64,000 nt of DNA from an uncultured Ignavibacteriales bacterium (GTDB lineage Bacteria > Zixibacteria > MSB-5A5 > GN15 > FEB-12), in contig CAZGMK010000003.1 in the NCBI GenBank assembly GCA_964526835.1, positions 83,436-147,435 on the forward strand, written 5' to 3'. Shown piece after piece: positions 1 through 64,000 of the stretch (positions are counted from its first letter, which is position 1; each line of letters begins with the position of its first letter). The translations under genes and the position numbers were made by a program. A model generated the notes under the pieces. That model was not told the origin of the DNA, made no database searches, and was given only the letters and a program-made list of their open reading frames with translations.

Positions 1-1
1 T

Positions 2-352
2 CCGTCGACGGCGGAAGCGATTGAGGGTGAGTATACCCTGCCGCTGTTCATCTGTGATGATCCCCATCACTGCGGCCACCTGACCGAGAAGGCGCCGTCT
101 TTGGCCAATTTCCAGGGTGAGGCGTATGTTGAAATTTCCTCTGACCTGGCCGCTCGTTACGAGCTGACTGAAGACGATTCTGTCCGGGTGGAGTCGCCGG
201 TGGCGAAAGTCATTGCCCCGGTGCGGATTTCCGAATGGCTGGACAGCGATGTGGTTCGGCTGCCTCGTAATTTCGCCTCGACCGAGGCCAATTCGCTGCT
301 GATGCGCAAGCGGCGGGTCGACCGGGTAAAGATCAGCAAGGTGGAGAAGTAG
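2..352 (+). CDS. nuoG: NADH-quinone oxidoreductase subunit G-like, C-terminal fragment (5' end outside window)
   Basis: The frame is open from the window edge to TAG 350-352 and ends 3 nt before nuoH. The tail (..VRVESPVAKVIAPVRISEW..) resembles the molybdopterin-binding barrel tail of NuoG-type subunits. The TTG at 101 in the ORF track is internal. Confidence 0.55.
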   Translation, partial: PSTAEAIEGEYTLPLFICDDPHHCGHLTEKAPSLANFQGEAYVEISSDLAARYELTEDDSVRVESPVAKVIAPVRISEWLDSDVVRLPRNFASTEANSLLMRKRRVDRVKISKVEK

Positions 353-355
353 CCG

Positions 356-1339
356 ATGCTCGAAATGATAATCATATCGTCGCTCAAGGTTGCTGTCGTT
401 GTCGGCGCGGTCCTCACGGCCTGTGCTTATTCGACTTACCTGGAGCGCAAAGTGGTCGGTCATTTGCAGCATCGCATTGGTCCAAGTTACGCCGGACCGT
501 ATGGCCTACTGCAACCTATAGCCGATGCGGTGAAGCTGGTTTTCAAGGAGGACATTGTTCCCAGCCGGGCCGAGCGGATCACTTATTTGCTCGCACCCAT
601 AGTGGCTTTTGTTCCCCCGCTGCTCACTTTTGCGGTGGTTCCGTTCGCTCCCGACGGCGAGCTGTTCGGCTATGAAATCCAGGGTGTCATTTCGGACCTC
701 AACATCGCCCTGCTGTATATCTTCGCGATTGGTTCACTGGAAGTCTACGGAATCGTCCTGGCCGGTTGGTCGTCCGGTTCGAAGTACTCGTTGCTCGGTG
801 GAATACGTTCCTCGGCCCAGATGATCTCATATGAGATCGGCTATGGTCTGTCGATAATAGGGGTTCTGTTGATTGCCAACACGCTTTCGCTTCGTGAGAT
901 TGTGGAGCAGCAGTCCTCGGTTGGTGATTGGTTCATTTTCCGCCAGCCGGTGGCCTTCTTCCTATTCCTGGCCTGCGCCATTGCGGAGACAAACCGCGCT
1001 CCGTTTGATATGCCGGAGGCGGAGTCGGAGTTGGTCGGCGGCTACCATACCGAGTATTCATCGATGCGCTTTGCCACCTTCTTCATAGGCGAATACGCCG
1101 CGATGCTGGCCGCTTCAGCTTTGGCCGCAACGCTGTTTCTGGGAGGTTGGCAGGGTCCATGGCTGCCGGGCCTGGTCTGGTTCCTTATCAAGGTATTTGT
1201 TTTCATGTTTTTCTATATATGGCTGCGGGCGACCTTTCCGAGATTCCGTTACGACCAGCTCATGAATTTCGGCTGGAAAGTCTTGTTCCCGCTGGCCATG
1301 TTGAATACTATAGTCACGGCCATAATTGTAATGACGTGA
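356..1339 (+). CDS. nuoH: NADH-quinone oxidoreductase subunit H
   Basis: 327 aa polytopic protein with the classic NuoH/ND1 motifs GPYGLLQPIADAVKLVFKED and ETNRAPFDMPEAESELV. Confidence 0.95.
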   Translation: MLEMIIISSLKVAVVVGAVLTACAYSTYLERKVVGHLQHRIGPSYAGPYGLLQPIADAVKLVFKEDIVPSRAERITYLLAPIVAFVPPLLTFAVVPFAPDGELFGYEIQGVISDLNIALLYIFAIGSLEVYGIVLAGWSSGSKYSLLGGIRSSAQMISYEIGYGLSIIGVLLIANTLSLREIVEQQSSVGDWFIFRQPVAFFLFLACAIAETNRAPFDMPEAESELVGGYHTEYSSMRFATFFIGEYAAMLAASALAATLFLGGWQGPWLPGLVWFLIKVFVFMFFYIWLRATFPRFRYDQLMNFGWKVLFPLAMLNTIVTAIIVMT

Positions 1340-1355
1340 TCGGAGCGGCAGGACG

Positions 1356-1862
1356 ATGAGAGAAGTAGCCAAGGCATTTGTAAACGTCCTCTTCAGGATG
1401 CCGGTCGGGTTCTGGGTGACCTTCAAGCACCTGTTCCGCAAACCGGTGACGCTGGATTATCCGCGCAAGAAGAAGCCTATGGCGCCGCGTTACCGCGGGA
1501 AGCACTATCTCGAACGGTACGATGACGGGACCGAGCGATGTGTATGCTGTGGTTTGTGCGCCGCCGCTTGTCCCGCCGATGCGATCTACATGGAGCCGGA
1601 GGAGAACGAAAAGGGCGAACGACAGGCGAAGATCTACGAGATAAACCTCATCCGATGTATCTTCTGTGGTTTCTGCGAAGAGGCTTGCCCGGAGGAGGCG
1701 ATCTTCCTCGGGCACGAGTATGAGTTCTCCGCCTACGATCGTAACTCGTTTATCTACACGAAGGAAGAGATGCTGGTTCCGCATCCGCGCAAGGACAACC
1801 CATTCAAACGCATCTATCGCCGGGTGCGAAAAGCCTACGGAGTGACGGACAAACCGAAATGA
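1356..1862 (+). CDS. nuoI: NADH-quinone oxidoreductase subunit I (2x[4Fe-4S])
   Basis: Two ferredoxin motifs, CVCCGLCAAACP and CIFCGFCEEACP. Lies between nuoH and nuoJ. Confidence 0.95.
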   Translation: MREVAKAFVNVLFRMPVGFWVTFKHLFRKPVTLDYPRKKKPMAPRYRGKHYLERYDDGTERCVCCGLCAAACPADAIYMEPEENEKGERQAKIYEINLIRCIFCGFCEEACPEEAIFLGHEYEFSAYDRNSFIYTKEEMLVPHPRKDNPFKRIYRRVRKAYGVTDKPK

Positions 1863-2446
1863 CCATCGACACGATCATATTCGCCGTTTCGGCCATAATT
1901 GCAATCTTCGGTGCGGTCATGATGATCGCCCAGCGCAATCCCGTGGCTTCCGTCCTGTATCTCATCCTCTCAATGGTCGCGCAGGCGGTCCTGTACATTC
2001 AGTTGAGTGCGGTGTTCATGGCTGTTATCCTGCTGATTGTTTACGCCGGCGCGATCCTGGTTCTCTTCCTTTTTGTCATCATGCTGCTTAACCTGCGTGG
2101 TACCGAGGACCTGGGGCAGGAGAGCTACCCGATGAGGACAGGCGCCAAAGTTATCCTGGCCGGGCTGTTCTTTGTCGAAGGTACATTCGTGGTCAAAAGC
2201 GGGTTCTTCCCGGAGGCCGGCCCGACCGGCATGCTTCAGTCCATGCCCGAGACCTTCGGGAGCGTAGAAGCCGTGGCCGAGTTGCTGTTTACGAAGTACC
2301 TGTATCCTTTCGAGTTGACATCGATTCTGCTGCTTTCGGCCATCGTCGGGGCAGTGGTTCTGGCGAAGCGTTTCCGGGAGAACTCGGAGCCGACCGTGGG
2401 CATCGAGTCGCAAGATGCAACCAACGACGTTGAGGCAGGAGGCTGA
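1859..2446 (+). CDS. nuoJ: NADH-quinone oxidoreductase subunit J
   Basis: ATGA overlap with the nuoI stop. Hydrophobic ND6-like protein in conserved operon position. Confidence 0.9.
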   Translation: MTIDTIIFAVSAIIAIFGAVMMIAQRNPVASVLYLILSMVAQAVLYIQLSAVFMAVILLIVYAGAILVLFLFVIMLLNLRGTEDLGQESYPMRTGAKVILAGLFFVEGTFVVKSGFFPEAGPTGMLQSMPETFGSVEAVAELLFTKYLYPFELTSILLLSAIVGAVVLAKRFRENSEPTVGIESQDATNDVEAGG

Positions 2447-2447
2447 T

Positions 2448-2750
2448 ATGGTCGGCGTTCCCGCCTACTTGATCGTCGCCATGGTGCTGTTTGCTATAGG
2501 TACTGTTGGCGTATTGATCAGTCGCAACCTGATCATCCTGTTCATGTCCATTGAGTTGATGCTCAATGCCGCTAATCTGGGTCTTATTGCGTTTTCCCGG
2601 GCGCTGAACATCACCGACGGGCATGCCATCGTGTTCCTGGCGCTGACTGTCGCGGCCGCCGAGGCGGCGGTCGGCCTCGCGCTGATAATCACGGTCTTCC
2701 GCAATCGGGAGACAATAAGTGTGGACCGCTACAACCTGATGAAATGGTGA
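2448..2750 (+). CDS. nuoK: NADH-quinone oxidoreductase subunit K
   Basis: 100-aa 3-TM ND4L-like protein (..LMLNAANLGLIAFS..). I chose ATG 2448, which is preceded by GGCAGGAGG, over the upstream in-frame ATG at 2415 that overlaps nuoJ. Confidence 0.9.
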   Translation: MVGVPAYLIVAMVLFAIGTVGVLISRNLIILFMSIELMLNAANLGLIAFSRALNITDGHAIVFLALTVAAAEAAVGLALIITVFRNRETISVDRYNLMKW

Positions 2751-2764
2751 GGCGATAGACAATC

Positions 2765-4702
2765 ATGGCGGACTATCTGTTCCTGGTTCCACTGCTGCCG
2801 CTGATCGGCGTTTTGATCAACGGTTTGCTGCTCGGACGTCTGTCGCGGTCGGTCGTCAACCTGGTGGCATGTGCGACGGTTGGCCTCTCCTTTGTCCTCT
2901 CGGCTTTGCTGTTCTTCGAACTACGGAGCCTTCCATCCGATTCGCGGATTATTGAGCAGGTTCTGTTTACATGGATTCCCTCCGGAGCGCTGAAGGTCAA
3001 CATCGGTTTTCTTCTGGATCCTCTGTCGGCCGTGATGATCCTGGTGGTGAGCGGAGTGGGTTTTCTCATTCATGTGTATTCAACCGGCTACATGGCTCAC
3101 GATCCGGGCTTCGGCCGGTATTTTACGTATCTGAACCTGTTCACCTTCGCCATGCTGACCCTTGTCCTGGCCGATAATTACCTGCTAATGTTCGTGGGCT
3201 GGGAAGGAGTCGGGCTGTGTTCATACTTGCTGATCGGCTTCTGGTATGAGCGCAAATCGGCCAGTGATGCCGGCAAGAAGGCCTTCATTGTCAACCGAAT
3301 CGGTGACTTCGGTTTCCTTATCGCGATGTTCATCATCTTCTGGCAGGTCGGCTCGCTCGATTTTCTGACAGTCATGGAGACCGCTCCTCATGTCTTCATT
3401 GCGGGCGGCGGCCTCATCACTGCCGCGTGCATCCTGATGTTCGTGGGGGCAACAGGCAAGTCGGCTCAGATACCTCTCTATGTTTGGCTGCCAGATGCCA
3501 TGGAGGGCCCGACCCCGGTCTCGGCTCTGATCCATGCCGCGACGATGGTGACCGCGGGGGTTTATATGATCGCGCGCTCGAATGTCCTGTACCTGATGGC
3601 CCCCGATGCCCTGGGAGTCGTGGCCGTCATCGGCGCCGCGACCGCCCTGTTCGCCGCCACCATCGGGCTCGCTCAGAACGACATCAAGCGTGTCCTGGCC
3701 TATTCCACCGTCAGTCAGTTGGGATACATGTTCCTGGCCTGCGGTGTGGCTGCCTTTACCGCCGGGATATTTCACCTGATGACCCATGCTTTCTTCAAGG
3801 CGTTGCTGTTCCTGGCCTCGGGGGCTGTTATCCACGCGATGTCCGATGAGCAGGATATGCGCAAGATGGGCAATCTGAGGAAGTATCTGCCCGTCACCTA
3901 TATCACCATGCTGATCGCCACTCTGGCCATCAGCGGCATCCCCGGATTCAGCGGCTTCTTCTCCAAGGATGAGATTCTGTGGAAGTCCTTCTCCTCCGAT
4001 CACGGTCACTGGCTCCTCTGGCTGATTGGCTTCGTTACGGCCGGCCTCACGGCGTTCTACATGTTCCGCCTTATCTATCTTACGTTTCACGGTCAGGAGC
4101 GTATGGACGAGCACACGCGCGAACATATCCATGAGGCGCCCAGGTCAATGACTGTTCCCCTGATGGTGCTGGCGGTGTTGTCGGTAGTTGGCGGTTGGGT
4201 CGGGATTCCGCACATCTTCGGAGTGACGAATTACTTCGAGCATTGGCTGGAGCCGGTCATGGCAGGCCCTTCCCATGAGGCCGCTGTTCACGCTCTGGCG
4301 GCCAGCGGCGCCGACACCGGGATGGAGTGGTTGCTGATGGTGCTGTCGGTGGTGCTTGTGCTCACGGCCATATTCGCCGCTCGCAAGATATACAAGTCTT
4401 CGCCGGAGCTGGCCACCAGGCTGAGGGAGAGGATGTCCGGTGTTCATCGCGTGCTGCTTAACAAATACTATGTCGATGAGTTCTATCATGCGGTCGTGGT
4501 TCGTCCGGTCGTGGGCGGATCGATCTTCCTCTGGAAGATTGTGGATGTAGTCCTTATCGACGGCCTGATCAACGGCGCGGCGGCAGTTTACGGCGACATC
4601 TCGCAGCTACTGCGCCGGGCTCAGACCGGTCGCATTCGCAGCTATGCGACTGTATTTGTCTTTGGGGTCGTCGCGGTGTTGGCGTTCTACGTGTGGCGAT
4701 AG
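2765..4702 (+). CDS. nuoL: NADH-quinone oxidoreductase subunit L
   Basis: 645 aa antiporter-like subunit with WEGVGLCSYLLIGFW and SAQIPLYVWLPDAMEGPTPVSALIHAATMV. Confidence 0.95.
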   Translation: MADYLFLVPLLPLIGVLINGLLLGRLSRSVVNLVACATVGLSFVLSALLFFELRSLPSDSRIIEQVLFTWIPSGALKVNIGFLLDPLSAVMILVVSGVGFLIHVYSTGYMAHDPGFGRYFTYLNLFTFAMLTLVLADNYLLMFVGWEGVGLCSYLLIGFWYERKSASDAGKKAFIVNRIGDFGFLIAMFIIFWQVGSLDFLTVMETAPHVFIAGGGLITAACILMFVGATGKSAQIPLYVWLPDAMEGPTPVSALIHAATMVTAGVYMIARSNVLYLMAPDALGVVAVIGAATALFAATIGLAQNDIKRVLAYSTVSQLGYMFLACGVAAFTAGIFHLMTHAFFKALLFLASGAVIHAMSDEQDMRKMGNLRKYLPVTYITMLIATLAISGIPGFSGFFSKDEILWKSFSSDHGHWLLWLIGFVTAGLTAFYMFRLIYLTFHGQERMDEHTREHIHEAPRSMTVPLMVLAVLSVVGGWVGIPHIFGVTNYFEHWLEPVMAGPSHEAAVHALAASGADTGMEWLLMVLSVVLVLTAIFAARKIYKSSPELATRLRERMSGVHRVLLNKYYVDEFYHAVVVRPVVGGSIFLWKIVDVVLIDGLINGAAAVYGDISQLLRRAQTGRIRSYATVFVFGVVAVLAFYVWR

Positions 4703-4714
4703 AGGGAAGAGTTT

Positions 4715-6289
4715 ATGGAAGATCACATTCTGACATTGATTACATTCTTCCCGACCCTCGGGGCCGCCCTGCTGCTGCTCGTTCCGAAGCAGCAACACGA
4801 CAGCATACGCTCGATCAGCCTGATCGTGGCTTTTGTGACGATGCTGCTGTCGTTTCTGCTGTGGGGAATGTTCGATCCGTTGGCCAGCGGTATGCAGTTC
4901 GAAGTCAACACTGCCTGGATCAGCAGCTTCGGCATAAGCTATCATCTCGGCATAGACGGCATCTCGTTGCTGCTCATCATACTGACTTCGATTCTCACGG
5001 TCATTTGCATCATCTTCTCCTGGAAGTCTATCACCGACGGGGTAAAGGGGTTCTTCATCTCGATGCTTCTGCTCGAGACCGGTATGATCGGAGTCTTCTG
5101 CGCGCTCGATCTGTTCATGTTCTATGTTTTCTGGGAAGTGATGCTTGTCCCGATGTACTTCATCATCGGAGTGTGGGGCGGACCTCGCCGAATCTATGCC
5201 GCCATCAAGTTCGTGCTGTTTACAATGTTCGGGTCCCTGCTGATGCTGGTCGCCGTGCTGTGGGTCCTCTTCGAGTATCAGAAATTCGCCGGTGTCTACA
5301 CCTTCGACATGATGAAGCTGGCCGAAATGCCGATCGACTACCAGGCGCAAATATGGCTATTCGGCGCCTTCGCGCTCGCCTTTGCCATCAAGGTGCCTCT
5401 CTGGCCTCTGCATACCTGGCTCCCCGATGCTCATGTTCAGGCGCCGACAGCCGGCTCGGTCATACTGGCGGGGGTGCTGCTGAAAATGGGCACGTACGGC
5501 TTCCTTCGTATATGCCTGCCGATGTTCCCCGATGCCAGTGTTGCGGCGGTACCGCTGATCGGCGTGCTGTCGATAATCGCGATCATTTACGGCGCCCTGG
5601 TGGCTATGGTCCAGAAAGATGTCAAGTCGCTGGTGGCTTTCTCTTCGGTTTCCCACATGGGATTCTGTATGCTGGGCATGTTCGCGCTCAACACTCAAGG
5701 CCTCCAGGGTTCGGTCATGCAGATGATCAACCACGGAGTATCGACAGGGGCGCTCTTTCTTGTGGTAGGTATGATCTACGATCGCAGGCACACGAGAATG
5801 ATCAGCGAGTTCGGCGGGATCGCCAAGGTGATGCCGTTCTACTCGGCGGTGTTCATGATAGTGATGTTGTCGTCGATCGGCCTGCCGTTCACCAACGGCT
5901 TCGTCGGCGAGTTCCTGGTGCTGTTGGGCGTTTTCAAGGCGAATGCGGTCTTCGGTGTACTGGCGGCGTCGGGTGTGATTCTGGCCGCCTGTTACATGCT
6001 CTGGATGTACCAGCGCGTGATATTCGGCAAGCTAACGAATCCGGCCAACGAGAAACTTACCGATATCAACCTGCGCGAGAAACTTACGGTCGTGCCGCTG
6101 GTGCTGCTGATTTTCTGGATCGGTATCTACCCGAAGCCGCTATTGGATCGTATTGAGCCGGCGGTTCGTGGAATCCTGCAGCAAATGACTAAAGCGCATA
6201 CGGTTCAAATCGATCCGGATCGCGGCGTGATAAAACCCGTGGACAGCGATACCTGGACTATCGAGTCGCTGGTCGATAGAGGCAAGTGA
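4715..6289 (+). CDS. nuoM: NADH-quinone oxidoreductase subunit M
   Basis: 524 aa with PLWPLHTWLPDAHVQAPTAGSVILAGVLLKMGTYG, an ND4-type motif. Confidence 0.95.
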   Translation: MEDHILTLITFFPTLGAALLLLVPKQQHDSIRSISLIVAFVTMLLSFLLWGMFDPLASGMQFEVNTAWISSFGISYHLGIDGISLLLIILTSILTVICIIFSWKSITDGVKGFFISMLLLETGMIGVFCALDLFMFYVFWEVMLVPMYFIIGVWGGPRRIYAAIKFVLFTMFGSLLMLVAVLWVLFEYQKFAGVYTFDMMKLAEMPIDYQAQIWLFGAFALAFAIKVPLWPLHTWLPDAHVQAPTAGSVILAGVLLKMGTYGFLRICLPMFPDASVAAVPLIGVLSIIAIIYGALVAMVQKDVKSLVAFSSVSHMGFCMLGMFALNTQGLQGSVMQMINHGVSTGALFLVVGMIYDRRHTRMISEFGGIAKVMPFYSAVFMIVMLSSIGLPFTNGFVGEFLVLLGVFKANAVFGVLAASGVILAACYMLWMYQRVIFGKLTNPANEKLTDINLREKLTVVPLVLLIFWIGIYPKPLLDRIEPAVRGILQQMTKAHTVQIDPDRGVIKPVDSDTWTIESLVDRGK

Positions 6290-6291
6290 CA

Positions 6292-6513
6292 ATGGCTGAT
6301 GTGATTATATATACCAAGGCGGGCTGTCCGTACTGCGCGGCGGCGAAAAAGCACTATGCGGAAAACGGTGTGGCCTACGATGAGGTCGACATTCACAATA
6401 CGCCGGGGGCCAGGGACAAGGTCATTGAACTGACCGACGGTGAACGGATTGTTCCGGTGATCCTGGACCGCGGTGAATTGAAAATCGGATTCGGTGGCGG
6501 ATGAGGGTTTTAG
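6292..6513 (+). CDS. Glutaredoxin-like protein, candidate selenoprotein (TGA 6502-6504 read as Sec; ...GFGGG-U-G-F-stop)
   Basis: Grx fold with CPYC near the N-terminus (MADVIIYTKAGCPYCAAAKK..). The conventional ORF stops at TGA 6502-6504, but the frame continues GGG TTT TAG. A hairpin follows 11 nt after the TGA. An alternative GTG start at 6286 overlaps the nuoM stop (GTGA). If the TGA is a plain stop, the end is 6504. Confidence 0.6.
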
Positions 6514-6515
6514 CT

Positions 6516-6535
6516 TCGGCGACGGTCGTCGTCGG
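6516..6535 (+). promoter_or_regulatory. Candidate bacterial SECIS-like hairpin (8-bp stem, GGUC tetraloop)
   Basis: Stem 6516-6523 pairs with 6528-6535 (U-G, C-G, G-C, G-U, C-G, G-C, A-U, C-G). Loop GGUC is 6524-6527. The stem begins exactly 11 nt after the TGA. Confidence 0.5.
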
Positions 6536-6547
6536 TTCTGAGTAAAT

Positions 6548-7996
6548 ATGATAGACTTCACTTCGGCATCTATAGACTTCGGCATGCTGGCGCCCGAAAT
6601 CGCGCTGATAGCAGCCGCATTCGTCATTCTTCTGACATCGTCTCTGCGATCGGTTTCGCGCTTGGCCCCGGTCTTTGCTCTCATCGGACTGGCTGTCTCG
6701 CTCTTCCTTGCGGTTGGGCAATGGGGAAATCAGGCATCCGGCTTCTTCGGGATGGTTACCTGCGATGACTACGGGACGGCCTTCAAAGTCATCTTCGCAG
6801 TGATCTCCATCATCACGCTTTTTATCGCTCACCGCTATCTTGCGGTAAAGGGGATAAACCGGGCCGAGTTCTACGCCCTGTTGCTTATATCGACCATGGG
6901 CATGATGGTCATGGCTAACAGCACGGACCTGGTCGTTATGTTCCTCGGGCTCGAGATAATGTCGGTGCCCCTCTATGTCATGGCCGCATTCGCCCGCAGG
7001 TCGCTCATATCGAACGAAGCAGGCCTGAAGTACTTTGTCATGGGCGCCTTCGCCAGCGGCTTCCTGCTGATGGGTATAACTCTGGTCTTCGGCGCTTCAG
7101 AAACCACTGACCTGCGCCGTCTGGTGGCCGATTTCAGCTACATAATGGCCAGTAACCGTGAGCTGCTCTATGCCGGGTCCGCCCTCATGCTGGTTGGATT
7201 CTGCTTCAAGGTCGCCGCGGTTCCCTTCCATACATGGGTGCCCGATGTGTATCAGGGTGCGCCCACGCCGGTAACGGCCTTCTTCTCGGCCGGGCCTAAG
7301 GCGGCAGGATTCGCTGTCATGCTTCGCATATTCTTGTTTGGCCTGGAGCAGGTCGATATTCTTTCGACAACCTTCTGGGTCCTTGCGGTACTAACCATGA
7401 CAGTGGGTAACGTATTGGCGCTCCGACAGGATAACGTCAAGCGCATGCTTGCCTATTCGTCGATCGCCCACGCAGGCTATATCTTGATAGCCCTGGCGGT
7501 AGGAGGTTCGGAGGCCATTTCCGCAGCCATCTTCTATCTGGTGGGCTACGCCATGTTCAACCTGGGTGGCTTTGCGGTGATAACCCTGCTCGAGACTCGA
7601 TCGGGATGTCGATCCGACTTCAGTGAACTCTCCGGGCTGTCCAGGGCCAACCCTTACCTGGCCGGGGTCCTTGCGCTGTTCATGTTTGCGCTCTCTGGTT
7701 TCCCCCCGACGGTCGGATTCTTCGGTAAGTTCTATATCTTTTCGGCCGCTGTTAAGGCCGGATTCATCTGGCTGGCCATAATCGGCGTCCTGAATTCATT
7801 CGTTTCGGTCTATTACTATCTTCGGGTGGTCAAGGCAGCTTATCTTGACCAGAGCGAGTCAGCATTCATTCCGGTCACTTATTCGACGAGCATTGTCCTG
7901 GCGCTCATCATAACCGCTGCTGGTACGATGGGATTGGGTCTCTGGCCGCAGCATTTTCTGAAGCTATCGCAGCAGGCACTATTCGCCTTCCTGTAG
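6548..7996 (+). CDS. nuoN: NADH-quinone oxidoreductase subunit N
   Basis: 482 aa ND2-like protein with AAVPFHTWVPDVYQGAPTPVTAFFSAGPKAAGF. Confidence 0.95.
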   Translation: MIDFTSASIDFGMLAPEIALIAAAFVILLTSSLRSVSRLAPVFALIGLAVSLFLAVGQWGNQASGFFGMVTCDDYGTAFKVIFAVISIITLFIAHRYLAVKGINRAEFYALLLISTMGMMVMANSTDLVVMFLGLEIMSVPLYVMAAFARRSLISNEAGLKYFVMGAFASGFLLMGITLVFGASETTDLRRLVADFSYIMASNRELLYAGSALMLVGFCFKVAAVPFHTWVPDVYQGAPTPVTAFFSAGPKAAGFAVMLRIFLFGLEQVDILSTTFWVLAVLTMTVGNVLALRQDNVKRMLAYSSIAHAGYILIALAVGGSEAISAAIFYLVGYAMFNLGGFAVITLLETRSGCRSDFSELSGLSRANPYLAGVLALFMFALSGFPPTVGFFGKFYIFSAAVKAGFIWLAIIGVLNSFVSVYYYLRVVKAAYLDQSESAFIPVTYSTSIVLALIITAAGTMGLGLWPQHFLKLSQQALFAFL

Positions 7997-8277
7997 ACCG
8001 GGAACTACGACGAAAGTTCGAGGTCCAACACAGCCAGTACCATTGAGGCCTCGCTGCCGCGGACCTGCCTGCCGATCGGGGGACGTCGGCGCGGGGCACA
8101 TGTCCATTCCGGGCGCCTGTGGAAGGAGCCCATAATCAACGGAAAACCGGGCTGCCCTGCCTCTGGTCAGGCGACACAAGGCTGTCCACAACGCGGCACA
8201 ACGGCCTCTGTCAAACAGGCACGAGGCTTGCCTCCGCGGCGGCGTCAGTGGGCCGCCCGAAGTTCATCAGCAAGCCC

Positions 8278-8487
8278 CTATAGCATGCGGAAGTAGTAAC
8301 AGGGTTGGGGGCCACCCTGGAACATGTAGCTGACCAGGTAGACCAGATCGGCAATATCGATATCGCCGATGCAGTTGACATTGGCCGACTCGTAGGGGAC
8401 AGGCGGCGGGCCGCCCTGAAACATGAAAGTGACCAGGTAGACCAGATCCGCAATGTCCACGCCTCCGCCGGAACCATCGACATCGCC
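8278..8487 (-). repeat. Twin dockerin-like (EF-hand type) repeat module at the protease C-terminus
   Basis: GDVDGSGGGVDIADLVYLVTFMFQGGPPP ... GDIDIADLVYLVSYMFQGGPQP. DNA cores at 8321-8350 and 8420-8449 are near-identical to cores at 62889-62918 and 62990-63019. Confidence 0.65.
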
Positions 8488-11013
8488 GGCCACCACCCAC
8501 TCGCGATCGGTGAAGTAGAAGCGAACCGCTTCTCCCGGCCCGACGACGTGTTCGGGGATGTCGCCCGCATTGACGTAACTCAAGCCTTTGCAGCCGTCAC
8601 TCGCCACGCCTATCAGGCAGTTGTCCTCGAGTCCGCTGACCCCGAGGTCGGCGTACTGGAAAACAATGGATCCGTCGACTGTCAGAATCGCTTCAAAGTT
8701 CAAGGTGGTATCGCTCGGGTCGTTGAAGCTGCCCGGATGGTACCATTGAATGACCAGGGTGTCGTATTGCGGATCATTCCACCTGTAAATGCCGCCGTCA
8801 GGCACCGCTATCGTATCGAATATCAGATCTGTCCAGAAAGGAGCGATGATGGTGTTGAACGGCGCCCCAGGTATGTCGATGCCGCTGAAGTAGCCGTTGA
8901 CGTTCAGACTCGTGTCGGTGAACGACAGCCCACCGTTGACACCGATGTAGACGCGGTTGAAGGTGGTGTCGTAGAATGGAAACTTGAACCCGATATTGAA
9001 AGGGCCGACGCTTCCGTCGTCGAGCTTGTTGGTGGCGCCGCCGTGATAGAAATTGTCGAAACTGATCCTGGTTCCGAGGGTCCGGGCGTCGATCCAGCTA
9101 TACTCCGGCCCCCCTGAGTCTCCCGTCTTCCCGGCGGAGTAGGTTGAGTCGCTGCAGGGCACGGTCAGATACACGGGGAGCCACAACGTGGCATCGAGGC
9201 TGCCGCCCGAGGCCCCCCAGTTGACTTCGACAATACCTCGATATCGCTCGACTTGCTCCACCAGGACAGTGGCGTCGATCGTGACCGATAAGAGCATCGA
9301 ATCTGCCGCGCCGATTGTGCCGCTCGCCGGTGCGACGCTAAGCCAGTCGACAACCTTGACCAGGCTGTCGCTGTCGGTGGCCGTGAAATCAATCGCCTGC
9401 GAGCCGGAGCGGTTCCTGAGCCAAATGCCGATGTCGAGGATAGTGCTCTGATCGACCATCGTATCAATGAGGACAGGTTCGGCATAGAGCGATGGTGGCG
9501 ACTCAAGCTGGGCGATCGCCGCTTGCAGATCGGGGCGGGGCCCGATGTGTTCGGATGAATCACCCTGCTGGGGGCTGCCGGTGGCTACCAGGGCATCGCG
9601 TATCATATCGGAAGTCATGGATATGCCGTAAGTCTCCTGGTGGTATCCTTGCAGGCAGGCGGCGGCGCCGGTGACAATCGGGGAGGCGGAGGAAGTTCCG
9701 CTGAAGAACGCCGTATAGTACTGATTGCGATCGCCGTCGCCGTCAAACAAGTTGCCGTAGCCACAGGTATAGACTCCCGATCCATAGCCCTGCATGTTAA
9801 CTCGTTCGCCATAATTCGAGAAGCTCTGGCGCTGCCGGTCCTGTCCTGAGGCGGGTGGGTATCCTGCACCGACGATAATCGCGTGTGAGTTCCTATAGGT
9901 CGTGTCGAAGAGCGACTCATAGAGTGGATCGTCGAAGTCCTCGGCGCCGTTTCCAGCCGCCTGTACAACTACAATCCCATTCGCCCAGGCATAGAGAATG
10001 GCGTCATAGTTGGCCTGCCAGTACTCCATACAGACATAGCCGAGCTGGTCCGGGCGGGACTGAAAGTTGTATCGCGGGCCGGGAGCGTGCAGTTCTATCA
10101 GAATCAGGTCGCCGGATTCGAGGTTATCGATGGCGCTGTACAGGGCCTGGGCGGTCGACTGGTAGGCCACCGACACCATCCCGATGTCCGCACCAGGACA
10201 TATACCCGTCACTCCGTAGCCATTGTCCCCCGCGATCATCTGGCCGATCACCGCTGTTCCGTGATCCGACGTTGACCCGCCACCTGGATATGGGCCGATG
10301 ACGTTCCCGACAGCCTTTCCCAGGTCCTCGTGGGTAGTCTGCCAGTTTATTTCGATATCGACTATCTTGACGCCGGTCCCATCGCCGCCGGCCAGGGTAT
10401 TGGCGTAATCGGCGTCAATCCCCTCGGGCGCCGCCTCGCGGTAATCCTGATACTCCTGATAGTCGGGCGTCGGAGGGTATATGTCCCCGGCCTCCTCCGG
10501 GAGCGGCTGCACATAGGCGATCTCGACCACGTCCAGAGCATTGAGCTGGTTTACCAGCGCCTGTGCCTTATTGGGTTCGCTGATCTCAATTTCGTAGTAT
10601 GTGTTGAGGTCGGCCAGTTCCTGCCCCGAGGCAGCCTGCAGCCTCCTGCGGTCCGCATTCAGACGGTCCTCACTCCAGCCTGCGAACAAACGTTCGACGC
10701 GCCCGGCAGTGTAGGGTTCAAGCACTTGCCTGACGTCCTCCAGCGAAGTCGACGGAGATACAAGCCTGCCACTGCGAAGTCGGGTCTGGGTCTCATCACG
10801 GAATTTGACAACCACATGTGAGATTCGAGTCCCGGCGTCGATCACGGCCCGGGCTGGTTTCTCGGGTAGTGTTCGCTGTCGGAGATAGTGATGGCTTCGG
10901 TCGGACCGTTCCAAGCCGAGTCCAGACACAGCCCATGCGGCTACCGCAGTTAGCAGCACCAGCATGCCTGTCAGGGCAACAGCCCGAAAATCATGATTCC
11001 GATCGGCCTTCAT
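8278..11013 (-). CDS. Secreted subtilisin-like (S8) serine peptidase with C-terminal twin dockerin-like repeats
   Basis: N-terminal signal/TM segment. Catalytic motifs are DHGTAVIG (His), VQAAGNG (Asn) and SGTSSASPIVTGAAACL (Ser). A beta-rich middle region follows, and the tail carries two D-x-D-G/DIADLVYLV-x-[FY]MFQGGP repeats. Confidence 0.85.
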   Translation of the reverse strand: MKADRNHDFRAVALTGMLVLLTAVAAWAVSGLGLERSDRSHHYLRQRTLPEKPARAVIDAGTRISHVVVKFRDETQTRLRSGRLVSPSTSLEDVRQVLEPYTAGRVERLFAGWSEDRLNADRRRLQAASGQELADLNTYYEIEISEPNKAQALVNQLNALDVVEIAYVQPLPEEAGDIYPPTPDYQEYQDYREAAPEGIDADYANTLAGGDGTGVKIVDIEINWQTTHEDLGKAVGNVIGPYPGGGSTSDHGTAVIGQMIAGDNGYGVTGICPGADIGMVSVAYQSTAQALYSAIDNLESGDLILIELHAPGPRYNFQSRPDQLGYVCMEYWQANYDAILYAWANGIVVVQAAGNGAEDFDDPLYESLFDTTYRNSHAIIVGAGYPPASGQDRQRQSFSNYGERVNMQGYGSGVYTCGYGNLFDGDGDRNQYYTAFFSGTSSASPIVTGAAACLQGYHQETYGISMTSDMIRDALVATGSPQQGDSSEHIGPRPDLQAAIAQLESPPSLYAEPVLIDTMVDQSTILDIGIWLRNRSGSQAIDFTATDSDSLVKVVDWLSVAPASGTIGAADSMLLSVTIDATVLVEQVERYRGIVEVNWGASGGSLDATLWLPVYLTVPCSDSTYSAGKTGDSGGPEYSWIDARTLGTRISFDNFYHGGATNKLDDGSVGPFNIGFKFPFYDTTFNRVYIGVNGGLSFTDTSLNVNGYFSGIDIPGAPFNTIIAPFWTDLIFDTIAVPDGGIYRWNDPQYDTLVIQWYHPGSFNDPSDTTLNFEAILTVDGSIVFQYADLGVSGLEDNCLIGVASDGCKGLSYVNAGDIPEHVVGPGEAVRFYFTDREWVVAGDVDGSGGGVDIADLVYLVTFMFQGGPPPVPYESANVNCIGDIDIADLVYLVSYMFQGGPQPCYYFRML

Positions 11014-11120
11014 CTGTCCTCCGGGTTAATAAACCCGTCTGAAGAAGTGGCTCCAAATGAACAGGTAATCATCTGAAACCGTTGGCGGTGAGTATCTCAG
11101 AGCAATCGGTACCCTACCGT

Positions 11121-11158
11121 AAGATATACGAAGCCGCCGAATTGTCAATCAGGACAAT
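11121..11158 (-). promoter_or_regulatory. Candidate sigma-70-type promoter with overlapping inverted repeat, upstream of the S8 protease
   Basis: On the minus strand: TTGACA (11148-11143), a 16-nt spacer, then TATCTT (11126-11121). A perfect inverted repeat ATTGTC-N6-GACAAT (11141-11158) overlaps the -35 element. Confidence 0.3.
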
Positions 11159-11206
11159 CCTATGAGTTCTATCGGCAAGGCCGGGAACAGGAATAGCCTC
11201 CGGGCA

Positions 11207-12625
11207 TCAGGCCCGCAGGCGCCGGATTCGGTCCAGGTAGTTCTTCCCGTTGATCTTAGGCGGTCTGATAGGGTAGTCGCCGGAAAAGCAGGCCGAGCAG
11301 AAAGTAGTGTCGGGAAGTGAGGACATCGAGAGCATTCCCTCCAGCGACAAGTACTTGAGCGAATCGACCTCGAGGTGCTTTTCGATTTGAGCCACACTCT
11401 GCCGCGAGGCGATCAGCTCGCGTCTGGTCGGCATGTCTATGCCATAAAAGCACGGAGAAATGATCGGGGGAGAGGAGACACGGAAGTGGATCTCTCTGGC
11501 CCCGGCCGCCCGAATCATCGAGATCAGTTTCTTCGATGTCGTGCCCCGCACAATCGAATCATCCACCACGACGACCCTGCGGCCCGCCAAAACGCCCTTG
11601 ACCGGATTGAACTTGACCTTGACATCGAGATCACGGATTGACTGGTGGGGATCGATGAAGGAGCGCCCGACATAGTGATTGCGTATCAGGCCGATCTCGA
11701 AACGCATGCCCGACTCCTCAGAGAAACCCAGCGCAGCGGTATTGGCCGAGTCCGGGATGCTAATAACGATGTCCGCATCGACCGGGTGCTCACGCGCCAA
11801 CTGGCGACCCAGGCGACGCCTGATCTTGTCCACGTTCTCACCGAACACCTTGGAGTCCGGGCGCGAAAAATAGACATATTCGAAAATGCAGAACGCATGC
11901 TTGGTCTTCTTCATCGGGAAGTAGGACTTGAGGCCGTCAGCGCTGATTTCCAGAACCTCTCCGGGTTCGACATCTCGCACATATTTCGCCCCGATTATGT
12001 CGAAAGCGCATGTCTCGCTGGCGACCACCCAGGCGCGGCGAAACTTCCCGAGGCAGAGAGGACGAAAGCCGTGAGAATCACGGGCGGCGATGATGGAGTC
12101 ATCGGTCAGAAACACTAGCGAAAATGCCCCCCTGATCTGGTTGAGTGCGTCACAAATGCGCGCTATCCGGCTTCTCTTGCGAGAGCGGGTGGCGACATGC
12201 AGGATTGTTTCGGTATCGGATGTTGTCTGGAAGATTGACCCCTCGGCGTCCAGCTTGCGACGCAATTCAACGGAGTTGGTCAGGTTGCCGTTGTGGGCGA
12301 TCGCCAGGGATTTGTCCCGGTTGGTTATCAGGAAGGGCTGGATGTTGATCAGCGATGACGCTCCGGCTGTACTGTACCGGGTATGACCGATGGCTATATT
12401 GCCGGGCAGACGCCGCAGCGTTCCGCTATCGGCGAATACTTCGGAGACCTCACCCATGGCCTTGTGCATGTGGATGCCGCCGTCCCTGTCACGGGTAACG
12501 ATTCCGGCCGATTCCTGGCCCCGGTGCTGAAGTGAGTATAGGCCGAAATAAGTCAGGTCAGCGGCGCGAGAGGAGCCGTAGACACCGAAGACGCCACAGT
12601 TGTCGTGTATCATTTTGTCCACCAT
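11207..12625 (-). CDS. purF: Amidophosphoribosyltransferase
   Basis: Propeptide followed by CGVFGVYG (N-terminal nucleophile Cys). PRPP loop VVVVDDSIVRGTT. C-terminal Cys ligands CFYGIDMP / CSACFSGDYP. Confidence 0.95.
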   Translation of the reverse strand: MVDKMIHDNCGVFGVYGSSRAADLTYFGLYSLQHRGQESAGIVTRDRDGGIHMHKAMGEVSEVFADSGTLRRLPGNIAIGHTRYSTAGASSLINIQPFLITNRDKSLAIAHNGNLTNSVELRRKLDAEGSIFQTTSDTETILHVATRSRKRSRIARICDALNQIRGAFSLVFLTDDSIIAARDSHGFRPLCLGKFRRAWVVASETCAFDIIGAKYVRDVEPGEVLEISADGLKSYFPMKKTKHAFCIFEYVYFSRPDSKVFGENVDKIRRRLGRQLAREHPVDADIVISIPDSANTAALGFSEESGMRFEIGLIRNHYVGRSFIDPHQSIRDLDVKVKFNPVKGVLAGRRVVVVDDSIVRGTTSKKLISMIRAAGAREIHFRVSSPPIISPCFYGIDMPTRRELIASRQSVAQIEKHLEVDSLKYLSLEGMLSMSSLPDTTFCSACFSGDYPIRPPKINGKNYLDRIRRLRA

Positions 12626-12921
12626 GCCTTATCGCCTCGATCCATCGAGGAAACACACAATGTAAGCCCTTGGCCGCGGGCTGTCAAACCAGAAACGGCC
12701 CCGAAACGGCCGATGATGCAGCAAGTCTGCCGTGAGTGTGAAACCTCTTTCACCTGTTTGCCGCAAGCCTGTCCAGATCAATTCCTGAACAGCTTTTCGG
12801 GCTGGTTCTATCGCTTGATTTGCCCTATCTTATGCACGTGGGCAACGGCTCGTCGATGTCTGTTCCAGGCTCCTTGGCAGGCATTCCGTTTGCTCGACAG
12901 TCTTGCAGAGTACCTATCGCT

Positions 12922-13695
12922 ATGAACCAGCAGAGCCCGGACAGATTCGAGATTCTTCATCAGGTAGCCGTTGAAGGCGCCGGCGCCGACGACATACGTT
13001 CGGTGGCAAGCCTTGCCTTGCAGCAGACGGCCGCCCTGGTGGGGCTGCAGGCGGCGGCGCTGCATATCTGGGACCGTGATCACCGCCCGGTCCTGACTAT
13101 CAGCCACGCGGAGACGGATTCGGCCAGATCGTCACTGCAGCAGCTGGAGTCGGAGCTATTCATGCAATTGCGCCGGGACCGGGCTCTGGTCTCAGCGTAC
13201 ATGTCGTTCGGCGGGGACGCGCCCTACCAGTCGTTCACCCTTCCGCTCAGGAAAGGGGGCCGCATATTCGGCGCCATCGTCGGTCTTCAGGAAGGGCGCG
13301 GTCGGCTGGTTCATCAGGACATGTTTCTCGAAGCCCTCAGCGCCACGCTTGCCCTGGTCCATGCCGCAACCGAGGCGGACAAGGAGACTGCTCAAGATGC
13401 AGAGGCGCTGCAGAAGGAGAAGTTGTCGGGCATTGTCGAGACAGCGGTCACCGTAAATCACGAGATCAACAGTCCCCTAACCGCTATACTCGGAAATGTG
13501 CAACTCATGCTTCGGGACGCCGACCGCCTCGACGAGCGGATCGTGGCGAAATTGAAGACCATCGAGGAATCGGCCGAGCGAATTCAGAGAGTGACCAAGA
13601 AGCTGTTGAATGTGAAGATCCCGCGTTCGATCGATTACTCCGACGGCATCCGCATGCTCGACCTGTCGGAGGGCGACGAACAGGAACGACGCTAG
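12922..13695 (+). CDS. GAF-like sensor plus HisKA (DHp) domain protein lacking an ATPase domain
   Basis: H-box VNHEINSPLTAILGNVQLML. The protein ends about 70 aa later with no N/G1/G2 boxes. I preferred ATG 12922 over the upstream in-frame ATG at 12820. Confidence 0.6.
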   Translation: MNQQSPDRFEILHQVAVEGAGADDIRSVASLALQQTAALVGLQAAALHIWDRDHRPVLTISHAETDSARSSLQQLESELFMQLRRDRALVSAYMSFGGDAPYQSFTLPLRKGGRIFGAIVGLQEGRGRLVHQDMFLEALSATLALVHAATEADKETAQDAEALQKEKLSGIVETAVTVNHEINSPLTAILGNVQLMLRDADRLDERIVAKLKTIEESAERIQRVTKKLLNVKIPRSIDYSDGIRMLDLSEGDEQERR

Positions 13696-13753
13696 TTCCG
13701 GGCGGCCCTTGAGGCCTCTCAATAGTCAGCCGCACGCGCCTGATGCAGGCGAG

Positions 13754-14476
13754 CTATATGAAATCTGTTATGAACCTCTCGACCTCCGTCTGTAATTGGG
13801 ACAGCGTTGTCCTGAAGGCGCCCATGTCGCCGTCCGTCAGCGCCTCTGACAACTCGTGGCTCAGGTCTTTAAGCAATTCCTGCCGTCTTACAACCTCATC
13901 GCGGGCCGAGCTTAGCTCGGATGGTACTGTCTCGGCGTCCATTGCATCAGCCTTGCGTACAAGGGTCTCGGTGGATCCCACCAGGCCCTCGATGTTATCG
14001 GCCGGCAGGTGAGTCTCGGTAATGAGATTCAGGGTCACCACAAATCCTTCGAACTCCGGATAATATACCGGCAGGAGAGTAGCGGCGGTTTCCTCGAAGG
14101 CATCGTGGAGCCGGGGCATTATCTCGATCACCGCTGACGAATCCTTGCCGCGACAAGCTGCATGATAGTCACGCACCAGTTGTGCGAACTCCTGTCGGTG
14201 TTCCAGAAAGGCCTGGCGACGAGTGTCGGTTTTGAACGGCGGCTTCAGGAATGCGATCTTCTTGAATAGGTTTGAGAACTCGTCTCCGGCGGCGAAAAGA
14301 GCTGCATAATCCCTGGCTGCCCAGGCCTGGTGCCAGGCCGGGGCCATCACGGCGTGAAACTCCTCGAAAGGTTCGAATCCCTGCCTGCCGACCCGATCGG
14401 CTGGACATGTTTCCTCTTGATCGGCAGCAATTGTCGCCATCGCGATCATGGAAAGACAAAGTACATACTTCAGCAT
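13754..14476 (-). CDS. Hypothetical exported helical protein
   Basis: Signal-peptide-like MLKYVLCLSMIAMATIAA from the internal ATG at 14476. I recognised no family. Confidence 0.45.
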   Translation of the reverse strand: MLKYVLCLSMIAMATIAADQEETCPADRVGRQGFEPFEEFHAVMAPAWHQAWAARDYAALFAAGDEFSNLFKKIAFLKPPFKTDTRRQAFLEHRQEFAQLVRDYHAACRGKDSSAVIEIMPRLHDAFEETAATLLPVYYPEFEGFVVTLNLITETHLPADNIEGLVGSTETLVRKADAMDAETVPSELSSARDEVVRRQELLKDLSHELSEALTDGDMGAFRTTLSQLQTEVERFITDFI

Positions 14477-14537
14477 CCTTCCTCCGAGAGAATCAGTTCC
14501 TTTCAATATAGTACACCCGGCTGTTGCCGGCGATCAT

Positions 14538-15695
14538 TCAAATCACGTTAGTTTCCTCGACCGTGTCGCCTGCGGCGAATCGCTCCGGCGCGAGCGGACT
14601 AATGTCGACCGCTGTGTCCTTGCCCGTGATTTTCTGCGCCGTCACGAGTCCGGCTGAGGGTGCATGCATGAAACCATGACCGGAGAAGCCGGCGCAGAGG
14701 AACATTCCCTCGATGGATGGCTCCCATCCGATTATCCCGTGATGATCCGGCGTGACCTCGTACAACCCGGCCCATTGATTGGCGACTTCGGCTTCCTCAA
14801 GCCGGGGTATCAGCTCCAGGGCGCGCTCGAGAATGCCGTCGGTGTAGTCGGGGTCAATTGAGACATCAAACGACGGCTTTACGTCGGGGCTGGCCCAGCC
14901 GAGAAGCAGCCCGCCCGATTCCTTGTGCGAGTACAGTCCGGTCTTGTTAGAAACAACCATCGGAAAGTGTGGCTTGACAAAGTCCAGCGGGCCGGTAGTG
15001 ACAATCTGGCGGCGTATTGGCTCAATTTTCACATCGGCGCCAACCATTCGCCCGATGAGCTTGGCAAATGGACCGGCGCAATTAACCACCAAAGGCGTGC
15101 TGATGTCCCCCCTGCTCGTCTTGATACCGGTAATGCTGCCGCTTTCGACGCTGATCCCCGTGACTTCGGTCGCCGCGTTAATCTCAACTCCCAGCTTTCG
15201 TGCTCCCTTCTCGTACCCGGAGAGGAACTCGTGAGGATCACCCAAGCCGTCAGCTTTGCAGAAGGTCGCCATCCTGACGCCTTCGAGCGAGACATGAGGT
15301 GCATACTGGCCAATGTCTTCGGGCTGGAGTAACTCGACACTCAGGCCGAGCGAGCGCTGCAGTTCACAGGCCTTCTTGAAGACCTCAACGCTCGGCTCGT
15401 CATAGAGAAGGAACATGTAGCCGACCTGGTCAAACAGGGCCGGATACCCGGTCTCTTCTTCGAATCGTTCAAAAATGCGCTCGGCCAGCATCGACATCTC
15501 GATATTCACCCGGGTTGTGAACTGTGCTCTGATTCCGCCTGCGGCCTTGGAAGTAGCATGTGCGCCGAGGACATCTTCCTTCTCCAGAAGGACTACTTGC
15601 CCAAACTTCTCCCGAGCCAGATAGAAAGCCGCGGATGCACCAACTATGCCTCCACCAATAACTACTGCATCAGCTGTCGAACGCATGGAAAACAC
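14538..15695 (-). CDS. FAD-dependent oxidoreductase (DAO / sarcosine-oxidase-beta-like family)
   Basis: Rossmann dinucleotide motif DAVVIGGGIVGASAAFYLAR. 385 aa, with a C-terminal GFSGHGFMHAPS-type motif. Confidence 0.85.
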   Translation of the reverse strand: MFSMRSTADAVVIGGGIVGASAAFYLAREKFGQVVLLEKEDVLGAHATSKAAGGIRAQFTTRVNIEMSMLAERIFERFEEETGYPALFDQVGYMFLLYDEPSVEVFKKACELQRSLGLSVELLQPEDIGQYAPHVSLEGVRMATFCKADGLGDPHEFLSGYEKGARKLGVEINAATEVTGISVESGSITGIKTSRGDISTPLVVNCAGPFAKLIGRMVGADVKIEPIRRQIVTTGPLDFVKPHFPMVVSNKTGLYSHKESGGLLLGWASPDVKPSFDVSIDPDYTDGILERALELIPRLEEAEVANQWAGLYEVTPDHHGIIGWEPSIEGMFLCAGFSGHGFMHAPSAGLVTAQKITGKDTAVDISPLAPERFAAGDTVEETNVI

Positions 15696-15913
15696 CTCTC
15701 AGACGGGAGTTCACGGGTCAAGTTCACAACGCCACCAAGAAAAGGCGGCTGTGTCCGAAAGTCAAGAACAGGCCCGCGCAGCATCAATCGGGCGCCCAAA
15801 ATCCTTGTCCCGGTATGCTATCGGCCATACATTGCCCCGCGTATGTTGATGTGGATTCGAGGTGAAGGCCTGCGGTCCGGGTACTCTGGCCTCTTTCATG
15901 GAGGAGCCGCAGT

Positions 15914-17944
15914 ATGAACCGGGCGACAGCAACTCTGGGTCGGTGGCATGAGGAGTTCCGGCGCACCAACTACCGGTACATGGTCGTGGTTGCGCTCATC
16001 ATCGGACTGGCCGGTGGGCTTTGCGCGGTTGGTTTCAGGAAACTGATCGAGGTTCTGCAGCTACTCGCCTGGTCGCAGAACCACGATCTGGTGGAACACA
16101 TACGGGCGCTGCCCTGGTACTGGAAAGTCGGCGCTCCCGGGCTTGGCGGACTGATAGTGGGTCTCATAACCTATTATACCGCGCGCGAGGCCAAGGGACA
16201 CGGGGTTCCCGAGGTCATGGAGGCGGTGGCGTTGCGCAGCAGCCGCATCAGGCCTCGAGTTGTGATCGCCAAGATGTTCGCTTCCGCAATTACCATCGCG
16301 TCCGGGGGGTCGGTGGGGCGGGAGGGACCTATCGTTCAGATCGGCTCGGCGCTCGGATCGACAATCGGTCAATGGCTGCGCGTTAACGAACGTCGCCTGA
16401 GGACCATGGTCGGTTGCGGTGCGGCAGCCGGCATCGCGGCTACATTCAATGCTCCGGTGGCCGGCGCCCTCTTTTCGCTGGAGATCATTCTAGGTGAATT
16501 CACGGTCTCGCGTTTTTCCCCGATTGTCATCTCGTCGGTAACGGCCACGGTCGTTTCGCGGCACTTTCTTGGCGACGTGCCCGCGTTCGAGGTCCCGGGC
16601 TACAGCCTGGCGAGTCCGCTGGAACTGATCGCCTATGCCGGACTCGGACTGGTGGCCGGATTGGTGGCTCTGCTGTTTGTCAACACGCTTTACCGCGTCG
16701 AGGACATTTTTGACAGCATCAACCTGTATCCACCCCTGAAGACCCTCGGCGGCGGTGTCATTATTGGTGTCATGGCGCTGGCCCTTCCGGAGATTCTCGG
16801 TGTCGGCTATGAGTCTATCAACCGGGCCCTCTCGGGCAACATGGTCCTGTGGTTCCTGGCCCTCCTCATCGTCGCGAAGATACTCGCTGTTTCAATCACG
16901 ATTGGCTCAGGCGGTTCGGGTGGCATCTTCGCCCCGTCACTGTTCATTGGAGCCATGACCGGCGGTGTCATGGGAGTTGCGGTCAATCATCTCTGGCCGG
17001 GAAGCGTTGCTGCTGTCGGGGCGTACTCGCTCGTTGGTATGGCGGCCGTCGTAGCGGCGGCGACCCATGCGCCGATTACAGCCATTCTGATTGTGTTTGA
17101 ACTCACCAACGACTATAAAATCATTTTGCCACTGATGATCAGCTGCATCATAGCCACTATCCTGGCTATGCGTCTGCAGGACCACTCGATATACACTCTG
17201 AAGCTGATTCGGCGGGGAGTGGACTTGCGGAAGGGACGTTCGGTGGACATGCTCCAGAACCTGCCGGTCAGCCGGATTATGCGCCGAGAGTTCGCTGCGG
17301 TGAACCTCGACGCTCCCTTGATGTCGATCATTTCGCGATTCGTAGAGCAGTCGGTCAATACCGTGTTTGTGCTGGACCGGAGCGGTCGGCTGGCCGGTGT
17401 TGTGACGCTGGATGAGATACGGTACCTGATGTCGGATGCGCAGGCCCTCGAAAGCCTGGCCATCGCAAAGGACATCATGACCGAACGTGGTTTCCCAGTA
17501 TTCAAGCCTGACGACAGCCTGGCAGAAGTCATGAAGCGCCTGGCCGGTCACGTACATGAGGCCCCGGTGATCGATGACGGCAGGATTGTCGGGTGCATTT
17601 GGCCCGATGACGTGATCAGACAATACAACGCCGAGGTCTTCAAGCGCGATATGGCCTCCGGCATGACGACCATGCTTGATGATGCGGCGACGGCCTACGT
17701 CCCGGGCTCAGCCGATCTGAGACTCGTCCAGGCGCCGGTGCCGCCTCACTTTGTCGGACGATCCATATCCGAGCTGGACATCCGGAAGCGGTTCGGTATT
17801 AGTGTTCTGATGATCAAGCGAAGAGAGGAAGGGCGTGAAGAATCAGTCGACGCTGCACCTGCGCCTGATACGGTCCTGCGCGACGGGGATGTCTTGCTGC
17901 TGATGGGTCCTGAGGCGCAGGTCAGACGTTTCGAAGGCGAGTAG
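15914..17944 (+). CDS. ClC-family chloride channel/antiporter with CBS pair and C-terminal RCK_C (TrkA-C) domain
   Basis: ClC selectivity motifs GSVGREGPIVQIG and GSGGIFAPSLFIG. CBS-like region spans about aa 460-590. The tail ..ISVLMIKRREEG..VLRDGDVLLLMGPEAQV is TrkA-C-like. Confidence 0.9.
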   Translation: MNRATATLGRWHEEFRRTNYRYMVVVALIIGLAGGLCAVGFRKLIEVLQLLAWSQNHDLVEHIRALPWYWKVGAPGLGGLIVGLITYYTAREAKGHGVPEVMEAVALRSSRIRPRVVIAKMFASAITIASGGSVGREGPIVQIGSALGSTIGQWLRVNERRLRTMVGCGAAAGIAATFNAPVAGALFSLEIILGEFTVSRFSPIVISSVTATVVSRHFLGDVPAFEVPGYSLASPLELIAYAGLGLVAGLVALLFVNTLYRVEDIFDSINLYPPLKTLGGGVIIGVMALALPEILGVGYESINRALSGNMVLWFLALLIVAKILAVSITIGSGGSGGIFAPSLFIGAMTGGVMGVAVNHLWPGSVAAVGAYSLVGMAAVVAAATHAPITAILIVFELTNDYKIILPLMISCIIATILAMRLQDHSIYTLKLIRRGVDLRKGRSVDMLQNLPVSRIMRREFAAVNLDAPLMSIISRFVEQSVNTVFVLDRSGRLAGVVTLDEIRYLMSDAQALESLAIAKDIMTERGFPVFKPDDSLAEVMKRLAGHVHEAPVIDDGRIVGCIWPDDVIRQYNAEVFKRDMASGMTTMLDDAATAYVPGSADLRLVQAPVPPHFVGRSISELDIRKRFGISVLMIKRREEGREESVDAAPAPDTVLRDGDVLLLMGPEAQVRRFEGE

Positions 17945-18802
17945 TCTTCGCCGGTCCGCAGAAGCCGCACCGGGGGAGGCGGCTGCAAGTCGGAGAACTC
18001 GGGCGACCTCTTCGGCCGAGGATCGTCGCAGGTCCGGATCGCGGGCCAGCAGGATAGTGAGCAGGTCGATTAGCTCCTGTTCTCTCAGATCGTCCATTTG
18101 CGGCGGAGTGGCTTCGATGCATCGGCTGCACACATGCAGCGGATCGTCCTCAGGTGACAGGATAAAGGGGTGACGGCCGGACAGGGTCTCCCAGGCCATC
18201 ACTCCGAAAGCGAATAAGTCGGATCGAATTGAGCAATGGCCATTAAGGATCGTCTCGGGCGCCATATAGCCCACCGTACCGAGGCCGGCCCGATATTGTT
18301 CAGGCTCGTCGGTACGCAGTCCATAGGCGAAGTCTGCGAGACGAATTCGAAAGGTGCGGCCCGCCCTGTCGCGGGGAGAATCCTCGGATATGTATACATT
18401 GGCGGGTTTCAGATCGCCGTGGATGATACCCGCCCGATGGACGACTGCCAGGCTCTCCGCCAGCCCGCTCAACATTTTGAGACGGTGGTTACGGTCTGCG
18501 AGTTTGACGGCGTAGTCCCAGCGTACGCCGCCCCATTCCATCTCTATCCAGGGCCGGAGACCCGGCGCGTATCGGATCACTCGCACCGCAACCGAACGGG
18601 GTAGAGCGGAAGAAAGGAACACCTCACGGACAACAAGCCTGTCGAATTCCGCTATCGCCTCGGGCGTGCGTCCGGTTGGAGTCTTGATTACAGTGGGATC
18701 GCCTCGGGAAGCGCAGCAGGTCAGCCATACGGACTTGGCGTGATCCCGGTATAGCAGGTGCGACGCCCCTGCGACCGAAGATTGGGGCGCGGATGTTGTC
18801 AC
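17843..18802 (-). CDS. Ser/Thr protein kinase (Hanks type, atypical N-lobe)
   Basis: Catalytic loop HRAGIIHGDLKPANVYI, DFA (DFG-like), and GTVGYMAPE. The GTG start overlaps the upstream kinase stop (GTGA). The 3' 102 nt overlap the convergent ClC gene. Confidence 0.8.
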   Translation of the reverse strand: MTTSAPQSSVAGASHLLYRDHAKSVWLTCCASRGDPTVIKTPTGRTPEAIAEFDRLVVREVFLSSALPRSVAVRVIRYAPGLRPWIEMEWGGVRWDYAVKLADRNHRLKMLSGLAESLAVVHRAGIIHGDLKPANVYISEDSPRDRAGRTFRIRLADFAYGLRTDEPEQYRAGLGTVGYMAPETILNGHCSIRSDLFAFGVMAWETLSGRHPFILSPEDDPLHVCSRCIEATPPQMDDLREQELIDLLTILLARDPDLRRSSAEEVARVLRLAAASPGAASADRRRLLAFETSDLRLRTHQQQDIPVAQDRIRRRCSVD

Positions 18803-20610
18803 TCTTCACTCTTGGGCTGACGGGGTCGCAGGCGCGGCAGGCTTATCATGAAGGATGTCCCCTCTCCCGGCTGCGAATCAACGTCTATCACGCCGCGGTG
18901 CAGTTTGACTGTCCGCTGGCAACTATGCAGCCCGGCGCCATGACCACCCCTTTTGGTCGTGAAATGGAGGTTGAAGATCTTGTCGATCGTTTCCGGGGCT
19001 ATGCCGATGCCGTTGTCGGAAATGGTCAGGGCAATGCGCTCACGGCTCTTGTCGTAGGTCGTCTCGATAGTTACTTCAGCTTCGTAATCGTTGCCCATTT
19101 CCTGTTCTACGATAGACCGTTCTCTGATCGCCTCGGCGGCGTTGGTCAATAGGTGAGTCAGCATCTGCTGAATCTGCGCCACATCAATTTCCGCGTTGGG
19201 CAGATCGGGGTCGTAATCCAGATTGAACCGGATACTCCGGAACCGGGGTTGAGTGCGTAATGAGAATAACAGGTCCTCAACCAGATGGCGGATATCGTAA
19301 CTGATGAATTCGGGATCCGGCCGGGAGAAATCTATGAGGTTATGAACAAACTGCTTGACCCTGTCAATGTTGCCCTGGATTGTCTGGGCATTGTATCGCA
19401 CTTTGTCCCACTGTTCACGATCGAGGTTCTGTTCAATTAGCTCGGCGTTGTTGGCGATCACGGCCAGATTGTTATTCAGCTCGTGGGCGATCGATGCCGC
19501 CATTTCGCCCTTTGCGGCCAGCTTCTCGGAGACGATGAAGTACTTCTCCATCAGTACCTTATCACTAATGTCCTCAAGTGATACTATAATGCCGGGTCGG
19601 TCGGTCGGCAGCCAATCAAGCGGCGTCATATTCACCGACAAGACCTTCTCGAGATACCCTGTATTGTGGTAGAAGCGGGGATCCGCAAACTCGCTTCCGC
19701 TGGTCAAACAGGTGGTCAGCATATGTCGCCAGCGCGGACGTTCTGATGGAGGCAGCAGCGTTATTAGCGAATCGGCCTCTTCCGCCTCGCCTGCCGTTTG
19801 TATCTCGTCCCGATTCCAATCCATGATCTGCAGCGCCACGCGGTTGACGGCCACCAGTCGAGCTTGCTCATCGACGACCAGAGCGCCAATAGGCAACTGC
19901 TCGAGGATTCTCTCAGAGAATGACCGTAGGCGCCGCATTGAGGCGAAGGCTCGGGCATTGCGCAAGGCGGCACCGACCAGGATTGAATACAGTTCCAGCA
20001 GATATAGATCCGATCGCAGAAACATCCGCGAATTGCTGGAGTTATCCAGATAGATAACACCGACAACCCGGGAGCGATCCCGGATAGGGACGCAGATGAT
20101 CGAGCGCAAATGCAGTTCTCGGACTGATGCCCGGCGCGAGTAGCGCTCATCCGACATGGCGTCTGAGCAGTACACGGGTTCACCTGTGGCCGCTACTTGC
20201 GCAGTAACCGAACCGGAGATTCGGTGCTCGTCTTCGTTCAGTTTCTCGTTGGAAAGGTTATAGCTGCTGTGAACCTCCAGGTCACCGTCATCATTGACCA
20301 GCATGACGAGGCCTCGCTCGGCATGCATCAGATCGACCGCCTGGCGCATGATGGCCTGCGAGACTCGGTCGAGTCTCAGAGAGGAATTGACTGCGAGCGC
20401 CGCCTGCAACAGGCCGCGCAGGTTGGACAGGTGACCTTGATCCGGGGTGCCAGTATCCTGGCCCGGGAGTCGAGACCCGGCTATCTGTTCGAGAATCCGG
20501 TCGAATTCGGCCAGGGCGTGACCTACTGCTTCATCGTCTATGGCAGTGTCGGGGCCGGCGCCGTAAGAACCATCCAGAGGTCGTCGAGAATGGGCGGTTG
20601 TCCTGCTCAA
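18799..20610 (-). CDS. Cytoplasmic sensor histidine kinase (GAF-PAS-HisKA-HATPase_c)
   Basis: H-box AASIAHELNNNLAVIANN, N-box LLTNAAEAI, and G-boxes DNGIGI / TTKRGGHGAGL. No TM segments. TTG start. Confidence 0.9.
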   Translation of the reverse strand: MSRTTAHSRRPLDGSYGAGPDTAIDDEAVGHALAEFDRILEQIAGSRLPGQDTGTPDQGHLSNLRGLLQAALAVNSSLRLDRVSQAIMRQAVDLMHAERGLVMLVNDDGDLEVHSSYNLSNEKLNEDEHRISGSVTAQVAATGEPVYCSDAMSDERYSRRASVRELHLRSIICVPIRDRSRVVGVIYLDNSSNSRMFLRSDLYLLELYSILVGAALRNARAFASMRRLRSFSERILEQLPIGALVVDEQARLVAVNRVALQIMDWNRDEIQTAGEAEEADSLITLLPPSERPRWRHMLTTCLTSGSEFADPRFYHNTGYLEKVLSVNMTPLDWLPTDRPGIIVSLEDISDKVLMEKYFIVSEKLAAKGEMAASIAHELNNNLAVIANNAELIEQNLDREQWDKVRYNAQTIQGNIDRVKQFVHNLIDFSRPDPEFISYDIRHLVEDLLFSLRTQPRFRSIRFNLDYDPDLPNAEIDVAQIQQMLTHLLTNAAEAIRERSIVEQEMGNDYEAEVTIETTYDKSRERIALTISDNGIGIAPETIDKIFNLHFTTKRGGHGAGLHSCQRTVKLHRGVIDVDSQPGEGTSFMISLPRLRPRQPKSEE

Positions 20611-20716
20611 GGTCCCTCCATTTCGGGCAACTCTATCTATTGAATTGTATCGGGAAGTGGTCGCGCCCGATGAGTGAACGGCGGTGCTGCGGCCCCATTT
20701 TTCGGGGGGAAAGAGC

Positions 20717-21349
20717 CTATTCTGATCGAATATCGGACAGACGAAACTGGCTGGTCTGGAACTTGAATCGTTCGCGCCCGTAACCGGTCAGACGCAGGAA
20801 CTGGTCGAACATCCACGCCAGTTCAGATTGGCTGTCCGAGGCAGTCGAGCCGTCGGTCGCCTCATTCAACGCCGTCAGCCATACCGTCTCGACCTCGACC
20901 TGCATGAAGTAACGGCTCTTCGAATCAAGGCCGGATTCGTCGCGAAGAATCACCACTACCGAATCGGCCAAAAACCGATGAACGGCCGCCATCGATTTCA
21001 GGACATACGTGGTTTCACCTGACTCCATGGTCGTTGATGATACTTCAAAAGTCTTGGTGGTAAGTGAATAAGAGAGTATATGTGAAGCATTGCTTGATAT
21101 CTCAAGGCTGCTCCCCCAAAGACGTCTCGGCCTTCGCAGCTCAATCCTGATGTCGCAACGCAGAGCCACGCCGTCTTCCAGGCGATTCGCCCGCTCGGCG
21201 GTCAGCAGCATCGACAGGTCGACCTGCACTCTCAGGCTGTCACCCTCATACACCGGAGTCACCGACGGCTCATTGCTCTGCTGAGCCCCGACAGCAACTG
21301 CCAGTCCGATAACCGCAAGGATGGTACTGATGGTCCGGCGCGGCATCAT
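20717..21349 (-). CDS. Exported protein, DUF4390-like
   Basis: Signal peptide MMPRRTISTILAVIGLAVAVGA. The core ..IELRRPRRLWGSSLEISSNASHILSYSLTTKTFEV.. matches my recollection of the DUF4390 pattern, a family usually found next to NtrY/NtrX-type systems. Confidence 0.45.
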   Translation of the reverse strand: MMPRRTISTILAVIGLAVAVGAQQSNEPSVTPVYEGDSLRVQVDLSMLLTAERANRLEDGVALRCDIRIELRRPRRLWGSSLEISSNASHILSYSLTTKTFEVSSTTMESGETTYVLKSMAAVHRFLADSVVVILRDESGLDSKSRYFMQVEVETVWLTALNEATDGSTASDSQSELAWMFDQFLRLTGYGRERFKFQTSQFRLSDIRSE

Positions 21350-21385
21350 AAATCAGGGTTCCCTCAAGCCGCCTCTCGATCGGGA

Positions 21386-23137
21386 TCAGAAAACGTGTTC
21401 AAGTCGCACGTATATCATAGCGCCGTCGTCATCGGAACCGTCCAGTCGGCGGCTGACATTCAGACGGAATCCATCGCCCAGGAACAGGCCCACGCCGAGC
21501 GAGTGCTTGACCTCGGCCTCAGTGTCAAGCGGGACCTCATTGGCGATCTGACCCACATCCCAGAACAGCGCGGCAGCCAGGTCGGTCCGCGGGAAACGCA
21601 CCCGATATTCCATGTTAGCCATCCAGAATTCGGTCCCCAAGTACTCTTTGTGCTCATAGCCTCGAAGCGTGCCCAGCCCTCCAATGAAGAACCGCTTGTG
21701 CATCGGTACCTGTCTGTCGCTACCGCCATAGACAGCCCGCATGATCAGCATGGATCGTTGGTGTATCCTCTGGTACCGGCGCAGGTTCACCATGTATCGG
21801 CCGTAATCATAGTCGGATTTCAGGTCCGGGCTGGAGTATTCGAAATCGCCGCTAATGTGCCACGACGAACGACGAAATGGGTCGTCCCCGCGGCGAGTAT
21901 CGAAGTCTATCCGCAACCGCAGCCCGGCGTTCTCCAGTGAGTCTATACTCCTTATCCCGGGGTTGCGCAGGCTGCTGTCCACGGTTGAAAAGTTGTGGCT
22001 GAATTTCTTACTGCCCCCGAAAAGCGACCAGAGGTTTCTGTGGGCGCCGAGCCATTTCGTCTCTTCCCAGAAATACCCCGCCTCGAACCGCAGGTTGCTC
22101 AGAGGTCGCGAGACCAGCCCTACTTCGGCGCCCTCGGATTCGTAGTAGTCCTTGAAGTCTTCTTTGGCCAGCAGAGCGAAGACAGTGTTCTCCTTGGTGT
22201 TAAGCAACCAGTCATCCTCGGATGCCAGGTGGCGACCATAGCGGCCTTTGATGGCCAGCGGAAATCCTCGGAGCAGGGTTTGCTCGAGGCCAACTTCGAA
22301 GCGCCAGCGTTCGGAGGCAAAGGCATAACCCGCCCGCCCCCATACAGACGGCAACAGCGAGTCCTGATCGTGGTACTCAACTCCCTCCTGCAAATATAAG
22401 CCGTCTACCCGATTGTAGGCCAGCCGGAAACAGTCGTCGAACTCTGTCTCCTGCCGCTTCAATTCGCGGCGAGCCTTAATGCGGCGGCGCTCGGCGGTGT
22501 ACATCTCGCCGTAAACAGCGGCGTCCCTGGCGACGTCGATCCGGCCATTGATGGTTGCAATGTCGCCTCGGGCCACGGCTTCCGGGCCGACATAGATTTC
22601 GCCGAACAGCGATACTATATCGCCGTTAACCTCGCCGTACGCTTCGACATCGCCGGTCACCGTGAACACCATCCCCCGAACGAACTGATCCTCAGCAACG
22701 ATGACTGGCTGGTTATAGGTCTTCACATTGCCGCTCAGCAATCGCTGGACGCGGCTGGTGGTATCGCTGTGAGTAAGGCAGGTGATCGTGACGAACTCAT
22801 CGCGGTCCATGACTCTTATGTCGTGTACTCGATTCCATGAGACAACCTGCGGTCCGACATGGGCGCCGTCGGCATCAAACAGCACCTGGCCGCCGACCCA
22901 TACCGTCCCGTCCGGTGAGACCTTAATCGCATCGCGATCCACCTCGGTTTGCTGCGCCACCGCATCGAGAAAGCTCTCAACCCTTACCAGCGTCTTGCTG
23001 AATGTGATCTGCATCACCGTCCGTATGTTCGCCTCGCGGCGGAATGGCTTGTAAGGCTCTTCCTGCGCCACCGCTATGGTGCAACTCAGGATCAGGATCA
23101 GCAGCCCCATGAGGGCGATAGGATACTTACTTCGCAT
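21386..23137 (-). CDS. Outer-membrane Omp85/D15-type beta-barrel protein with N-terminal bactofilin-like beta-helix region and no recognisable POTRA
   Basis: Signal peptide. The stretch VTGDVEAYGEVNGDIVSLFGEIYVGPEAVARGDIATINGRIDVARDAAVYGEMY is a polymer-forming cytoskeletal type repeat. C-terminal barrel motifs FFIGGLGTLRGY and terminal ..IYVRLEHVF. ATG 23137 is preceded by GGAGG; the TTG at 23140 is one codon upstream. Confidence 0.7.
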   Translation of the reverse strand: MRSKYPIALMGLLILILSCTIAVAQEEPYKPFRREANIRTVMQITFSKTLVRVESFLDAVAQQTEVDRDAIKVSPDGTVWVGGQVLFDADGAHVGPQVVSWNRVHDIRVMDRDEFVTITCLTHSDTTSRVQRLLSGNVKTYNQPVIVAEDQFVRGMVFTVTGDVEAYGEVNGDIVSLFGEIYVGPEAVARGDIATINGRIDVARDAAVYGEMYTAERRRIKARRELKRQETEFDDCFRLAYNRVDGLYLQEGVEYHDQDSLLPSVWGRAGYAFASERWRFEVGLEQTLLRGFPLAIKGRYGRHLASEDDWLLNTKENTVFALLAKEDFKDYYESEGAEVGLVSRPLSNLRFEAGYFWEETKWLGAHRNLWSLFGGSKKFSHNFSTVDSSLRNPGIRSIDSLENAGLRLRIDFDTRRGDDPFRRSSWHISGDFEYSSPDLKSDYDYGRYMVNLRRYQRIHQRSMLIMRAVYGGSDRQVPMHKRFFIGGLGTLRGYEHKEYLGTEFWMANMEYRVRFPRTDLAAALFWDVGQIANEVPLDTEAEVKHSLGVGLFLGDGFRLNVSRRLDGSDDDGAMIYVRLEHVF

Positions 23138-23164
23138 CAAGGCCTCCAGTTTTCACTGCTATAC

Positions 23165-23180
23165 AACAAACCGCATGCCA
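23165..23180 (-). promoter_or_regulatory. Candidate sigma-54 promoter (-24 TGGCATG / -12 TTGTT)
   Basis: The minus strand reads TGGCATG-CGGT-TTGTT, against my recollection of the consensus TGGCACG-N4-TTGCW. Spacing is correct, with one mismatch in each element. It lies about 25 nt upstream of the GGAGG-ATG of the OMP gene and just downstream of the sigma-54 activator gene. Confidence 0.4.
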
Positions 23181-23267
23181 GACAGTCAACATGAGATTGG
23201 TAAGGGGATAGCGGGCAATTAGGCTGCTGTGCCGTGTGATTCTGCCACGCTTGTGACCTGAATCTGT

Positions 23268-24623
23268 TCATTGGGACTTCAGCCCGAACTGTTTCACCTT
23301 GCGCGACAGATTGGCCCGGTCCACACCCAACACCCGCGCGGCCTCCGAGATGTTCCCGTTGCACCGGTCGAGCGTCTGTGAGATCAGGAGACGCTCGAAG
23401 GCTTCAAGTCGGCTGGACAAGGAATCCCCATCAGGAGGCATCTGCTCCCCAACGGATTCCCGCGGCGATGCCGGAGTCAACTGGGCGGCGAGTTCACGCA
23501 GCCCAATCCGGCGTCCCGGATAGATGATTGAGAGGCGCTCTACGACATTTTTGAGTTGACGAACATTGCCCGGCCACCGGACTGTCATCAGGTGGGCCAG
23601 CGCCTCGGGAGAGAGACTGGTCGACCCGCTGGGGTCGAAGCGGCGGAGAAACTCAGCCACAAGTATCGGGATGTCCTCCCTGCGGTTGTCCAGCGAGGGA
23701 ACCTGAATATGGAAGACGGAGACGCGATAGTACAGGTCCTGGCGGAACTTCCCCTCGGCCAGAAGCGTGTCGAGATTCCGATTGGTGGCGCAGATCACGC
23801 GGACATCAACGATATTGGTCTCGGCGGCCCCCAGGGTTTCGACCTCACCCGTCTCCAGGACTCTCAGGAGTTTCGCCTGGCAGGGCGACGGGAGATCCCC
23901 GATCTCATCCAGGAGCAACGTACCGCCGTCCGCCAGCATGAACTTGCCCGGATAGTCTTTCACGGCCCCGGTAAACGCGCCCTTGCGATGGCCGAACAGC
24001 TCTGATTCGAACAAGGTCTGGGGAATACCCGGGCAGTTGACCCGGATGAGTGGTTTGTCGCGTCGGATACTCTGCAGATGCAAACGAGTTGCAACCAGTT
24101 CCTTCCCGGTTCCGTTGGGGCCGGTGATAAGAACCGACGCATCGGACGGAGCGGCCTGTTCGATTTCCCGGAGTAACTTCTGCATGGCCGGGCTGTTGCC
24201 TGTGAGGCGGCATTGTTCGTCCGCCTGATCGGCCATGACTGTCCGGTGGCGGCGCGCCGTTGTCAGCAGCAGGCACGATCGCACGGTCGCAAGGAGACGT
24301 TCGGGTGTCACCGGCTTCTCCAGATAGTCCAGGGCTCCCAGCTTGAGCGCTTCCAGTGCCGTGCCCACCTCAGATTGGCCCGAAACCACGAGATACTCCG
24401 GGGCGCCGAGGCCCGTCTGAGATCGCAACAGGTCAAGGCCCGATTCTCCGGGAAAGCTGAGGTCGAGCAGCACCAGGTCGAACGGCTGTCGTCTTATCAT
24501 CTCGGAGGCCTGCCGCACACTGCCGGCCGTATCGGTGCGATAGCCTTCGCCTTTCAGCAGGGAGGCGAGACTGCGGGTTACTGATGCCTCGTCGTCGACA
24601 ATCAGAATTCGCTCTCTACTCAC
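23268..24623 (-). CDS. Sigma-54-dependent response regulator (REC - AAA+ - Fis-type HTH; NtrC/NtrX family)
   Basis: REC domain with ILIVDDE..DLVLLDL. Walker A GPNGTGKE. GAFTGA loop present (KGAFTGA). ESELFGH. C-terminal HTH ..NISEAARVLGVDRANLSRKVK. Confidence 0.92.
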   Translation of the reverse strand: MSRERILIVDDEASVTRSLASLLKGEGYRTDTAGSVRQASEMIRRQPFDLVLLDLSFPGESGLDLLRSQTGLGAPEYLVVSGQSEVGTALEALKLGALDYLEKPVTPERLLATVRSCLLLTTARRHRTVMADQADEQCRLTGNSPAMQKLLREIEQAAPSDASVLITGPNGTGKELVATRLHLQSIRRDKPLIRVNCPGIPQTLFESELFGHRKGAFTGAVKDYPGKFMLADGGTLLLDEIGDLPSPCQAKLLRVLETGEVETLGAAETNIVDVRVICATNRNLDTLLAEGKFRQDLYYRVSVFHIQVPSLDNRREDIPILVAEFLRRFDPSGSTSLSPEALAHLMTVRWPGNVRQLKNVVERLSIIYPGRRIGLRELAAQLTPASPRESVGEQMPPDGDSLSSRLEAFERLLISQTLDRCNGNISEAARVLGVDRANLSRKVKQFGLKSQ

Positions 24624-26079
24624 CGTACTCCTCCGCGAGAGGAATAACTAGCCTGACAGTTGTACCGACCCGGGGTTCGCTCTCAATGTCCAGACGTCCT
24701 CCACAGTCGGCGGCAACTCTTTCGACCAGGGCCAGCCCCAGGCCACTGCCGCGTTCCCTGGTCGTGAAGTAGGGAAGACGCGCCGAAGCCATCTGGCCGG
24801 CGTTCATCCCCTGGCCCTGGTCCTTGACCTCAATGATCGCCTGTCCCAATGAGTTCACGGTCAGAGACAACTCGATGCCTCGGCCCTCAGGAGTCGCTTC
24901 CCGGGCGTTCTTCAACAGATTGTGTATAGCTTCGCGCAGGTAACTCACGTCGACCTGAGCGTATACCGGCTCATTCGGAACGGAGAGGCCGAAATCATGG
25001 CCGGTCATGCGTTCCCGGTACAGATGTGCGATGGAGCGGAGCAACTCAGACAGATCCTCGCGTCTCGGTTCTGGATCGGGCATCCTGGACAGGGCGGAAA
25101 ATCGTTCGGCCAGGTGGGTGAGATGGCTGATTTCCTCATCTATCGCCGATACCAACTCATTGATGCGACCGGGGTCAGCGCCCTCTTGCACGGCCTTTCG
25201 AATCTGATACAGCGATACTGCGACCGGTTGCAGGGGATTTCTGAGTTCGTGAGCGAAGCGTTTGGCGATTCCGCGCCAGGCAGCCACTCGCTCGCTTTGG
25301 CTGAGGCGCCTGGTAAGGTCATCCAACTGCTGCGCCATACGATTCACGCTCTCCACCAGGACCGCAACTTCGCCACTGGCGTCAGCATGTACGCGCCTCG
25401 CGAAGTCTCCCCTGGCGATGTCGTTCACCACTTCTGTGGTGGCGGCGATCGGGTCGGCAAGGCGAGCGCTGGTGCGCCGTGAAAACACTGTCGCGACGAT
25501 GGCGGCCGCGAGAAGCACCAGGCCGAGGAGGATTGCGACAAAGGCGAAGTAGTAACCTCCGCGCTCGGTGCTCTCTCTGGCCCGCCGATGCGATTGCTCG
25601 AACAGTTGGATGGCCTGCTGGTAGGACCGAGGGTGGATCTTGGCAGCGCAGAGAAGATCGAGCAGGGAGTCCTGTCGGCAGACTATCTGGGCTGGGCCGC
25701 TGGATGTCACACGCCAATGTGTGGATGGCCCCAGCGTCGTCACGTCGATCTCCCGAAGCAAGGCAGGCACCGGGTACGCCGCTGCGCTGATAATTGTCAG
25801 GGAGTCACCATCAACAGAGAATATTGCGTCGACTGGACCCATGTCTCCGGTTGAGAGATGACGATCCGGCGAAATGGCCCTGGTGAGTCGTTGCTCTGCG
25901 TCTGCCTGCTGGTACTCCAGCAGCGTCATGAAAGCTCTGTCGATGCTACCGACGTTGTCTTCTCGTAAGCCGAATGACCCAGCCGCCAGCCACAGCGCCA
26001 CCAGCGCCATGATTGTGGCGGGCGCCAGCGAGAACAGAAGGAAGAGTCGAAGCAGGCGGTGGCGGAAGGTCATGCCCAT
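24616..26079 (-). CDS. Membrane sensor histidine kinase (2 TM - HAMP - HisKA - HATPase_c)
   Basis: H-box RFAHELRNPLQPV, N-box HNLLKNAREA, and G-boxes DQGQGM / GSGLGLALV. I chose the start at ATG 26079, 13 nt after the Nudix stop. The longer ORF to 26220 would overlap the Nudix gene. Confidence 0.85.
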   Translation of the reverse strand: MGMTFRHRLLRLFLLFSLAPATIMALVALWLAAGSFGLREDNVGSIDRAFMTLLEYQQADAEQRLTRAISPDRHLSTGDMGPVDAIFSVDGDSLTIISAAAYPVPALLREIDVTTLGPSTHWRVTSSGPAQIVCRQDSLLDLLCAAKIHPRSYQQAIQLFEQSHRRARESTERGGYYFAFVAILLGLVLLAAAIVATVFSRRTSARLADPIAATTEVVNDIARGDFARRVHADASGEVAVLVESVNRMAQQLDDLTRRLSQSERVAAWRGIAKRFAHELRNPLQPVAVSLYQIRKAVQEGADPGRINELVSAIDEEISHLTHLAERFSALSRMPDPEPRREDLSELLRSIAHLYRERMTGHDFGLSVPNEPVYAQVDVSYLREAIHNLLKNAREATPEGRGIELSLTVNSLGQAIIEVKDQGQGMNAGQMASARLPYFTTRERGSGLGLALVERVAADCGGRLDIESEPRVGTTVRLVIPLAEEYGE

Positions 26080-26092
26080 AGTCGCATTCAAG

Positions 26093-26659
26093 TCACGAGC
26101 GATATCGCTCGCAGTACTCTCTGATCGCCTGGATGTGCGCTTTGAAGGCGATCCGATCGGGAATTTCATCGAAGCCGAAGAAGCGTACTTCCTCTGCGTC
26201 ATCGGCAGCCCGCAATTCACCGCCGACCTTCTTGCCCAGATAGAGGATGAGCACGGCGTTTGCCCGGGGATCGTCCTGCCCCGAATAGACTTCGAACAGA
26301 CCGGTCAGCTCGATGTCCAGACCGGTCTCTTCGGCCAGCTCGCGTACTGCTGTCTGACGAGGGTTTTCCTCCCACTCCATGAAACCCGCCGGAATACACC
26401 ACCAGCCGATCCGCGGGGGATGGGCTCTCTTGACCAACAGTAACTTGTCGTCCTCGACTACTATCACTCCCGCCGCCGGAATCGGGTTCTGATAGAAGAC
26501 ATATCCGCAGGATCGGTTGGTGCAGACCATTCGCGGCCGGCCGTCGAGGTCACGTTCCTCCAGCTCGGTCCGACACTTCGGACAGTAGGTATAACCCAGA
26601 TGATGATCCTTCAGCGCCATCATTTCATCGACATCGAAATCATCATGCCTTTTGTTCAT
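26093..26659 (-). CDS. Nudix hydrolase with N-terminal zinc ribbon
   Basis: CPKC..(17)..CTNRSC zinc ribbon. Nudix box GWWCIPAGFMEWEENPRQTAVRELAEETGL. The start overlaps the PP2C gene end by 17 nt. Confidence 0.85.
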   Translation of the reverse strand: MNKRHDDFDVDEMMALKDHHLGYTYCPKCRTELEERDLDGRPRMVCTNRSCGYVFYQNPIPAAGVIVVEDDKLLLVKRAHPPRIGWWCIPAGFMEWEENPRQTAVRELAEETGLDIELTGLFEVYSGQDDPRANAVLILYLGKKVGGELRAADDAEEVRFFGFDEIPDRIAFKAHIQAIREYCERYRS

Positions 26660-28907
26660 GAATATCCACTCCGTCAGTCAGCTTCAGGGCCACAATCGTT
26701 GTATCGTCGCGCGGCGGATCGGTTGGATCGTAGGCGCGCACGTCGGCAAGCACCCGCTTCACTAAATCGCCGGGGTCCAAATGGCGGTAATTGCGGACGA
26801 CTTCGACGATTCGTTGCTCTCCGTACTCACGCTCCTGGCTGTCCATTGCCTCAGAGAGCCCGTCGGTGAACATGAACAACACATCCCCCTTCTTAAGCTC
26901 CAGCGTGGCCGACTCGTATTCCATGAACGGAAACGCGCCTATGATCGGTCCGCCGACCTTGAGTCGCTCGACGGCGCCGTTCGCCCGGACCATAATCGGC
27001 CAGTTGTGTCCGGCGTTGGCGTAGCGCAATTGACGACTCTGCGGGTCCAGCTCAGCGTAGAAGAGCGTAACATACTTCTCCGCCGATGTAGCTTCCGTGA
27101 TCTGCTGATTGGCGCGCTTGAGCATCGCGGAAACCGGGTTTCCGTTGGACACTTCATTGCGGATAATCGCCTGCATCTGGGCGATCAGCAGTGCGGCGGG
27201 CATCCCCTTTCCCGAGGCGTCGGCAATTACGATGCCCACGCGCCCATCAGGCATCGCCAGGAAGTCGTAGAAGTCGCCGCCGACGGTTCGCGATGGAGTG
27301 GATGTCGAATGTATTCGGCCGCACGGAATAGTCGGTGGTTGCGACGGCAGCAGATCCAACTGGATCTGACGCGCCATGTTGATCTCTTCCTGAAGTCGTA
27401 AGCGCTCGAGTGATTCGACGTACAGCCGGGCGTTGGTCAGAGCCGATACCATCTGGTTGGAGAGCACCCCCAGCAGGTTTATGTCCTCCGACGAGTACCT
27501 GTAGCCGGCCGCCTTGCGAGTCAAGGCCAGGAATCCCAGGAGGTGCTCGGAATCCTTAAGCGGCAGAATCATTTTGACGCCTCGCCCTTCAAGCACCGCG
27601 GCCAAATCGGAGCCCTGACGGTACTCCGCCAGCGAATCGTAGAACGTCGGTGACTGGAGCAAGTTGATGCCCCGCAGCATCAAGTCCTCGCGGTCGATAA
27701 CATAACGACGCGGATAGTCCTCGGACGGCAGCAGCGCATACTCCTCGAGCTCGTCGTCGTACATGCAGAAGTATACTTGATCGACCAGCAGCGTGGTCTT
27801 GAGAGTGTCCTCGATCGTGCTTCGGAGTCGGGAAGGGTTGAACACCGAGATCACCTGGCGAGAGAACCGTTCGAGTACGTTGCGGTGATCGGCTCGGCTG
27901 CGAATGAACATCGTCTTGATCATATCATCCAGCCAGTTGCTGATTGGCTGAAACATCAGCAACATAACAATGATCAGGCCGTAGCTGACCATATCGGCTC
28001 TGTTGCCGAAGACCGGTTGCAGCATGTCGCGGGCCTGTACCACCAGCAGTATGTAGGTCCCGACGAGTATGGCTGATGTGACGGTTGTCACGAACGACTG
28101 GCGGAAGACCATCTGCACATCGAGAAACTGATGGCGGATCGTCGCCAGCACAAAGAGGGTTGCTCCGACCAAGAGGCCGAGTACCATCAGCACGGCCCCC
28201 GAATCCTTCCCTATGATGTTGGGTACCAGCCAATGCCCGGCGAGGCCAACCACGAAGAAGCCCAGGCCGACACGAATGCCCCATAGTACCCAGCGGGCCT
28301 GGATGCGAATACTGGGATTGGTGACTTGATCGGCTCCGCTTTCGAGGAAGAACACGGCTGCGCCGACATAGGCAAGGTTGATCAGGCCGAAGACCGTCGC
28401 CTGGTAGGTCCGTATCGCCCCGATGGCCAGGCTCAGCCAGGCCGTCAGTTTATTCAGGGGTTCGACTACCAGCGACAGCAGCCCCGACTCGACGGAGTCG
28501 AGAGAGAGACTGTCGAGGGCGCTGATGATTTCCGGGGCAAATAGCACGATCAGTATATGAAACAGGGGGGGGAGGAAGATCAAGTATCGCCAGCGGCTGT
28601 GACCAAGGCTCCTCAGCCGGTCGACCGGATAAGCCAGGGCAAACAGAAGAAGGCAGGGGAAAAAGAACTCCCAGGCGTGCCGCAGGTTGTACAGCGCCGA
28701 GTTATAGAAACTCGCATCCTCACCTCCCTGCAGGGCGAACTCGCCCAGGGCCATCGCCACCGGACCAAGGCCGGAGAAGAACAACATCGTCCCGGTGATT
28801 CTGTTGAGGCGATTGGCGAAGTTGTCCCGGGTGATCGTAATGGCCAGGAAGATCAGGAACCCGCCGGCAAGCAGGTACCCAACCGCTATGAGCTGATCGG
28901 CACTCAT
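26643..28907 (-). CDS. Polytopic membrane sensor - GAF - PP2C (SpoIIE/RsbU-type) phosphatase
   Basis: About 320 aa of TM helices, then a GAF-like region, then PP2C motifs GGDFYDF, IADASGKGMPAALL and FTDGLSEA. Confidence 0.85.
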   Translation of the reverse strand: MSADQLIAVGYLLAGGFLIFLAITITRDNFANRLNRITGTMLFFSGLGPVAMALGEFALQGGEDASFYNSALYNLRHAWEFFFPCLLLFALAYPVDRLRSLGHSRWRYLIFLPPLFHILIVLFAPEIISALDSLSLDSVESGLLSLVVEPLNKLTAWLSLAIGAIRTYQATVFGLINLAYVGAAVFFLESGADQVTNPSIRIQARWVLWGIRVGLGFFVVGLAGHWLVPNIIGKDSGAVLMVLGLLVGATLFVLATIRHQFLDVQMVFRQSFVTTVTSAILVGTYILLVVQARDMLQPVFGNRADMVSYGLIIVMLLMFQPISNWLDDMIKTMFIRSRADHRNVLERFSRQVISVFNPSRLRSTIEDTLKTTLLVDQVYFCMYDDELEEYALLPSEDYPRRYVIDREDLMLRGINLLQSPTFYDSLAEYRQGSDLAAVLEGRGVKMILPLKDSEHLLGFLALTRKAAGYRYSSEDINLLGVLSNQMVSALTNARLYVESLERLRLQEEINMARQIQLDLLPSQPPTIPCGRIHSTSTPSRTVGGDFYDFLAMPDGRVGIVIADASGKGMPAALLIAQMQAIIRNEVSNGNPVSAMLKRANQQITEATSAEKYVTLFYAELDPQSRQLRYANAGHNWPIMVRANGAVERLKVGGPIIGAFPFMEYESATLELKKGDVLFMFTDGLSEAMDSQEREYGEQRIVEVVRNYRHLDPGDLVKRVLADVRAYDPTDPPRDDTTIVALKLTDGVDIHEQKA

Positions 28908-28935
28908 GGACTATTGCCGCTTCACAACAGCGAGA

Positions 28936-29358
28936 CTACTTGATTGTTTTGCGAATAGTTACAGTAGTGCCATCCTCGGACGGCTCGATATCCACCTCGT
29001 CCATCAGCGAGCGCACAATGAAAATACCCCGTCCGACGTCTTTCAGCAGGTTCTCGTCGCTGATGGGATCATCAACCTCATCCGGGTTGAAACCGGTTCC
29101 CCTGTCGCGAACCGTAATAATGGCCTGATTATCTTGCCTGGTCACGTTCACCTCAACCGGTGTCTCGCCCGCAGCCCGGTTGCCGTGAAAGATGGCGTTA
29201 TTGACCAATTCGGAAACAGATATCGCAATGTCGGCGATGACCGACTCCGACGCACTCCATCCCCGCAGCAGCCCCTCCACGAACATGTCCACGTCGGTCA
29301 GGAACTTCTGGTCGGAGGGCACCACAATCGTATCGCCTTTGATTACCGGCTTGTCCAT
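28936..29358 (-). CDS. Anti-sigma-factor-type Ser kinase (RsbW/SpoIIAB-like, HATPase_c_2)
   Basis: N-box SELVNNAIFHGN and G-box VRDRGTGF. I preferred ATG 29358 (GAGG upstream); an alternative GTG lies at 29403. Confidence 0.75.
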   Translation of the reverse strand: MDKPVIKGDTIVVPSDQKFLTDVDMFVEGLLRGWSASESVIADIAISVSELVNNAIFHGNRAAGETPVEVNVTRQDNQAIITVRDRGTGFNPDEVDDPISDENLLKDVGRGIFIVRSLMDEVDIEPSEDGTTVTIRKTIK

Positions 29359-29441
29359 ATAGCTGGCCTCGATTGCAGGAAAGGCAGGTTGCCTTCCAGC
29401 CACCTGCCGTATTCAGTGTCTAGTACAGGCGCCCGTATCGG

Positions 29442-29780
29442 CTATTCGAACGACTCAACGGCGTCTTCAACGGAATCGTAAGCCTCAAACACACCGACCA
29501 GCTTCGTGATCGTCAAGAGCGACTGGATCTTCTCGGTGATTCGGGCCAGTTTGAGCTTGCCGTCGCTGTTACGAAGCGTGGTATAGCCCTGAATCAGAAT
29601 CCCGAGTCCGGTCGAGTTCATCCATTCGACCCCGGCCAAATCGATGATCACCTTCTTCTTATCCGCCTTGATGCACTCGTACAGCTTGTCGTGCAGAAGA
29701 CTGGCATCCGGGCCACCCATGATTTTACCCTCGGGCTGCAGAATCACGATGCCACTCTCCTCACGGTAGTTCAATTTCAT
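29442..29780 (-). CDS. STAS-domain anti-anti-sigma factor (RsbV/SpoIIAA-like)
   Basis: 112 aa. ..VIIDLAGVEWMNSTGLGILI.. contains the conserved phosphorylatable Ser context. Confidence 0.85.
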   Translation of the reverse strand: MKLNYREESGIVILQPEGKIMGGPDASLLHDKLYECIKADKKKVIIDLAGVEWMNSTGLGILIQGYTTLRNSDGKLKLARITEKIQSLLTITKLVGVFEAYDSVEDAVESFE

Positions 29781-30030
29781 ACCGCATACGCCTCCGCTGT
29801 CGGCCTGTTATCGCTTTCTCTTACGCGCCACATTCAATCTGTGTTTCCGCAAAGAGGCTCCTGTAGTGTCTTCATCCGGCTTGCCCTCACCGGCTGGCGG
29901 GCCGGATTCACGCAGGCACGAAGTAACCCCACAATTACCCGTACCGAGAGTCGCAAGTCAAGGTCTTTCTCGTCTTGCGCGTGCGGTAAGGTGTTAATTC
30001 ATAAGGGGTTCCGCTTTGGCGGCAAGAGAA

Positions 30031-30052
30031 GGGGCGGCCGGGAAGCCGCCCC
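30031..30052 (-). terminator. Candidate intrinsic terminator after the OFOR-flavoprotein operon
   Basis: GGGGCGGC-cgggaa-GCCGCCCC, an 8-bp GC stem lying 10 nt beyond the stop at 30062. On the minus strand it is followed by UUCUCUU. Confidence 0.5.
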
Positions 30053-30061
30053 TGACTGGTT

Positions 30062-30526
30062 TCAGTCAATGTTGTGCGTCAGCTTGCCTGCCTGCTCACG
30101 GCGTGAGGTAGGTTTGGCCGGACGATAGTCCAGGGCCTTGGTGGGGCAGAAGTGCGCGCACACCGGATCGCCCCCGCAGAGGTCGCACTTGACCATCATG
30201 TCGTGCTGGCTGTCGTATAAGGTACAGCCGAACGGACAGGCGGCCTCACAGGCGCGACACTTGACGCACTTGTCCTGATCCAGTTCGATGGCCCCGGTTT
30301 CCTCGTTGCGCGACAGGGCGTCAACCAGGCACGATTTGACACACGCCGGATCATCGCAATGCAGACAGACCACTGGAGTATAAAGGTCCTTCGCACCGCC
30401 GGGCAGGGGATAGATACGGCTGCGGCTGGGTTTATTGCCGATCTGGTGGGCGAAAGCGCATGCCAACTCACACGTGCGGCATCCGATACACAGGCTCGGG
30501 ATAACCATGAGACGTGACTTGATCAC
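30062..30526 (-). CDS. CooF/DmsB-like polyferredoxin (four Cys clusters)
   Basis: Cys motifs CIGCRTCELAC, CLHCDDPACVKSC, CVKCRACEAACP and CDLCGG..CAHFCP. The GTG start at 30526 is preceded by GAGGAGG and overlaps the upstream stop (GTGA). The longer ORF to 30601 is unlikely. Confidence 0.8.
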   Translation of the reverse strand: MIKSRLMVIPSLCIGCRTCELACAFAHQIGNKPSRSRIYPLPGGAKDLYTPVVCLHCDDPACVKSCLVDALSRNEETGAIELDQDKCVKCRACEAACPFGCTLYDSQHDMMVKCDLCGGDPVCAHFCPTKALDYRPAKPTSRREQAGKLTHNID

Positions 30527-31308
30527 GACGTCACCTCCTCGTCGCTTCGGCTCCACCTGACAATGCTGCCCATCCTCAGGGAAATCTCCTTTCGATGACA
30601 CTCATCACAGATATCGAAGTACTCTCGCGGTATATTGCGCATCTTGCTCAGCGTGTCGGCGAAAGCTTCAGTGATAGTCAATTTGCCGCACTTGTGGCAC
30701 TTGATGCGATTGAATTGCTTGCCCCAGATGGTTCGGGTATCGCCCGAGTCTTCGTACTCTATGAAGTTCGTCGGGCAATTTTCGGCGCAGCTCAAACAGC
30801 CGACGCAGTCCGGCGGCGCCTGCTTCAAAGGGGGCGCCACTTCGCGACCGTGACCTCGGTCGACCATGCTGATCGCGTGGAAGCCGAGGGTGTCACAGAT
30901 GCGGGTGCAGATGGCGCACAGGATGCAATTGTCGCCGTCGGGAATCGTCTCGTAGCTGGTCTGGGTGACTCCATACTCGGCCGCCAGCTTGCGAATCTGC
31001 GTTGAGTTCGGACAGCGTGCCAGTTGCAGATCGAGCACCTGTCGCCTCAGTTCGTCGACTTCTTCGGTGTGGGTCCGGACAATCAAGCCGTCCTCGACCG
31101 GATACAGACATGATGTCACGTGCTTGACCCAGCCGTCCCATTCCCTCCGCGTGATCTCCACCATGCAGAGACGGCAGGCTCCGTATGGCTCCACCGCGTC
31201 GTGATGGCAGAGCGCCGGTACATCAATGCCCATCCGCTTGATCACGGCCAGGAGCATTTCGCCTTCTTTGGCTTCGGTTGCGCGTCCATTTATAGTGAGT
31301 TTAACCAT
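30523..31308 (-). CDS. HoxU / NuoG-N-terminal-like iron-sulfur protein ([2Fe-2S] plus 2x[4Fe-4S], no catalytic domain)
   Basis: N-terminal MVKLTINGR..LCHHD..GACRLCMVEI is a Fer2_4-type domain. Followed by CILCAICTRIC and CVGCLSCAENCP. There is an additional CHKC...CDEC pair at the C-terminus. Confidence 0.75.
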   Translation of the reverse strand: MVKLTINGRATEAKEGEMLLAVIKRMGIDVPALCHHDAVEPYGACRLCMVEITRREWDGWVKHVTSCLYPVEDGLIVRTHTEEVDELRRQVLDLQLARCPNSTQIRKLAAEYGVTQTSYETIPDGDNCILCAICTRICDTLGFHAISMVDRGHGREVAPPLKQAPPDCVGCLSCAENCPTNFIEYEDSGDTRTIWGKQFNRIKCHKCGKLTITEAFADTLSKMRNIPREYFDICDECHRKEISLRMGSIVRWSRSDEEVTS

Positions 31309-31319
31309 GCCGACTTCTC

Positions 31320-33176
31320 CTACCGCACAATGACGGCATCACGTTGGCAGATCGCCTTGCATGCGCCGCACTTGTCGCATCGTTCCTGGTCGATGATATG
31401 CACTTCGTTTTTCTTGCCGCTGATGCACTTCTGGGCGCAGGCGTGGATGCAGGCCATGCACCCGTCGCATTTCTCCGGGTCGATCTCGTATGTAATAAGG
31501 GCGCGGCAGACCCCGGCCGGGCAGCGTCGGTCGCGAATGTGGGCCAGGTACTCATCCCGGAAATAGCGGATGGTACTCAAAAACGGGTTGGGGCCCGACT
31601 TGCCGAGACCGCACAGCGAGCCGATGACAATCGACTTCGACAGCCGTTCCATCTTGTCCAGATCGTCTTCCGTGGCCCGTCCCTCGCTGATTGCAACAGC
31701 CAGAGCGTGAAGCTGGTAGAGTCCTTCACGACACGGGACGCATTTGCCGCAGGACTCATCGATGAGGAAACTCAGGAAGTACTTCGCCACGTCGACCACG
31801 CAGGTGTTTTCGTCCATGACGATCATGCCACCGGAACCCATCATCGAACCGGCCTGGGTGAGGGTGTCGAAGTCCACCGACAGGTCCAGCTTGTCCTCGG
31901 GCAGACAGCCGCCGGAAGGTCCACCGGTCTGCACCGCTTTGAAGGGACGACCTTCCAGCACGCCGCCGCCGATGTCGTAGATGATCTGGCGCAGGGTCGT
32001 GCCCATGGGTACTTCGATCAGCCCGCTGTTGCAGACCTTGCCTACCAGAGAGAAGGCCTTAGTCCCTGAACTCTTCGATGTTCCGATCGCGGCGAACCAG
32101 TCGCCGCCGTGTTCGATAATGAGCGGGACGTTGGCGTAGCTCTCGACATTGTTGAGAACCGTGGGCTTGTCAAACAGTCCCTTTTGCACCGAGCGGATGT
32201 ACTTGGCGCGCGGCTCGCCGACATTCCCGGCCACCGACTGCATGAGAGCAGACGATTCGCCGCAGACGAAGGCGCCCCCTCCCCGACTGATGCGAATGTC
32301 GAAATCGAATCCGGACCCGAGAATGTCCTCGCCGAGCAGACCCAGATCGCGGGCGTCCTCGATGGCCCTTTGCAGGTTGACGACCGCCAGGGGGTACTCC
32401 TCGCGGACGTAGATGTACCCCTCATGGGCCCCGACCGCCCAGGCTGCGATGATCATACCCTCGAGGACCGAGTGCGGATCACCTTCCATGATGGCGCGGT
32501 CCATAAACGCGCCCGGGTCGCCCTCGTCGCCGTTGCAGATGACGTAGTGCGGGGTTTCCTCAAGTCTGGCACAGGACTCCCACTTGCGTCCGGCAGGAAA
32601 CCCGCCGCCGCCACGACCCCGCAGGCCCGATATCTTGACCTCATTGATTACATCTTCGGCCTTCATCTTGGTCAATGCCTTAGCCGCACCGCCGTAGCCA
32701 CCAACCGCAATGTATTCCTCGATATCGCCCTGACGAATTCGTCCCAGGTTGCGCAGGGCCAGGCGCTGCTGGTTCTTGTAGAAGTCAATGTTGCGCCAGT
32801 CGCATATCTTGTTTCCCGTCCCGGGATCGGTGTAGAGGAGACGCTCGATTGTCTTCTTGCCGCGAATAGTCTCTTCGACGATCTCCTCAACATCTCCGGG
32901 GCGCACCCGGGTGTAGAAAATCCCCTCGGGTTCGATGACCACAAGCGGGCCGAACTGGCACAAACCATGGCAGCCGGTCTCGACCAGTGCTTCGACAGAG
33001 AAGTCCTTGATGCGTTTCTTATTGAGAACGGCATTGAATTTGTCGCTCACATCCCGCGCCCCGCTGGCGAGGCATCCGGGCCCGCAACAGATCAACACCC
33101 GGCGAGAGTGTTTGGCCATCTTTGCCTGGCACTCTTTGCGATACTTCTGAAGCTGTTTGACCGATTCCATTCGCAT
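31320..33176 (-). CDS. NuoF/HydB/HoxF-like NAD(P)H-binding flavoprotein (Trx-like [2Fe-2S] N-domain, FMN/NADH core, C-terminal 2x[4Fe-4S])
   Basis: FMN site GLRGRGGGGFPAGRKWE. NADH site VICNGDEGDPGAFMDR. N3 cluster ESCGKCVPCREG..LCGLG. C-terminal CDGCMACIHAC and CDKCGACKAIC. ATG 33176 sits after GGAGG; a GTG at 33179 is also possible. Confidence 0.9.
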   Translation of the reverse strand: MRMESVKQLQKYRKECQAKMAKHSRRVLICCGPGCLASGARDVSDKFNAVLNKKRIKDFSVEALVETGCHGLCQFGPLVVIEPEGIFYTRVRPGDVEEIVEETIRGKKTIERLLYTDPGTGNKICDWRNIDFYKNQQRLALRNLGRIRQGDIEEYIAVGGYGGAAKALTKMKAEDVINEVKISGLRGRGGGGFPAGRKWESCARLEETPHYVICNGDEGDPGAFMDRAIMEGDPHSVLEGMIIAAWAVGAHEGYIYVREEYPLAVVNLQRAIEDARDLGLLGEDILGSGFDFDIRISRGGGAFVCGESSALMQSVAGNVGEPRAKYIRSVQKGLFDKPTVLNNVESYANVPLIIEHGGDWFAAIGTSKSSGTKAFSLVGKVCNSGLIEVPMGTTLRQIIYDIGGGVLEGRPFKAVQTGGPSGGCLPEDKLDLSVDFDTLTQAGSMMGSGGMIVMDENTCVVDVAKYFLSFLIDESCGKCVPCREGLYQLHALAVAISEGRATEDDLDKMERLSKSIVIGSLCGLGKSGPNPFLSTIRYFRDEYLAHIRDRRCPAGVCRALITYEIDPEKCDGCMACIHACAQKCISGKKNEVHIIDQERCDKCGACKAICQRDAVIVR

Positions 33177-33646
33177 CACTTCTTCCTCCGGTCTCGCAGC
33201 AGCTTCTTCATATGCGTGAGTTTGACCCCGCCATAAAATTTGTCATTGACGGCGACTACCGGCGCCATCGAGCAAGCGCCGACGCAGGCCACCTTCTCGA
33301 GCGTGTACTTGAGGTCGGGCGTCGTGTCTCCCGCCTTGATTCCCAACTCGTTCTCGAGACGTTCCACAATTTGCTGAGCGCCGCGAATGTGGCAGGTCGT
33401 ACCCATACAAACCCGAATGCACTTCTCGCCTCGCGGTACCAGGCTGAAGGCGTTGTAGAAAGTGGCCACCGAATAGACCTTGGACAAAGGGACGTCGAGT
33501 CGCTCAGCCGTCTTATGCAGTGCCTCTTCGGGCAGGTAATGATACTCCTGTTGCACATCCTGAAGCACCGCGATCAGCGATTCCCTGGTCTGTGGGTAGC
33601 GTTCGAAAATCGCGGGCAGTCTATCCAAATCCAACTCTGCTTTCAT
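33176..33646 (-). CDS. NuoE/HydC/HoxE-like [2Fe-2S] thioredoxin-fold subunit
   Basis: CMGTTCHIRG...CVGACSMAPVVAVND. ATGA overlap with the OFOR gamma gene stop. Confidence 0.85.
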   Translation of the reverse strand: MKAELDLDRLPAIFERYPQTRESLIAVLQDVQQEYHYLPEEALHKTAERLDVPLSKVYSVATFYNAFSLVPRGEKCIRVCMGTTCHIRGAQQIVERLENELGIKAGDTTPDLKYTLEKVACVGACSMAPVVAVNDKFYGGVKLTHMKKLLRDRRKK

Positions 33647-34212
33647 GCCTTGACCTTCTTGCTCTTCCCGGCCACTTTCCGGCCAAGTTTGAAGCCCTGC
33701 TCCAGGACCGCGAAGTTGACCTCCAGGACTTCCTTCTTCCTGGCCAGCTTCTCCTTGATGATTTCCCGCACCGTATCGACCTTGACCACCCCGGTTGCGC
33801 CGATGAAAGCACCGAGAACCACAACATTAGCCGCCCTGGCGTTACCTGCCTTCCTGGCCATATCATTAGCCGGCATCAGCAGTTCAGTTATGTCGTCGCG
33901 ATCGGTAGTGACGTCAATGAGTGAGCTGTTGACTATCGACAGCCCGCCGGGCTTGATCAGTGGAATGAATTTGTCAAATGAAGGACGATTGAAGACACAG
34001 GCACATTGCGGCTTCGTGATGATCGGCGACCCGATGCGATGGTCCGATACGACCACTGTGCAATAGGCGGTGCCTCCACGCATCTCCGGGCCGTAGCTGG
34101 GCAGCCAGGTAACGTGCTTGCCCTCGGCGATGCCTGAGTAGGCCAGAAGCTGGCCGGCGGTCAGGATCCCCTGGCCGCCGAACCCGGCGAAGGTGACTTC
34201 ATACTGTTCCAT
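33643..34212 (-). CDS. 2-oxoacid:ferredoxin oxidoreductase, gamma subunit
   Basis: FAGFGGQGILTAGQLLA..PSYGPEMRGGTA. ATG 34212 is preceded by GGAGGG and overlaps the beta-subunit stop (TAATG). Confidence 0.85.
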   Translation of the reverse strand: MEQYEVTFAGFGGQGILTAGQLLAYSGIAEGKHVTWLPSYGPEMRGGTAYCTVVVSDHRIGSPIITKPQCACVFNRPSFDKFIPLIKPGGLSIVNSSLIDVTTDRDDITELLMPANDMARKAGNARAANVVVLGAFIGATGVVKVDTVREIIKEKLARKKEVLEVNFAVLEQGFKLGRKVAGKSKKVKA

Positions 34213-34967
34213 TACTTGCCCTCCGGATCCTTGAAGCAACCCAAAGGATAGTAGGGGATCATCTTATCGGCCAGCCAGTCAGTTGCCTCAGCCGGGTTCA
34301 TTCCCCAGTTGGTCGGACAGGTCGAAAGCACCTCGACAAACGTGAAGCAGCGATCCTCAACCTGATAGGAGAAGGCCTTCTTGATTGCCTTTTTCGCCTG
34401 GACAATATGCCTTGGGTCGTAGACGGTAACCCGTTCAACGTAGGCCGGCGTGGCCAGCGTGGCCAGGAGCTCAGACATACGAATGGGCATCCCGACTTGG
34501 CTGGTGTCTCGACCAAAGGGGCAAGTAGTTGTAATCTGGTTTTCAAGTGTCGTTGGAGCCATCTGACCGCCGGTCATGCCGTAGATGGCATTATTGACGA
34601 AGACAACCGTGAACTTCTCGCCTCGATTGGCGGCGTGCACGATCTCACCCATACCGATTGACGCGAGATCTCCATCACCCTGATAGGTGAAGACTATCAT
34701 ATCAGGCCGCAGGCGCTTAAAACCGGTAGCCAGCGCCGGAGCGCGACCGTGCGCCGCCTCCATGAAATCGGTGTTGATATAATTGTAAGCCAGCACCGAA
34801 CAGCCAACCGGCGCCACTCCGCAGGTTCTCTCGCGAACGCCCAACTCGTCCAGTGACTCCGCAATCAGGCGGTGAATCACACCGTGGGTGCAGCCCGGAC
34901 AGTAGTGGGTGACGTTTTCCTTCATGGCCACCGGCCGGTCGAAAATAGTCCTGGTATCAACTGCCAT
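34212..34967 (-). CDS. 2-oxoacid:ferredoxin oxidoreductase, beta (TPP-binding) subunit
   Basis: CPGCTHGVIHRL and TPP motif YQGDGDLASIG...NNAIYGMTGGQ. ATG 34967 is preceded by GAGG; an alternative TTG lies at 34979. Confidence 0.9.
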   Translation of the reverse strand: MAVDTRTIFDRPVAMKENVTHYCPGCTHGVIHRLIAESLDELGVRERTCGVAPVGCSVLAYNYINTDFMEAAHGRAPALATGFKRLRPDMIVFTYQGDGDLASIGMGEIVHAANRGEKFTVVFVNNAIYGMTGGQMAPTTLENQITTTCPFGRDTSQVGMPIRMSELLATLATPAYVERVTVYDPRHIVQAKKAIKKAFSYQVEDRCFTFVEVLSTCPTNWGMNPAEATDWLADKMIPYYPLGCFKDPEGK

Positions 34968-34975
34968 AGGACACC

Positions 34976-36118
34976 TCAACCTTTCTTCTTGCTCTTAGCC
35001 GTCTTGCCCCCGGTCTTCTTCGAGGGGCTCTTGGCCTTCGCGCTCTTCTTCTGGGCCACCAGCTTGTAGACCTGCTCCTTGATCTCTTCAACCGATGGCA
35101 CGATGCCGCCAGTGCGCCCATAGAAGTGCACCGGACGTTTGCCCTTGACGGCCTTCTCGACATCGTCGTTCATCTGGGCCGTGCTCATCTCGATGGTCAA
35201 CACCTTCTTGATATTCTTCCTGGTGGCTTGCTCATGAATCTCGGCCTCGGGGAATGGGAACAGGGTTATCGGTCGGAACAACCCGACCGACAATCCCTCG
35301 GCCGCCAACTCATCGATGGCCGTCTGGCAGATACGTGCCATGGTGCCGTAGGAGACAACGAGCAGCCGGTTTTCCGTCTCTACTCTGTAGAGCTCGTAAC
35401 GCACTTCCTCGCGTTTCATCTGCTCGTACTTTGCATGCAGTTTCCAGGCGCTCTTCTCGAGCGCTACCGGATCGAGGAACAGTGACTTAATGATTCTCGG
35501 TTCTCGGCCATCGGCCCCGGTAGCCGCCCAGTCTTCAGCGATCTCCGGACGAGCCACCTCAATGTCTTCATCTGGGAATTCAACCGCCTCCATCATCTGT
35601 CCGATCATGCCGTCGCCGATCATCATGACCGGATTCCGATACTTGTCGGCCAGATCAAAGGCCAGCATCATCAGATCGACTGCTTCCTGAATACTCGAAG
35701 GGGCCAGAACAAGGAGTCGATAGTCTCCGTGCCCGCCCCCTTTCGTGGCCTGGAAATAATCGGACTGAGCCGGCAGAATGCCGCCGAGGCCGGGACCGCC
35801 ACGCATGATATTTACAATCACCGCCGGCAACTCGGCCCCGGCCATGTACGAGATCGCTTCCTGCATCAAGCTGATTCCGGGGCTCGACGAAGTAGTGAAG
35901 ACCCGTTTGCCTGTCGAAGCCGCGCCGAAGAGCATGTTCGATACGGCCACTTCGCTCTCGCCCTGGAGAAAGACACCGCCGACCTCCGGCATCCGTCGGG
36001 CGAGATACTCGGCTACCTCGGTCTGCGGCGTGATGGGATAGCAGAAGTAATTCCTGGCTCCGGCGCGGATGGCGGCCTCAGCGATCGCCTCATTACCCTT
36101 CATTAGTATCTTTGCCAT
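34976..36118 (-). CDS. 2-oxoacid:ferredoxin oxidoreductase, alpha subunit (with Lys-rich C-terminal tail)
   Basis: MKGNEAIAEAAIRAGARNYFCYPITPQTEV is a typical KorA/PorA N-terminus. The tail is KKSAKAKSPSKKTGGKTAKSKKKG. Confidence 0.9.
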   Translation of the reverse strand: MAKILMKGNEAIAEAAIRAGARNYFCYPITPQTEVAEYLARRMPEVGGVFLQGESEVAVSNMLFGAASTGKRVFTTSSSPGISLMQEAISYMAGAELPAVIVNIMRGGPGLGGILPAQSDYFQATKGGGHGDYRLLVLAPSSIQEAVDLMMLAFDLADKYRNPVMMIGDGMIGQMMEAVEFPDEDIEVARPEIAEDWAATGADGREPRIIKSLFLDPVALEKSAWKLHAKYEQMKREEVRYELYRVETENRLLVVSYGTMARICQTAIDELAAEGLSVGLFRPITLFPFPEAEIHEQATRKNIKKVLTIEMSTAQMNDDVEKAVKGKRPVHFYGRTGGIVPSVEEIKEQVYKLVAQKKSAKAKSPSKKTGGKTAKSKKKG

Positions 36119-36139
36119 GGCTCCTATCCATCCCTCCGG

Positions 36140-36373
36140 TTAGTACTCAAACAGGCTGTAGCTCAGGCCGTGAGTGTGAACCTCGATCGCCGCATCGGGA
36201 CAGGTAATGGCGCAAATCATGCACCCGATGCATCTCGACGGATCGGCGACTTCGGCATAGAAATAGCCGCGCACCGTGATTTCGTCGGACATCTTGAGTA
36301 TCTTCTGCGGACAGGCTCGTACGCACAACTCGCAGCCTTTGCAGTGGTTCTTGTCAACTGTTACTCCGGGCAT
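36140..36373 (-). CDS. 2-oxoacid:ferredoxin oxidoreductase, delta (2x[4Fe-4S]) subunit
   Basis: 77 aa with CKGCELCVRACP and CIGCMICAITCP. Confidence 0.85.
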   Translation of the reverse strand: MPGVTVDKNHCKGCELCVRACPQKILKMSDEITVRGYFYAEVADPSRCIGCMICAITCPDAAIEVHTHGLSYSLFEY

Positions 36374-36398
36374 TCAATTATCCCCGTCATCTATGGGT

Positions 36399-37169
36399 TC
36401 ATCCCGTCGGCCGCTCCCACGGCCTCAGAAGCTGCCGATCGAGCGGCAGCAGCGGGACTCCAAGCGTCTTCAGTCCTGGTTTCGCCGCCACATCCTTTAT
36501 AGCACTTACGAAAGCTATGGGCATGTTCATATCATTACTTACTTCCCGGGCTAACGCCAGACCACGCCTGACGTCGTCAATCGTTGTGTTTTCCATCAAG
36601 TGCGTATTGGAGATGATGCCGGTGAAACGAAGCCTCGAAGAGGCCTCAATAGCCTGCATCATCTTGCGACAACCCTCCAGATCCGATGTGAACGGGCGAT
36701 AGGCATTCAGCACGAGGAGCAATTCGTAGTCGCTATCGGCCAGGGCATCGGAAAGTGAACTTAACACGCGCGCTCCGACGTCGTCGCCCCCGACATCCAG
36801 GATCACCTGACCCTCGTGGCGGTCAATCGCCCCTTTGATCTCCGGCACGATGATGGGAAGGTCAGCGTGACGCTGGTCGCCGGGCGGAATAATCGGCGTA
36901 ACACCGATCTCAACCAGGCGCTCGGCCGCCTCCCGCGACCGGAAATATGGATTAACTATGTCCAGGTCGGCCAAAGCCACCTGGTCGTGAGTCTGCAGTA
37001 TCAGCAGACGCGCCAGATTGACCGCAACCTCCGATTTGCCGCTGCCATAACCTCCCACGATTATAATCAGTTCCTTCTTGAGTTGGGGCAGGGGAGGGTG
37101 TGTATCTCTGACGACCATCACTATTAAATCCATGCGCCGGACAGTCTTAACCGCCGGCAACTGCGGCAA
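36399..37169 (-). CDS. P-loop NTPase (SIMIBI/G3E-like), function unknown; first gene of the OFOR operon
   Basis: Walker A IVGGYGSGKSEV and a DVGGD (DxxG-like) motif. The start is uncertain: TTG 37169 or ATG 37133. Confidence 0.5.
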   Translation of the reverse strand: MPQLPAVKTVRRMDLIVMVVRDTHPPLPQLKKELIIIVGGYGSGKSEVAVNLARLLILQTHDQVALADLDIVNPYFRSREAAERLVEIGVTPIIPPGDQRHADLPIIVPEIKGAIDRHEGQVILDVGGDDVGARVLSSLSDALADSDYELLLVLNAYRPFTSDLEGCRKMMQAIEASSRLRFTGIISNTHLMENTTIDDVRRGLALAREVSNDMNMPIAFVSAIKDVAAKPGLKTLGVPLLPLDRQLLRPWERPTG

Positions 37170-37284
37170 GATACTGGACTTGTCCGGCCTTTGAAGTCTT
37201 ACTCATCCCGGTCCGGATTCAATATGGTGCGCCGAGAAGCCGAAGTCAAGCCTCTATGTGAAAATCGTAACTATTATAATGCAT

Positions 37285-37313
37285 TTGACACTTCCGGCCG
37301 CCGCTATTATATT
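37285..37313 (+). promoter_or_regulatory. Candidate sigma-70-type promoter for the lipoprotein gene
   Basis: TTGACA (37285-37290), a 17-nt spacer, then TATATT (37308-37313), inside the only AT-rich intergenic stretch. It is 62 nt upstream of ATG 37376. Confidence 0.3.
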
Positions 37314-37375
37314 TTTATCCCCTATTGGCTTAGGGGCGATCAGTCAGTCTCGAACAGCCTTACGCAGGAGCGATA

Positions 37376-38215
37376 ATGGGTGTTTTTTTGCTGGTCAACA
37401 GGTACCTGGCGAGAATCTGCATCGGGTTTTTGGTTCTCATGTTCGTCGGCTGTTCATCCGAAGAGGAGGCCGATTCGGGCATTTCGGAGGCAGACGCACG
37501 GTACTCCGATTGGCTTCTGTACAGTCACGATAATGTCGTACTGCATTACCCGGAGAATCATCCCTTCGCCGACAGGATTCCGGATCTCGCGGCTGGTTAC
37601 CCGGCAGCCATTGAAGCCGATGCCCTTCTGCTACAGATGACTCCTCCGCGCGAGACCCTGCATGTCTTCGTCTACACAGGACCGGGACACGCCCATGAGC
37701 TCACCGGTCAGAGATACCCCTTTGTCGAAGACAACAGCATCCACTACTGGCAGCCGCATTACCTCGGCGAGACTGTGATGGAGTACGTTCTGTCGCGATG
37801 GACCGATGTCAGTCCTCGGTTCAAGTTTCTGCGTGAAGGGCTGATCACGCTCATGGACCACTCACAGACGAGCCACCACGAGAAGGTGAAGGAACTGATA
37901 GAAAACGGAACCCGAATCCCGCTTGATTCCCTCGCTGCCGATACGGTGATGGACCATAACCGGTGGGCCTTGCGCTCGCAGCAGGCGGCTTCATTTGTCG
38001 ATTTCCTGATTTACATGTACGGCCTGCCCGTCCTGAAGGCGCTCTGGGTGTCGCCGACAACCTGGGATGAGGCCGTGCAGAAGCTGCTTCAGATGTCCTC
38101 TACGCAGCTCGACGATGAGTGGGTCGAGTTCGTAGAGCAAGTGTCCGAGGGCAAGCGGCCAGAGCCGAAGACCATGCCCTGGCACGGAGTACCCCCCGAT
38201 TCCGCCAATCAATAG
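37376..38215 (+). CDS. Hypothetical lipoprotein
   Basis: Signal peptide with lipobox-like ..LMFVGC-SSEE. I recognised no family. Confidence 0.5.
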   Translation: MGVFLLVNRYLARICIGFLVLMFVGCSSEEEADSGISEADARYSDWLLYSHDNVVLHYPENHPFADRIPDLAAGYPAAIEADALLLQMTPPRETLHVFVYTGPGHAHELTGQRYPFVEDNSIHYWQPHYLGETVMEYVLSRWTDVSPRFKFLREGLITLMDHSQTSHHEKVKELIENGTRIPLDSLAADTVMDHNRWALRSQQAASFVDFLIYMYGLPVLKALWVSPTTWDEAVQKLLQMSSTQLDDEWVEFVEQVSEGKRPEPKTMPWHGVPPDSANQ

Positions 38216-38224
38216 AGGAGAACC

Positions 38225-38992
38225 ATGGCTGAGCAGAACTGGAAGACATCAATCACCAACATCGGTCCCGGCAAGATCCGGGTTCGCGGCTACGATATCG
38301 CCGAAATCATGGAGAAGTTGTCGTATGCCCAGGTGGTATACCTGATTCTCAAGGGGGAGCTGCCCGGTGAGGCCGAGGCCGAACTTATGAACGCTGTCCT
38401 GGTTTCTTCGATTGACCACGGCGCTACCCCGCCCTCGGTGTTGGGGACTCGGACTGTCATGTCCGGCGGCAATTCTCTCAACGCCGCGATCGCCGGGGGC
38501 GTACTGGTGATCGGAGATACTCACGGTGGAGCGATCGAGAACGCCGCCCGGATCATGCAGGACTGGGCGAAAAAAGAAGGCGCGCCGACAGCCCTGGCCG
38601 GTCAATTGGTCGATTGGCTCAAGGAAGGAAAGCGGCGCATGCCCGGTTTCGGCCATCGCCTGCACAAGATCGATCCGCGAACCGGCAAGCTGTTCGAGAT
38701 TGCAGCGCGGCATGGTTACAGCGGCCGGCATATCGAGCTGTGCAAGGCTGTCGAGAAGGCGCTGGCTGAGAAGACCGGACGGGAATTGCCCATCAACGTC
38801 GACGGTGCTATCGCGGCAGTGATCTCGGATATGGGCTTTGACTGGCGGCTGGGCAAGGCGTTCTTTATCATATCGCGGACGCCGGGACTGGTGGCTCACG
38901 CCTACGAGGAAATGACCCGTGAGCGGCCGATGCGCAAGCTGGGGCCGCTGCCGTTTGAATATGATGGCCCGGAGGATCGGGAGATAGGGTAG
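38225..38992 (+). CDS. Short citrate-synthase-fold protein, citryl-CoA lyase-like
   Basis: 255 aa. Citrate synthase catalytic signatures GDTHGGAIENA and GFGHRLHKIDPR, but only the C-terminal half of a full citrate synthase is present. Confidence 0.65.
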   Translation: MAEQNWKTSITNIGPGKIRVRGYDIAEIMEKLSYAQVVYLILKGELPGEAEAELMNAVLVSSIDHGATPPSVLGTRTVMSGGNSLNAAIAGGVLVIGDTHGGAIENAARIMQDWAKKEGAPTALAGQLVDWLKEGKRRMPGFGHRLHKIDPRTGKLFEIAARHGYSGRHIELCKAVEKALAEKTGRELPINVDGAIAAVISDMGFDWRLGKAFFIISRTPGLVAHAYEEMTRERPMRKLGPLPFEYDGPEDREIG

Positions 38993-39020
38993 CCTGTCGA
39001 GAGCGTCGTATAACAGCGCA

Positions 39021-39049
39021 AAGGCCTCCGCCGGATCGACGGAGGCCTT
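39021..39049. terminator. Candidate bidirectional hairpin between convergent genes
   Basis: AAGGCCTCCG-ccggatcga-CGGAGGCCTT, a 10-bp stem. It lies 29 nt after the + strand stop and 39 nt after the - strand stop. No clear U-tract on either side. Confidence 0.4.
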
Positions 39050-39087
39050 GTCGCTGCGTGTGTGGTGTGTGGTTGAACGCGGGCGGG

Positions 39088-39516
39088 CTAGCCCACCCGT
39101 GAGAATTTGCTCGGATCAATTTGGCCGGATCGGCGTACACTGTCGAGCGAACTGCCGGGTCGGCCTCCGAAGGCTAAGATGGCCATGGCAACGGCGTTGA
39201 GTATCGGCAGGAGGACCAGCAGCCCGACCCAGCCGTCGAATCCGGCCGCCTTTGCGACCTCAAACCAAAGCACGGCAAAGACTATGAGGTTCACCAGCGG
39301 TATCAGGGCCAGGAAGAACCACCACCGCTCTTTGCCGGCCATGTCACAGAGAAGCACGCTGTTCAAAATTGGTACATATGCCCACCAGGCATTGCCGGCG
39401 CATCCGACTTTGTTGGCGATCCGCCACTGCAAGTAAGCTAAGACGAGGTAGACGCCGATAAACACGGCGAAAGACACCAGGCCAAGAGCGCCGCCGGCTG
39501 GATTTGGATCGTACAT
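39088..39516 (-). CDS. Small integral membrane protein (DUF5684-like pattern)
   Basis: Four predicted hydrophobic helices, with ..WWAYVPILNSVLLCDMAGKERWWFFLALIPLVNLI... Start taken at the internal ATG (MYDPNP). Confidence 0.5.
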   Translation of the reverse strand: MYDPNPAGGALGLVSFAVFIGVYLVLAYLQWRIANKVGCAGNAWWAYVPILNSVLLCDMAGKERWWFFLALIPLVNLIVFAVLWFEVAKAAGFDGWVGLLVLLPILNAVAMAILAFGGRPGSSLDSVRRSGQIDPSKFSRVG

Positions 39517-39661
39517 TATCGTATCCTCCTTGGAGAGGCCATTCCGCATCTTTTGCGGATGACAGAGTGCTTATTCTCCATATCGGCCCGGAGCAGGCCA
39601 ATCTGTAGACAATTCGCCTGTCGTCCAGTATCTACTTGAATCCGTTGACCATTGGTGTATA

Positions 39662-40837
39662 ATGGACGCCATGTCGCTGACCGTGCAAAAGGCCCGTCAG
39701 GCCACGCGTATTCTGGACGAACTGAATCTCGATGTCTGGCTGATTGTTGTCCGGGAGACTCCGGTCATGGCCGACCCGATCCTGGATCTGGTGGTGGGCC
39801 TTGAAGCAACCTGGCAATCCTTCTTTCTGTTCAGCCGGTCAGGCGAAGTAGCGGCTCTCGTCGGCAACTTCGACCGGGATGACTATGTCCGATCCGATGT
39901 CTTCACCGAAGTGCTGACCTACACTGAGGACCCAAGCGAGTCGCTGGTCCGGATGCTCGACCGCGCAGCGCCGAGGAGGATCGCCCTCAACTACGACGAG
40001 GACGATGCGTCGGCCGATGGTCTCAGTCACGGAATGTATTTGCGCCTGATGCATTACCTGGCCGACACGTCCTACGCCGATCGAATCACATCCGCCACCG
40101 AACTATGCCGCAAGGTACGGGGGCGCAAGCTCCCGGAAGAGATCCAACGGCTGCGGCGGGCGGCGGTGACGGCCACCGGCGTCTGGGAGGAGATTGCTTC
40201 CAGAATCGAGCCCGGCCTGACCGAGATCGAAGTCGGAGCCCTTATCGACTGCGAGATACGCAGGGCCGGGGGCGAGCCCTCATTTGAGACCATTGTCAAT
40301 GCCGGTGCCAAGACCAATCCGGGGCATGGCAGTCCCACCGATGCAGTGCTGGAGAAGGGCGATCTGTTGCATGTTGACTTCGGTGTACGGCTCGATGGCT
40401 ACTGCTCCGATCTGCAGCGGCTGCTCTGGCTCAGTCAGGACGGCGGTGAAGCCCGTGATGACGTCAAACGAGCCTTTGGATGCGTCCGGGATATTATCAC
40501 CGATTCGGCTGCTCGATGTTTGCCCGGAGCCGTCGGGCACGAGATCGACGCTGCCGCGCGACAGGCCCTGGAGCGGGAAGGTTACGATGTCTTTCAGCAT
40601 GCCCTGGGGCATCAGTTGGGCCGGGCGGTCCACGACGGCGGCGCGATTATCGGGCCGCGATGGAGTCGCTATGGGCGGTCAACGTTGGAGCCTTTGGAAG
40701 AGTCAAATGCGTTCACTCTGGAGCTGGAAGTAATGCTCCCGGGTACGGGCTGTGTGGGGCTTGAGGAGGATGTTGTGATAACCGATTCCGGCGCCGAATT
40801 TCTGTGTCCGCGTCAAATGGAGTTGATCGTTCAATGA
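39662..40837 (+). CDS. M24-family Xaa-Pro aminopeptidase/dipeptidase
   Basis: Creatinase-like N-domain. Metal-ligand contexts HVDFGVRLDGYCSDLQR, GHEID, GHQLGRAVHD, LELEV and EED. Confidence 0.85.
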   Translation: MDAMSLTVQKARQATRILDELNLDVWLIVVRETPVMADPILDLVVGLEATWQSFFLFSRSGEVAALVGNFDRDDYVRSDVFTEVLTYTEDPSESLVRMLDRAAPRRIALNYDEDDASADGLSHGMYLRLMHYLADTSYADRITSATELCRKVRGRKLPEEIQRLRRAAVTATGVWEEIASRIEPGLTEIEVGALIDCEIRRAGGEPSFETIVNAGAKTNPGHGSPTDAVLEKGDLLHVDFGVRLDGYCSDLQRLLWLSQDGGEARDDVKRAFGCVRDIITDSAARCLPGAVGHEIDAAARQALEREGYDVFQHALGHQLGRAVHDGGAIIGPRWSRYGRSTLEPLEESNAFTLELEVMLPGTGCVGLEEDVVITDSGAEFLCPRQMELIVQ

Positions 40838-41664
40838 GATATTCCCCGCTGCTCATTCTGTTCGTGTTGCTCACAATGTCTGGCTGCGCCCCGCGGAAAC
40901 AGGCGCCCTCGGAAGCTCGATACGACCGGCACCCATTCGGCATCGCCGCCGAGGTCGATGACGCCATGATGGTAGTCTCCTGGAAGACCGCGGGACAGGG
41001 TCTGATCAGTGGATACAATATCTATATTAGCGAAGAACCCCTGCTGTCCGACAGCGATGAGCTGCCACCCGGCGCCGAGCCTCACAACAGGACCGTCTAT
41101 GCCGGAGACACCGATCCACACGACGAGATCGAACACTACGAGGCCAGCGGCCTGGAGAACGGGGTATTGTACTATGTTCACGTACGTGTCGTCTATCCCG
41201 ATCGAACCCTTTCGCCGCCCACAGAAGAAATCACAGCTGTATGCGGTCCTCGCGGAGAGATCGAGCTGGCGGTAAGATATCAGGGCAAACCCGACGGCTT
41301 CTCGTTTCTCAGAGACGATTATGTCGATGCCGACGATGTGGCCAATGATTTGTACTATTTCCATCGGGATGGGCGGGACTTTCTGGTTGCGCCCTCAGAA
41401 CTGGGCGGTTTCCAGCGGGCCAACCGTTTCCGTGTGCTCCGGGTGAAAGGTGATCTGGATCAGGTGTCGAAGGACCTGCCTGCCCAGGGTCCCCGGCCCT
41501 CAGACAGCCGCGTCGAGATAGCCAGGGGCGATTGGATCTGGATCATCACGCCGGAGGAGTACCACGCCCTGGTGCGAATCGATGGCTTCACCGGAACCGA
41601 TGAGGTTCCCAGAGTGCGCCTATTCTATGCGTTCGTCCCCAGGTCGGGCGCTCCGATATTCTGA
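40834..41664 (+). CDS. Hypothetical lipoprotein with FN3-like domain
   Basis: ATGA overlap with the M24 stop. MRYSPLLILFVLLTMSGC lipobox. ..VVSWKTAGQGLISGYNIYISE.. is FN3-like. Confidence 0.55.
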   Translation: MRYSPLLILFVLLTMSGCAPRKQAPSEARYDRHPFGIAAEVDDAMMVVSWKTAGQGLISGYNIYISEEPLLSDSDELPPGAEPHNRTVYAGDTDPHDEIEHYEASGLENGVLYYVHVRVVYPDRTLSPPTEEITAVCGPRGEIELAVRYQGKPDGFSFLRDDYVDADDVANDLYYFHRDGRDFLVAPSELGGFQRANRFRVLRVKGDLDQVSKDLPAQGPRPSDSRVEIARGDWIWIITPEEYHALVRIDGFTGTDEVPRVRLFYAFVPRSGAPIF

Positions 41665-41797
41665 GATTGCTCCGGCTAAATCGTTAGCGTTCTGTCTGTT
41701 GAATTGCTGTCGGATTAAGCTGGACACTGATTCGGTCGATACGTATATAGGCTGAAATGTGTGTTGATCGGGGATACCCAAGCAGCAAGGATAGCCG

Positions 41798-42766
41798 TTG
41801 AAATTCGATAAGAATGCTCTCAAGCTCGACTGCGCACGGGTGGTCGATGATCTTAGTTCAATTGTCCTGAAGCACATTCGCGATGACCTCAAGAAGACCG
41901 GCGCCGTGGTGGGGATATCGGGGGGTATTGATTCCTCTGTCTGCGCTGCCCTTTGCAGTCGCATCCTGGGCCCCAGGAAAGTGCTTGGCCTAATGATGCC
42001 CGAAACAGACAGTTCGCCCGACAGCCGCGAATTGGCCGAGAAGCTGGCCGCCAAATTCGGTTTCGAGACAACCGTAGAGGACATCAGTGACGGCCTGGCC
42101 GGTATGGGTTGTTATCGACGACGCGATGAGGCCATTCGGAGTGTCTTTCCCGACTTCTCCCCGGACTGGAAGTGCAAGATCACCATTAGCGGCAGTATCA
42201 CGGACAGCAAGGCCTACAACTTCTTCAACCTGGCTGTCACCGACCCCGACGGAAATACGATGACGAAACGCATGCCGCTGTCGGCCTATCTGCAAGTTGT
42301 GGCCGCCTCGAACCTCAAGCAGCGCCTGCGGATGTCGACTCTGTACTATCACGCCGAGCGCCGCAACTGGGTGGTGGTGGGCACCGGCAACAAAGACGAG
42401 CACATGCAGGGGTTCTTTGTTAAATACGGTGACGGCGGGGCCGATCTCAAACCGATCGCTCATCTGTACAAGATCCAGGTGTACCAGCTTGCGGAGTACC
42501 TGGGCGTTCCCGAAGAGATCATCAGTCGCACTCCGACTACCGACACATACAGCGACGACGTGACTCAGGAGGAGTTCTTCTTCGGCCTGGACTTCTATAA
42601 CATGGATATGATCTGGCATGCCATGGAGAATGACGTGCCGTCCAGCGACGTAGCGGCGGTTCTCGGCCTCAGCGAACAGCAGGTGGAGCGAGCCATGGCC
42701 GGAATTCAGAGAAAGATAGTGGCCACCGAGTATCTGCGCATGGAACCTCTCGTAGTTGGAATGTAG
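41798..42766 (+). CDS. nadE: NAD+ synthase (NH3-dependent type, no glutaminase domain)
   Basis: PP-loop GISGGIDSSV and KQRLRMSTLYY..GTGNKDEHMQGFFVKYGDGGADLKPI. TTG start. Confidence 0.85.
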   Translation: MKFDKNALKLDCARVVDDLSSIVLKHIRDDLKKTGAVVGISGGIDSSVCAALCSRILGPRKVLGLMMPETDSSPDSRELAEKLAAKFGFETTVEDISDGLAGMGCYRRRDEAIRSVFPDFSPDWKCKITISGSITDSKAYNFFNLAVTDPDGNTMTKRMPLSAYLQVVAASNLKQRLRMSTLYYHAERRNWVVVGTGNKDEHMQGFFVKYGDGGADLKPIAHLYKIQVYQLAEYLGVPEEIISRTPTTDTYSDDVTQEEFFFGLDFYNMDMIWHAMENDVPSSDVAAVLGLSEQQVERAMAGIQRKIVATEYLRMEPLVVGM

Positions 42767-42798
42767 TCCTGCTCATCTCTTAGTTATCTCTGATCCCT

Positions 42799-44787
42799 AT
42801 GTGCGGTATCGCCGGCTACTTCAATTTGCAGATTCCTTCCAATCCGGAGGAGCCGCTTATCCGCCGTATGGTCAATTCCATCCGCCATCGCGGCCCCGAC
42901 GAATTCGGTGTCTATATCGATCGGTGGTGCGCCCTGGGTCAGGCTCGATTGTCGATCATCGACCTGGCTTGTGGTTCCCAGCCACTGGCCAACGAGGACG
43001 AGACTCTCTGGATCACCTTTAACGGCGAGATATTTAATTATCTCGAACTGCGCACCGAACTGAAGACACTGGGGCATCGATTCCGGACAGATTCCGACAC
43101 CGAAGTGATAGTCCACGCCTTCGAAGAGTGGGGCAGAGCCTGTCTGGACCGCTTCAACGGCCAATTCGCATTTGTCCTGTACGACTCGATTCGCCGATCT
43201 ATCTTCGCTGCGCGAGACCGCTTGGGCATACGCCCGCTGTTTTGGGCGAAGCAGGATGGACGGCTGCTTTTCGGCTCGGAGATCAAGGCCCTCTTTTGTG
43301 ACCCTCGGGTTCAACGAAAGATAGATCCGCCGGGCCTGAACGAGATCTTCTCCTGGTGGACTACTGCGCCGCCTCGCACCGCCTTTGAGGGCGTCAACGA
43401 ATTACCCGCCGGAGGATGGCTTGACGTCACAGACGGCGACATTCGGCTCGGCCAATGGTGGCGTCTTGATTTTCCCGTGGAGTTCGACCGCTCCCGCAGT
43501 TCCGACTCCTGGGCCGAAGAACTCCACGCCCGTCTGGTGGACTCGGTGCGGCTGCGTCTCCGGGCCGATGTCCCGGTGGGCGCTTATCTGTCGGGGGGCT
43601 TGGATTCTTCAGCTACCACGGCTCTCATCAGGCGTTTCACTGATACACCGGTCGAGACATTCTCGATCGCCTTTCACGACAAGGCCTACGATGAATCGGC
43701 GTTCCAGAGCCAGATGGCCGATCATCTGGGTACACGACACAACCAGATTCGGTGCAGCCATGATGATATCGCCGCAGCCTTTCCGGAGGTCGTGGTGCAT
43801 GCCGAGAAGCCCATCGTGCGCACGGCGCCGGCTCCGCTTTTCCTGCTCTCCGACCTTGTGCGCCGCAGTGACTTCAAAGTAGTCCTGACCGGTGAGGGCG
43901 CCGACGAGATTCTTGGCGGCTACGACATCTTCAAGGAGACCCTGATCCGTCGCTTCTGGGCGCGACAACCGGACTCGGCGTGGCGCCCCCTTCTGCTGCG
44001 TAAGCTGTATCCCACCTTGCCGCTGTCGCCGGGACGGGCCAGGTATTACCTCGAGACATTCTACAAGACGGGCCTGCAGCAGTATGACCGATACTATTAC
44101 TCCCACATGCAGCGAATCAATACGACCTCAAAGCTCAGTGACTTCTTCACCGACGATGTCAGGACCGTGTTGGCCGGGGAAGATGCTCTGGGCGCCTTCG
44201 AAAGAGACCTGCCCGCCGGGTTCGGAGCATGGCATCATCTGCTGAGGGCTCAGTATTTGGAATGTCGATCATTGCTGTCGGGCTACCTTCTGTCGTCTCA
44301 GGGGGATCGTATGGCGGCCGCACACGCAGTCGAATCGCGTTATCCGTTTCTTGATCATCGCGTCGTCGAATTTGCGGCGCAGATTCCTCCGTGGCGGAAA
44401 ATCCGAGGGCTGAATGAAAAGTTCATCCTGAAGCGGGCCATGAAGCGAGAGCTTCCGAGGCAGATTACTGATCGAGTCAAGCAGCCTTACATGGCCCCTG
44501 ATTCAAACTGCTTCTTCCAGGACAACCCTCCGGACTACATTGATCGCGTGCTCTCTCCCGACGCTGTCAGGGCAGCGGGCCTGTTTCAGCCGAAAGCTGT
44601 GAAGGCCCTGCAGGCGAAGTGCAGCCGACTCAAGCATGCCCATTTGTCATTCAGAGACAATATGGCGTTTATAGGCATTCTCTCGACCCAGATTCTCTTC
44701 GAGCACTTCGTCGCTGACTTCAACTGCCCGGAGCCTATGCCGCGCAACCGCTTCAAGGTCTGGGTGGATAGACAGGGCGTGTCATAG
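42799..44787 (+). CDS. Asparagine synthase-family glutamine amidotransferase (AsnB-like)
   Basis: N-terminal MCGIAGY nucleophile and PP-loop YLSGGLDSS. 662 aa. Confidence 0.9.
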   Translation: MCGIAGYFNLQIPSNPEEPLIRRMVNSIRHRGPDEFGVYIDRWCALGQARLSIIDLACGSQPLANEDETLWITFNGEIFNYLELRTELKTLGHRFRTDSDTEVIVHAFEEWGRACLDRFNGQFAFVLYDSIRRSIFAARDRLGIRPLFWAKQDGRLLFGSEIKALFCDPRVQRKIDPPGLNEIFSWWTTAPPRTAFEGVNELPAGGWLDVTDGDIRLGQWWRLDFPVEFDRSRSSDSWAEELHARLVDSVRLRLRADVPVGAYLSGGLDSSATTALIRRFTDTPVETFSIAFHDKAYDESAFQSQMADHLGTRHNQIRCSHDDIAAAFPEVVVHAEKPIVRTAPAPLFLLSDLVRRSDFKVVLTGEGADEILGGYDIFKETLIRRFWARQPDSAWRPLLLRKLYPTLPLSPGRARYYLETFYKTGLQQYDRYYYSHMQRINTTSKLSDFFTDDVRTVLAGEDALGAFERDLPAGFGAWHHLLRAQYLECRSLLSGYLLSSQGDRMAAAHAVESRYPFLDHRVVEFAAQIPPWRKIRGLNEKFILKRAMKRELPRQITDRVKQPYMAPDSNCFFQDNPPDYIDRVLSPDAVRAAGLFQPKAVKALQAKCSRLKHAHLSFRDNMAFIGILSTQILFEHFVADFNCPEPMPRNRFKVWVDRQGVS

Positions 44788-44924
44788 TCCGCAGAAATCG
44801 ATTCAAACAAGCCTTGCACTGATGGTCGGGCGCGCTTATCTATTTGGGTCCGATGCCGATAACATGCGTATCGGCCTGATGGTGGAATACTGGCCGGCGG
44901 TGTCGATTATGGCAGGAGGTACCG

Positions 44925-45170
44925 GTGGATTATCGATCCGAGATTAGGGCGTATATTGTAGACAGCTTCATGATGGGACGAGATCCCGGAGAATTGGCCG
45001 ACGACGGTTCTCTCCTGGATCTGGGCATTATCGACTCTACCGGTGTGCTCGAACTGGTCGGATTCCTCGAAGAGACCTACGGAATCTCGGTCGAGGACGA
45101 GGAACTGGTCCCCGACAATCTCGATACTGTCAATAACCTTGTCGCCTTTGTCGAGCGCAAGCGCTCCTGA
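44925..45170 (+). CDS. Acyl/peptidyl carrier protein
   Basis: 81 aa. LGIIDSTGVLELVGFLEE (DSxG phosphopantetheine Ser context). GTG start after GGCAGGAGG. Confidence 0.75.
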   Translation: MDYRSEIRAYIVDSFMMGRDPGELADDGSLLDLGIIDSTGVLELVGFLEETYGISVEDEELVPDNLDTVNNLVAFVERKRS

Positions 45171-45271
45171 TCGGGGCCGCATCTGGCGAGTTACCGGAAC
45201 ACCGATCGGGGTAACGTATGTTACCAGTGAAGGCGAATGAAAACTGTATCGCAAGCGCCCGACTGTAAACC

Positions 45272-45898
45272 ATGCTGAGAATTGTCCTCAAGCGACTGCT
45301 CCTCGTCCTTGGTATCGTAGCCACGCTGCCGTTGATACTGGTCTGCCGTCTTGAGGAGTTGGTGTGCGGTCGCGAATGCGAGCGCGTGTATTCGTTCGGA
45401 AAAGAGCTGCTGGCGGCCGTTCCGACCATCGTCGGTGAGTATCTTCGACTCGGCTACTACTGTTGCGTCTGTAATCATGTTTCAGTGGACGCCGCCTTCA
45501 TGTACAACGCCATGCTGGCGCACCGCGATGTGAGCATCGGCCCGGGAGTGGTCGTCGGAGTCGGAACTATCATAGGCAAGGCGGTGATTGAAGAAGGCGT
45601 ACTGTTCGGAGCCCGCGTGTCCCTCCTTTCAGGAAAATACCAGCACGGTCGCCCGGGTGAGCGGGCCCCCGGTATGCCCAAGGGCGAGTACACGTCGATA
45701 ACCATCGGCGCCCATTCGTGGATAGGTCAGCAGGCGGTGCTGATGGCCAACGTCGGCCGCAACTGCACCATTGGCGCCGGTTCGGTCCTCATGAAAGATG
45801 CTCCCGACAATACGACCTTCATGGGAAATCCGGCCCGCAGAGTCAACATCGGAAGATCAGGAACACCGGACATCGACAAATCCGAGGCCAAGTCATGA
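45272..45898 (+). CDS. Left-handed beta-helix (hexapeptide) acyl/acetyltransferase with N-terminal TM segment
   Basis: Hexapeptide-type runs IGPGVVVGVGTIIGKAVIEEGVLFGARV and IGAHSWIGQQAVLMANVGRNCTIGAGSVL. Confidence 0.75.
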   Translation: MLRIVLKRLLLVLGIVATLPLILVCRLEELVCGRECERVYSFGKELLAAVPTIVGEYLRLGYYCCVCNHVSVDAAFMYNAMLAHRDVSIGPGVVVGVGTIIGKAVIEEGVLFGARVSLLSGKYQHGRPGERAPGMPKGEYTSITIGAHSWIGQQAVLMANVGRNCTIGAGSVLMKDAPDNTTFMGNPARRVNIGRSGTPDIDKSEAKS

Positions 45899-46668
45899 AG
45901 TACTTCTGGATTCTTGTAATCGTCGGCTCTCTGCTTCTGAACATCATAGCTGTCTGGGGGTTCTTCACCTACATCAAGTATGGCGGGTCGCCGTTGGGGG
46001 AACTCAAGCGCAAGCTGACCGGCACGACCAGGCAGGAGGCGCCTTCGATTCCCTACGCTGACGCTAATGCCGAGCTCAGGCAACGGATTGAGCAGGGGAC
46101 CGCCGCACCCGACCGAATCGTCTTCTTCGGAGCGTCCATTACTCAACGCTGGGACTTCGATCGTTCCTTGCGGCCCGAGTTCAACATCATCAACCGGGGC
46201 GCAGGCGGGCAATTGGTGCCTTCTCTGATGGTGCGCTTCAAGCGAGATGTGATCGACCTTGAGCCCATGGCTGTTATCATTAAGTTCTGCTCCATAAACA
46301 TCCGTCCCCATATGCCGCTGCAAGTGCTAAAGGACGGCATGACTATGATGGCCGATCTGGCCGAGCACCACGATATCATTCCGATCATTGCGACCATCAT
46401 TCCGGCTGGCCGGCCCGAGGCCCGCATCGGGGATTTCAGTGTGGTCGACAGCCTAAGCCGTTTCAATGAGTGGGCGCGCCAATTCGCATCGGACAACAAC
46501 TATCCGCTGGTCGACTTCGCTGCTGCCATCGGCGATGAGGACGGTTTCCTGCCACGTGATTGCTCAGTCGATCCGGTGCACCTGAACGACAAGGGATATC
46601 TCATCCTCGAAGACGACCTCCGTCCTGTACTCAAGGATGTGGTCCAGCGCAGCCGGCAAGAGAAATAG
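45895..46668 (+). CDS. SGNH/GDSL-family hydrolase (membrane-anchored)
   Basis: ATGA overlap with the upstream stop. N-terminal TM segment. Block I FFGASITQRW, block II NRGAGG, block V DPVHLN (DxxH). Confidence 0.65.
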   Translation: MKYFWILVIVGSLLLNIIAVWGFFTYIKYGGSPLGELKRKLTGTTRQEAPSIPYADANAELRQRIEQGTAAPDRIVFFGASITQRWDFDRSLRPEFNIINRGAGGQLVPSLMVRFKRDVIDLEPMAVIIKFCSINIRPHMPLQVLKDGMTMMADLAEHHDIIPIIATIIPAGRPEARIGDFSVVDSLSRFNEWARQFASDNNYPLVDFAAAIGDEDGFLPRDCSVDPVHLNDKGYLILEDDLRPVLKDVVQRSRQEK

Positions 46669-46708
46669 ACCGGGCGTGGCCGGCGCGCTCATAGCCGAGT
46701 CAGGTCTG

Positions 46709-48061
46709 TCAATCCTCAGGATGAGGATTACGTCTGCTCTTCAGGCCGTTGCGGTGCTCCCGATAGCGTTTGAGATACTCGATCAGACGCTGCTCGCGCC
46801 CGACTTCCCGGGGGTGATAGTATCGTCGTCCGGCCAACTCTTCGGGCATGTACTCCTGATCAGTGATGGCATCCTCGTAGTCGTGGGCGTACTGGTAGTC
46901 ACGGCCGTAGCCCAGCCCTTTCATCAAGTCGGTCGGGGCGTTGCGCAAATACAAGGGAACAGGCAACGAACCTTTTTGGGCGGCGTCGTCTTTCGCCTGA
47001 TTGAAAGCGCCGTAAGCCGAGTTGGATTTGGGCGCGCAAGCCATATAGATGACCGCCTGGGCAATGGCCAGTTCGCCCTCCGGCGACCCCAGGAAGTGAT
47101 AGGCGTCGCGAGCATTGAGCGTCAGCGTGAGGGCATAAGGATCGGCAAGGCCGATGTCCTCAGAGGCGAAGCGAACCAGACGACGGATGATGTACATCGG
47201 GTCCTCGCCGCCCTCCAGCATCCGCGCCAGCCAATACAGAGCGGCATCGGGATCACCCCCTCGAATCGTCTTGTGAAGGGCGGAGATGATGTTGAAATGC
47301 TCTTCGCCAGCCTTGTCGTATAGGGCGGCGCCCTTCTGGTGGACGCGCTGCATAGCGTCAAGGTCGATCGGCCCCTGGTTTCCCAGATAGTTCACAGCCG
47401 CTTCGAGTAGCGACAGCGCCCGGCGGGCGTCGCCGTCGGCTGCAGCCGCAATGAATCTGACGGCCTCGTTGGCAATCTCAATGTCGGCGTTCGCCAGCCC
47501 GCGTTCCGTGTCCCCCAGCGCCTGCCGGACTATCTGCTCGATTTCCTCACTGGTCAATTGCTTCAGGACGTAGACCCGCGTTCGGGAGAGCAGGGCGGAG
47601 TTGACTTCGAAGGAGGGGTTTTCGGTTGTGGCTCCAATCAGAACCACATCGCCGGATTCGACATAAGGCAAGAAGGCATCCTGCTGAGCCTTGTTAAAGC
47701 GATGAATCTCATCGATGAAGACATACGTACGGCGACCGCTCATGTTGTAGTAATCACGGGCCTTGCCGAGAATGCCCTTTACTTCCTTGATCCCGGATGT
47801 GACTGCTGAGAAGCGCACGAACTGTCCCTGGGTGCAGCGGGCGATCAGGCTGGCCAGGGTGGTCTTGCCGCTGCCGGGCGGGCCCCAGAAGATCAGCGAG
47901 CCGACCCGGTCGTTCTCAATGGCCCGGCGCAGCGGGCTGCCGGGTCCGACTACTTCGGTCTGGCCGATGAACTCGTCGAACGAGCGCGGGCGCATCCGCT
48001 CGGCCAGAGGCTGAATCTCCGAATGGGAACGCTCGTGGTTTTCCGACTGGAAGAAGTCCAT
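46709..48061 (-). CDS. rarA: Replication-associated recombination protein A (AAA+ ATPase)
   Basis: GPPGSGKTTLA, FIDEIHRFNKAQQDAFLP and GATTENPSFEV, plus a MgsA C-terminal region ..YLRNAPT..GYGRDYQYAHDY. Confidence 0.92.
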   Translation of the reverse strand: MDFFQSENHERSHSEIQPLAERMRPRSFDEFIGQTEVVGPGSPLRRAIENDRVGSLIFWGPPGSGKTTLASLIARCTQGQFVRFSAVTSGIKEVKGILGKARDYYNMSGRRTYVFIDEIHRFNKAQQDAFLPYVESGDVVLIGATTENPSFEVNSALLSRTRVYVLKQLTSEEIEQIVRQALGDTERGLANADIEIANEAVRFIAAAADGDARRALSLLEAAVNYLGNQGPIDLDAMQRVHQKGAALYDKAGEEHFNIISALHKTIRGGDPDAALYWLARMLEGGEDPMYIIRRLVRFASEDIGLADPYALTLTLNARDAYHFLGSPEGELAIAQAVIYMACAPKSNSAYGAFNQAKDDAAQKGSLPVPLYLRNAPTDLMKGLGYGRDYQYAHDYEDAITDQEYMPEELAGRRYYHPREVGREQRLIEYLKRYREHRNGLKSRRNPHPED

Positions 48062-48123
48062 ACCGTATTATACGGTACGGAGAGTCGGTGTTCAATCACT
48101 TCCGTGGCTCCCCTGTCGAACGC

Positions 48124-51100
48124 CTACGGCTTGACTACCAGCTTGCCTTTCTCATCGGAACCTCGCAGATACCAGAAGTAGACTCCGGGAGACACCACGT
48201 GGCCGTTACCGTTGTGGCCGTCCCATTGCCATTCCCCCGATACACCATCACGAATCAGCACTGTCTGACCGCTTACCGTCTGAATCAGTATATCGACCGG
48301 ATCATTGGGAAGACGGAAGGTAACCGGCCCTTCGGAAAGGCTCACCGGGTTTGGGTAAGCGTAGACACCGTCTGAGATTGTAAACGAGGCCACCCTGGAG
48401 TAGTCATAGTTATCTGCGCGGGCCCGCCAGTAGTACGCACGTCCGGCCTCCAGCGGCGTCGGCGCCTGCCATGATGTGGTCGGGCCGTCCTGCCGGCTCG
48501 TTGATCCGGAGGCAGCGCTCGTCATGAATGAAGAGTCGGTGCTGACTTCGAAGAAGTACTCATGGCTTCCCGGCTCGGCGATGTTCTCTATGGTTAGCGT
48601 GGGGCGACGGGAGACTACTGACTGGCTGACCGGGGAGACCGGAACAGGCACGTAGTCGTCGACGTCGGTGGCGAAACTGAAATAGCGGAAACTCCAGGCG
48701 GAGGACGGATCGCTCCAGTCTTGCTGGTCATTGGCTACAACATGCCAGTAGTAGAGTTGGTTGTTGATCGGCAGGAAAGTGGTGAAGAAATCTGCGCTGG
48801 TGGTCCCTCCTGCTCCCGTGCTCGTAGCGTGCCTGTGTTCCACGAGTTGAGTCATGGCGGCATCGGAGTAGACGTAGAAATCGTAATAGACATCATCGCC
48901 ATCAGGGTCGGCTGCGTTGATGACTGTGACCGTGATTGGTGTGTCCGTGACGGTTTCCCCGTCGGCCGGCGACAAGTGATCGGGCGGGGGCGGCGCCTGG
49001 TTGGTGGCCAGGCTCACGGTAAATGACCTCCCGGCGGAATAGCCGGAATAGGTAATTCCGTCATACACTCGTGAGCGCCAGTAGTACGTCGCCTCGTTCA
49101 ACGACTCCGAGCACTGCCAGGAGTTACTGCTTGTTGCGCCGGATAGCACCAATGAGGAGAACGAGGGGGAATTGGCGACCTCGAAGTGATAGGTTACAGG
49201 GGTTCCGTCCGGATCTGTGACTGTGCCGACAGTGAGGGTTGGGCGTCGCGTATCAACGGTGGCGCCGTTGACCGGCGATGATGGTGAGGGTGTTGGTGGT
49301 GCTGTGTTTGGAGTATGGAAAGAGAATGGCCCCGCCCATCCGGAGTAGCTGGTTCCGTTGTAGGCCCGGGCCTGCCAGTAGTAAATTGATCCCGTGCTCA
49401 GAGCCGGAACCACCGTAGCACAACTCGTGCCTGCCCCTTCAGCCGTTGAGATCGGTCCGGCCACGAGCTCGGTCAGAGACTCGTCCGAATACACCGAGAA
49501 CTGATAGGTCTGATCCTCTGTACATCCGGGCGCAGGAGTGCTGTTGACAACACAGAGCTGCGGCTGTACCGAAGCGACACCTGTTCCCTCGGGTGGAGAG
49601 GACAACTCCGGAACTGATGGAGGCGTGGCGCAGTAGTCAGTGTAGTCAACCTGGAAACTGCTCAGCGAAGTCCAGGCGCTGTAGTTGATGCCGTCATAAC
49701 ATCGCGCTCGCCAGCTATAGGTGGCGCCGTCAGAGAGGACAATCGGGACTTGCCAGCCAGTGGTTGAGCCTGCCCCCTCTGGGGTTGTTCCTGAGCTCGC
49801 CAGCAGGTTTGTCCCCGGTCCATCGTACAACTCGAAGAAGTATGTGAGGGCATCACCATCGGGATCGTCACCGTTCTGGACTACCAGATAGACAGTCGAA
49901 TCGGTGACTGTGCCGCCAGGGCCGGGTTCAACTATGGTCGTGAGCGACGGCGGGTTGTTGGATTCGATCTGAACGGTAAATTGACAGGGTGTGCAATACG
50001 ATGAAATGTCGATTCCGTCGTCGGTTCGGGCCCGCCAGTAGTAGGTGTCGTTGTCAAGAGGCGTTCCAATCGCCCAGTCGGTGTCATCGAACTGCTCGCG
50101 GGAAGCCACTAACGAGGAGAAGTTCGAATAGCGCGAGACTTCAAAGCGATACAAGACTGGTGTGCCGTCGGGGTCTGTCACGCCGCCGACCTCGAAGGTG
50201 GGTTGGCTTTCATCAATCTGACTACCGTCAGCGGGCGCCACCGGAGTGGGAACCGCAGGGGCCTGGTTGGGTGTGTGGAACTTGTATGGCCCCATCCAAG
50301 CGGAGTAGCTGGTCCCGTTGTAGACCCTTGTTCGCCACCAGTACCACCGTCCCGATTCGAGCGATGAGCTGACGGTGTAGCAACTCTGCGACGCCCCTTC
50401 CGCCGCGATGCCGGGCCCATGAACCAACTGTGACAGGGTGCTGTCGGAATACACTTCGAAATGATAGGTTTGGTCATCCGTGCATCCTGCGGCCGGGGTG
50501 GAATTGTGGACACATAAAGTCGGCTGCGTCGTTGCGACGCCCGATCCGTGATCCGGTGAAGCGAGAGTGGGAGGGCTTGACGGCACGGCGCAATCATTGC
50601 CGTCGGCGGCCGAGCGGTAGATACCGGCGCGGCCGTTTTCGAAGCTCTCGGTGGCCTGGGATGCTCCCCACGCGCCGTTATGGCTCAGCTTCTGCCAGGG
50701 GCCGTCCAGTAGCTCGAAGGTCGGCGAGTGCGAACCAGCCCATTGGTTTTGCTGCTGCCCGGCCGGACGCAGGAGGACCATATACCGGTAGCCGTCGTCA
50801 CCGGTCCAGGTTCTCCGGAAAATAACCCAATTCTGGCCGAAGGAGTCCTTGCCCTGGCCTTCAGTGATGACGCAATCATCGCAATCCACCGAGGCGACGT
50901 ACCACTCCACCTGGTCGGTGTCCCAGGCCGGGTCGTTGCCGTCACGGCCCACTCGGACCCCCAGTGCGTCAATCCAGTAACAACTGTCGCCAGGCGTGCC
51001 GGCCGCCACACACATGCCGTCGCTGCCGCCGCCGTCCAGCCAGTTCAGGACGCCCAGGCGGTTCTCGGGGACATTGGCGAAGGAGATGTAGGTCGTGCGG

Positions 51101-52242
51101 GCTCGGGTTAGATAATAGAGGGCCAGGCAGTCGTACCAGTAGATCCGAAAGGGATACTCAAGATAGCCGTGGCCTGGATTGAACCAGTTCTCGACGCCCT
51201 CCTGAGAGCAGTCGACCAGTCCCTGATATATCGACACCGGGCTGTAGTCGGCCGCCACCGTGGCGGTGTTGATCGAGGAAACACTGTTAGTCGGGCCTGG
51301 ATAAAGCAACTGCTGGTTGTGATCGTGAGGCGAAAGACCGAATTCAAACTCTCGGTGAACGGGTTTGACCAGGCTGCCGTCAAAATACTCCGGCTGATAA
51401 CCGGCCGCGTAGCTATCCTTGTCGCCGTACGCCCAGGCCAGGGCGTTAATGCAGACATCAATGCCGAGTCGATTCTTGAGGCTGTCGGCCAGTATGGAGG
51501 TATACTTGATCAGCACAGTATCTTTGAATGCCTGTTGCCACTCGGAGATCGTCCAGGCACCGTATTGGGCCGTCGGTCCCCCCAGAGCTGGTTCATGGAT
51601 GTGACGCCCGGGCGTGCTTGTGGAGACGCCCACGGTCTGCGGAATGCTCATGTTATCGAACCACAGGCCGGAGACACTGTACATGCGGCCGCTGTGACGG
51701 TTGACGATCATTTCCGCATAGTCCACGAAGTGATGCAGGAAGTTCAGGTTGGTGTTGTTGATCAAAGCTCGGGTGCCGTTGTAGGTCAGCAACCTCGAAT
51801 CGTATTCACTCGTCGAATAGGCCGAGTACGCCCCGAAGCTCGTCGGCGTGTAATCATGGGAGTGCCAGTACATTGAGGTTGAGTCCTCGCCGTCAGCCTC
51901 CATTCTGGGGCCAACCCACTCGTTCACCGGCGGCAGCCCGGCACACGAGTAGTAAGGATCGTTGAAGTTGTGGTATACGTAGAACCTCAACTGGGGGTCC
52001 AGGGCATACAACTCGTTGTATTTCGATACGTAGCCCGAACCGTAAGATCCATCGGCTACCAGGACCTCGTAACGACCGGCGATTATGGAGTCCACCTGGC
52101 TGGACATCGGGACCGTGCCGTAATCGAAATTGAAGTAGTTTACGCTGGGAGTGAGGTCTTCAGCCCCGGCTATCCCGGTCCAAGCAACCGTAACCAGGAC
52201 CGATATCATGATCAACGAGATTCGTCTACTGTGTCTTTGCAT
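48124..52242 (-). CDS. 1372-aa secreted surface protein: unknown 553-aa N-domain, 7 FN3-like modules, T9SS/FlgD-Ig-like C-terminal domain
   Basis: Signal peptide MQRHSRRISLIMISVLVTVAWTGIAGA. Tandem modules each end in a ..YYWR.R..DG...S.....F.. pattern. The tail is ..WQWDGHNGNGHVVSPGVYFWYLRGSDEKGKLVVKP. Confidence 0.85.
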   Translation of the reverse strand: MQRHSRRISLIMISVLVTVAWTGIAGAEDLTPSVNYFNFDYGTVPMSSQVDSIIAGRYEVLVADGSYGSGYVSKYNELYALDPQLRFYVYHNFNDPYYSCAGLPPVNEWVGPRMEADGEDSTSMYWHSHDYTPTSFGAYSAYSTSEYDSRLLTYNGTRALINNTNLNFLHHFVDYAEMIVNRHSGRMYSVSGLWFDNMSIPQTVGVSTSTPGRHIHEPALGGPTAQYGAWTISEWQQAFKDTVLIKYTSILADSLKNRLGIDVCINALAWAYGDKDSYAAGYQPEYFDGSLVKPVHREFEFGLSPHDHNQQLLYPGPTNSVSSINTATVAADYSPVSIYQGLVDCSQEGVENWFNPGHGYLEYPFRIYWYDCLALYYLTRARTTYISFANVPENRLGVLNWLDGGGSDGMCVAAGTPGDSCYWIDALGVRVGRDGNDPAWDTDQVEWYVASVDCDDCVITEGQGKDSFGQNWVIFRRTWTGDDGYRYMVLLRPAGQQQNQWAGSHSPTFELLDGPWQKLSHNGAWGASQATESFENGRAGIYRSAADGNDCAVPSSPPTLASPDHGSGVATTQPTLCVHNSTPAAGCTDDQTYHFEVYSDSTLSQLVHGPGIAAEGASQSCYTVSSSLESGRWYWWRTRVYNGTSYSAWMGPYKFHTPNQAPAVPTPVAPADGSQIDESQPTFEVGGVTDPDGTPVLYRFEVSRYSNFSSLVASREQFDDTDWAIGTPLDNDTYYWRARTDDGIDISSYCTPCQFTVQIESNNPPSLTTIVEPGPGGTVTDSTVYLVVQNGDDPDGDALTYFFELYDGPGTNLLASSGTTPEGAGSTTGWQVPIVLSDGATYSWRARCYDGINYSAWTSLSSFQVDYTDYCATPPSVPELSSPPEGTGVASVQPQLCVVNSTPAPGCTEDQTYQFSVYSDESLTELVAGPISTAEGAGTSCATVVPALSTGSIYYWQARAYNGTSYSGWAGPFSFHTPNTAPPTPSPSSPVNGATVDTRRPTLTVGTVTDPDGTPVTYHFEVANSPSFSSLVLSGATSSNSWQCSESLNEATYYWRSRVYDGITYSGYSAGRSFTVSLATNQAPPPPDHLSPADGETVTDTPITVTVINAADPDGDDVYYDFYVYSDAAMTQLVEHRHATSTGAGGTTSADFFTTFLPINNQLYYWHVVANDQQDWSDPSSAWSFRYFSFATDVDDYVPVPVSPVSQSVVSRRPTLTIENIAEPGSHEYFFEVSTDSSFMTSAASGSTSRQDGPTTSWQAPTPLEAGRAYYWRARADNYDYSRVASFTISDGVYAYPNPVSLSEGPVTFRLPNDPVDILIQTVSGQTVLIRDGVSGEWQWDGHNGNGHVVSPGVYFWYLRGSDEKGKLVVKP
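48379..50583 (-). repeat. Seven tandem ~105-aa FN3-like coding modules arranged (A-B-C)x2 plus B
   Basis: Modules 1 and 4 share ..NSTPA.GCT.DQTY.F.VYSD..L..LV.GP....EGA..SC..V...L..G..Y.W..R.YNGTSYS.W.GP..FHTPN. Modules 2, 5 and 7 share the core PT..VG.VTDPDGTPV.Y.FEV, degenerate in module 7 (PTLTIENIAEPGSHEYFFEV). Modules 3 and 6 share ..DPDGD..Y.F..Y... Confidence 0.8.
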
Positions 52243-52484
52243 AGATATTTCCCACCGTTAGGATCGTAGTCGCTCGACCACCAAGCAGTACATAGGAGAA
52301 GGGCACTCTCTCAATTACTTTCTGATATACGTGACCATCCAGGGAAACACAACAAAAACCGTTCCCTTCGGGCCGCTGTTTACTTCGTCGGCTAAGTCTT
52401 TTCCGGGCAAGTGCTTGGCCGCATCGCCAGGCGCATCCCGGGCGAATCGGTGCTGCCTTGCTGCCTTGGAATTGATCAGTGCGT

Positions 52485-53651
52485 TCAACCTTCGACCCGT
52501 CTCGATTCCGAGAGAGAGCCTGACTTCTCTCTGGCCAGTTGTTCATACAGTCCTGTCAGCCGCTCAAGAGTCACCTCCCAGCGGAAGCGTTGCCGGATTG
52601 CCTCACCACCGGCCCGACCGATGTCGTTGCGGAGCTGCTCGTTTACAATGTATTTTCTCACGCCGGCCAGGAAGTCCTCGGCATCATCCGGCCGATAGAG
52701 GTGGCCCAGCGCCGGCGAGTTGATCAATTCGCTGTTACCCCCGACGGCAGACGCCACCGGAGGACGGCCCGTCGCCATATACTCCATTAGTGAGTTAGAG
52801 AGGCTCTCTCCCTTAGAACATAGCACGGCAATGTCAAATCCATAGAGATCGGCGCCTACTGTTTTCGATCTGCCGGGCAGCGAGACACGATCCCGAAGAC
52901 CCAGCTCGTCGATCATGCGCTGAAGCTTCTCCCTCTGATCGCCTTCTCCGATGATGACAAAGCGCGCTTGCTCGTACTCTTGTGCAAGTGTGGCGGCGCA
53001 CCGAATGAAGAAGGGCAGGTTCTTGATCGGCCGCAGGTTGGCGACGGTCCCAATGACGATATGGTGCGGCTGGAAGCCCCAGCGTCGTCGCGTCTCCGCA
53101 ATGGCCGTAGCATCGGGCCGGCGATAGTCATCGGGGTCGATTCCGTTCGGAATTACCGATACCTGCGCTCGGTTCAACTTTTCAACTTCGATGGCCTCTT
53201 CAGCCGCTGCCGTCGAGTTTGCGACATAGTGGTCGGTCTTCCCGCGCAGCCACCGCAGGACAGCGATCTCCGCACGATTGTGCCAGTAGCCTGCACCCAG
53301 ATTGCGACGGCTCGCAATTACCACCGGCGTCCCCGCCGCCCGCGCCCAGAGTGTCCCGATCAGATTCGCGTCATGGAAGAATGTCTGCACAATGTCAATG
53401 CGATTCTCCCGGCAGAAGGTTCGAAACTCGCGTCGGCCTCGGAAGTAGTCCAGGCTTCGAAACGAGCGAAAGCGGATGATGGCTGAGGGCGCCTCAAGTC
53501 TGGTCGACGCCCACCAATCGCTCTCTCGGAGACACACCACGTGCGGCTGCACCCGCGATCTGTCGATCCGGCCGATTGTGTGCAGCAGTTGCCGTTCTGT
53601 CCCGGCGTACGGAGAGCTTATGGTGTCAATAACATAGGCAACATTAATCAT
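52485..53651 (-). CDS. Glycosyltransferase, GT4 (GT-B) family
   Basis: ATGA-coupled start MINVAYVIDT. C-terminal ..GESLSNSLMEYMATGRPPVASAVGGN.. (E-x7-E type). The longer ORF to 53825 is read-through of the upstream gene. Confidence 0.8.
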   Translation of the reverse strand: MINVAYVIDTISSPYAGTERQLLHTIGRIDRSRVQPHVVCLRESDWWASTRLEAPSAIIRFRSFRSLDYFRGRREFRTFCRENRIDIVQTFFHDANLIGTLWARAAGTPVVIASRRNLGAGYWHNRAEIAVLRWLRGKTDHYVANSTAAAEEAIEVEKLNRAQVSVIPNGIDPDDYRRPDATAIAETRRRWGFQPHHIVIGTVANLRPIKNLPFFIRCAATLAQEYEQARFVIIGEGDQREKLQRMIDELGLRDRVSLPGRSKTVGADLYGFDIAVLCSKGESLSNSLMEYMATGRPPVASAVGGNSELINSPALGHLYRPDDAEDFLAGVRKYIVNEQLRNDIGRAGGEAIRQRFRWEVTLERLTGLYEQLAREKSGSLSESRRVEG

Positions 53652-54754
53652 GATAACACCAGGCGATAGACCTTGGTCAGTTCTTCGGCTTGCCTTTCGA
53701 ACGAGAAGCGCTTTCCGACCACATCCGCAGCGGCCCTGGCCAACCTCTGGCGCAGGTCCGGATCCTGAGCTACTCCGGTCATGGCGCCGGACATCGCGAC
53801 CTGATCGCCATACGGGACCAGCCACCCACTTACTCCGTCCTCAATCAGTTCCGGTACTCCGCCGACGTCGGTGGCTACCACCGGCAGGCCAACAGCCATG
53901 GCTTCCAGGACGATATTGGGCAGGCCCTCGGATCGGGAGGGATTAGCCAGGATATCGGCGCCCTTGAGACAGCCGATCAGATTGTGCTCGTAGCCGGGGC
54001 AGCGTACGTACTCACTCAGCCCATGTTCGTGAATCCAGCGAGCCATTCCCGGCCGATCCGGACCCTCGCCAAAGAGCACCAGGCGGAGTCGTCCTTCCCG
54101 AGCGATCGCATTTGTGAAGGCCCTGACCAGGAACCGCTGTCCTTTCTCCCGGCTGAACCGTCCGGCGGCCACGGCCACGATCGACTCGTTCGGCAAATCA
54201 AGCTGTGCGCGGATATCCACTGGGTCAGCATCGGCAAAGGCCTCGGGATCGATACTGTTGTAAATGACTGATAGTTTCCTCGACGGCACACCCCAGCGAC
54301 GCAGGTACTCGGCCTGGGCGCGCGACACTGCCACCACCCGGTTGGCGAAACGCATCAGAATGCGATCAACCAGTTGGAAAGCCCGGACTTTGGCGTTCTC
54401 CTGAGTGAATCCGCGAGCGAAGCATATGTGGGCGGCGCCGGTGCGGGTCCTGACCACGTGACCCAGAATATGGCTGCGGTAGTCATGGGTGCATATGATC
54501 CCGACATGGTTGCTCCTGATGTATTCAATGAGCCCTGTCAGCGCCGCCGGATCGTACGCCGAACGAACAGATAGAGCAGCAGTTTCTACGTTACTGTTGC
54601 GCGCCCTGTCGAGCAGCGCCGGACGAACACCGTCTTCGGTGAAGGACCCGATCAGGACCTCGTATTCACTGCCTCTCAGCAGCTCAGCGTGGCGCAGCAG
54701 CTGGCGTTCGGGCCCGCCGAAGAAATTCGAGGCGCGCAGGTGAAGGATCTTCAT
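53648..54754 (-). CDS. Glycosyltransferase, GT4 family
   Basis: ATGA-coupled start MKILHLRASNFFGGPE. ..SRSEGLPNIVLEAMAVGLPVVATDVGG... Confidence 0.85.
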   Translation of the reverse strand: MKILHLRASNFFGGPERQLLRHAELLRGSEYEVLIGSFTEDGVRPALLDRARNSNVETAALSVRSAYDPAALTGLIEYIRSNHVGIICTHDYRSHILGHVVRTRTGAAHICFARGFTQENAKVRAFQLVDRILMRFANRVVAVSRAQAEYLRRWGVPSRKLSVIYNSIDPEAFADADPVDIRAQLDLPNESIVAVAAGRFSREKGQRFLVRAFTNAIAREGRLRLVLFGEGPDRPGMARWIHEHGLSEYVRCPGYEHNLIGCLKGADILANPSRSEGLPNIVLEAMAVGLPVVATDVGGVPELIEDGVSGWLVPYGDQVAMSGAMTGVAQDPDLRQRLARAAADVVGKRFSFERQAEELTKVYRLVLS

Positions 54755-55956
54755 GAAATGCCCACCGAACGATGGAGGAACCGATCTAGCTTGTTGACCA
54801 GGGCCGGCCATCCGTAGCGCTGCTCGACGAGACGTCGCCCGGCCTGTCCCATAGTCTTCGCCTTCTCCCGGTCGCTCAAGACAGCTCCGACGGCCTCGAC
54901 CCAATCTTCGGGCTCGTCGGCAATCAGAAGGTGTTCGTTGACCCGCAAGTCGAGCCCTTCCGCGCCGACGGTAGTGGAGATTACCGGCTTGCGCATCGCC
55001 AGGGCTTCAAGAATCTTCAGACGCGATCCTCCACCGACTCGCAAGGGCACTACGTAGATGGAAGCCTTGTTGATGTATGGTCGGACATCGTCGACCGTTC
55101 CGGTAACCGTTACGCCTTCGACCTTCTCGAGATCACGAACCGAGACGGACGGGTTCCTGCCGACGATAGTGAACGAGATTCCCGAATACTGCTCTCGCAG
55201 GAGGGGGAGAACTCGTCGAACGAAGAATATGGCCGCGTCCTGGTTCGGTCGCCAGTCCATAGAGCCGGTGAATACGAGCCCTGATGCATTCAACCCACCT
55301 GAGTCGTCGTCGGAGCGGAAGTAGTCCAGGTCTACGCCGTTGTCGATGACCTCGACCGGAAGCCGATGGTTATAGCCCCGAATGGTTTCCGCATCGGACT
55401 CCGAAACCGCCGTAGCCGCCTCGACGGCGCCGAAGACCTTGCGCTCGAATCGCTCCATTTTCACTGCCTGAGAGGCGAGGTAGGCTCGACGGAACCGGCT
55501 GCTCTGGGCGCTCGCGTAGCGAACCCATATCTGTGCTTCGATATTGTGCGATGCGACTATTCTTCGAATGTCAGTCCGGTCCAGCACATAGCGTGCATAC
55601 GGCGTCCATTCGCACAGGACCAGATCATAGTTCTCCTTCTGCAGCAACTCCTGTATGGCTCGCTTGAACTCGGGCCGAAAGTGGTTGTCAACGCTGTAGG
55701 GATAGGGCGAGAAGATATTCTTCGCCAAGCGGAAGTAGAAGCCGATTCCCGACTTGGCCGGTAGTTCGACTTCGACGGGGATCGGGTTCATCCTCTGCTC
55801 GGATAGCTCTGCGAACCCATCTGATTCACGGCGGCCGAAGGCCAGGTACGTCAGGTCGTGACGATGGGCCAGCCCGGCATGCAGGTGGTAGCTGCGAATG
55901 CGCTTGCCGGTGTTGAGCGGCCAGGGGTATTCTTCATCTATGACCAGAATCTTCAT
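54751..55956 (-). CDS. Glycosyltransferase, GT4 family
   Basis: MKILVIDEEYPWPLNTGKRIR.. and ..GGGSRLKILEALAMRKPVISTTVGAEG... ATGA overlap with the upstream gene. Confidence 0.85.
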   Translation of the reverse strand: MKILVIDEEYPWPLNTGKRIRSYHLHAGLAHRHDLTYLAFGRRESDGFAELSEQRMNPIPVEVELPAKSGIGFYFRLAKNIFSPYPYSVDNHFRPEFKRAIQELLQKENYDLVLCEWTPYARYVLDRTDIRRIVASHNIEAQIWVRYASAQSSRFRRAYLASQAVKMERFERKVFGAVEAATAVSESDAETIRGYNHRLPVEVIDNGVDLDYFRSDDDSGGLNASGLVFTGSMDWRPNQDAAIFFVRRVLPLLREQYSGISFTIVGRNPSVSVRDLEKVEGVTVTGTVDDVRPYINKASIYVVPLRVGGGSRLKILEALAMRKPVISTTVGAEGLDLRVNEHLLIADEPEDWVEAVGAVLSDREKAKTMGQAGRRLVEQRYGWPALVNKLDRFLHRSVGIS

Positions 55957-57308
55957 GGACCGGTCCGTTTCGGTGGTTCGATGTTGCAGATTGAGAACTG
56001 GTACTTTCCGCGCGGAGTACGCTTCAACGCCTCGACGTACTCGATATCATATTTCATCTGTGGCCCAAAGAAGCGTGGAACCGCTTCAGAGAGCATGCGC
56101 AGCGAATGATCGCCGAACTGCTCGGTGCGGACAATTCGGAACAGCAGATGGTCCAGCCGATCCTGAATTACCTGAACCTGCCAGATGCCAGGGATCTCGA
56201 TCGCCAGATTAACCATGATTGACACTCCCGACAACATCCGTCCCTCGGGCGTATAGAGAAAGTCAGTGTGTCGTCCGAAGATCTTCTTGAGGCGAGGCAG
56301 GGTGCGGCCGCACGAACAGGTGCCGGTCATGGGCAGGGCCATATCCTCGGTCTTGTAGCGGATCAGCGGCATGGCCTCGTTGACGAGATCGGTGATGATC
56401 AGATCACCCGGCTCGCTGCCGTCGTCGCCCTCGAGCTCGATGTACAAGCCTTCGGCGTGGACGTGCATTCCCTCACGGGCCGGGCATTCAGAGGCGATGA
56501 CGCTCAGCTCCTCACAACCGTAGCGATCGAAGACCGGCGCGCCGAAAGCCCTTTCGATCAACTCCCTCTCCGGATCGGTGAGAACTTCGGCGGTGGACAG
56601 GATACTCTCGGTCGGCAGATCACCAATGCTGCGTTCATCCAGAAACTGCGCCAATATGTAGAGCGAGTGGGCGTGGCCAAACAGGAAGCGCGCCCCATAC
56701 CTTCGCAGTTGATCCAGGAAGGCCAGCGTCTTGTCTTCATCCATCACGAGGGTATCCAGCGCGATACGCCTCAGTGTCAGGAAATTGTAGACTCTGTAGC
56801 GCCATGTGTCTTCTCCCTCTTCGGCGCCCCAAAGCATGGCCAGTTTCTCGCCGGGGCGGTAACCTGTCCAGGTATCGTGGCGCATGGTGGCGGCTTTCTT
56901 GTGGGCGGCGCCGTTGCGACTCCAGAATAGCTTGAGCGGCACCCCAGTGGAGCCGCCGGTCTTCTTGGGGATCAGGTCTGCCCGGGCAAACCGGTTCGAG
57001 AGCAGCCGATCAGCCTGTTGCCGCACATCTTGTTTGGTCAACATCGGAATCCGGCGAAAGTCGGAATGGTCCCGAATGTCCCCCGGATGAATACCCTCGC
57101 CGTCGAACAACTCTCGATAGTATGGGACGTGTTCATACGCCGCCGCCAAAAGGCGCTTGAGTCGGCGCCATTGCAGATCCTGAATCTGGTCGGACGACCA
57201 GTACTGTGACTCCTCCAATTCTCTCAGGCGTGGCAGGATGTCGAAGCCCTCGCGCCGATACGATAGGGGCAGGAATACGTTCTGAGCCAGCGGCTTGATC
57301 AGGTCCAT
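55953..57308 (-). CDS. Adenylate-forming enzyme, phenylacetate-CoA ligase / CapK / F390-synthetase-like
   Basis: 451 aa. KKTGGSTGVPLK (P-loop-like AMP-binding motif). Typical capsule-locus CapK-type length and layout. Confidence 0.75.
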   Translation of the reverse strand: MDLIKPLAQNVFLPLSYRREGFDILPRLRELEESQYWSSDQIQDLQWRRLKRLLAAAYEHVPYYRELFDGEGIHPGDIRDHSDFRRIPMLTKQDVRQQADRLLSNRFARADLIPKKTGGSTGVPLKLFWSRNGAAHKKAATMRHDTWTGYRPGEKLAMLWGAEEGEDTWRYRVYNFLTLRRIALDTLVMDEDKTLAFLDQLRRYGARFLFGHAHSLYILAQFLDERSIGDLPTESILSTAEVLTDPERELIERAFGAPVFDRYGCEELSVIASECPAREGMHVHAEGLYIELEGDDGSEPGDLIITDLVNEAMPLIRYKTEDMALPMTGTCSCGRTLPRLKKIFGRHTDFLYTPEGRMLSGVSIMVNLAIEIPGIWQVQVIQDRLDHLLFRIVRTEQFGDHSLRMLSEAVPRFFGPQMKYDIEYVEALKRTPRGKYQFSICNIEPPKRTGP

Positions 57309-57311
57309 AGT

Positions 57312-59360
57312 CTACTTCCGGTTCTTCTGCTCGGCTATACTCTCGTCTGATATTGGTTCCGCCCGTCCAACCTGAGCACTGTCCCTGAATCGTAGTATCG
57401 TCACCTTTGGAGTACTGTAAACGGTGGTGAACACGTCCGGGTCGGGTTCCAGAAGGGCGCGGGCAAGATCGAGTTCGATTCTCTCCCGCGGTCCCAAGTA
57501 GATGTAGTCGACACCCATCGAATCCCTGAGCATCTTCAAGACAGGCGCCGAATCGGTCTGCAGGATTCTCCGGACCAATTGAGTCCGATCCATGGCGGCC
57601 TGTTCTCCCACTCCCCACAGAGCCGAGAGCATGTAGGTGCTGACGCCGACCCGACGTTCCGCTGAAGCCGGTACCGGATCGACCTCGTACAGGTATTCGC
57701 CCTGCCAGGCAGGCAGGCCCTGAACCACCGCCTCCGGCTCAGTGTTTCCCTTCAGCCATCGCAGGGCCTTCATGTCGTCGGCCGACACCGTGTTCATCAG
57801 TCCCCGCGCCCCGCAGAATCCGCCGAAAGCCTGAATATCCAGCGCCAGGGTGGGCAACGACAGGATGACCAGAACAATAACCGCTCTGACCATCCACTTC
57901 CCGGCAGTTCTCAGGTAGTTGATTGCCGCCGCCGCCCCCACCAGCAGCACGATTTGAAGAGGTTTGCCCGATTTCCGCAGCAGGACGTCGTATTCTATGG
58001 CATGTCGTACCAGCAGCCCAATCGCCAGGGCGATTACCGCCATCAGAAACAACCGCCGCTGCCACGATTGGGCGGTTTGGCAACGCCCGCTGTAGAGGTA
58101 CCACCATCCGACCAGGCCGAGCAGAAAGAGTGGGCCGTAGTCGAGCGCCAGGTAGAACGGCAGCGTGACGATGACGCCGATCAACGGTTCGATGCTGAGC
58201 ATCCCGGTCTGCCCGCCGATCATGTTGAACCCGATCGTATAGGAGAGCGCAACTACGCCCATAACCGCGATCCCGGCTGCGTAGGCGATCAGGCGGGTTC
58301 TGCGATACGAAGCGCGCGCTGCGTCAATCAGCCAGTCAAGCCCAATCCACAGGGCCAGAACCAGTCCGACGAACGAGTCGCAGCCTATGGCAACGGTTAT
58401 CATCAGGCCCACCAGCACACCTCGCAACGCCGCGGGCATCGTACCCTCTTTGCGCAGGTGCAGGAACACCGCGGACACTGTGAACAGCATTGCCGCGACA
58501 GCATGCGGCTCAACCCAGAAGTCGCGTACGAAGCTGTGCGACAGCCCGGAAAACCCCTCTATCTTCTCCCAGATATCGGCCAGCATGGGAGACCAACCGG
58601 GAATACCGATCCAGGCGCCTGTCTCTCTTCCGATCACGAACAGGTCCATGTAGCTGTAACCGACCAGCAGCAGAGCCAGCGCCCAGCCCGCCACTGTCCT
58701 GGTGAATCCGAAGGCTCTGAGAAGGAGGTTGAGCGAGAGGAAGAAGAAGACAATATTCACCGCATCGATGGTCAACAGAAGTAACCGCAGCTCGGTGGCG
58801 AAACCGACCAGGCGGTGGAAGGCTGCCGGCAGGACGTGGAAGAACCAGTAGTAGTGCGCCGACTCTCCAGAATAGTAGATATTGGTGGGGGGAAGCTGAC
58901 GGGCCAGCTCGGCCGTTACCGCCAAATGATTAAAGTAATCATTCACGAATAGCGTCGTGAAGATATGTACATCGCCATCCAGACGTCCGACGCGCAGAAC
59001 GACAAGCAGGGTCAGGACAACAGCTCCTGCCGCCAGCCCGAGCGGCCATCTGTTTGTGCTCCAGAAGCTGTCATCGGACGTCGGTTGGCTCGCCGGCGTC
59101 GCGGTTCGCACGGAGTAAGCCAGAAAAGCGGTCAGGATGATCGAGAGCAGAGGAAGCAGGATCACTGGCGACTGCTGCCAGAGGATCAAGATACCTGTCA
59201 GGGTAGCCCAGGCATACCCGAAACCGTAGCCGAGCACCACAGCTTCTGTTGTACTGTTCAGCCAGGCGTGCTTTCGGAACAGCGCTGCAATCGCCCATCC
59301 CGGCGATACTGACAAGAGATGAAACAGGCCGAATCCGATGCAGGACAGCAGATCAATCAC
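57312..59360 (-). CDS. Large polytopic membrane protein with C-terminal soluble domain (GT-C / DUF2298-like; function unknown)
   Basis: 682 aa. At least 12 hydrophobic segments, then a ~170-aa hydrophilic tail (..VDYIYLGPRERIEL..). The GTG start overlaps the upstream stop (GTGA). Confidence 0.55.
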   Translation of the reverse strand: MIDLLSCIGFGLFHLLSVSPGWAIAALFRKHAWLNSTTEAVVLGYGFGYAWATLTGILILWQQSPVILLPLLSIILTAFLAYSVRTATPASQPTSDDSFWSTNRWPLGLAAGAVVLTLLVVLRVGRLDGDVHIFTTLFVNDYFNHLAVTAELARQLPPTNIYYSGESAHYYWFFHVLPAAFHRLVGFATELRLLLLTIDAVNIVFFFLSLNLLLRAFGFTRTVAGWALALLLVGYSYMDLFVIGRETGAWIGIPGWSPMLADIWEKIEGFSGLSHSFVRDFWVEPHAVAAMLFTVSAVFLHLRKEGTMPAALRGVLVGLMITVAIGCDSFVGLVLALWIGLDWLIDAARASYRRTRLIAYAAGIAVMGVVALSYTIGFNMIGGQTGMLSIEPLIGVIVTLPFYLALDYGPLFLLGLVGWWYLYSGRCQTAQSWQRRLFLMAVIALAIGLLVRHAIEYDVLLRKSGKPLQIVLLVGAAAAINYLRTAGKWMVRAVIVLVILSLPTLALDIQAFGGFCGARGLMNTVSADDMKALRWLKGNTEPEAVVQGLPAWQGEYLYEVDPVPASAERRVGVSTYMLSALWGVGEQAAMDRTQLVRRILQTDSAPVLKMLRDSMGVDYIYLGPRERIELDLARALLEPDPDVFTTVYSTPKVTILRFRDSAQVGRAEPISDESIAEQKNRK

Positions 59361-60814
59361 GACGCCCCTCCGTGACCGGGCGAAACCAAGGGGTCGGCAG
59401 CCCTCGTCTCCTTTTCAGTAGGGCTTTCTTCTTTTGCCTGCCGGTCTATCTGCTGTGCCACGAAGCGCCATATCACCGTGACCAGCGCGCCAAAGAAGAA
59501 CCAGTTGTATCGATACAGGTTGTGGCCGGCCAGGCCCAGTATAAACAGCAGTCCGTACCCGACCAGGATGCCTTCGATCACGCCATACATCATGCGATTG
59601 TCGGGAGTCTCGCGGTTTCCGGCCAGGCAGCGGCGCGCTCGCCGCAGGGTCGTGAACACGGCCCAGAGGAAGAAGCCGAAGGCGGTTACGCCGATCACAC
59701 CGGACTCGGCCAGAAGCTCCCCGAGCATATTGTGCGACGACATGTAGATGCCGAATTCCATTCCGCGAGCGATGGCATAACAGCCTGCTCCGACACCGGT
59801 GATCGGGGACTGCATCCACAGCTTGAACCCGTGTTCGAGTCCTTCCAATCGTCCCCTGGCTGACTCCGCGGCGCTGGTGTCAGATGACAGATCGGTGGTG
59901 GAGGCAAAACGCTCCTTGTATTGGTCCGGCATCACCACTATCGCCATGGCCAACAGCAGTACCGCTGCCATGGCGTAAACGGCTTTGCGCTTCGAGCGCA
60001 TGATGATGACACCCACCAGGAACACCACTCCGACCATGGCGGTGCGTGATCCGGTCAGGACGATATTCCAGCAGCCCAACCCACCGATACCGATCAGGAT
60101 CAAGGCCTGCAACTTGCCGGCGTATTCACGCATGAAATAGAACAACACCGGCAGGGTGTACGTGATGGTGGCCGCATGCGAGTTGGGGTCGGCGTAGCTG
60201 AGACCCAGGCCGATGGCGCGGGCGATGCCCATGCGTACCTGGACTATGCCCGCATAGTAATTCAACACCGACATCAATATATGTACTCCCACGGCCGCGA
60301 AGTAGAGCCAGACCACCGCCCGTAGCTTCCGCGGGTTGTCGACAATATTTACGATAAGGATGTAAACGACGAACAGGCGGAGGACATCGATCAGGGTATC
60401 CTTGACTTCAGTCAGGTAGTAGGCGTTAAAGGCGCTTAAGCCGTAGGCAACCATCAGGCCGAGAATCGCGAAGCCGATCCGGCCCAGATAGAAGTAGCTC
60501 TGCTGGCGAAACAGCATCGTGATCGCCAGACTGCCTATGGCCATGAAACCGATGATGCGTTCTGTAAATTCCGGAAGATACTGAAAGTAGGGGGCCCACT
60601 CCTGCGGCCAGGCCAGAAAGAAGATCAGGTATATCAACAGAGCCGTAATCGGGCTGTAGATCATGAACGCAACCGCAATCAGCGCCATCACCGCTGCTAT
60701 CGGATAGATGTGCGGCGGTATCAGGAGGGCCAGCCCGCCGGCGACGCAGAGGAACAACAGCGCCAGATACAGGAGCGTCTTCTGGGTTACGTATGGTCGA
60801 CCGATACTGCTCAT
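59357..60814 (-). CDS. O-antigen polymerase/ligase-family (Wzy-like) membrane protein
   Basis: About 10-12 TM segments. LTGSRTAMVGVVFLVG is the Wzy_C-type motif, followed by a large loop. Confidence 0.7.
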   Translation of the reverse strand: MSSIGRPYVTQKTLLYLALLFLCVAGGLALLIPPHIYPIAAVMALIAVAFMIYSPITALLIYLIFFLAWPQEWAPYFQYLPEFTERIIGFMAIGSLAITMLFRQQSYFYLGRIGFAILGLMVAYGLSAFNAYYLTEVKDTLIDVLRLFVVYILIVNIVDNPRKLRAVVWLYFAAVGVHILMSVLNYYAGIVQVRMGIARAIGLGLSYADPNSHAATITYTLPVLFYFMREYAGKLQALILIGIGGLGCWNIVLTGSRTAMVGVVFLVGVIIMRSKRKAVYAMAAVLLLAMAIVVMPDQYKERFASTTDLSSDTSAAESARGRLEGLEHGFKLWMQSPITGVGAGCYAIARGMEFGIYMSSHNMLGELLAESGVIGVTAFGFFLWAVFTTLRRARRCLAGNRETPDNRMMYGVIEGILVGYGLLFILGLAGHNLYRYNWFFFGALVTVIWRFVAQQIDRQAKEESPTEKETRAADPLVSPGHGGAS

Positions 60815-60830
60815 ATTTCCCTTACCGGCG

Positions 60831-62393
60831 CTACTCCAACGGCGGTTCCTGTCCCGGCGGCGGCTCGATGCGGCCTTCCGAATTGCCGAATCGTTGCAGC
60901 AGTTTCTTCCAAATGCGCCCGCGGTCCTCCGGTTCCAGGATGATGGCCGCGAACCCGATGATCATGGCGATTCCGGTAACGGCACAGCCTACGATCAGGC
61001 GCGGCCAATCCTCGGGCGGCAGCAGTATCCGCAAGGCCAGGGCTACGGGCACCGTGATGACCGCCGCTAATGTTGCTGACCGAAGCGCCGTAAGATAGAA
61101 TCTTGCCACGGAGGCATCCATGGCCCTATGGAATACATACGGGTAGATCATCAGGTATATTAACAACTGCGGCGCCGCTGTGCCCAGCGCTACCCCGACA
61201 ATACCATAACGCTGTACCAACAGCAAAGATAATCCGATATTTGCGAGTCCCTCGGCCGCCAGGATGTATAGAAGTATCTTGTGGCGGCTGACCCCGAAGA
61301 GAACGGAATTGGCGATCATCTGAGGCAGATAGACACAGGCCGGAACAACGAGAATGTGCAGGATCAAAACCGATTCAGTGAAACCCTCACCCACCCACAA
61401 CATGATAAACGGTCCGCCGAAGACGAGGAGACACACACAAATAAAACCGCACAAATAATAGAGATACCGGGATGATTTTAAGTAGATATTCATCACCTCG
61501 GACTCATCCTTGAGGGCCTCAATGTGACTGATAGTCGGAACGATCGGGATCGCGATGGCATTGATCGAATTGCGTAGCTGGGTTACGATAGCCGCCGGTA
61601 CTGCGAAGACGGCGATTGCCTCCATCGACAGAAACCGCCCGATGACAATGTTGTCGGTCTGGAAAATCACAATCCAGGCGGCCACAATCAACAGAGAGGT
61701 CACGCCGTAGCCCAGAAGTTGACGAGTCTTCTCACCATCTATGGCATCGAGACTGAAATGGACCCTCGGAAACATACGCCGTCGGATGCTGTACCGTCCC
61801 AGATGCGACAAGATCGTCAGGGTCAGCACGGTCAGCGACATCGCGACCAGGCCATAGCCCAACTCCAGCATGACCACTATCGCCAGTGTTTGCAGGAGCA
61901 ACTGCCCGATCTCGAACATGTTCACGATATCCGCCCGGTGGAAAGGCAACAGAGCCGCAAAGGGGATAAACACATAGGTAACGGCCTGGTTCAGGCCGAT
62001 CACAATCAGCGTGATGCGGGCGATTCGCAGGTGTTCCGAGTCGATCTGAAAGTAGTGCAGCAGCCCGAAAGCGATGCCCGCCGAGACGGCGACAATGGTC
62101 AGTGATATGATAAGATATATCCGGGCGGCCGAGCTGACCACCTGGTTGAGTTGGGTCCAGTCCTCAAGGGCGAAATACCTGGAGACGAAGCGCGATACCG
62201 CCTGATTCATGCCCACATCGGCAAGACGCATGTAGGCCACCAGCGAAAATACCAGTGACCAGATACCATACTGGTCCTTGCCAAGTTCACCAATCAGGTA
62301 GGGTGTGAAGAAGAAGGTGACCACAATTGTAACCACCATCCCCATCCATGAGGTGAAGACATTGCGTATGAGTTGGGTCAGGACGGCTGTCAT
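60831..62393 (-). CDS. Polysaccharide flippase (Wzx/MOP superfamily)
   Basis: 520 aa with about 14 TM segments. First gene of the operon, N-terminus ..FTSWMGMVVTIVVTFFFTPYLIGELGKDQYGIW... Confidence 0.8.
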   Translation of the reverse strand: MTAVLTQLIRNVFTSWMGMVVTIVVTFFFTPYLIGELGKDQYGIWSLVFSLVAYMRLADVGMNQAVSRFVSRYFALEDWTQLNQVVSSAARIYLIISLTIVAVSAGIAFGLLHYFQIDSEHLRIARITLIVIGLNQAVTYVFIPFAALLPFHRADIVNMFEIGQLLLQTLAIVVMLELGYGLVAMSLTVLTLTILSHLGRYSIRRRMFPRVHFSLDAIDGEKTRQLLGYGVTSLLIVAAWIVIFQTDNIVIGRFLSMEAIAVFAVPAAIVTQLRNSINAIAIPIVPTISHIEALKDESEVMNIYLKSSRYLYYLCGFICVCLLVFGGPFIMLWVGEGFTESVLILHILVVPACVYLPQMIANSVLFGVSRHKILLYILAAEGLANIGLSLLLVQRYGIVGVALGTAAPQLLIYLMIYPYVFHRAMDASVARFYLTALRSATLAAVITVPVALALRILLPPEDWPRLIVGCAVTGIAMIIGFAAIILEPEDRGRIWKKLLQRFGNSEGRIEPPPGQEPPLE

Positions 62394-62853
62394 ATATCAG
62401 GCTAAGTCTTTCCAGTTGTTACCCTTATCGGAAGACTTCGGGTTTCGAATACCTCTTAAACAGCATACATGATCATCAGTGCCAGTGTCAGGTTGAATTT
62501 CGGACAAAAGGGGGAAATAACCGGCTGATCAGGCTCAGGGGCCAGCGTGATGGCTGATCCTGAATCAGGCAGAAGCAGCGGCAAGCCGGATAGATGAGCT
62601 GCTTCCCAGGCATGATTGGGACCAGCTTCGAAGCCTTAATGGGTCAGGCGAGGACCAGGGCTTCTGGCGCTGCCAATGGCGTCTCTTGAAGTAGTTGTCC
62701 CCGGCCGGTCTTGACCAGCTCCCCTGGCAACGCTCGGGCGACGCAAGATTGCTCACTGTGCGTCACCACGGCCTTTCTCGCGCAGCCGTGGGGCTTGTCT
62801 CGGCAGCTTCAATGAGGCGACCGAGGTTCAACATTCAGTCGAATGTAATGGGC

Positions 62854-63057
62854 CTACGGACACTCCGCCGGTGCGGGGCCGCCCGAGAACATGTAGCTGA
62901 CCAGATACACCAGATCGGAAACGTCGGGACCGGTCCAGTCGCCGTTCATATCTGACTCGCCCGCACACGGGGGGAGTGGCCCGCCGGCAAACATGTAGCT
63001 GACCATATACACCAGATCCGATATGTCCGGGCCGACACCGTCGTGATTCGCATCTCC
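62854..63057 (-). repeat. Twin dockerin-like repeat module (second occurrence)
   Basis: GDANHDGVGPDISDLVYMVSYMFAGGPLPPC ... DMNGDWTGPDVSDLVYLVSYMFSGGPAPAEC. DNA cores at 62889-62918 and 62990-63019 match those at 8321-8350 and 8420-8449. Confidence 0.65.
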
Positions 63058-64000
63058 ACGAAGATCGCAGCATGCGTAGAAGCACGGATAGGGACTGCAA
63101 CCGGTACCGTCGCCCACGAAGATGTTGCCGAAGTTCTCACACTCCCATCTGGACCGCACGTAGCAGCCCATGGCGCTATCGCAGCAAGCCCCGGTGGCCA
63201 CGGTGTCACAGTCAAGGCCGGCACAGGTGGAGCTGCCCAGCAGTCCTCCCTCAGCCTCATGGCAGTTCGCCGGCGCCAGCACCAGGCAACTGTCCGGGGA
63301 TGCGCCGCAGCAGGCATAACGGAGGGTATCCGGGCTGCAAACGGTCGGTACCGGGTATTCATCGAAGACCCCGAGGCCGGACTCGAAATAGTCGAGGTAT
63401 TTCTGAACGTCGAGAGCATCGAGATAACCATCACCGTTGAGGTCACCTTCCGAAGGCACTGCCATCGGTGGGCCGCCGAGATTCACAAAGCTGTTGAGAT
63501 ACGCCAGATCCGTCGCATTAAGGGGAATGCCATCATCGTTACAGTCACCGGTCGCAAAGCACTGTTGACCTCCGAAGTGGATCTCGTACATCATCACCCA
63601 CCAGGCTTTGCCTTTTTGATAGCAGTTGAAACAGTGGGAGTGAGCGCAGCCGCCGCAGGACGGGCAGGAATACAAAGCACACCAATCGTAGCACCACTCG
63701 CAGGCATCGGAGGCGTCCGGATAATAGACGCCGTCAGGATCATAGCTTTCAATATCGGCGAAGTCGAAGAGGACCTTGTCGTTGTCGAGGCAATACTGCC
63801 GAATCTGGTCGTTACGGGCGTACAGGTTGCCGCCGACTCCGGTCCCGTCGAGATGCCCGGTCATGTATACAAACGCGCGATCGGGATATTGCGCCTCCAG
63901 TTCCGACATCTTGTTCAAGTATATGTTTATCCCCTCCTCGGTGTTATCCGAACATCCTCCACACCAGGAGAACATGACCATATTGTAGTCTGGATTGGCA
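62854..64000 (-). CDS. Secreted Cys-rich protein with internal and C-terminal dockerin-like repeats (5' end outside window)
   Basis: The frame stays open past the first Met to the window edge (..ANPDYNMVMFSWCGGCS..). Cys-dense block CEWCYDWCALYSCPSCGGCAHSHCFNCY. Internal GDCNDDG../GDLNGDGYLD pair. C-terminal twin DISDLVYMVSYMFAGGP / DVSDLVYLVSYMFSGGP. Confidence 0.7.
   Translation of the reverse strand, partial: ANPDYNMVMFSWCGGCSDNTEEGINIYLNKMSELEAQYPDRAFVYMTGHLDGTGVGGNLYARNDQIRQYCLDNDKVLFDFADIESYDPDGVYYPDASDACEWCYDWCALYSCPSCGGCAHSHCFNCYQKGKAWWVMMYEIHFGGQQCFATGDCNDDGIPLNATDLAYLNSFVNLGGPPMAVPSEGDLNGDGYLDALDVQKYLDYFESGLGVFDEYPVPTVCSPDTLRYACCGASPDSCLVLAPANCHEAEGGLLGSSTCAGLDCDTVATGACCDSAMGCYVRSRWECENFGNIFVGDGTGCSPYPCFYACCDLRGDANHDGVGPDISDLVYMVSYMFAGGPLPPCAGESDMNGDWTGPDVSDLVYLVSYMFSGGPAPAECP

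Follow-up and report, generated by a model that had tools for sequence, protein, structure and literature searches.

An operon of nine genes that is conserved in Zixibacteria was found to join a four-subunit 2-oxoacid:ferredoxin oxidoreductase (OFOR) to a BfuABC-type NADH/ferredoxin module. It is located on the minus strand of the window, the 64-kb stretch of DNA that was analyzed. Our main reading, to which we give a probability of about 60%, is that the operon encodes one multi-subunit bifurcating enzyme of the BfuABC family in which the four-subunit OFOR would serve as third-substrate module. There is good support for the idea of an OFOR hard-wired to an NAD(H) flavoprotein. [quoted passage not shown] What is new here is a variant and not a kind, distinguished by a VorB-type OFOR, a tailed WorA-type BfuA, a WorS-like connector and a leading NTPase.

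Organization and conservation of the operon

The ORF list and profile searches of the 64-kb window yielded nine minus-strand ORFs in the order P-loop NTPase, OFOR delta, alpha, beta and gamma, BfuC, BfuB, BfuA and polyferredoxin. An earlier reading made from the sequence alone (the sequence-only reading) had proposed this order, and every one of its domain calls was confirmed. All nine genes were co-oriented and overlapping or nearly abutting, with a promoter-like site before the first and a GC hairpin after the last. With gene coordinates refined from homologues and public gene calls, the junctions read 5' to 3' along the operon were 25 nt, 21 nt, 8 nt, TAATG, ATGA, (G)TGATG, 11 nt and GTGA. 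The largest intergenic gap of 25 nt and the ATGA, TGATG and GTGA junctions were thus as previously described. The boundary between the OFOR and Bfu genes (gamma/BfuC) is the ATGA overlap, with translational coupling there and throughout the operon.

The promoter-like site (TTGACT-17-CATATT, 37221..37249, minus strand) precedes the P-loop gene, the first of the operon, within a divergent intergenic region of 257 nt; it is a consensus match only, and three such sites were found in the region compared with 3.6 expected by chance. At the other end, a GC hairpin with a U-rich tract (30023..30053, minus strand) is a probable intrinsic terminator. The hairpin, formerly placed at 30031-30052, folded at 30030-30053 into a 10-bp GC stem (-21.9 kcal/mol, z = -2.6; 3 of 200 shuffles folded as well) followed by UUCUCUU. 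A simple terminator scan did not flag this hairpin, which was confirmed by folding. No riboswitch or other RNA family was detected when the operon and leader were scanned against Rfam.

Recurrence of the whole gene order was seen across two lineages, in a total of 21 species-level genomes, which agrees with the proposal that the OFOR and the NuoE/NuoF/HoxU-like module are one unit. The complete nine-gene order was present in 14 loci from Zixibacteria and their relatives and, inserted genes notwithstanding, in four others; in three further loci this order could be followed up to a contig end or an assembly gap. All loci with a BfuB of 68-77% identity contained the full set of nine genes, identically arranged. 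The second lineage displayed lower identities (54-57% for BfuB, 40-42% for the P-loop protein) and unrelated PF05635 genes inserted between the cluster genes, with all nine genes present and their order kept. Such an arrangement is far beyond chance. The Zixibacterial variant was also abundant in public metagenomes, with more than 100 protein clusters at 90% identity. Its BfuB formed a clade apart from the Dehalococcoidia-type loci in a neighbor-joining tree without support values.

The first gene (36399..37118, minus strand) encodes a SIMIBI-class P-loop NTPase of 239 aa, its start set by a public protein with 100% identity, and was found in every complete nine-gene locus. The protein displayed weak Pfam matches to CbiA/ParA and no significant match in a sequence search of the PDB. 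Its AF2 model (pLDDT 85.7) was closest in a fold search to the G domains of SRP54/FtsY (TM 0.52-0.63), a similarity generic to SIMIBI/SRP-GTPases. It contains one Cys and no Fe-S motif. Judging from its analogy with other SIMIBI NTPases, it would most likely be an assembly or maturation factor, and this is the weakest step of our explanation.

OFOR subunits, flavoprotein core and proposed connector

The alpha, beta, gamma and delta domains of a four-subunit 2-oxoacid:ferredoxin oxidoreductase were all identified on the minus strand, in the order delta-alpha-beta-gamma. The delta subunit (36140..36373; 77 aa) is a 2x[4Fe-4S] ferredoxin with a Fer4 domain, for which the nearest families, OorD/OGOR delta, scored below cut-off. 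The alpha subunit (34976..36118; 380 aa) contains POR_N and PFOR_II domains and a Lys-rich C-terminal tail. The TPP-binding beta subunit (34212..34967; 251 aa) has a TPP_enzyme_C domain with Cys ligands, and its ATG start, 8 nt past the alpha stop, matches the public gene call. The gamma subunit (33643..34212; 189 aa) belongs to the POR family, and its gene overlaps those of beta and BfuC.

The substrate annotations of these subunits conflicted. Alpha was assigned to the VorB subfamily by NCBIfam (NF005507, a subfamily model and not an equivalog; 531.5 bits against a curated cut-off of 399) and to the 2-oxoglutarate type by JGI, while delta was nearest to OorD. VOR-like clusters include enzymes with other substrates such as HpdDEFG, and the literature that we found held nothing usable on OGOR/OFOR specificity determinants for a substrate assignment. 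The alpha homologues among the matches listed were Zixibacterial proteins of at least 72% identity.

BfuC (33176..33646, minus strand) is NuoE/HydC-like and matched 2Fe-2S_thioredx (PF01257) over its full length (E = 1e-51) as well as the NuoE/HoxE families; its translation carries a CxxxxC...CxxxC motif for the [2Fe-2S] cluster C1. The NuoF/HydB-like BfuB (31320..33179 or ..33176, minus strand) aligned end to end with structurally characterized bifurcating subunits (E = 1e-212 to 1e-223), its Fe-S Cys residues in register with those of 7t2r_B, 9mqx_B and 8a6t_B. For the cofactor-binding residues of BfuB and BfuC, full-length alignments to solved structures gave E values of 1e-196 to 1e-223. 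BfuB contains sites for FMN and NAD(H), an N-terminal [2Fe-2S] cluster, B1, the B2/Zn site and two C-terminal [4Fe-4S] clusters. Pfam domains were detected at residues 26-103 (2Fe-2S_thioredx; B5) and 570-616 (Fer4/Fer4_9; B3 and B4). All elements that the sequence-only reading had recognized in this protein were found, namely the motifs for FMN, NADH and N3, a Trx-like [2Fe-2S] domain at the N terminus and two [4Fe-4S] motifs at the C terminus.

The signature residues of BfuB were compared with supplementary Figs 9 and 10 of Schut et al. (2022; PMC9304861). The NADH/FMN-site signatures DEGDPGAFMDR and GAFVCGE were kept, reading NGDEGDPGAFMDRA and GGGAFVCGESSALM in the window. The ligands of B1 and of the B2/Zn site (Cys438, His525, Cys531 and Cys536 for B2 in A. 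mobile numbering) were kept as well, with NTCVVDV, ESCGKCVPC, SLCGLG, AHIRD and CPAGVC all aligned. The NADH/FMN-site signatures, the B2 ligands, the N-terminal [2Fe-2S] and the C-terminal 2x[4Fe-4S] are reported as conserved among Bfu enzymes, whereas the non-bifurcating Nqo1, HoxF and Hyd1 have altered forms of them or none (Schut et al., 2022; PMC9304861). At the level of sequence, BfuB carries every signature of bifurcating Bfu enzymes, and its assignment to the extended HydB/Bfu type was borne out. The Bfu clusters are needed for bifurcation, but their presence does not suffice.

BfuA (30523..31308, minus strand) contains a [2Fe-2S] cluster, 2x[4Fe-4S], no A3 cluster and a CxxC...CxxC Zn finger, followed by a conserved C-terminal tail of 21-25 residues (HRKEISLRMGSIVRW...). 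The domains behind its former description as HoxU-like were confirmed, but the tail and the best PDB match, WorA (9mqx_A, E = 2.8e-49), identify it better as a WorA-type BfuA. The last gene (30062..30526, minus strand) has a GTG start with a GAGGAGG Shine-Dalgarno sequence. It encodes a polyferredoxin of 154 aa with four Cys motifs for 4x[4Fe-4S] and a short, poorly conserved C-terminal tail. Its best PDB match was WorS (9mqx_E, E = 4.5e-32, full length), followed by AorA (8c0z_C) and WOR5-S (6x6u_B), while its best NCBIfam match was the PadI N-terminal domain (97 bits). In the WorABCSL structure (9MQX; PMC12318220), WorS is the polyferredoxin linking the catalytic subunit to BfuA and is recruited by the C-terminal helix of WorA. 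The description as CooF-like thus held for its domains, but with WorS as closest relative the protein is best read as a putative WorS-type connector from the OFOR to BfuA.

The co-occurrence of tail and connector is consistent with this assignment. In the loci examined, a Zn-finger-type BfuA with at least 14 residues past the last CxxC was accompanied by a WorS-like gene every time, the apparent exceptions being contig-truncated loci. All 11 Dehalococcoidia/Deltaproteobacteria-type Por-Bfu loci (11/11) had a BfuA tail of 1-2 residues and no WorS-like gene. The Zn-finger cysteines of BfuA were lost in six group A members, therefore suggesting that the Zn finger is not essential. A single-sequence AF2 model of BfuA reached a pLDDT of 40, at which the C-terminal tail region is not interpretable.

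Proposed reaction and alternative readings

In the proposed enzyme, the 2-oxoacid would be oxidized at TPP in the alpha/beta subunits. The electrons would pass via the beta [4Fe-4S] cluster and then the two delta [4Fe-4S] clusters, and would next cross the WorS-like polyferredoxin through its four [4Fe-4S] clusters. The conserved C-terminal tail of BfuA may hold this polyferredoxin as WorA holds WorS. Clusters A4, A2 and A1 of BfuA would conduct them to the BfuBC core, where FMN and its neighboring clusters would split them simultaneously between NAD+ and, via the C-terminal BfuB clusters, free ferredoxin. The predicted net reaction, also reversible in principle, is 2 2-oxoacid + 2 CoA + NAD+ + 2 Fd(ox) -> 2 acyl-CoA + 2 CO2 + NADH + 2 Fd(red). 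Reduction of either acceptor by a donor near -500 mV is exergonic, so that it is unclear what bifurcation would gain, a point raised by Schut et al. (2022; PMC9304861). The Wor-Bfu enzyme offers a precedent, as its third substrate also has a low potential and NAD+ and ferredoxin are reduced only together (Schut et al., 2022; PMC9304861). In the literature that we found, no OFOR-Bfu enzyme has been purified; the nine-gene cluster is a defined target for heterologous expression. If the predicted reaction holds, carbon and redox models of Zixibacteria would change, with NADH and reduced ferredoxin made together at the 2-oxoacid step.

The same complex might run in reverse, with NADH and reduced ferredoxin driving the carboxylation of acyl-CoA by a 2-oxoacid synthase, anabolic or part of a reductive TCA variant. 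We consider this unlikely. Both OFORs and Bfu enzymes are reversible, and the methanogen members of the VorB subfamily, in which alpha falls, have an anabolic role. In addition, pyruvate synthesis was proposed for the Por-Bfu of Dehalococcoides (Schut et al., 2022; PMC9304861). A citryl-CoA lyase-family gene (NF004869, 304 bits; cut-off, 212) is located divergently upstream and conserved there in 12 Zixibacterial loci, and the sequence-only reading took its proximity to fit reductive carboxylation. The gene is real, but this link was not supported. Synteny within the phylum extends over the whole flank, which also contains an RsbW/RsbV/SpoIIE module and a two-component system, and the adjacency was therefore ruled out as independent evidence. 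Moreover, no citryl-CoA lyase-like gene was present near the cluster in the second lineage. Zixibacteria RBG-1 has an oxidative TCA cycle including OGOR and neither ATP-citrate lyase nor other autotrophy markers; Castelle et al. (2013), who reported the lack of ATP-citrate lyase, judged autotrophy unlikely. By our own estimate from the potentials in Schut et al. (2022; PMC9304861), NADH (~-280 mV) plus ferredoxin (~-500 mV) would be a weaker reductant for a -500 mV couple than ferredoxin alone.

A non-bifurcating, NAD(P)+-reducing OFOR, with the flavoprotein as a plain diaphorase in the manner of the phenylglyoxylate:NAD+ oxidoreductase PadEFGHI or the NAD-linked AorABC, appears decidedly improbable. 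NAD-linked enzymes with a CooF/WorS-like wire do exist (AorABC), the PadI match of the polyferredoxin points in this direction, and a -500 mV donor can be oxidized by NAD+ without any coupling. However, the different FAD subunit used by PadEFGHI and AorABC (PadH, AorC) is absent here, and BfuB keeps features that non-bifurcating homologues do not have: the ferredoxin-side clusters B3/B4, cluster B5, the B2 site and the signature residues. From the earlier suggestion of hard-wiring to an NAD(P)(H) diaphorase, the linkage of OFOR and flavoprotein was well supported, but a plain diaphorase is the less likely form of it.

There is little to recommend two separate co-transcribed enzymes, namely a ferredoxin-reducing OFOR and a BfuABC-polyferredoxin that re-oxidizes this ferredoxin or has its partner elsewhere. 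OFORs normally use free ferredoxin, and their contact with the Bfu subunits is predicted here from sequence. However, BfuABC and the S subunit have no third-substrate site of their own. No hydrogenase, formate dehydrogenase, WOR/AOR or other catalytic partner was encoded anywhere in the 64 kb, which agrees with the sequence-only reading. Gene order and coupling persisted across the two lineages, and every solved relative has its S-type polyferredoxin attached to a catalytic subunit.

There is next to no probability that the NuoE/F/G-like genes provide NADH input, as a detachable module, to a complex I lacking one. It is true that nuoH-N lie in the same window (356-7996) and that the complex I of Zixibacteria RBG-1 has 11 subunits and no N-module. 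However, the product of the gene immediately preceding nuoH carries a Molydop_binding domain at its C-terminal end, a NuoG marker, so that the nuo operon has its own N-module and the idea was ruled out. BfuB and BfuA are of HydB/WorA and not Nqo1/Nqo3 architecture, and their genes lie inside the OFOR operon, at a distance of 22 kb from the nuo genes.

Comparison with related enzymes

Por-Bfu was named and predicted by Schut et al. (2022; PMC9304861) as an uncharacterized enzyme of BfuABC and four Por subunits, for example in Dehalococcoides mccartyi. The sequence-only reading knew of no characterized OFOR-NuoEF complex, and the literature that we found agrees, holding bioinformatic mentions only of OFOR-Bfu or OFOR-NuoEF complexes; as a kind, such an enzyme was already recognized. 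In both Por-Bfu and the Zixibacterial operon, each known from sequence, the four-subunit OFOR genes directly adjoin BfuC-BfuB-BfuA, BfuA is of Type 2 (A1, A2, A4 and Zn-finger motif) and the same overall reaction logic is proposed. The published Por-Bfu from Chloroflexi/Proteobacteria displays the order gamma-(delta)-alpha-beta, seven subunits (ABCDEFG), a BfuA ending 1-2 residues past the Zn finger, no S subunit and no NTPase, and its BfuB is assigned to clades 35/44/45. In contrast, the Zixibacterial variant is arranged as delta-alpha-beta-gamma, its alpha belongs to the VorB subfamily, its OFOR subunits are 25-30% identical to the Dehalococcoidia-type ones, and it possesses the WorS-like polyferredoxin, the BfuA C-terminal tail and the leading P-loop NTPase. 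It therefore falls outside the seven-subunit definition, which includes neither an S-type subunit nor a BfuA C-terminal helix, and contradicts the published generalization that OFOR-linked Bfu enzymes are without a WorS-type subunit. The WorA-tail/WorS "plug and wire" design would thus extend from tungsten to TPP enzymes. One of the 12 Por-Bfu members in Schut et al. (2022; PMC9304861) may belong to the Zixibacterial variant.

The best or second-best solved relatives of BfuA, BfuB and the polyferredoxin were WorA, WorB and WorS, subunits of the purified tungsten aldehyde oxidoreductase WorABCSL, a bifurcating enzyme from Acetomicrobium mobile (9MQX; PMC12318220). In both systems BfuA has no A3 but carries the Zn-finger motif and a C-terminal extension, and the S subunit has four clusters. 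The catalytic partner differs, being the tungstopterin WorL in one and a TPP/Fe-S OFOR in the other, and no AOR/WOR-family gene was present in the operon or the 64-kb window. The Wor operon has no P-loop NTPase. The S subunit of WorABCSL polymerizes into a 3:1 nanowire, whereas the C-terminal tail of the Zixibacterial protein is short. An "OFOR nanowire bifurcase" is a speculative and rather unlikely extension of our reading. Several OFOR-polyferredoxin units would share one BfuABC plug, like (WorSL)3 on WorABC, with assembly controlled by the SIMIBI NTPase. Oxidation of 2-oxoacids from the TCA cycle or amino acids would then share electrons equally between NADH and ferredoxin; the phylum reportedly has no Rnf.

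PadEFGHI (Azoarcus/Aromatoleum) and the tungsten aldehyde oxidoreductase AorABC are wired to NAD+ via a CooF-like four-cluster domain, the former with an OFOR as catalytic unit, and AorA was the second PDB match of the polyferredoxin. Both are non-bifurcating with a single FAD subunit (PadH, AorC), whereas a complete BfuBC core makes up the Zixibacterial NAD(H) module. In PadEFGHI the CooF-like domain is fused to the beta subunit, while here it is encoded by its own gene; no PadH-like gene was identified in the operon, and the Pad models scored far below their cut-offs. Compared with HydABC and NiFe-HydABCSL, the operon has no hydrogenase domain or subunit and its BfuA is truncated to the WorA form, while the cofactor residues of BfuB and BfuC are common to these enzymes and the Zixibacterial proteins.

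Organization and distribution of the operon

Nine minus-strand ORFs were identified within positions 30062-37169 of the window, and Pfam and NCBIfam upheld every assignment of the sequence-only reading, confirming its nine-gene composition in all particulars. The first gene encodes a P-loop protein (start 37118, 239 aa) that is weakly CbiA/ParA-like. It is followed by a four-subunit 2-oxoacid:ferredoxin oxidoreductase (OFOR) comprising delta (two [4Fe-4S] clusters), alpha (POR_N and PFOR_II; NCBIfam VorB subfamily NF005507, 531 bits against a cut-off of 399), beta (start 34967, TPP_enzyme_C) and gamma (start 34212, POR). The remaining genes encode a NuoE-like protein (BfuC), a NuoF-like protein of 619 aa (BfuB) carrying a thioredoxin-like [2Fe-2S] domain at its N-terminus and Fer4 motifs at its C-terminus, a HoxU-like protein of 261 aa (BfuA) with Fer2_4 and two [4Fe-4S] clusters, and a Fer4_11 polyferredoxin with a GTG start at 30526 preceded by a GAGGAGG Shine-Dalgarno sequence. 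The start sites of the P-loop, beta, gamma and polyferredoxin genes were refined using homologues and public gene calls.

The gene junctions were, in order, 25 nt, 21 nt, 8 nt, TAATG, ATGA, (G)TGATG, 11 nt and GTGA. The gene upstream of the operon is divergently oriented. A promoter-like hexamer pair was located upstream at 37249-37221, such sites being no more numerous in the scan than expected by chance, and a 10-bp GC hairpin followed by UUCUCUU was found at 30030-30053 (-21.9 kcal/mol, z = -2.6 by folding). No Rfam family matched the operon or its leader. As the earlier reading had stated for hydrogenase and formate dehydrogenase partners, no genes for these enzymes or for a tungsten enzyme were detected across the 64-kb window.

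The nearest relatives of the NuoF-like, alpha and P-loop proteins were from metagenome-assembled genomes of Zixibacteria (GN15). Each of these three homology searches returned >100 distinct 90%-identity clusters, and the exact window proteins were present on Logan and NCBI contigs. The NuoF-like protein was scanned against one genome per GTDB species, giving 80 loci that were sorted by tblastn with the nine window proteins into groups A, A2 and B and a remainder with other partners. Group A (L001-L016; BfuB 68-77% identical) had all nine genes in identical order wherever the contig permitted. The contig of L004 was cut at beta, and the P-loop to beta genes of L012 were not seen because this "complete" Zixibacteria chromosome (CP070777) has a 100-N assembly gap (8864-8963) just upstream of gamma. 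Group A2 (L026, L027, L030, L040 and L043; BfuB 54-57%, alpha 59-63% and P-loop 40-42% identical) retained the nine genes with extra ORFs interspersed; the gene order has therefore outlasted insertions. The OFOR-NuoEF linkage first noticed in the window thus recurs in both groups, and the nine-gene operon is real and robustly conserved.

Three of the interspersed ORFs in L040 (4173-4559, 7433-7801 and 12938-13297) encode PF05635 "23S rRNA intervening sequence" four-helix-bundle proteins, and two further ORFs at 4948-6232 had no assignment; the nine-gene order was undisturbed. The other four A2 loci showed larger gaps between cluster genes. In group A loci, OFOR alpha ends in a low-complexity tail that is rich in Lys/Arg and varies in length (window 34976-35060); in the window, gamma also has such a tail (33643-33690), and the OFOR tail is missing from the A2 lineage.

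Group B consisted of 11 loci from Dehalococcoidales, Anaerolineae and Deltaproteobacteria arranged as gamma-(delta)-alpha-beta-BfuC-BfuB-BfuA. Their OFOR was only 25-30% identical to that of the window, and the P-loop and polyferredoxin genes were missing. At the other loci BfuCBA lay beside different partners, many with a CooF-like gene and a 2-kb gene upstream, an arrangement that looks like Wor. An Aminicenantes locus (L053) has a second OFOR cluster in delta-alpha-beta-gamma order (18125-20912), which is more distant, with alpha 34% identical; it lies some 6 kb downstream of BfuCBA genes that include a long BfuA (1075 aa), and may represent another loose OFOR/Bfu neighbourhood.

Relationship to bifurcating enzymes

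BfuB aligned end to end with the NiFe-HydB (7t2r_B, E = 4e-223), WorB (9mqx_B, E = 8e-219) and Thermoanaerobacter kivui HydB (8a6t_B, E = 3e-218) subunits. It retains DEGDPGAFMDR, GAFVCGE, the Cys/His/Cys/Cys ligands of the B2 site and the B1, B3/B4 and B5 cysteines, residues that are conserved across Bfu enzymes and altered in the non-bifurcating Nqo1, HoxF and Hyd1 (Schut et al., 2022, PMC9304861). The extended HydB-like architecture with FMN/NADH motifs proposed earlier is therefore intact in full-length alignment to bifurcating BfuB subunits.

The earlier labels HoxU-like and CooF-like held at the level of domains, but the nearest solved relatives were subunits of WorABCSL, the bifurcating tungsten aldehyde oxidoreductase of Acetomicrobium mobile. 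BfuA matched WorA (9mqx_A, E = 2.8e-49) by far the best, the next match being 4e-22; the alignment spans the CxxC...CxxC Zn finger, and the His-ligated A3 motif is missing. The polyferredoxin, with four complete Cys motifs, matched WorS over its full length (9mqx_E, E = 4.5e-32), followed by the filament-forming AorA (8c0z_C) and then WOR5-S.

All group A BfuA proteins carry a conserved extension of 21-25 residues past the Zn-finger position (HR+EL+LxMGxIxxW...), those of group A2 have another conserved tail of 14 residues, and those of group B end 1-2 residues past CPDC. Among loci with Zn-finger-type BfuA, a tail of at least 14 residues always occurred with a WorS/CooF-like gene at the locus and a tail of 1-2 residues never did, the sole apparent exceptions being loci truncated at the relevant end. 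In six group A proteins (L002, L003, L010, L013, L014 and L015) the four Zn-finger cysteines are replaced, for example by CxKTGK ... DDEH, while the tail is still conserved; thus the tail rather than the zinc site seems to be the selected element, and the zinc site appears dispensable. A single-sequence AF2 model of BfuA had a pLDDT of 40. The co-variation of tail and polyferredoxin gene argues that the polyferredoxin may physically link BfuA to the OFOR, which fits the published logic of the WorABCSL structure, where a C-terminal helix of WorA recruits WorS, cluster S4 lies within 10.7 Å of A4, and electrons pass along S4-A4-A2-A1 to the BfuBC core (PMC12318220).

A predicted OFOR-Bfu enzyme

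The homologies, signatures, synteny and co-variation are best explained by an operon encoding an OFOR-Bfu enzyme, with predicted subunit association, stoichiometry and bifurcation. A 2-oxoacid would be oxidized at TPP, and the electrons would pass via the beta and delta clusters to the four polyferredoxin clusters and then through A4, A2 and A1 of BfuA to the FMN-centred BfuBC site, where NAD+ would be reduced simultaneously with free ferredoxin, the latter via B3/B4. In the Wor-Bfu precedent the third substrate is also of low potential and neither acceptor is reduced alone (PMC9304861).

An OFOR that simply reduces NAD+, on the model of PadEFGHI or AorABC, is disfavoured, since those enzymes employ another FAD subunit and BfuB keeps everything lost in non-bifurcating homologues. 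Two independent enzymes that are merely co-transcribed are likewise disfavoured, as BfuABC plus the WorS-like protein would have no third-substrate site of their own and no alternative partner is encoded nearby. A spare complex I N-module was rejected on account of the window's nuo operon (1-7996, plus strand), in which a NuoG-like C-terminal Molydop_binding domain (2-349) directly precedes nuoH, I, J, K, L, M and N; a canonical NuoG is therefore present in the organism besides the Bfu module.

The Bfu family was defined through its conserved BfuBC core by Schut et al. (2022), who listed "Por-Bfu ABCDEFG" as an uncharacterized Type 2 enzyme with 12 members from Chloroflexi and Proteobacteria, proposed either to synthesize pyruvate from NADH and ferredoxin or to oxidize it with obligately coupled reduction of NAD+ and ferredoxin (PMC9304861). 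Literature searches for later work found no characterized OFOR-Bfu. The sequence-only reading was thus right that no such complex is known to be characterized, but the kind of complex was recognized earlier; the operon is a member of a family predicted earlier and without experimental study so far. Compared with the published Por-Bfu, the Zixibacterial cluster adds a WorS-type connector, the BfuA tail, a distinct OFOR subfamily and the leading NTPase. Such a combination in an OFOR-linked Bfu enzyme was explicitly not expected by the literature. Schut et al. (2022) give a Dehalococcoides mccartyi "Por" sequence in their supplement, and group B BfuB matches it. In a BfuB neighbour-joining tree, calculated without support values, groups A and A2 formed sister clades apart from group B, which branched near WorB. 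Along with the differences in OFOR subfamily and gene order, this tree suggests, without proving, that a Wor-like Bfu scaffold recruited its OFOR separately, or at least that this recruitment is an anciently diverged one. The Zixibacterial cluster is not a new type of system; it is abundant and would serve well for testing an OFOR-Bfu enzyme biochemically for the first time.

Leading NTPase, direction and flanking genes

The P-loop gene was first in every complete locus. Its product has a Walker A motif (GGYGSGKS), a Walker B-like motif (ILDVGGDD) and one Cys; an Fe-S-bridging motif was not present, and sequence comparison with the PDB gave nothing significant. A confident AF2 model (pLDDT 85.7) showed only a limited resemblance (TM 0.52-0.63) to SRP54/FtsY G domains. 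The protein is a SIMIBI-class NTPase. CooC, HypB and NUBPL-type SIMIBI NTPases function in assembly or maturation, and by analogy the P-loop protein may have a similar role.

The predicted substrate varies with the subunit and source: alpha belongs to the VorB subfamily by NCBIfam, delta is closest to OorD/OGOR delta below the cut-off, and relatives are labelled 2-oxoglutarate type by JGI. Some members of the VOR-like four-subunit enzymes act on quite different substrates. The oxidative direction is favoured because Zixibacteria RBG-1 was described as heterotrophic, running an oxidative TCA cycle through an OGOR and lacking both Rnf and ATP-citrate lyase (Castelle et al., 2013); a joint output of NADH and reduced ferredoxin would be useful in such a metabolism.

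Reductive carboxylation, one of two options in the earlier reading, had been said to fit a nearby citryl-CoA lyase-like gene. The gene is real (38225-38992, plus strand, 255 aa, NF004869 above cut-off), lying divergently upstream of the operon beyond a putative lipoprotein gene (37376-38215, 279 aa), but it lends little support to a reductive role. Twelve group A loci had it next to the cluster, but this adjacency adds little since synteny within the phylum extends over the whole flank and the A2 loci lack the gene. Citryl-CoA synthetase, its metabolic partner, was not encoded in the window.

Immediately downstream on the same strand lies a partner-switching module (26643-29780, minus strand) with a STAS anti-sigma antagonist (29442-29780), an HATPase_c_2 kinase (28936-29403) and a membrane protein (26643-28907) that, from its sequence alone, is a putative SpoIIE-type phosphatase. 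A two-component system comes next, and this arrangement was syntenic in about 10 Zixibacterial loci.
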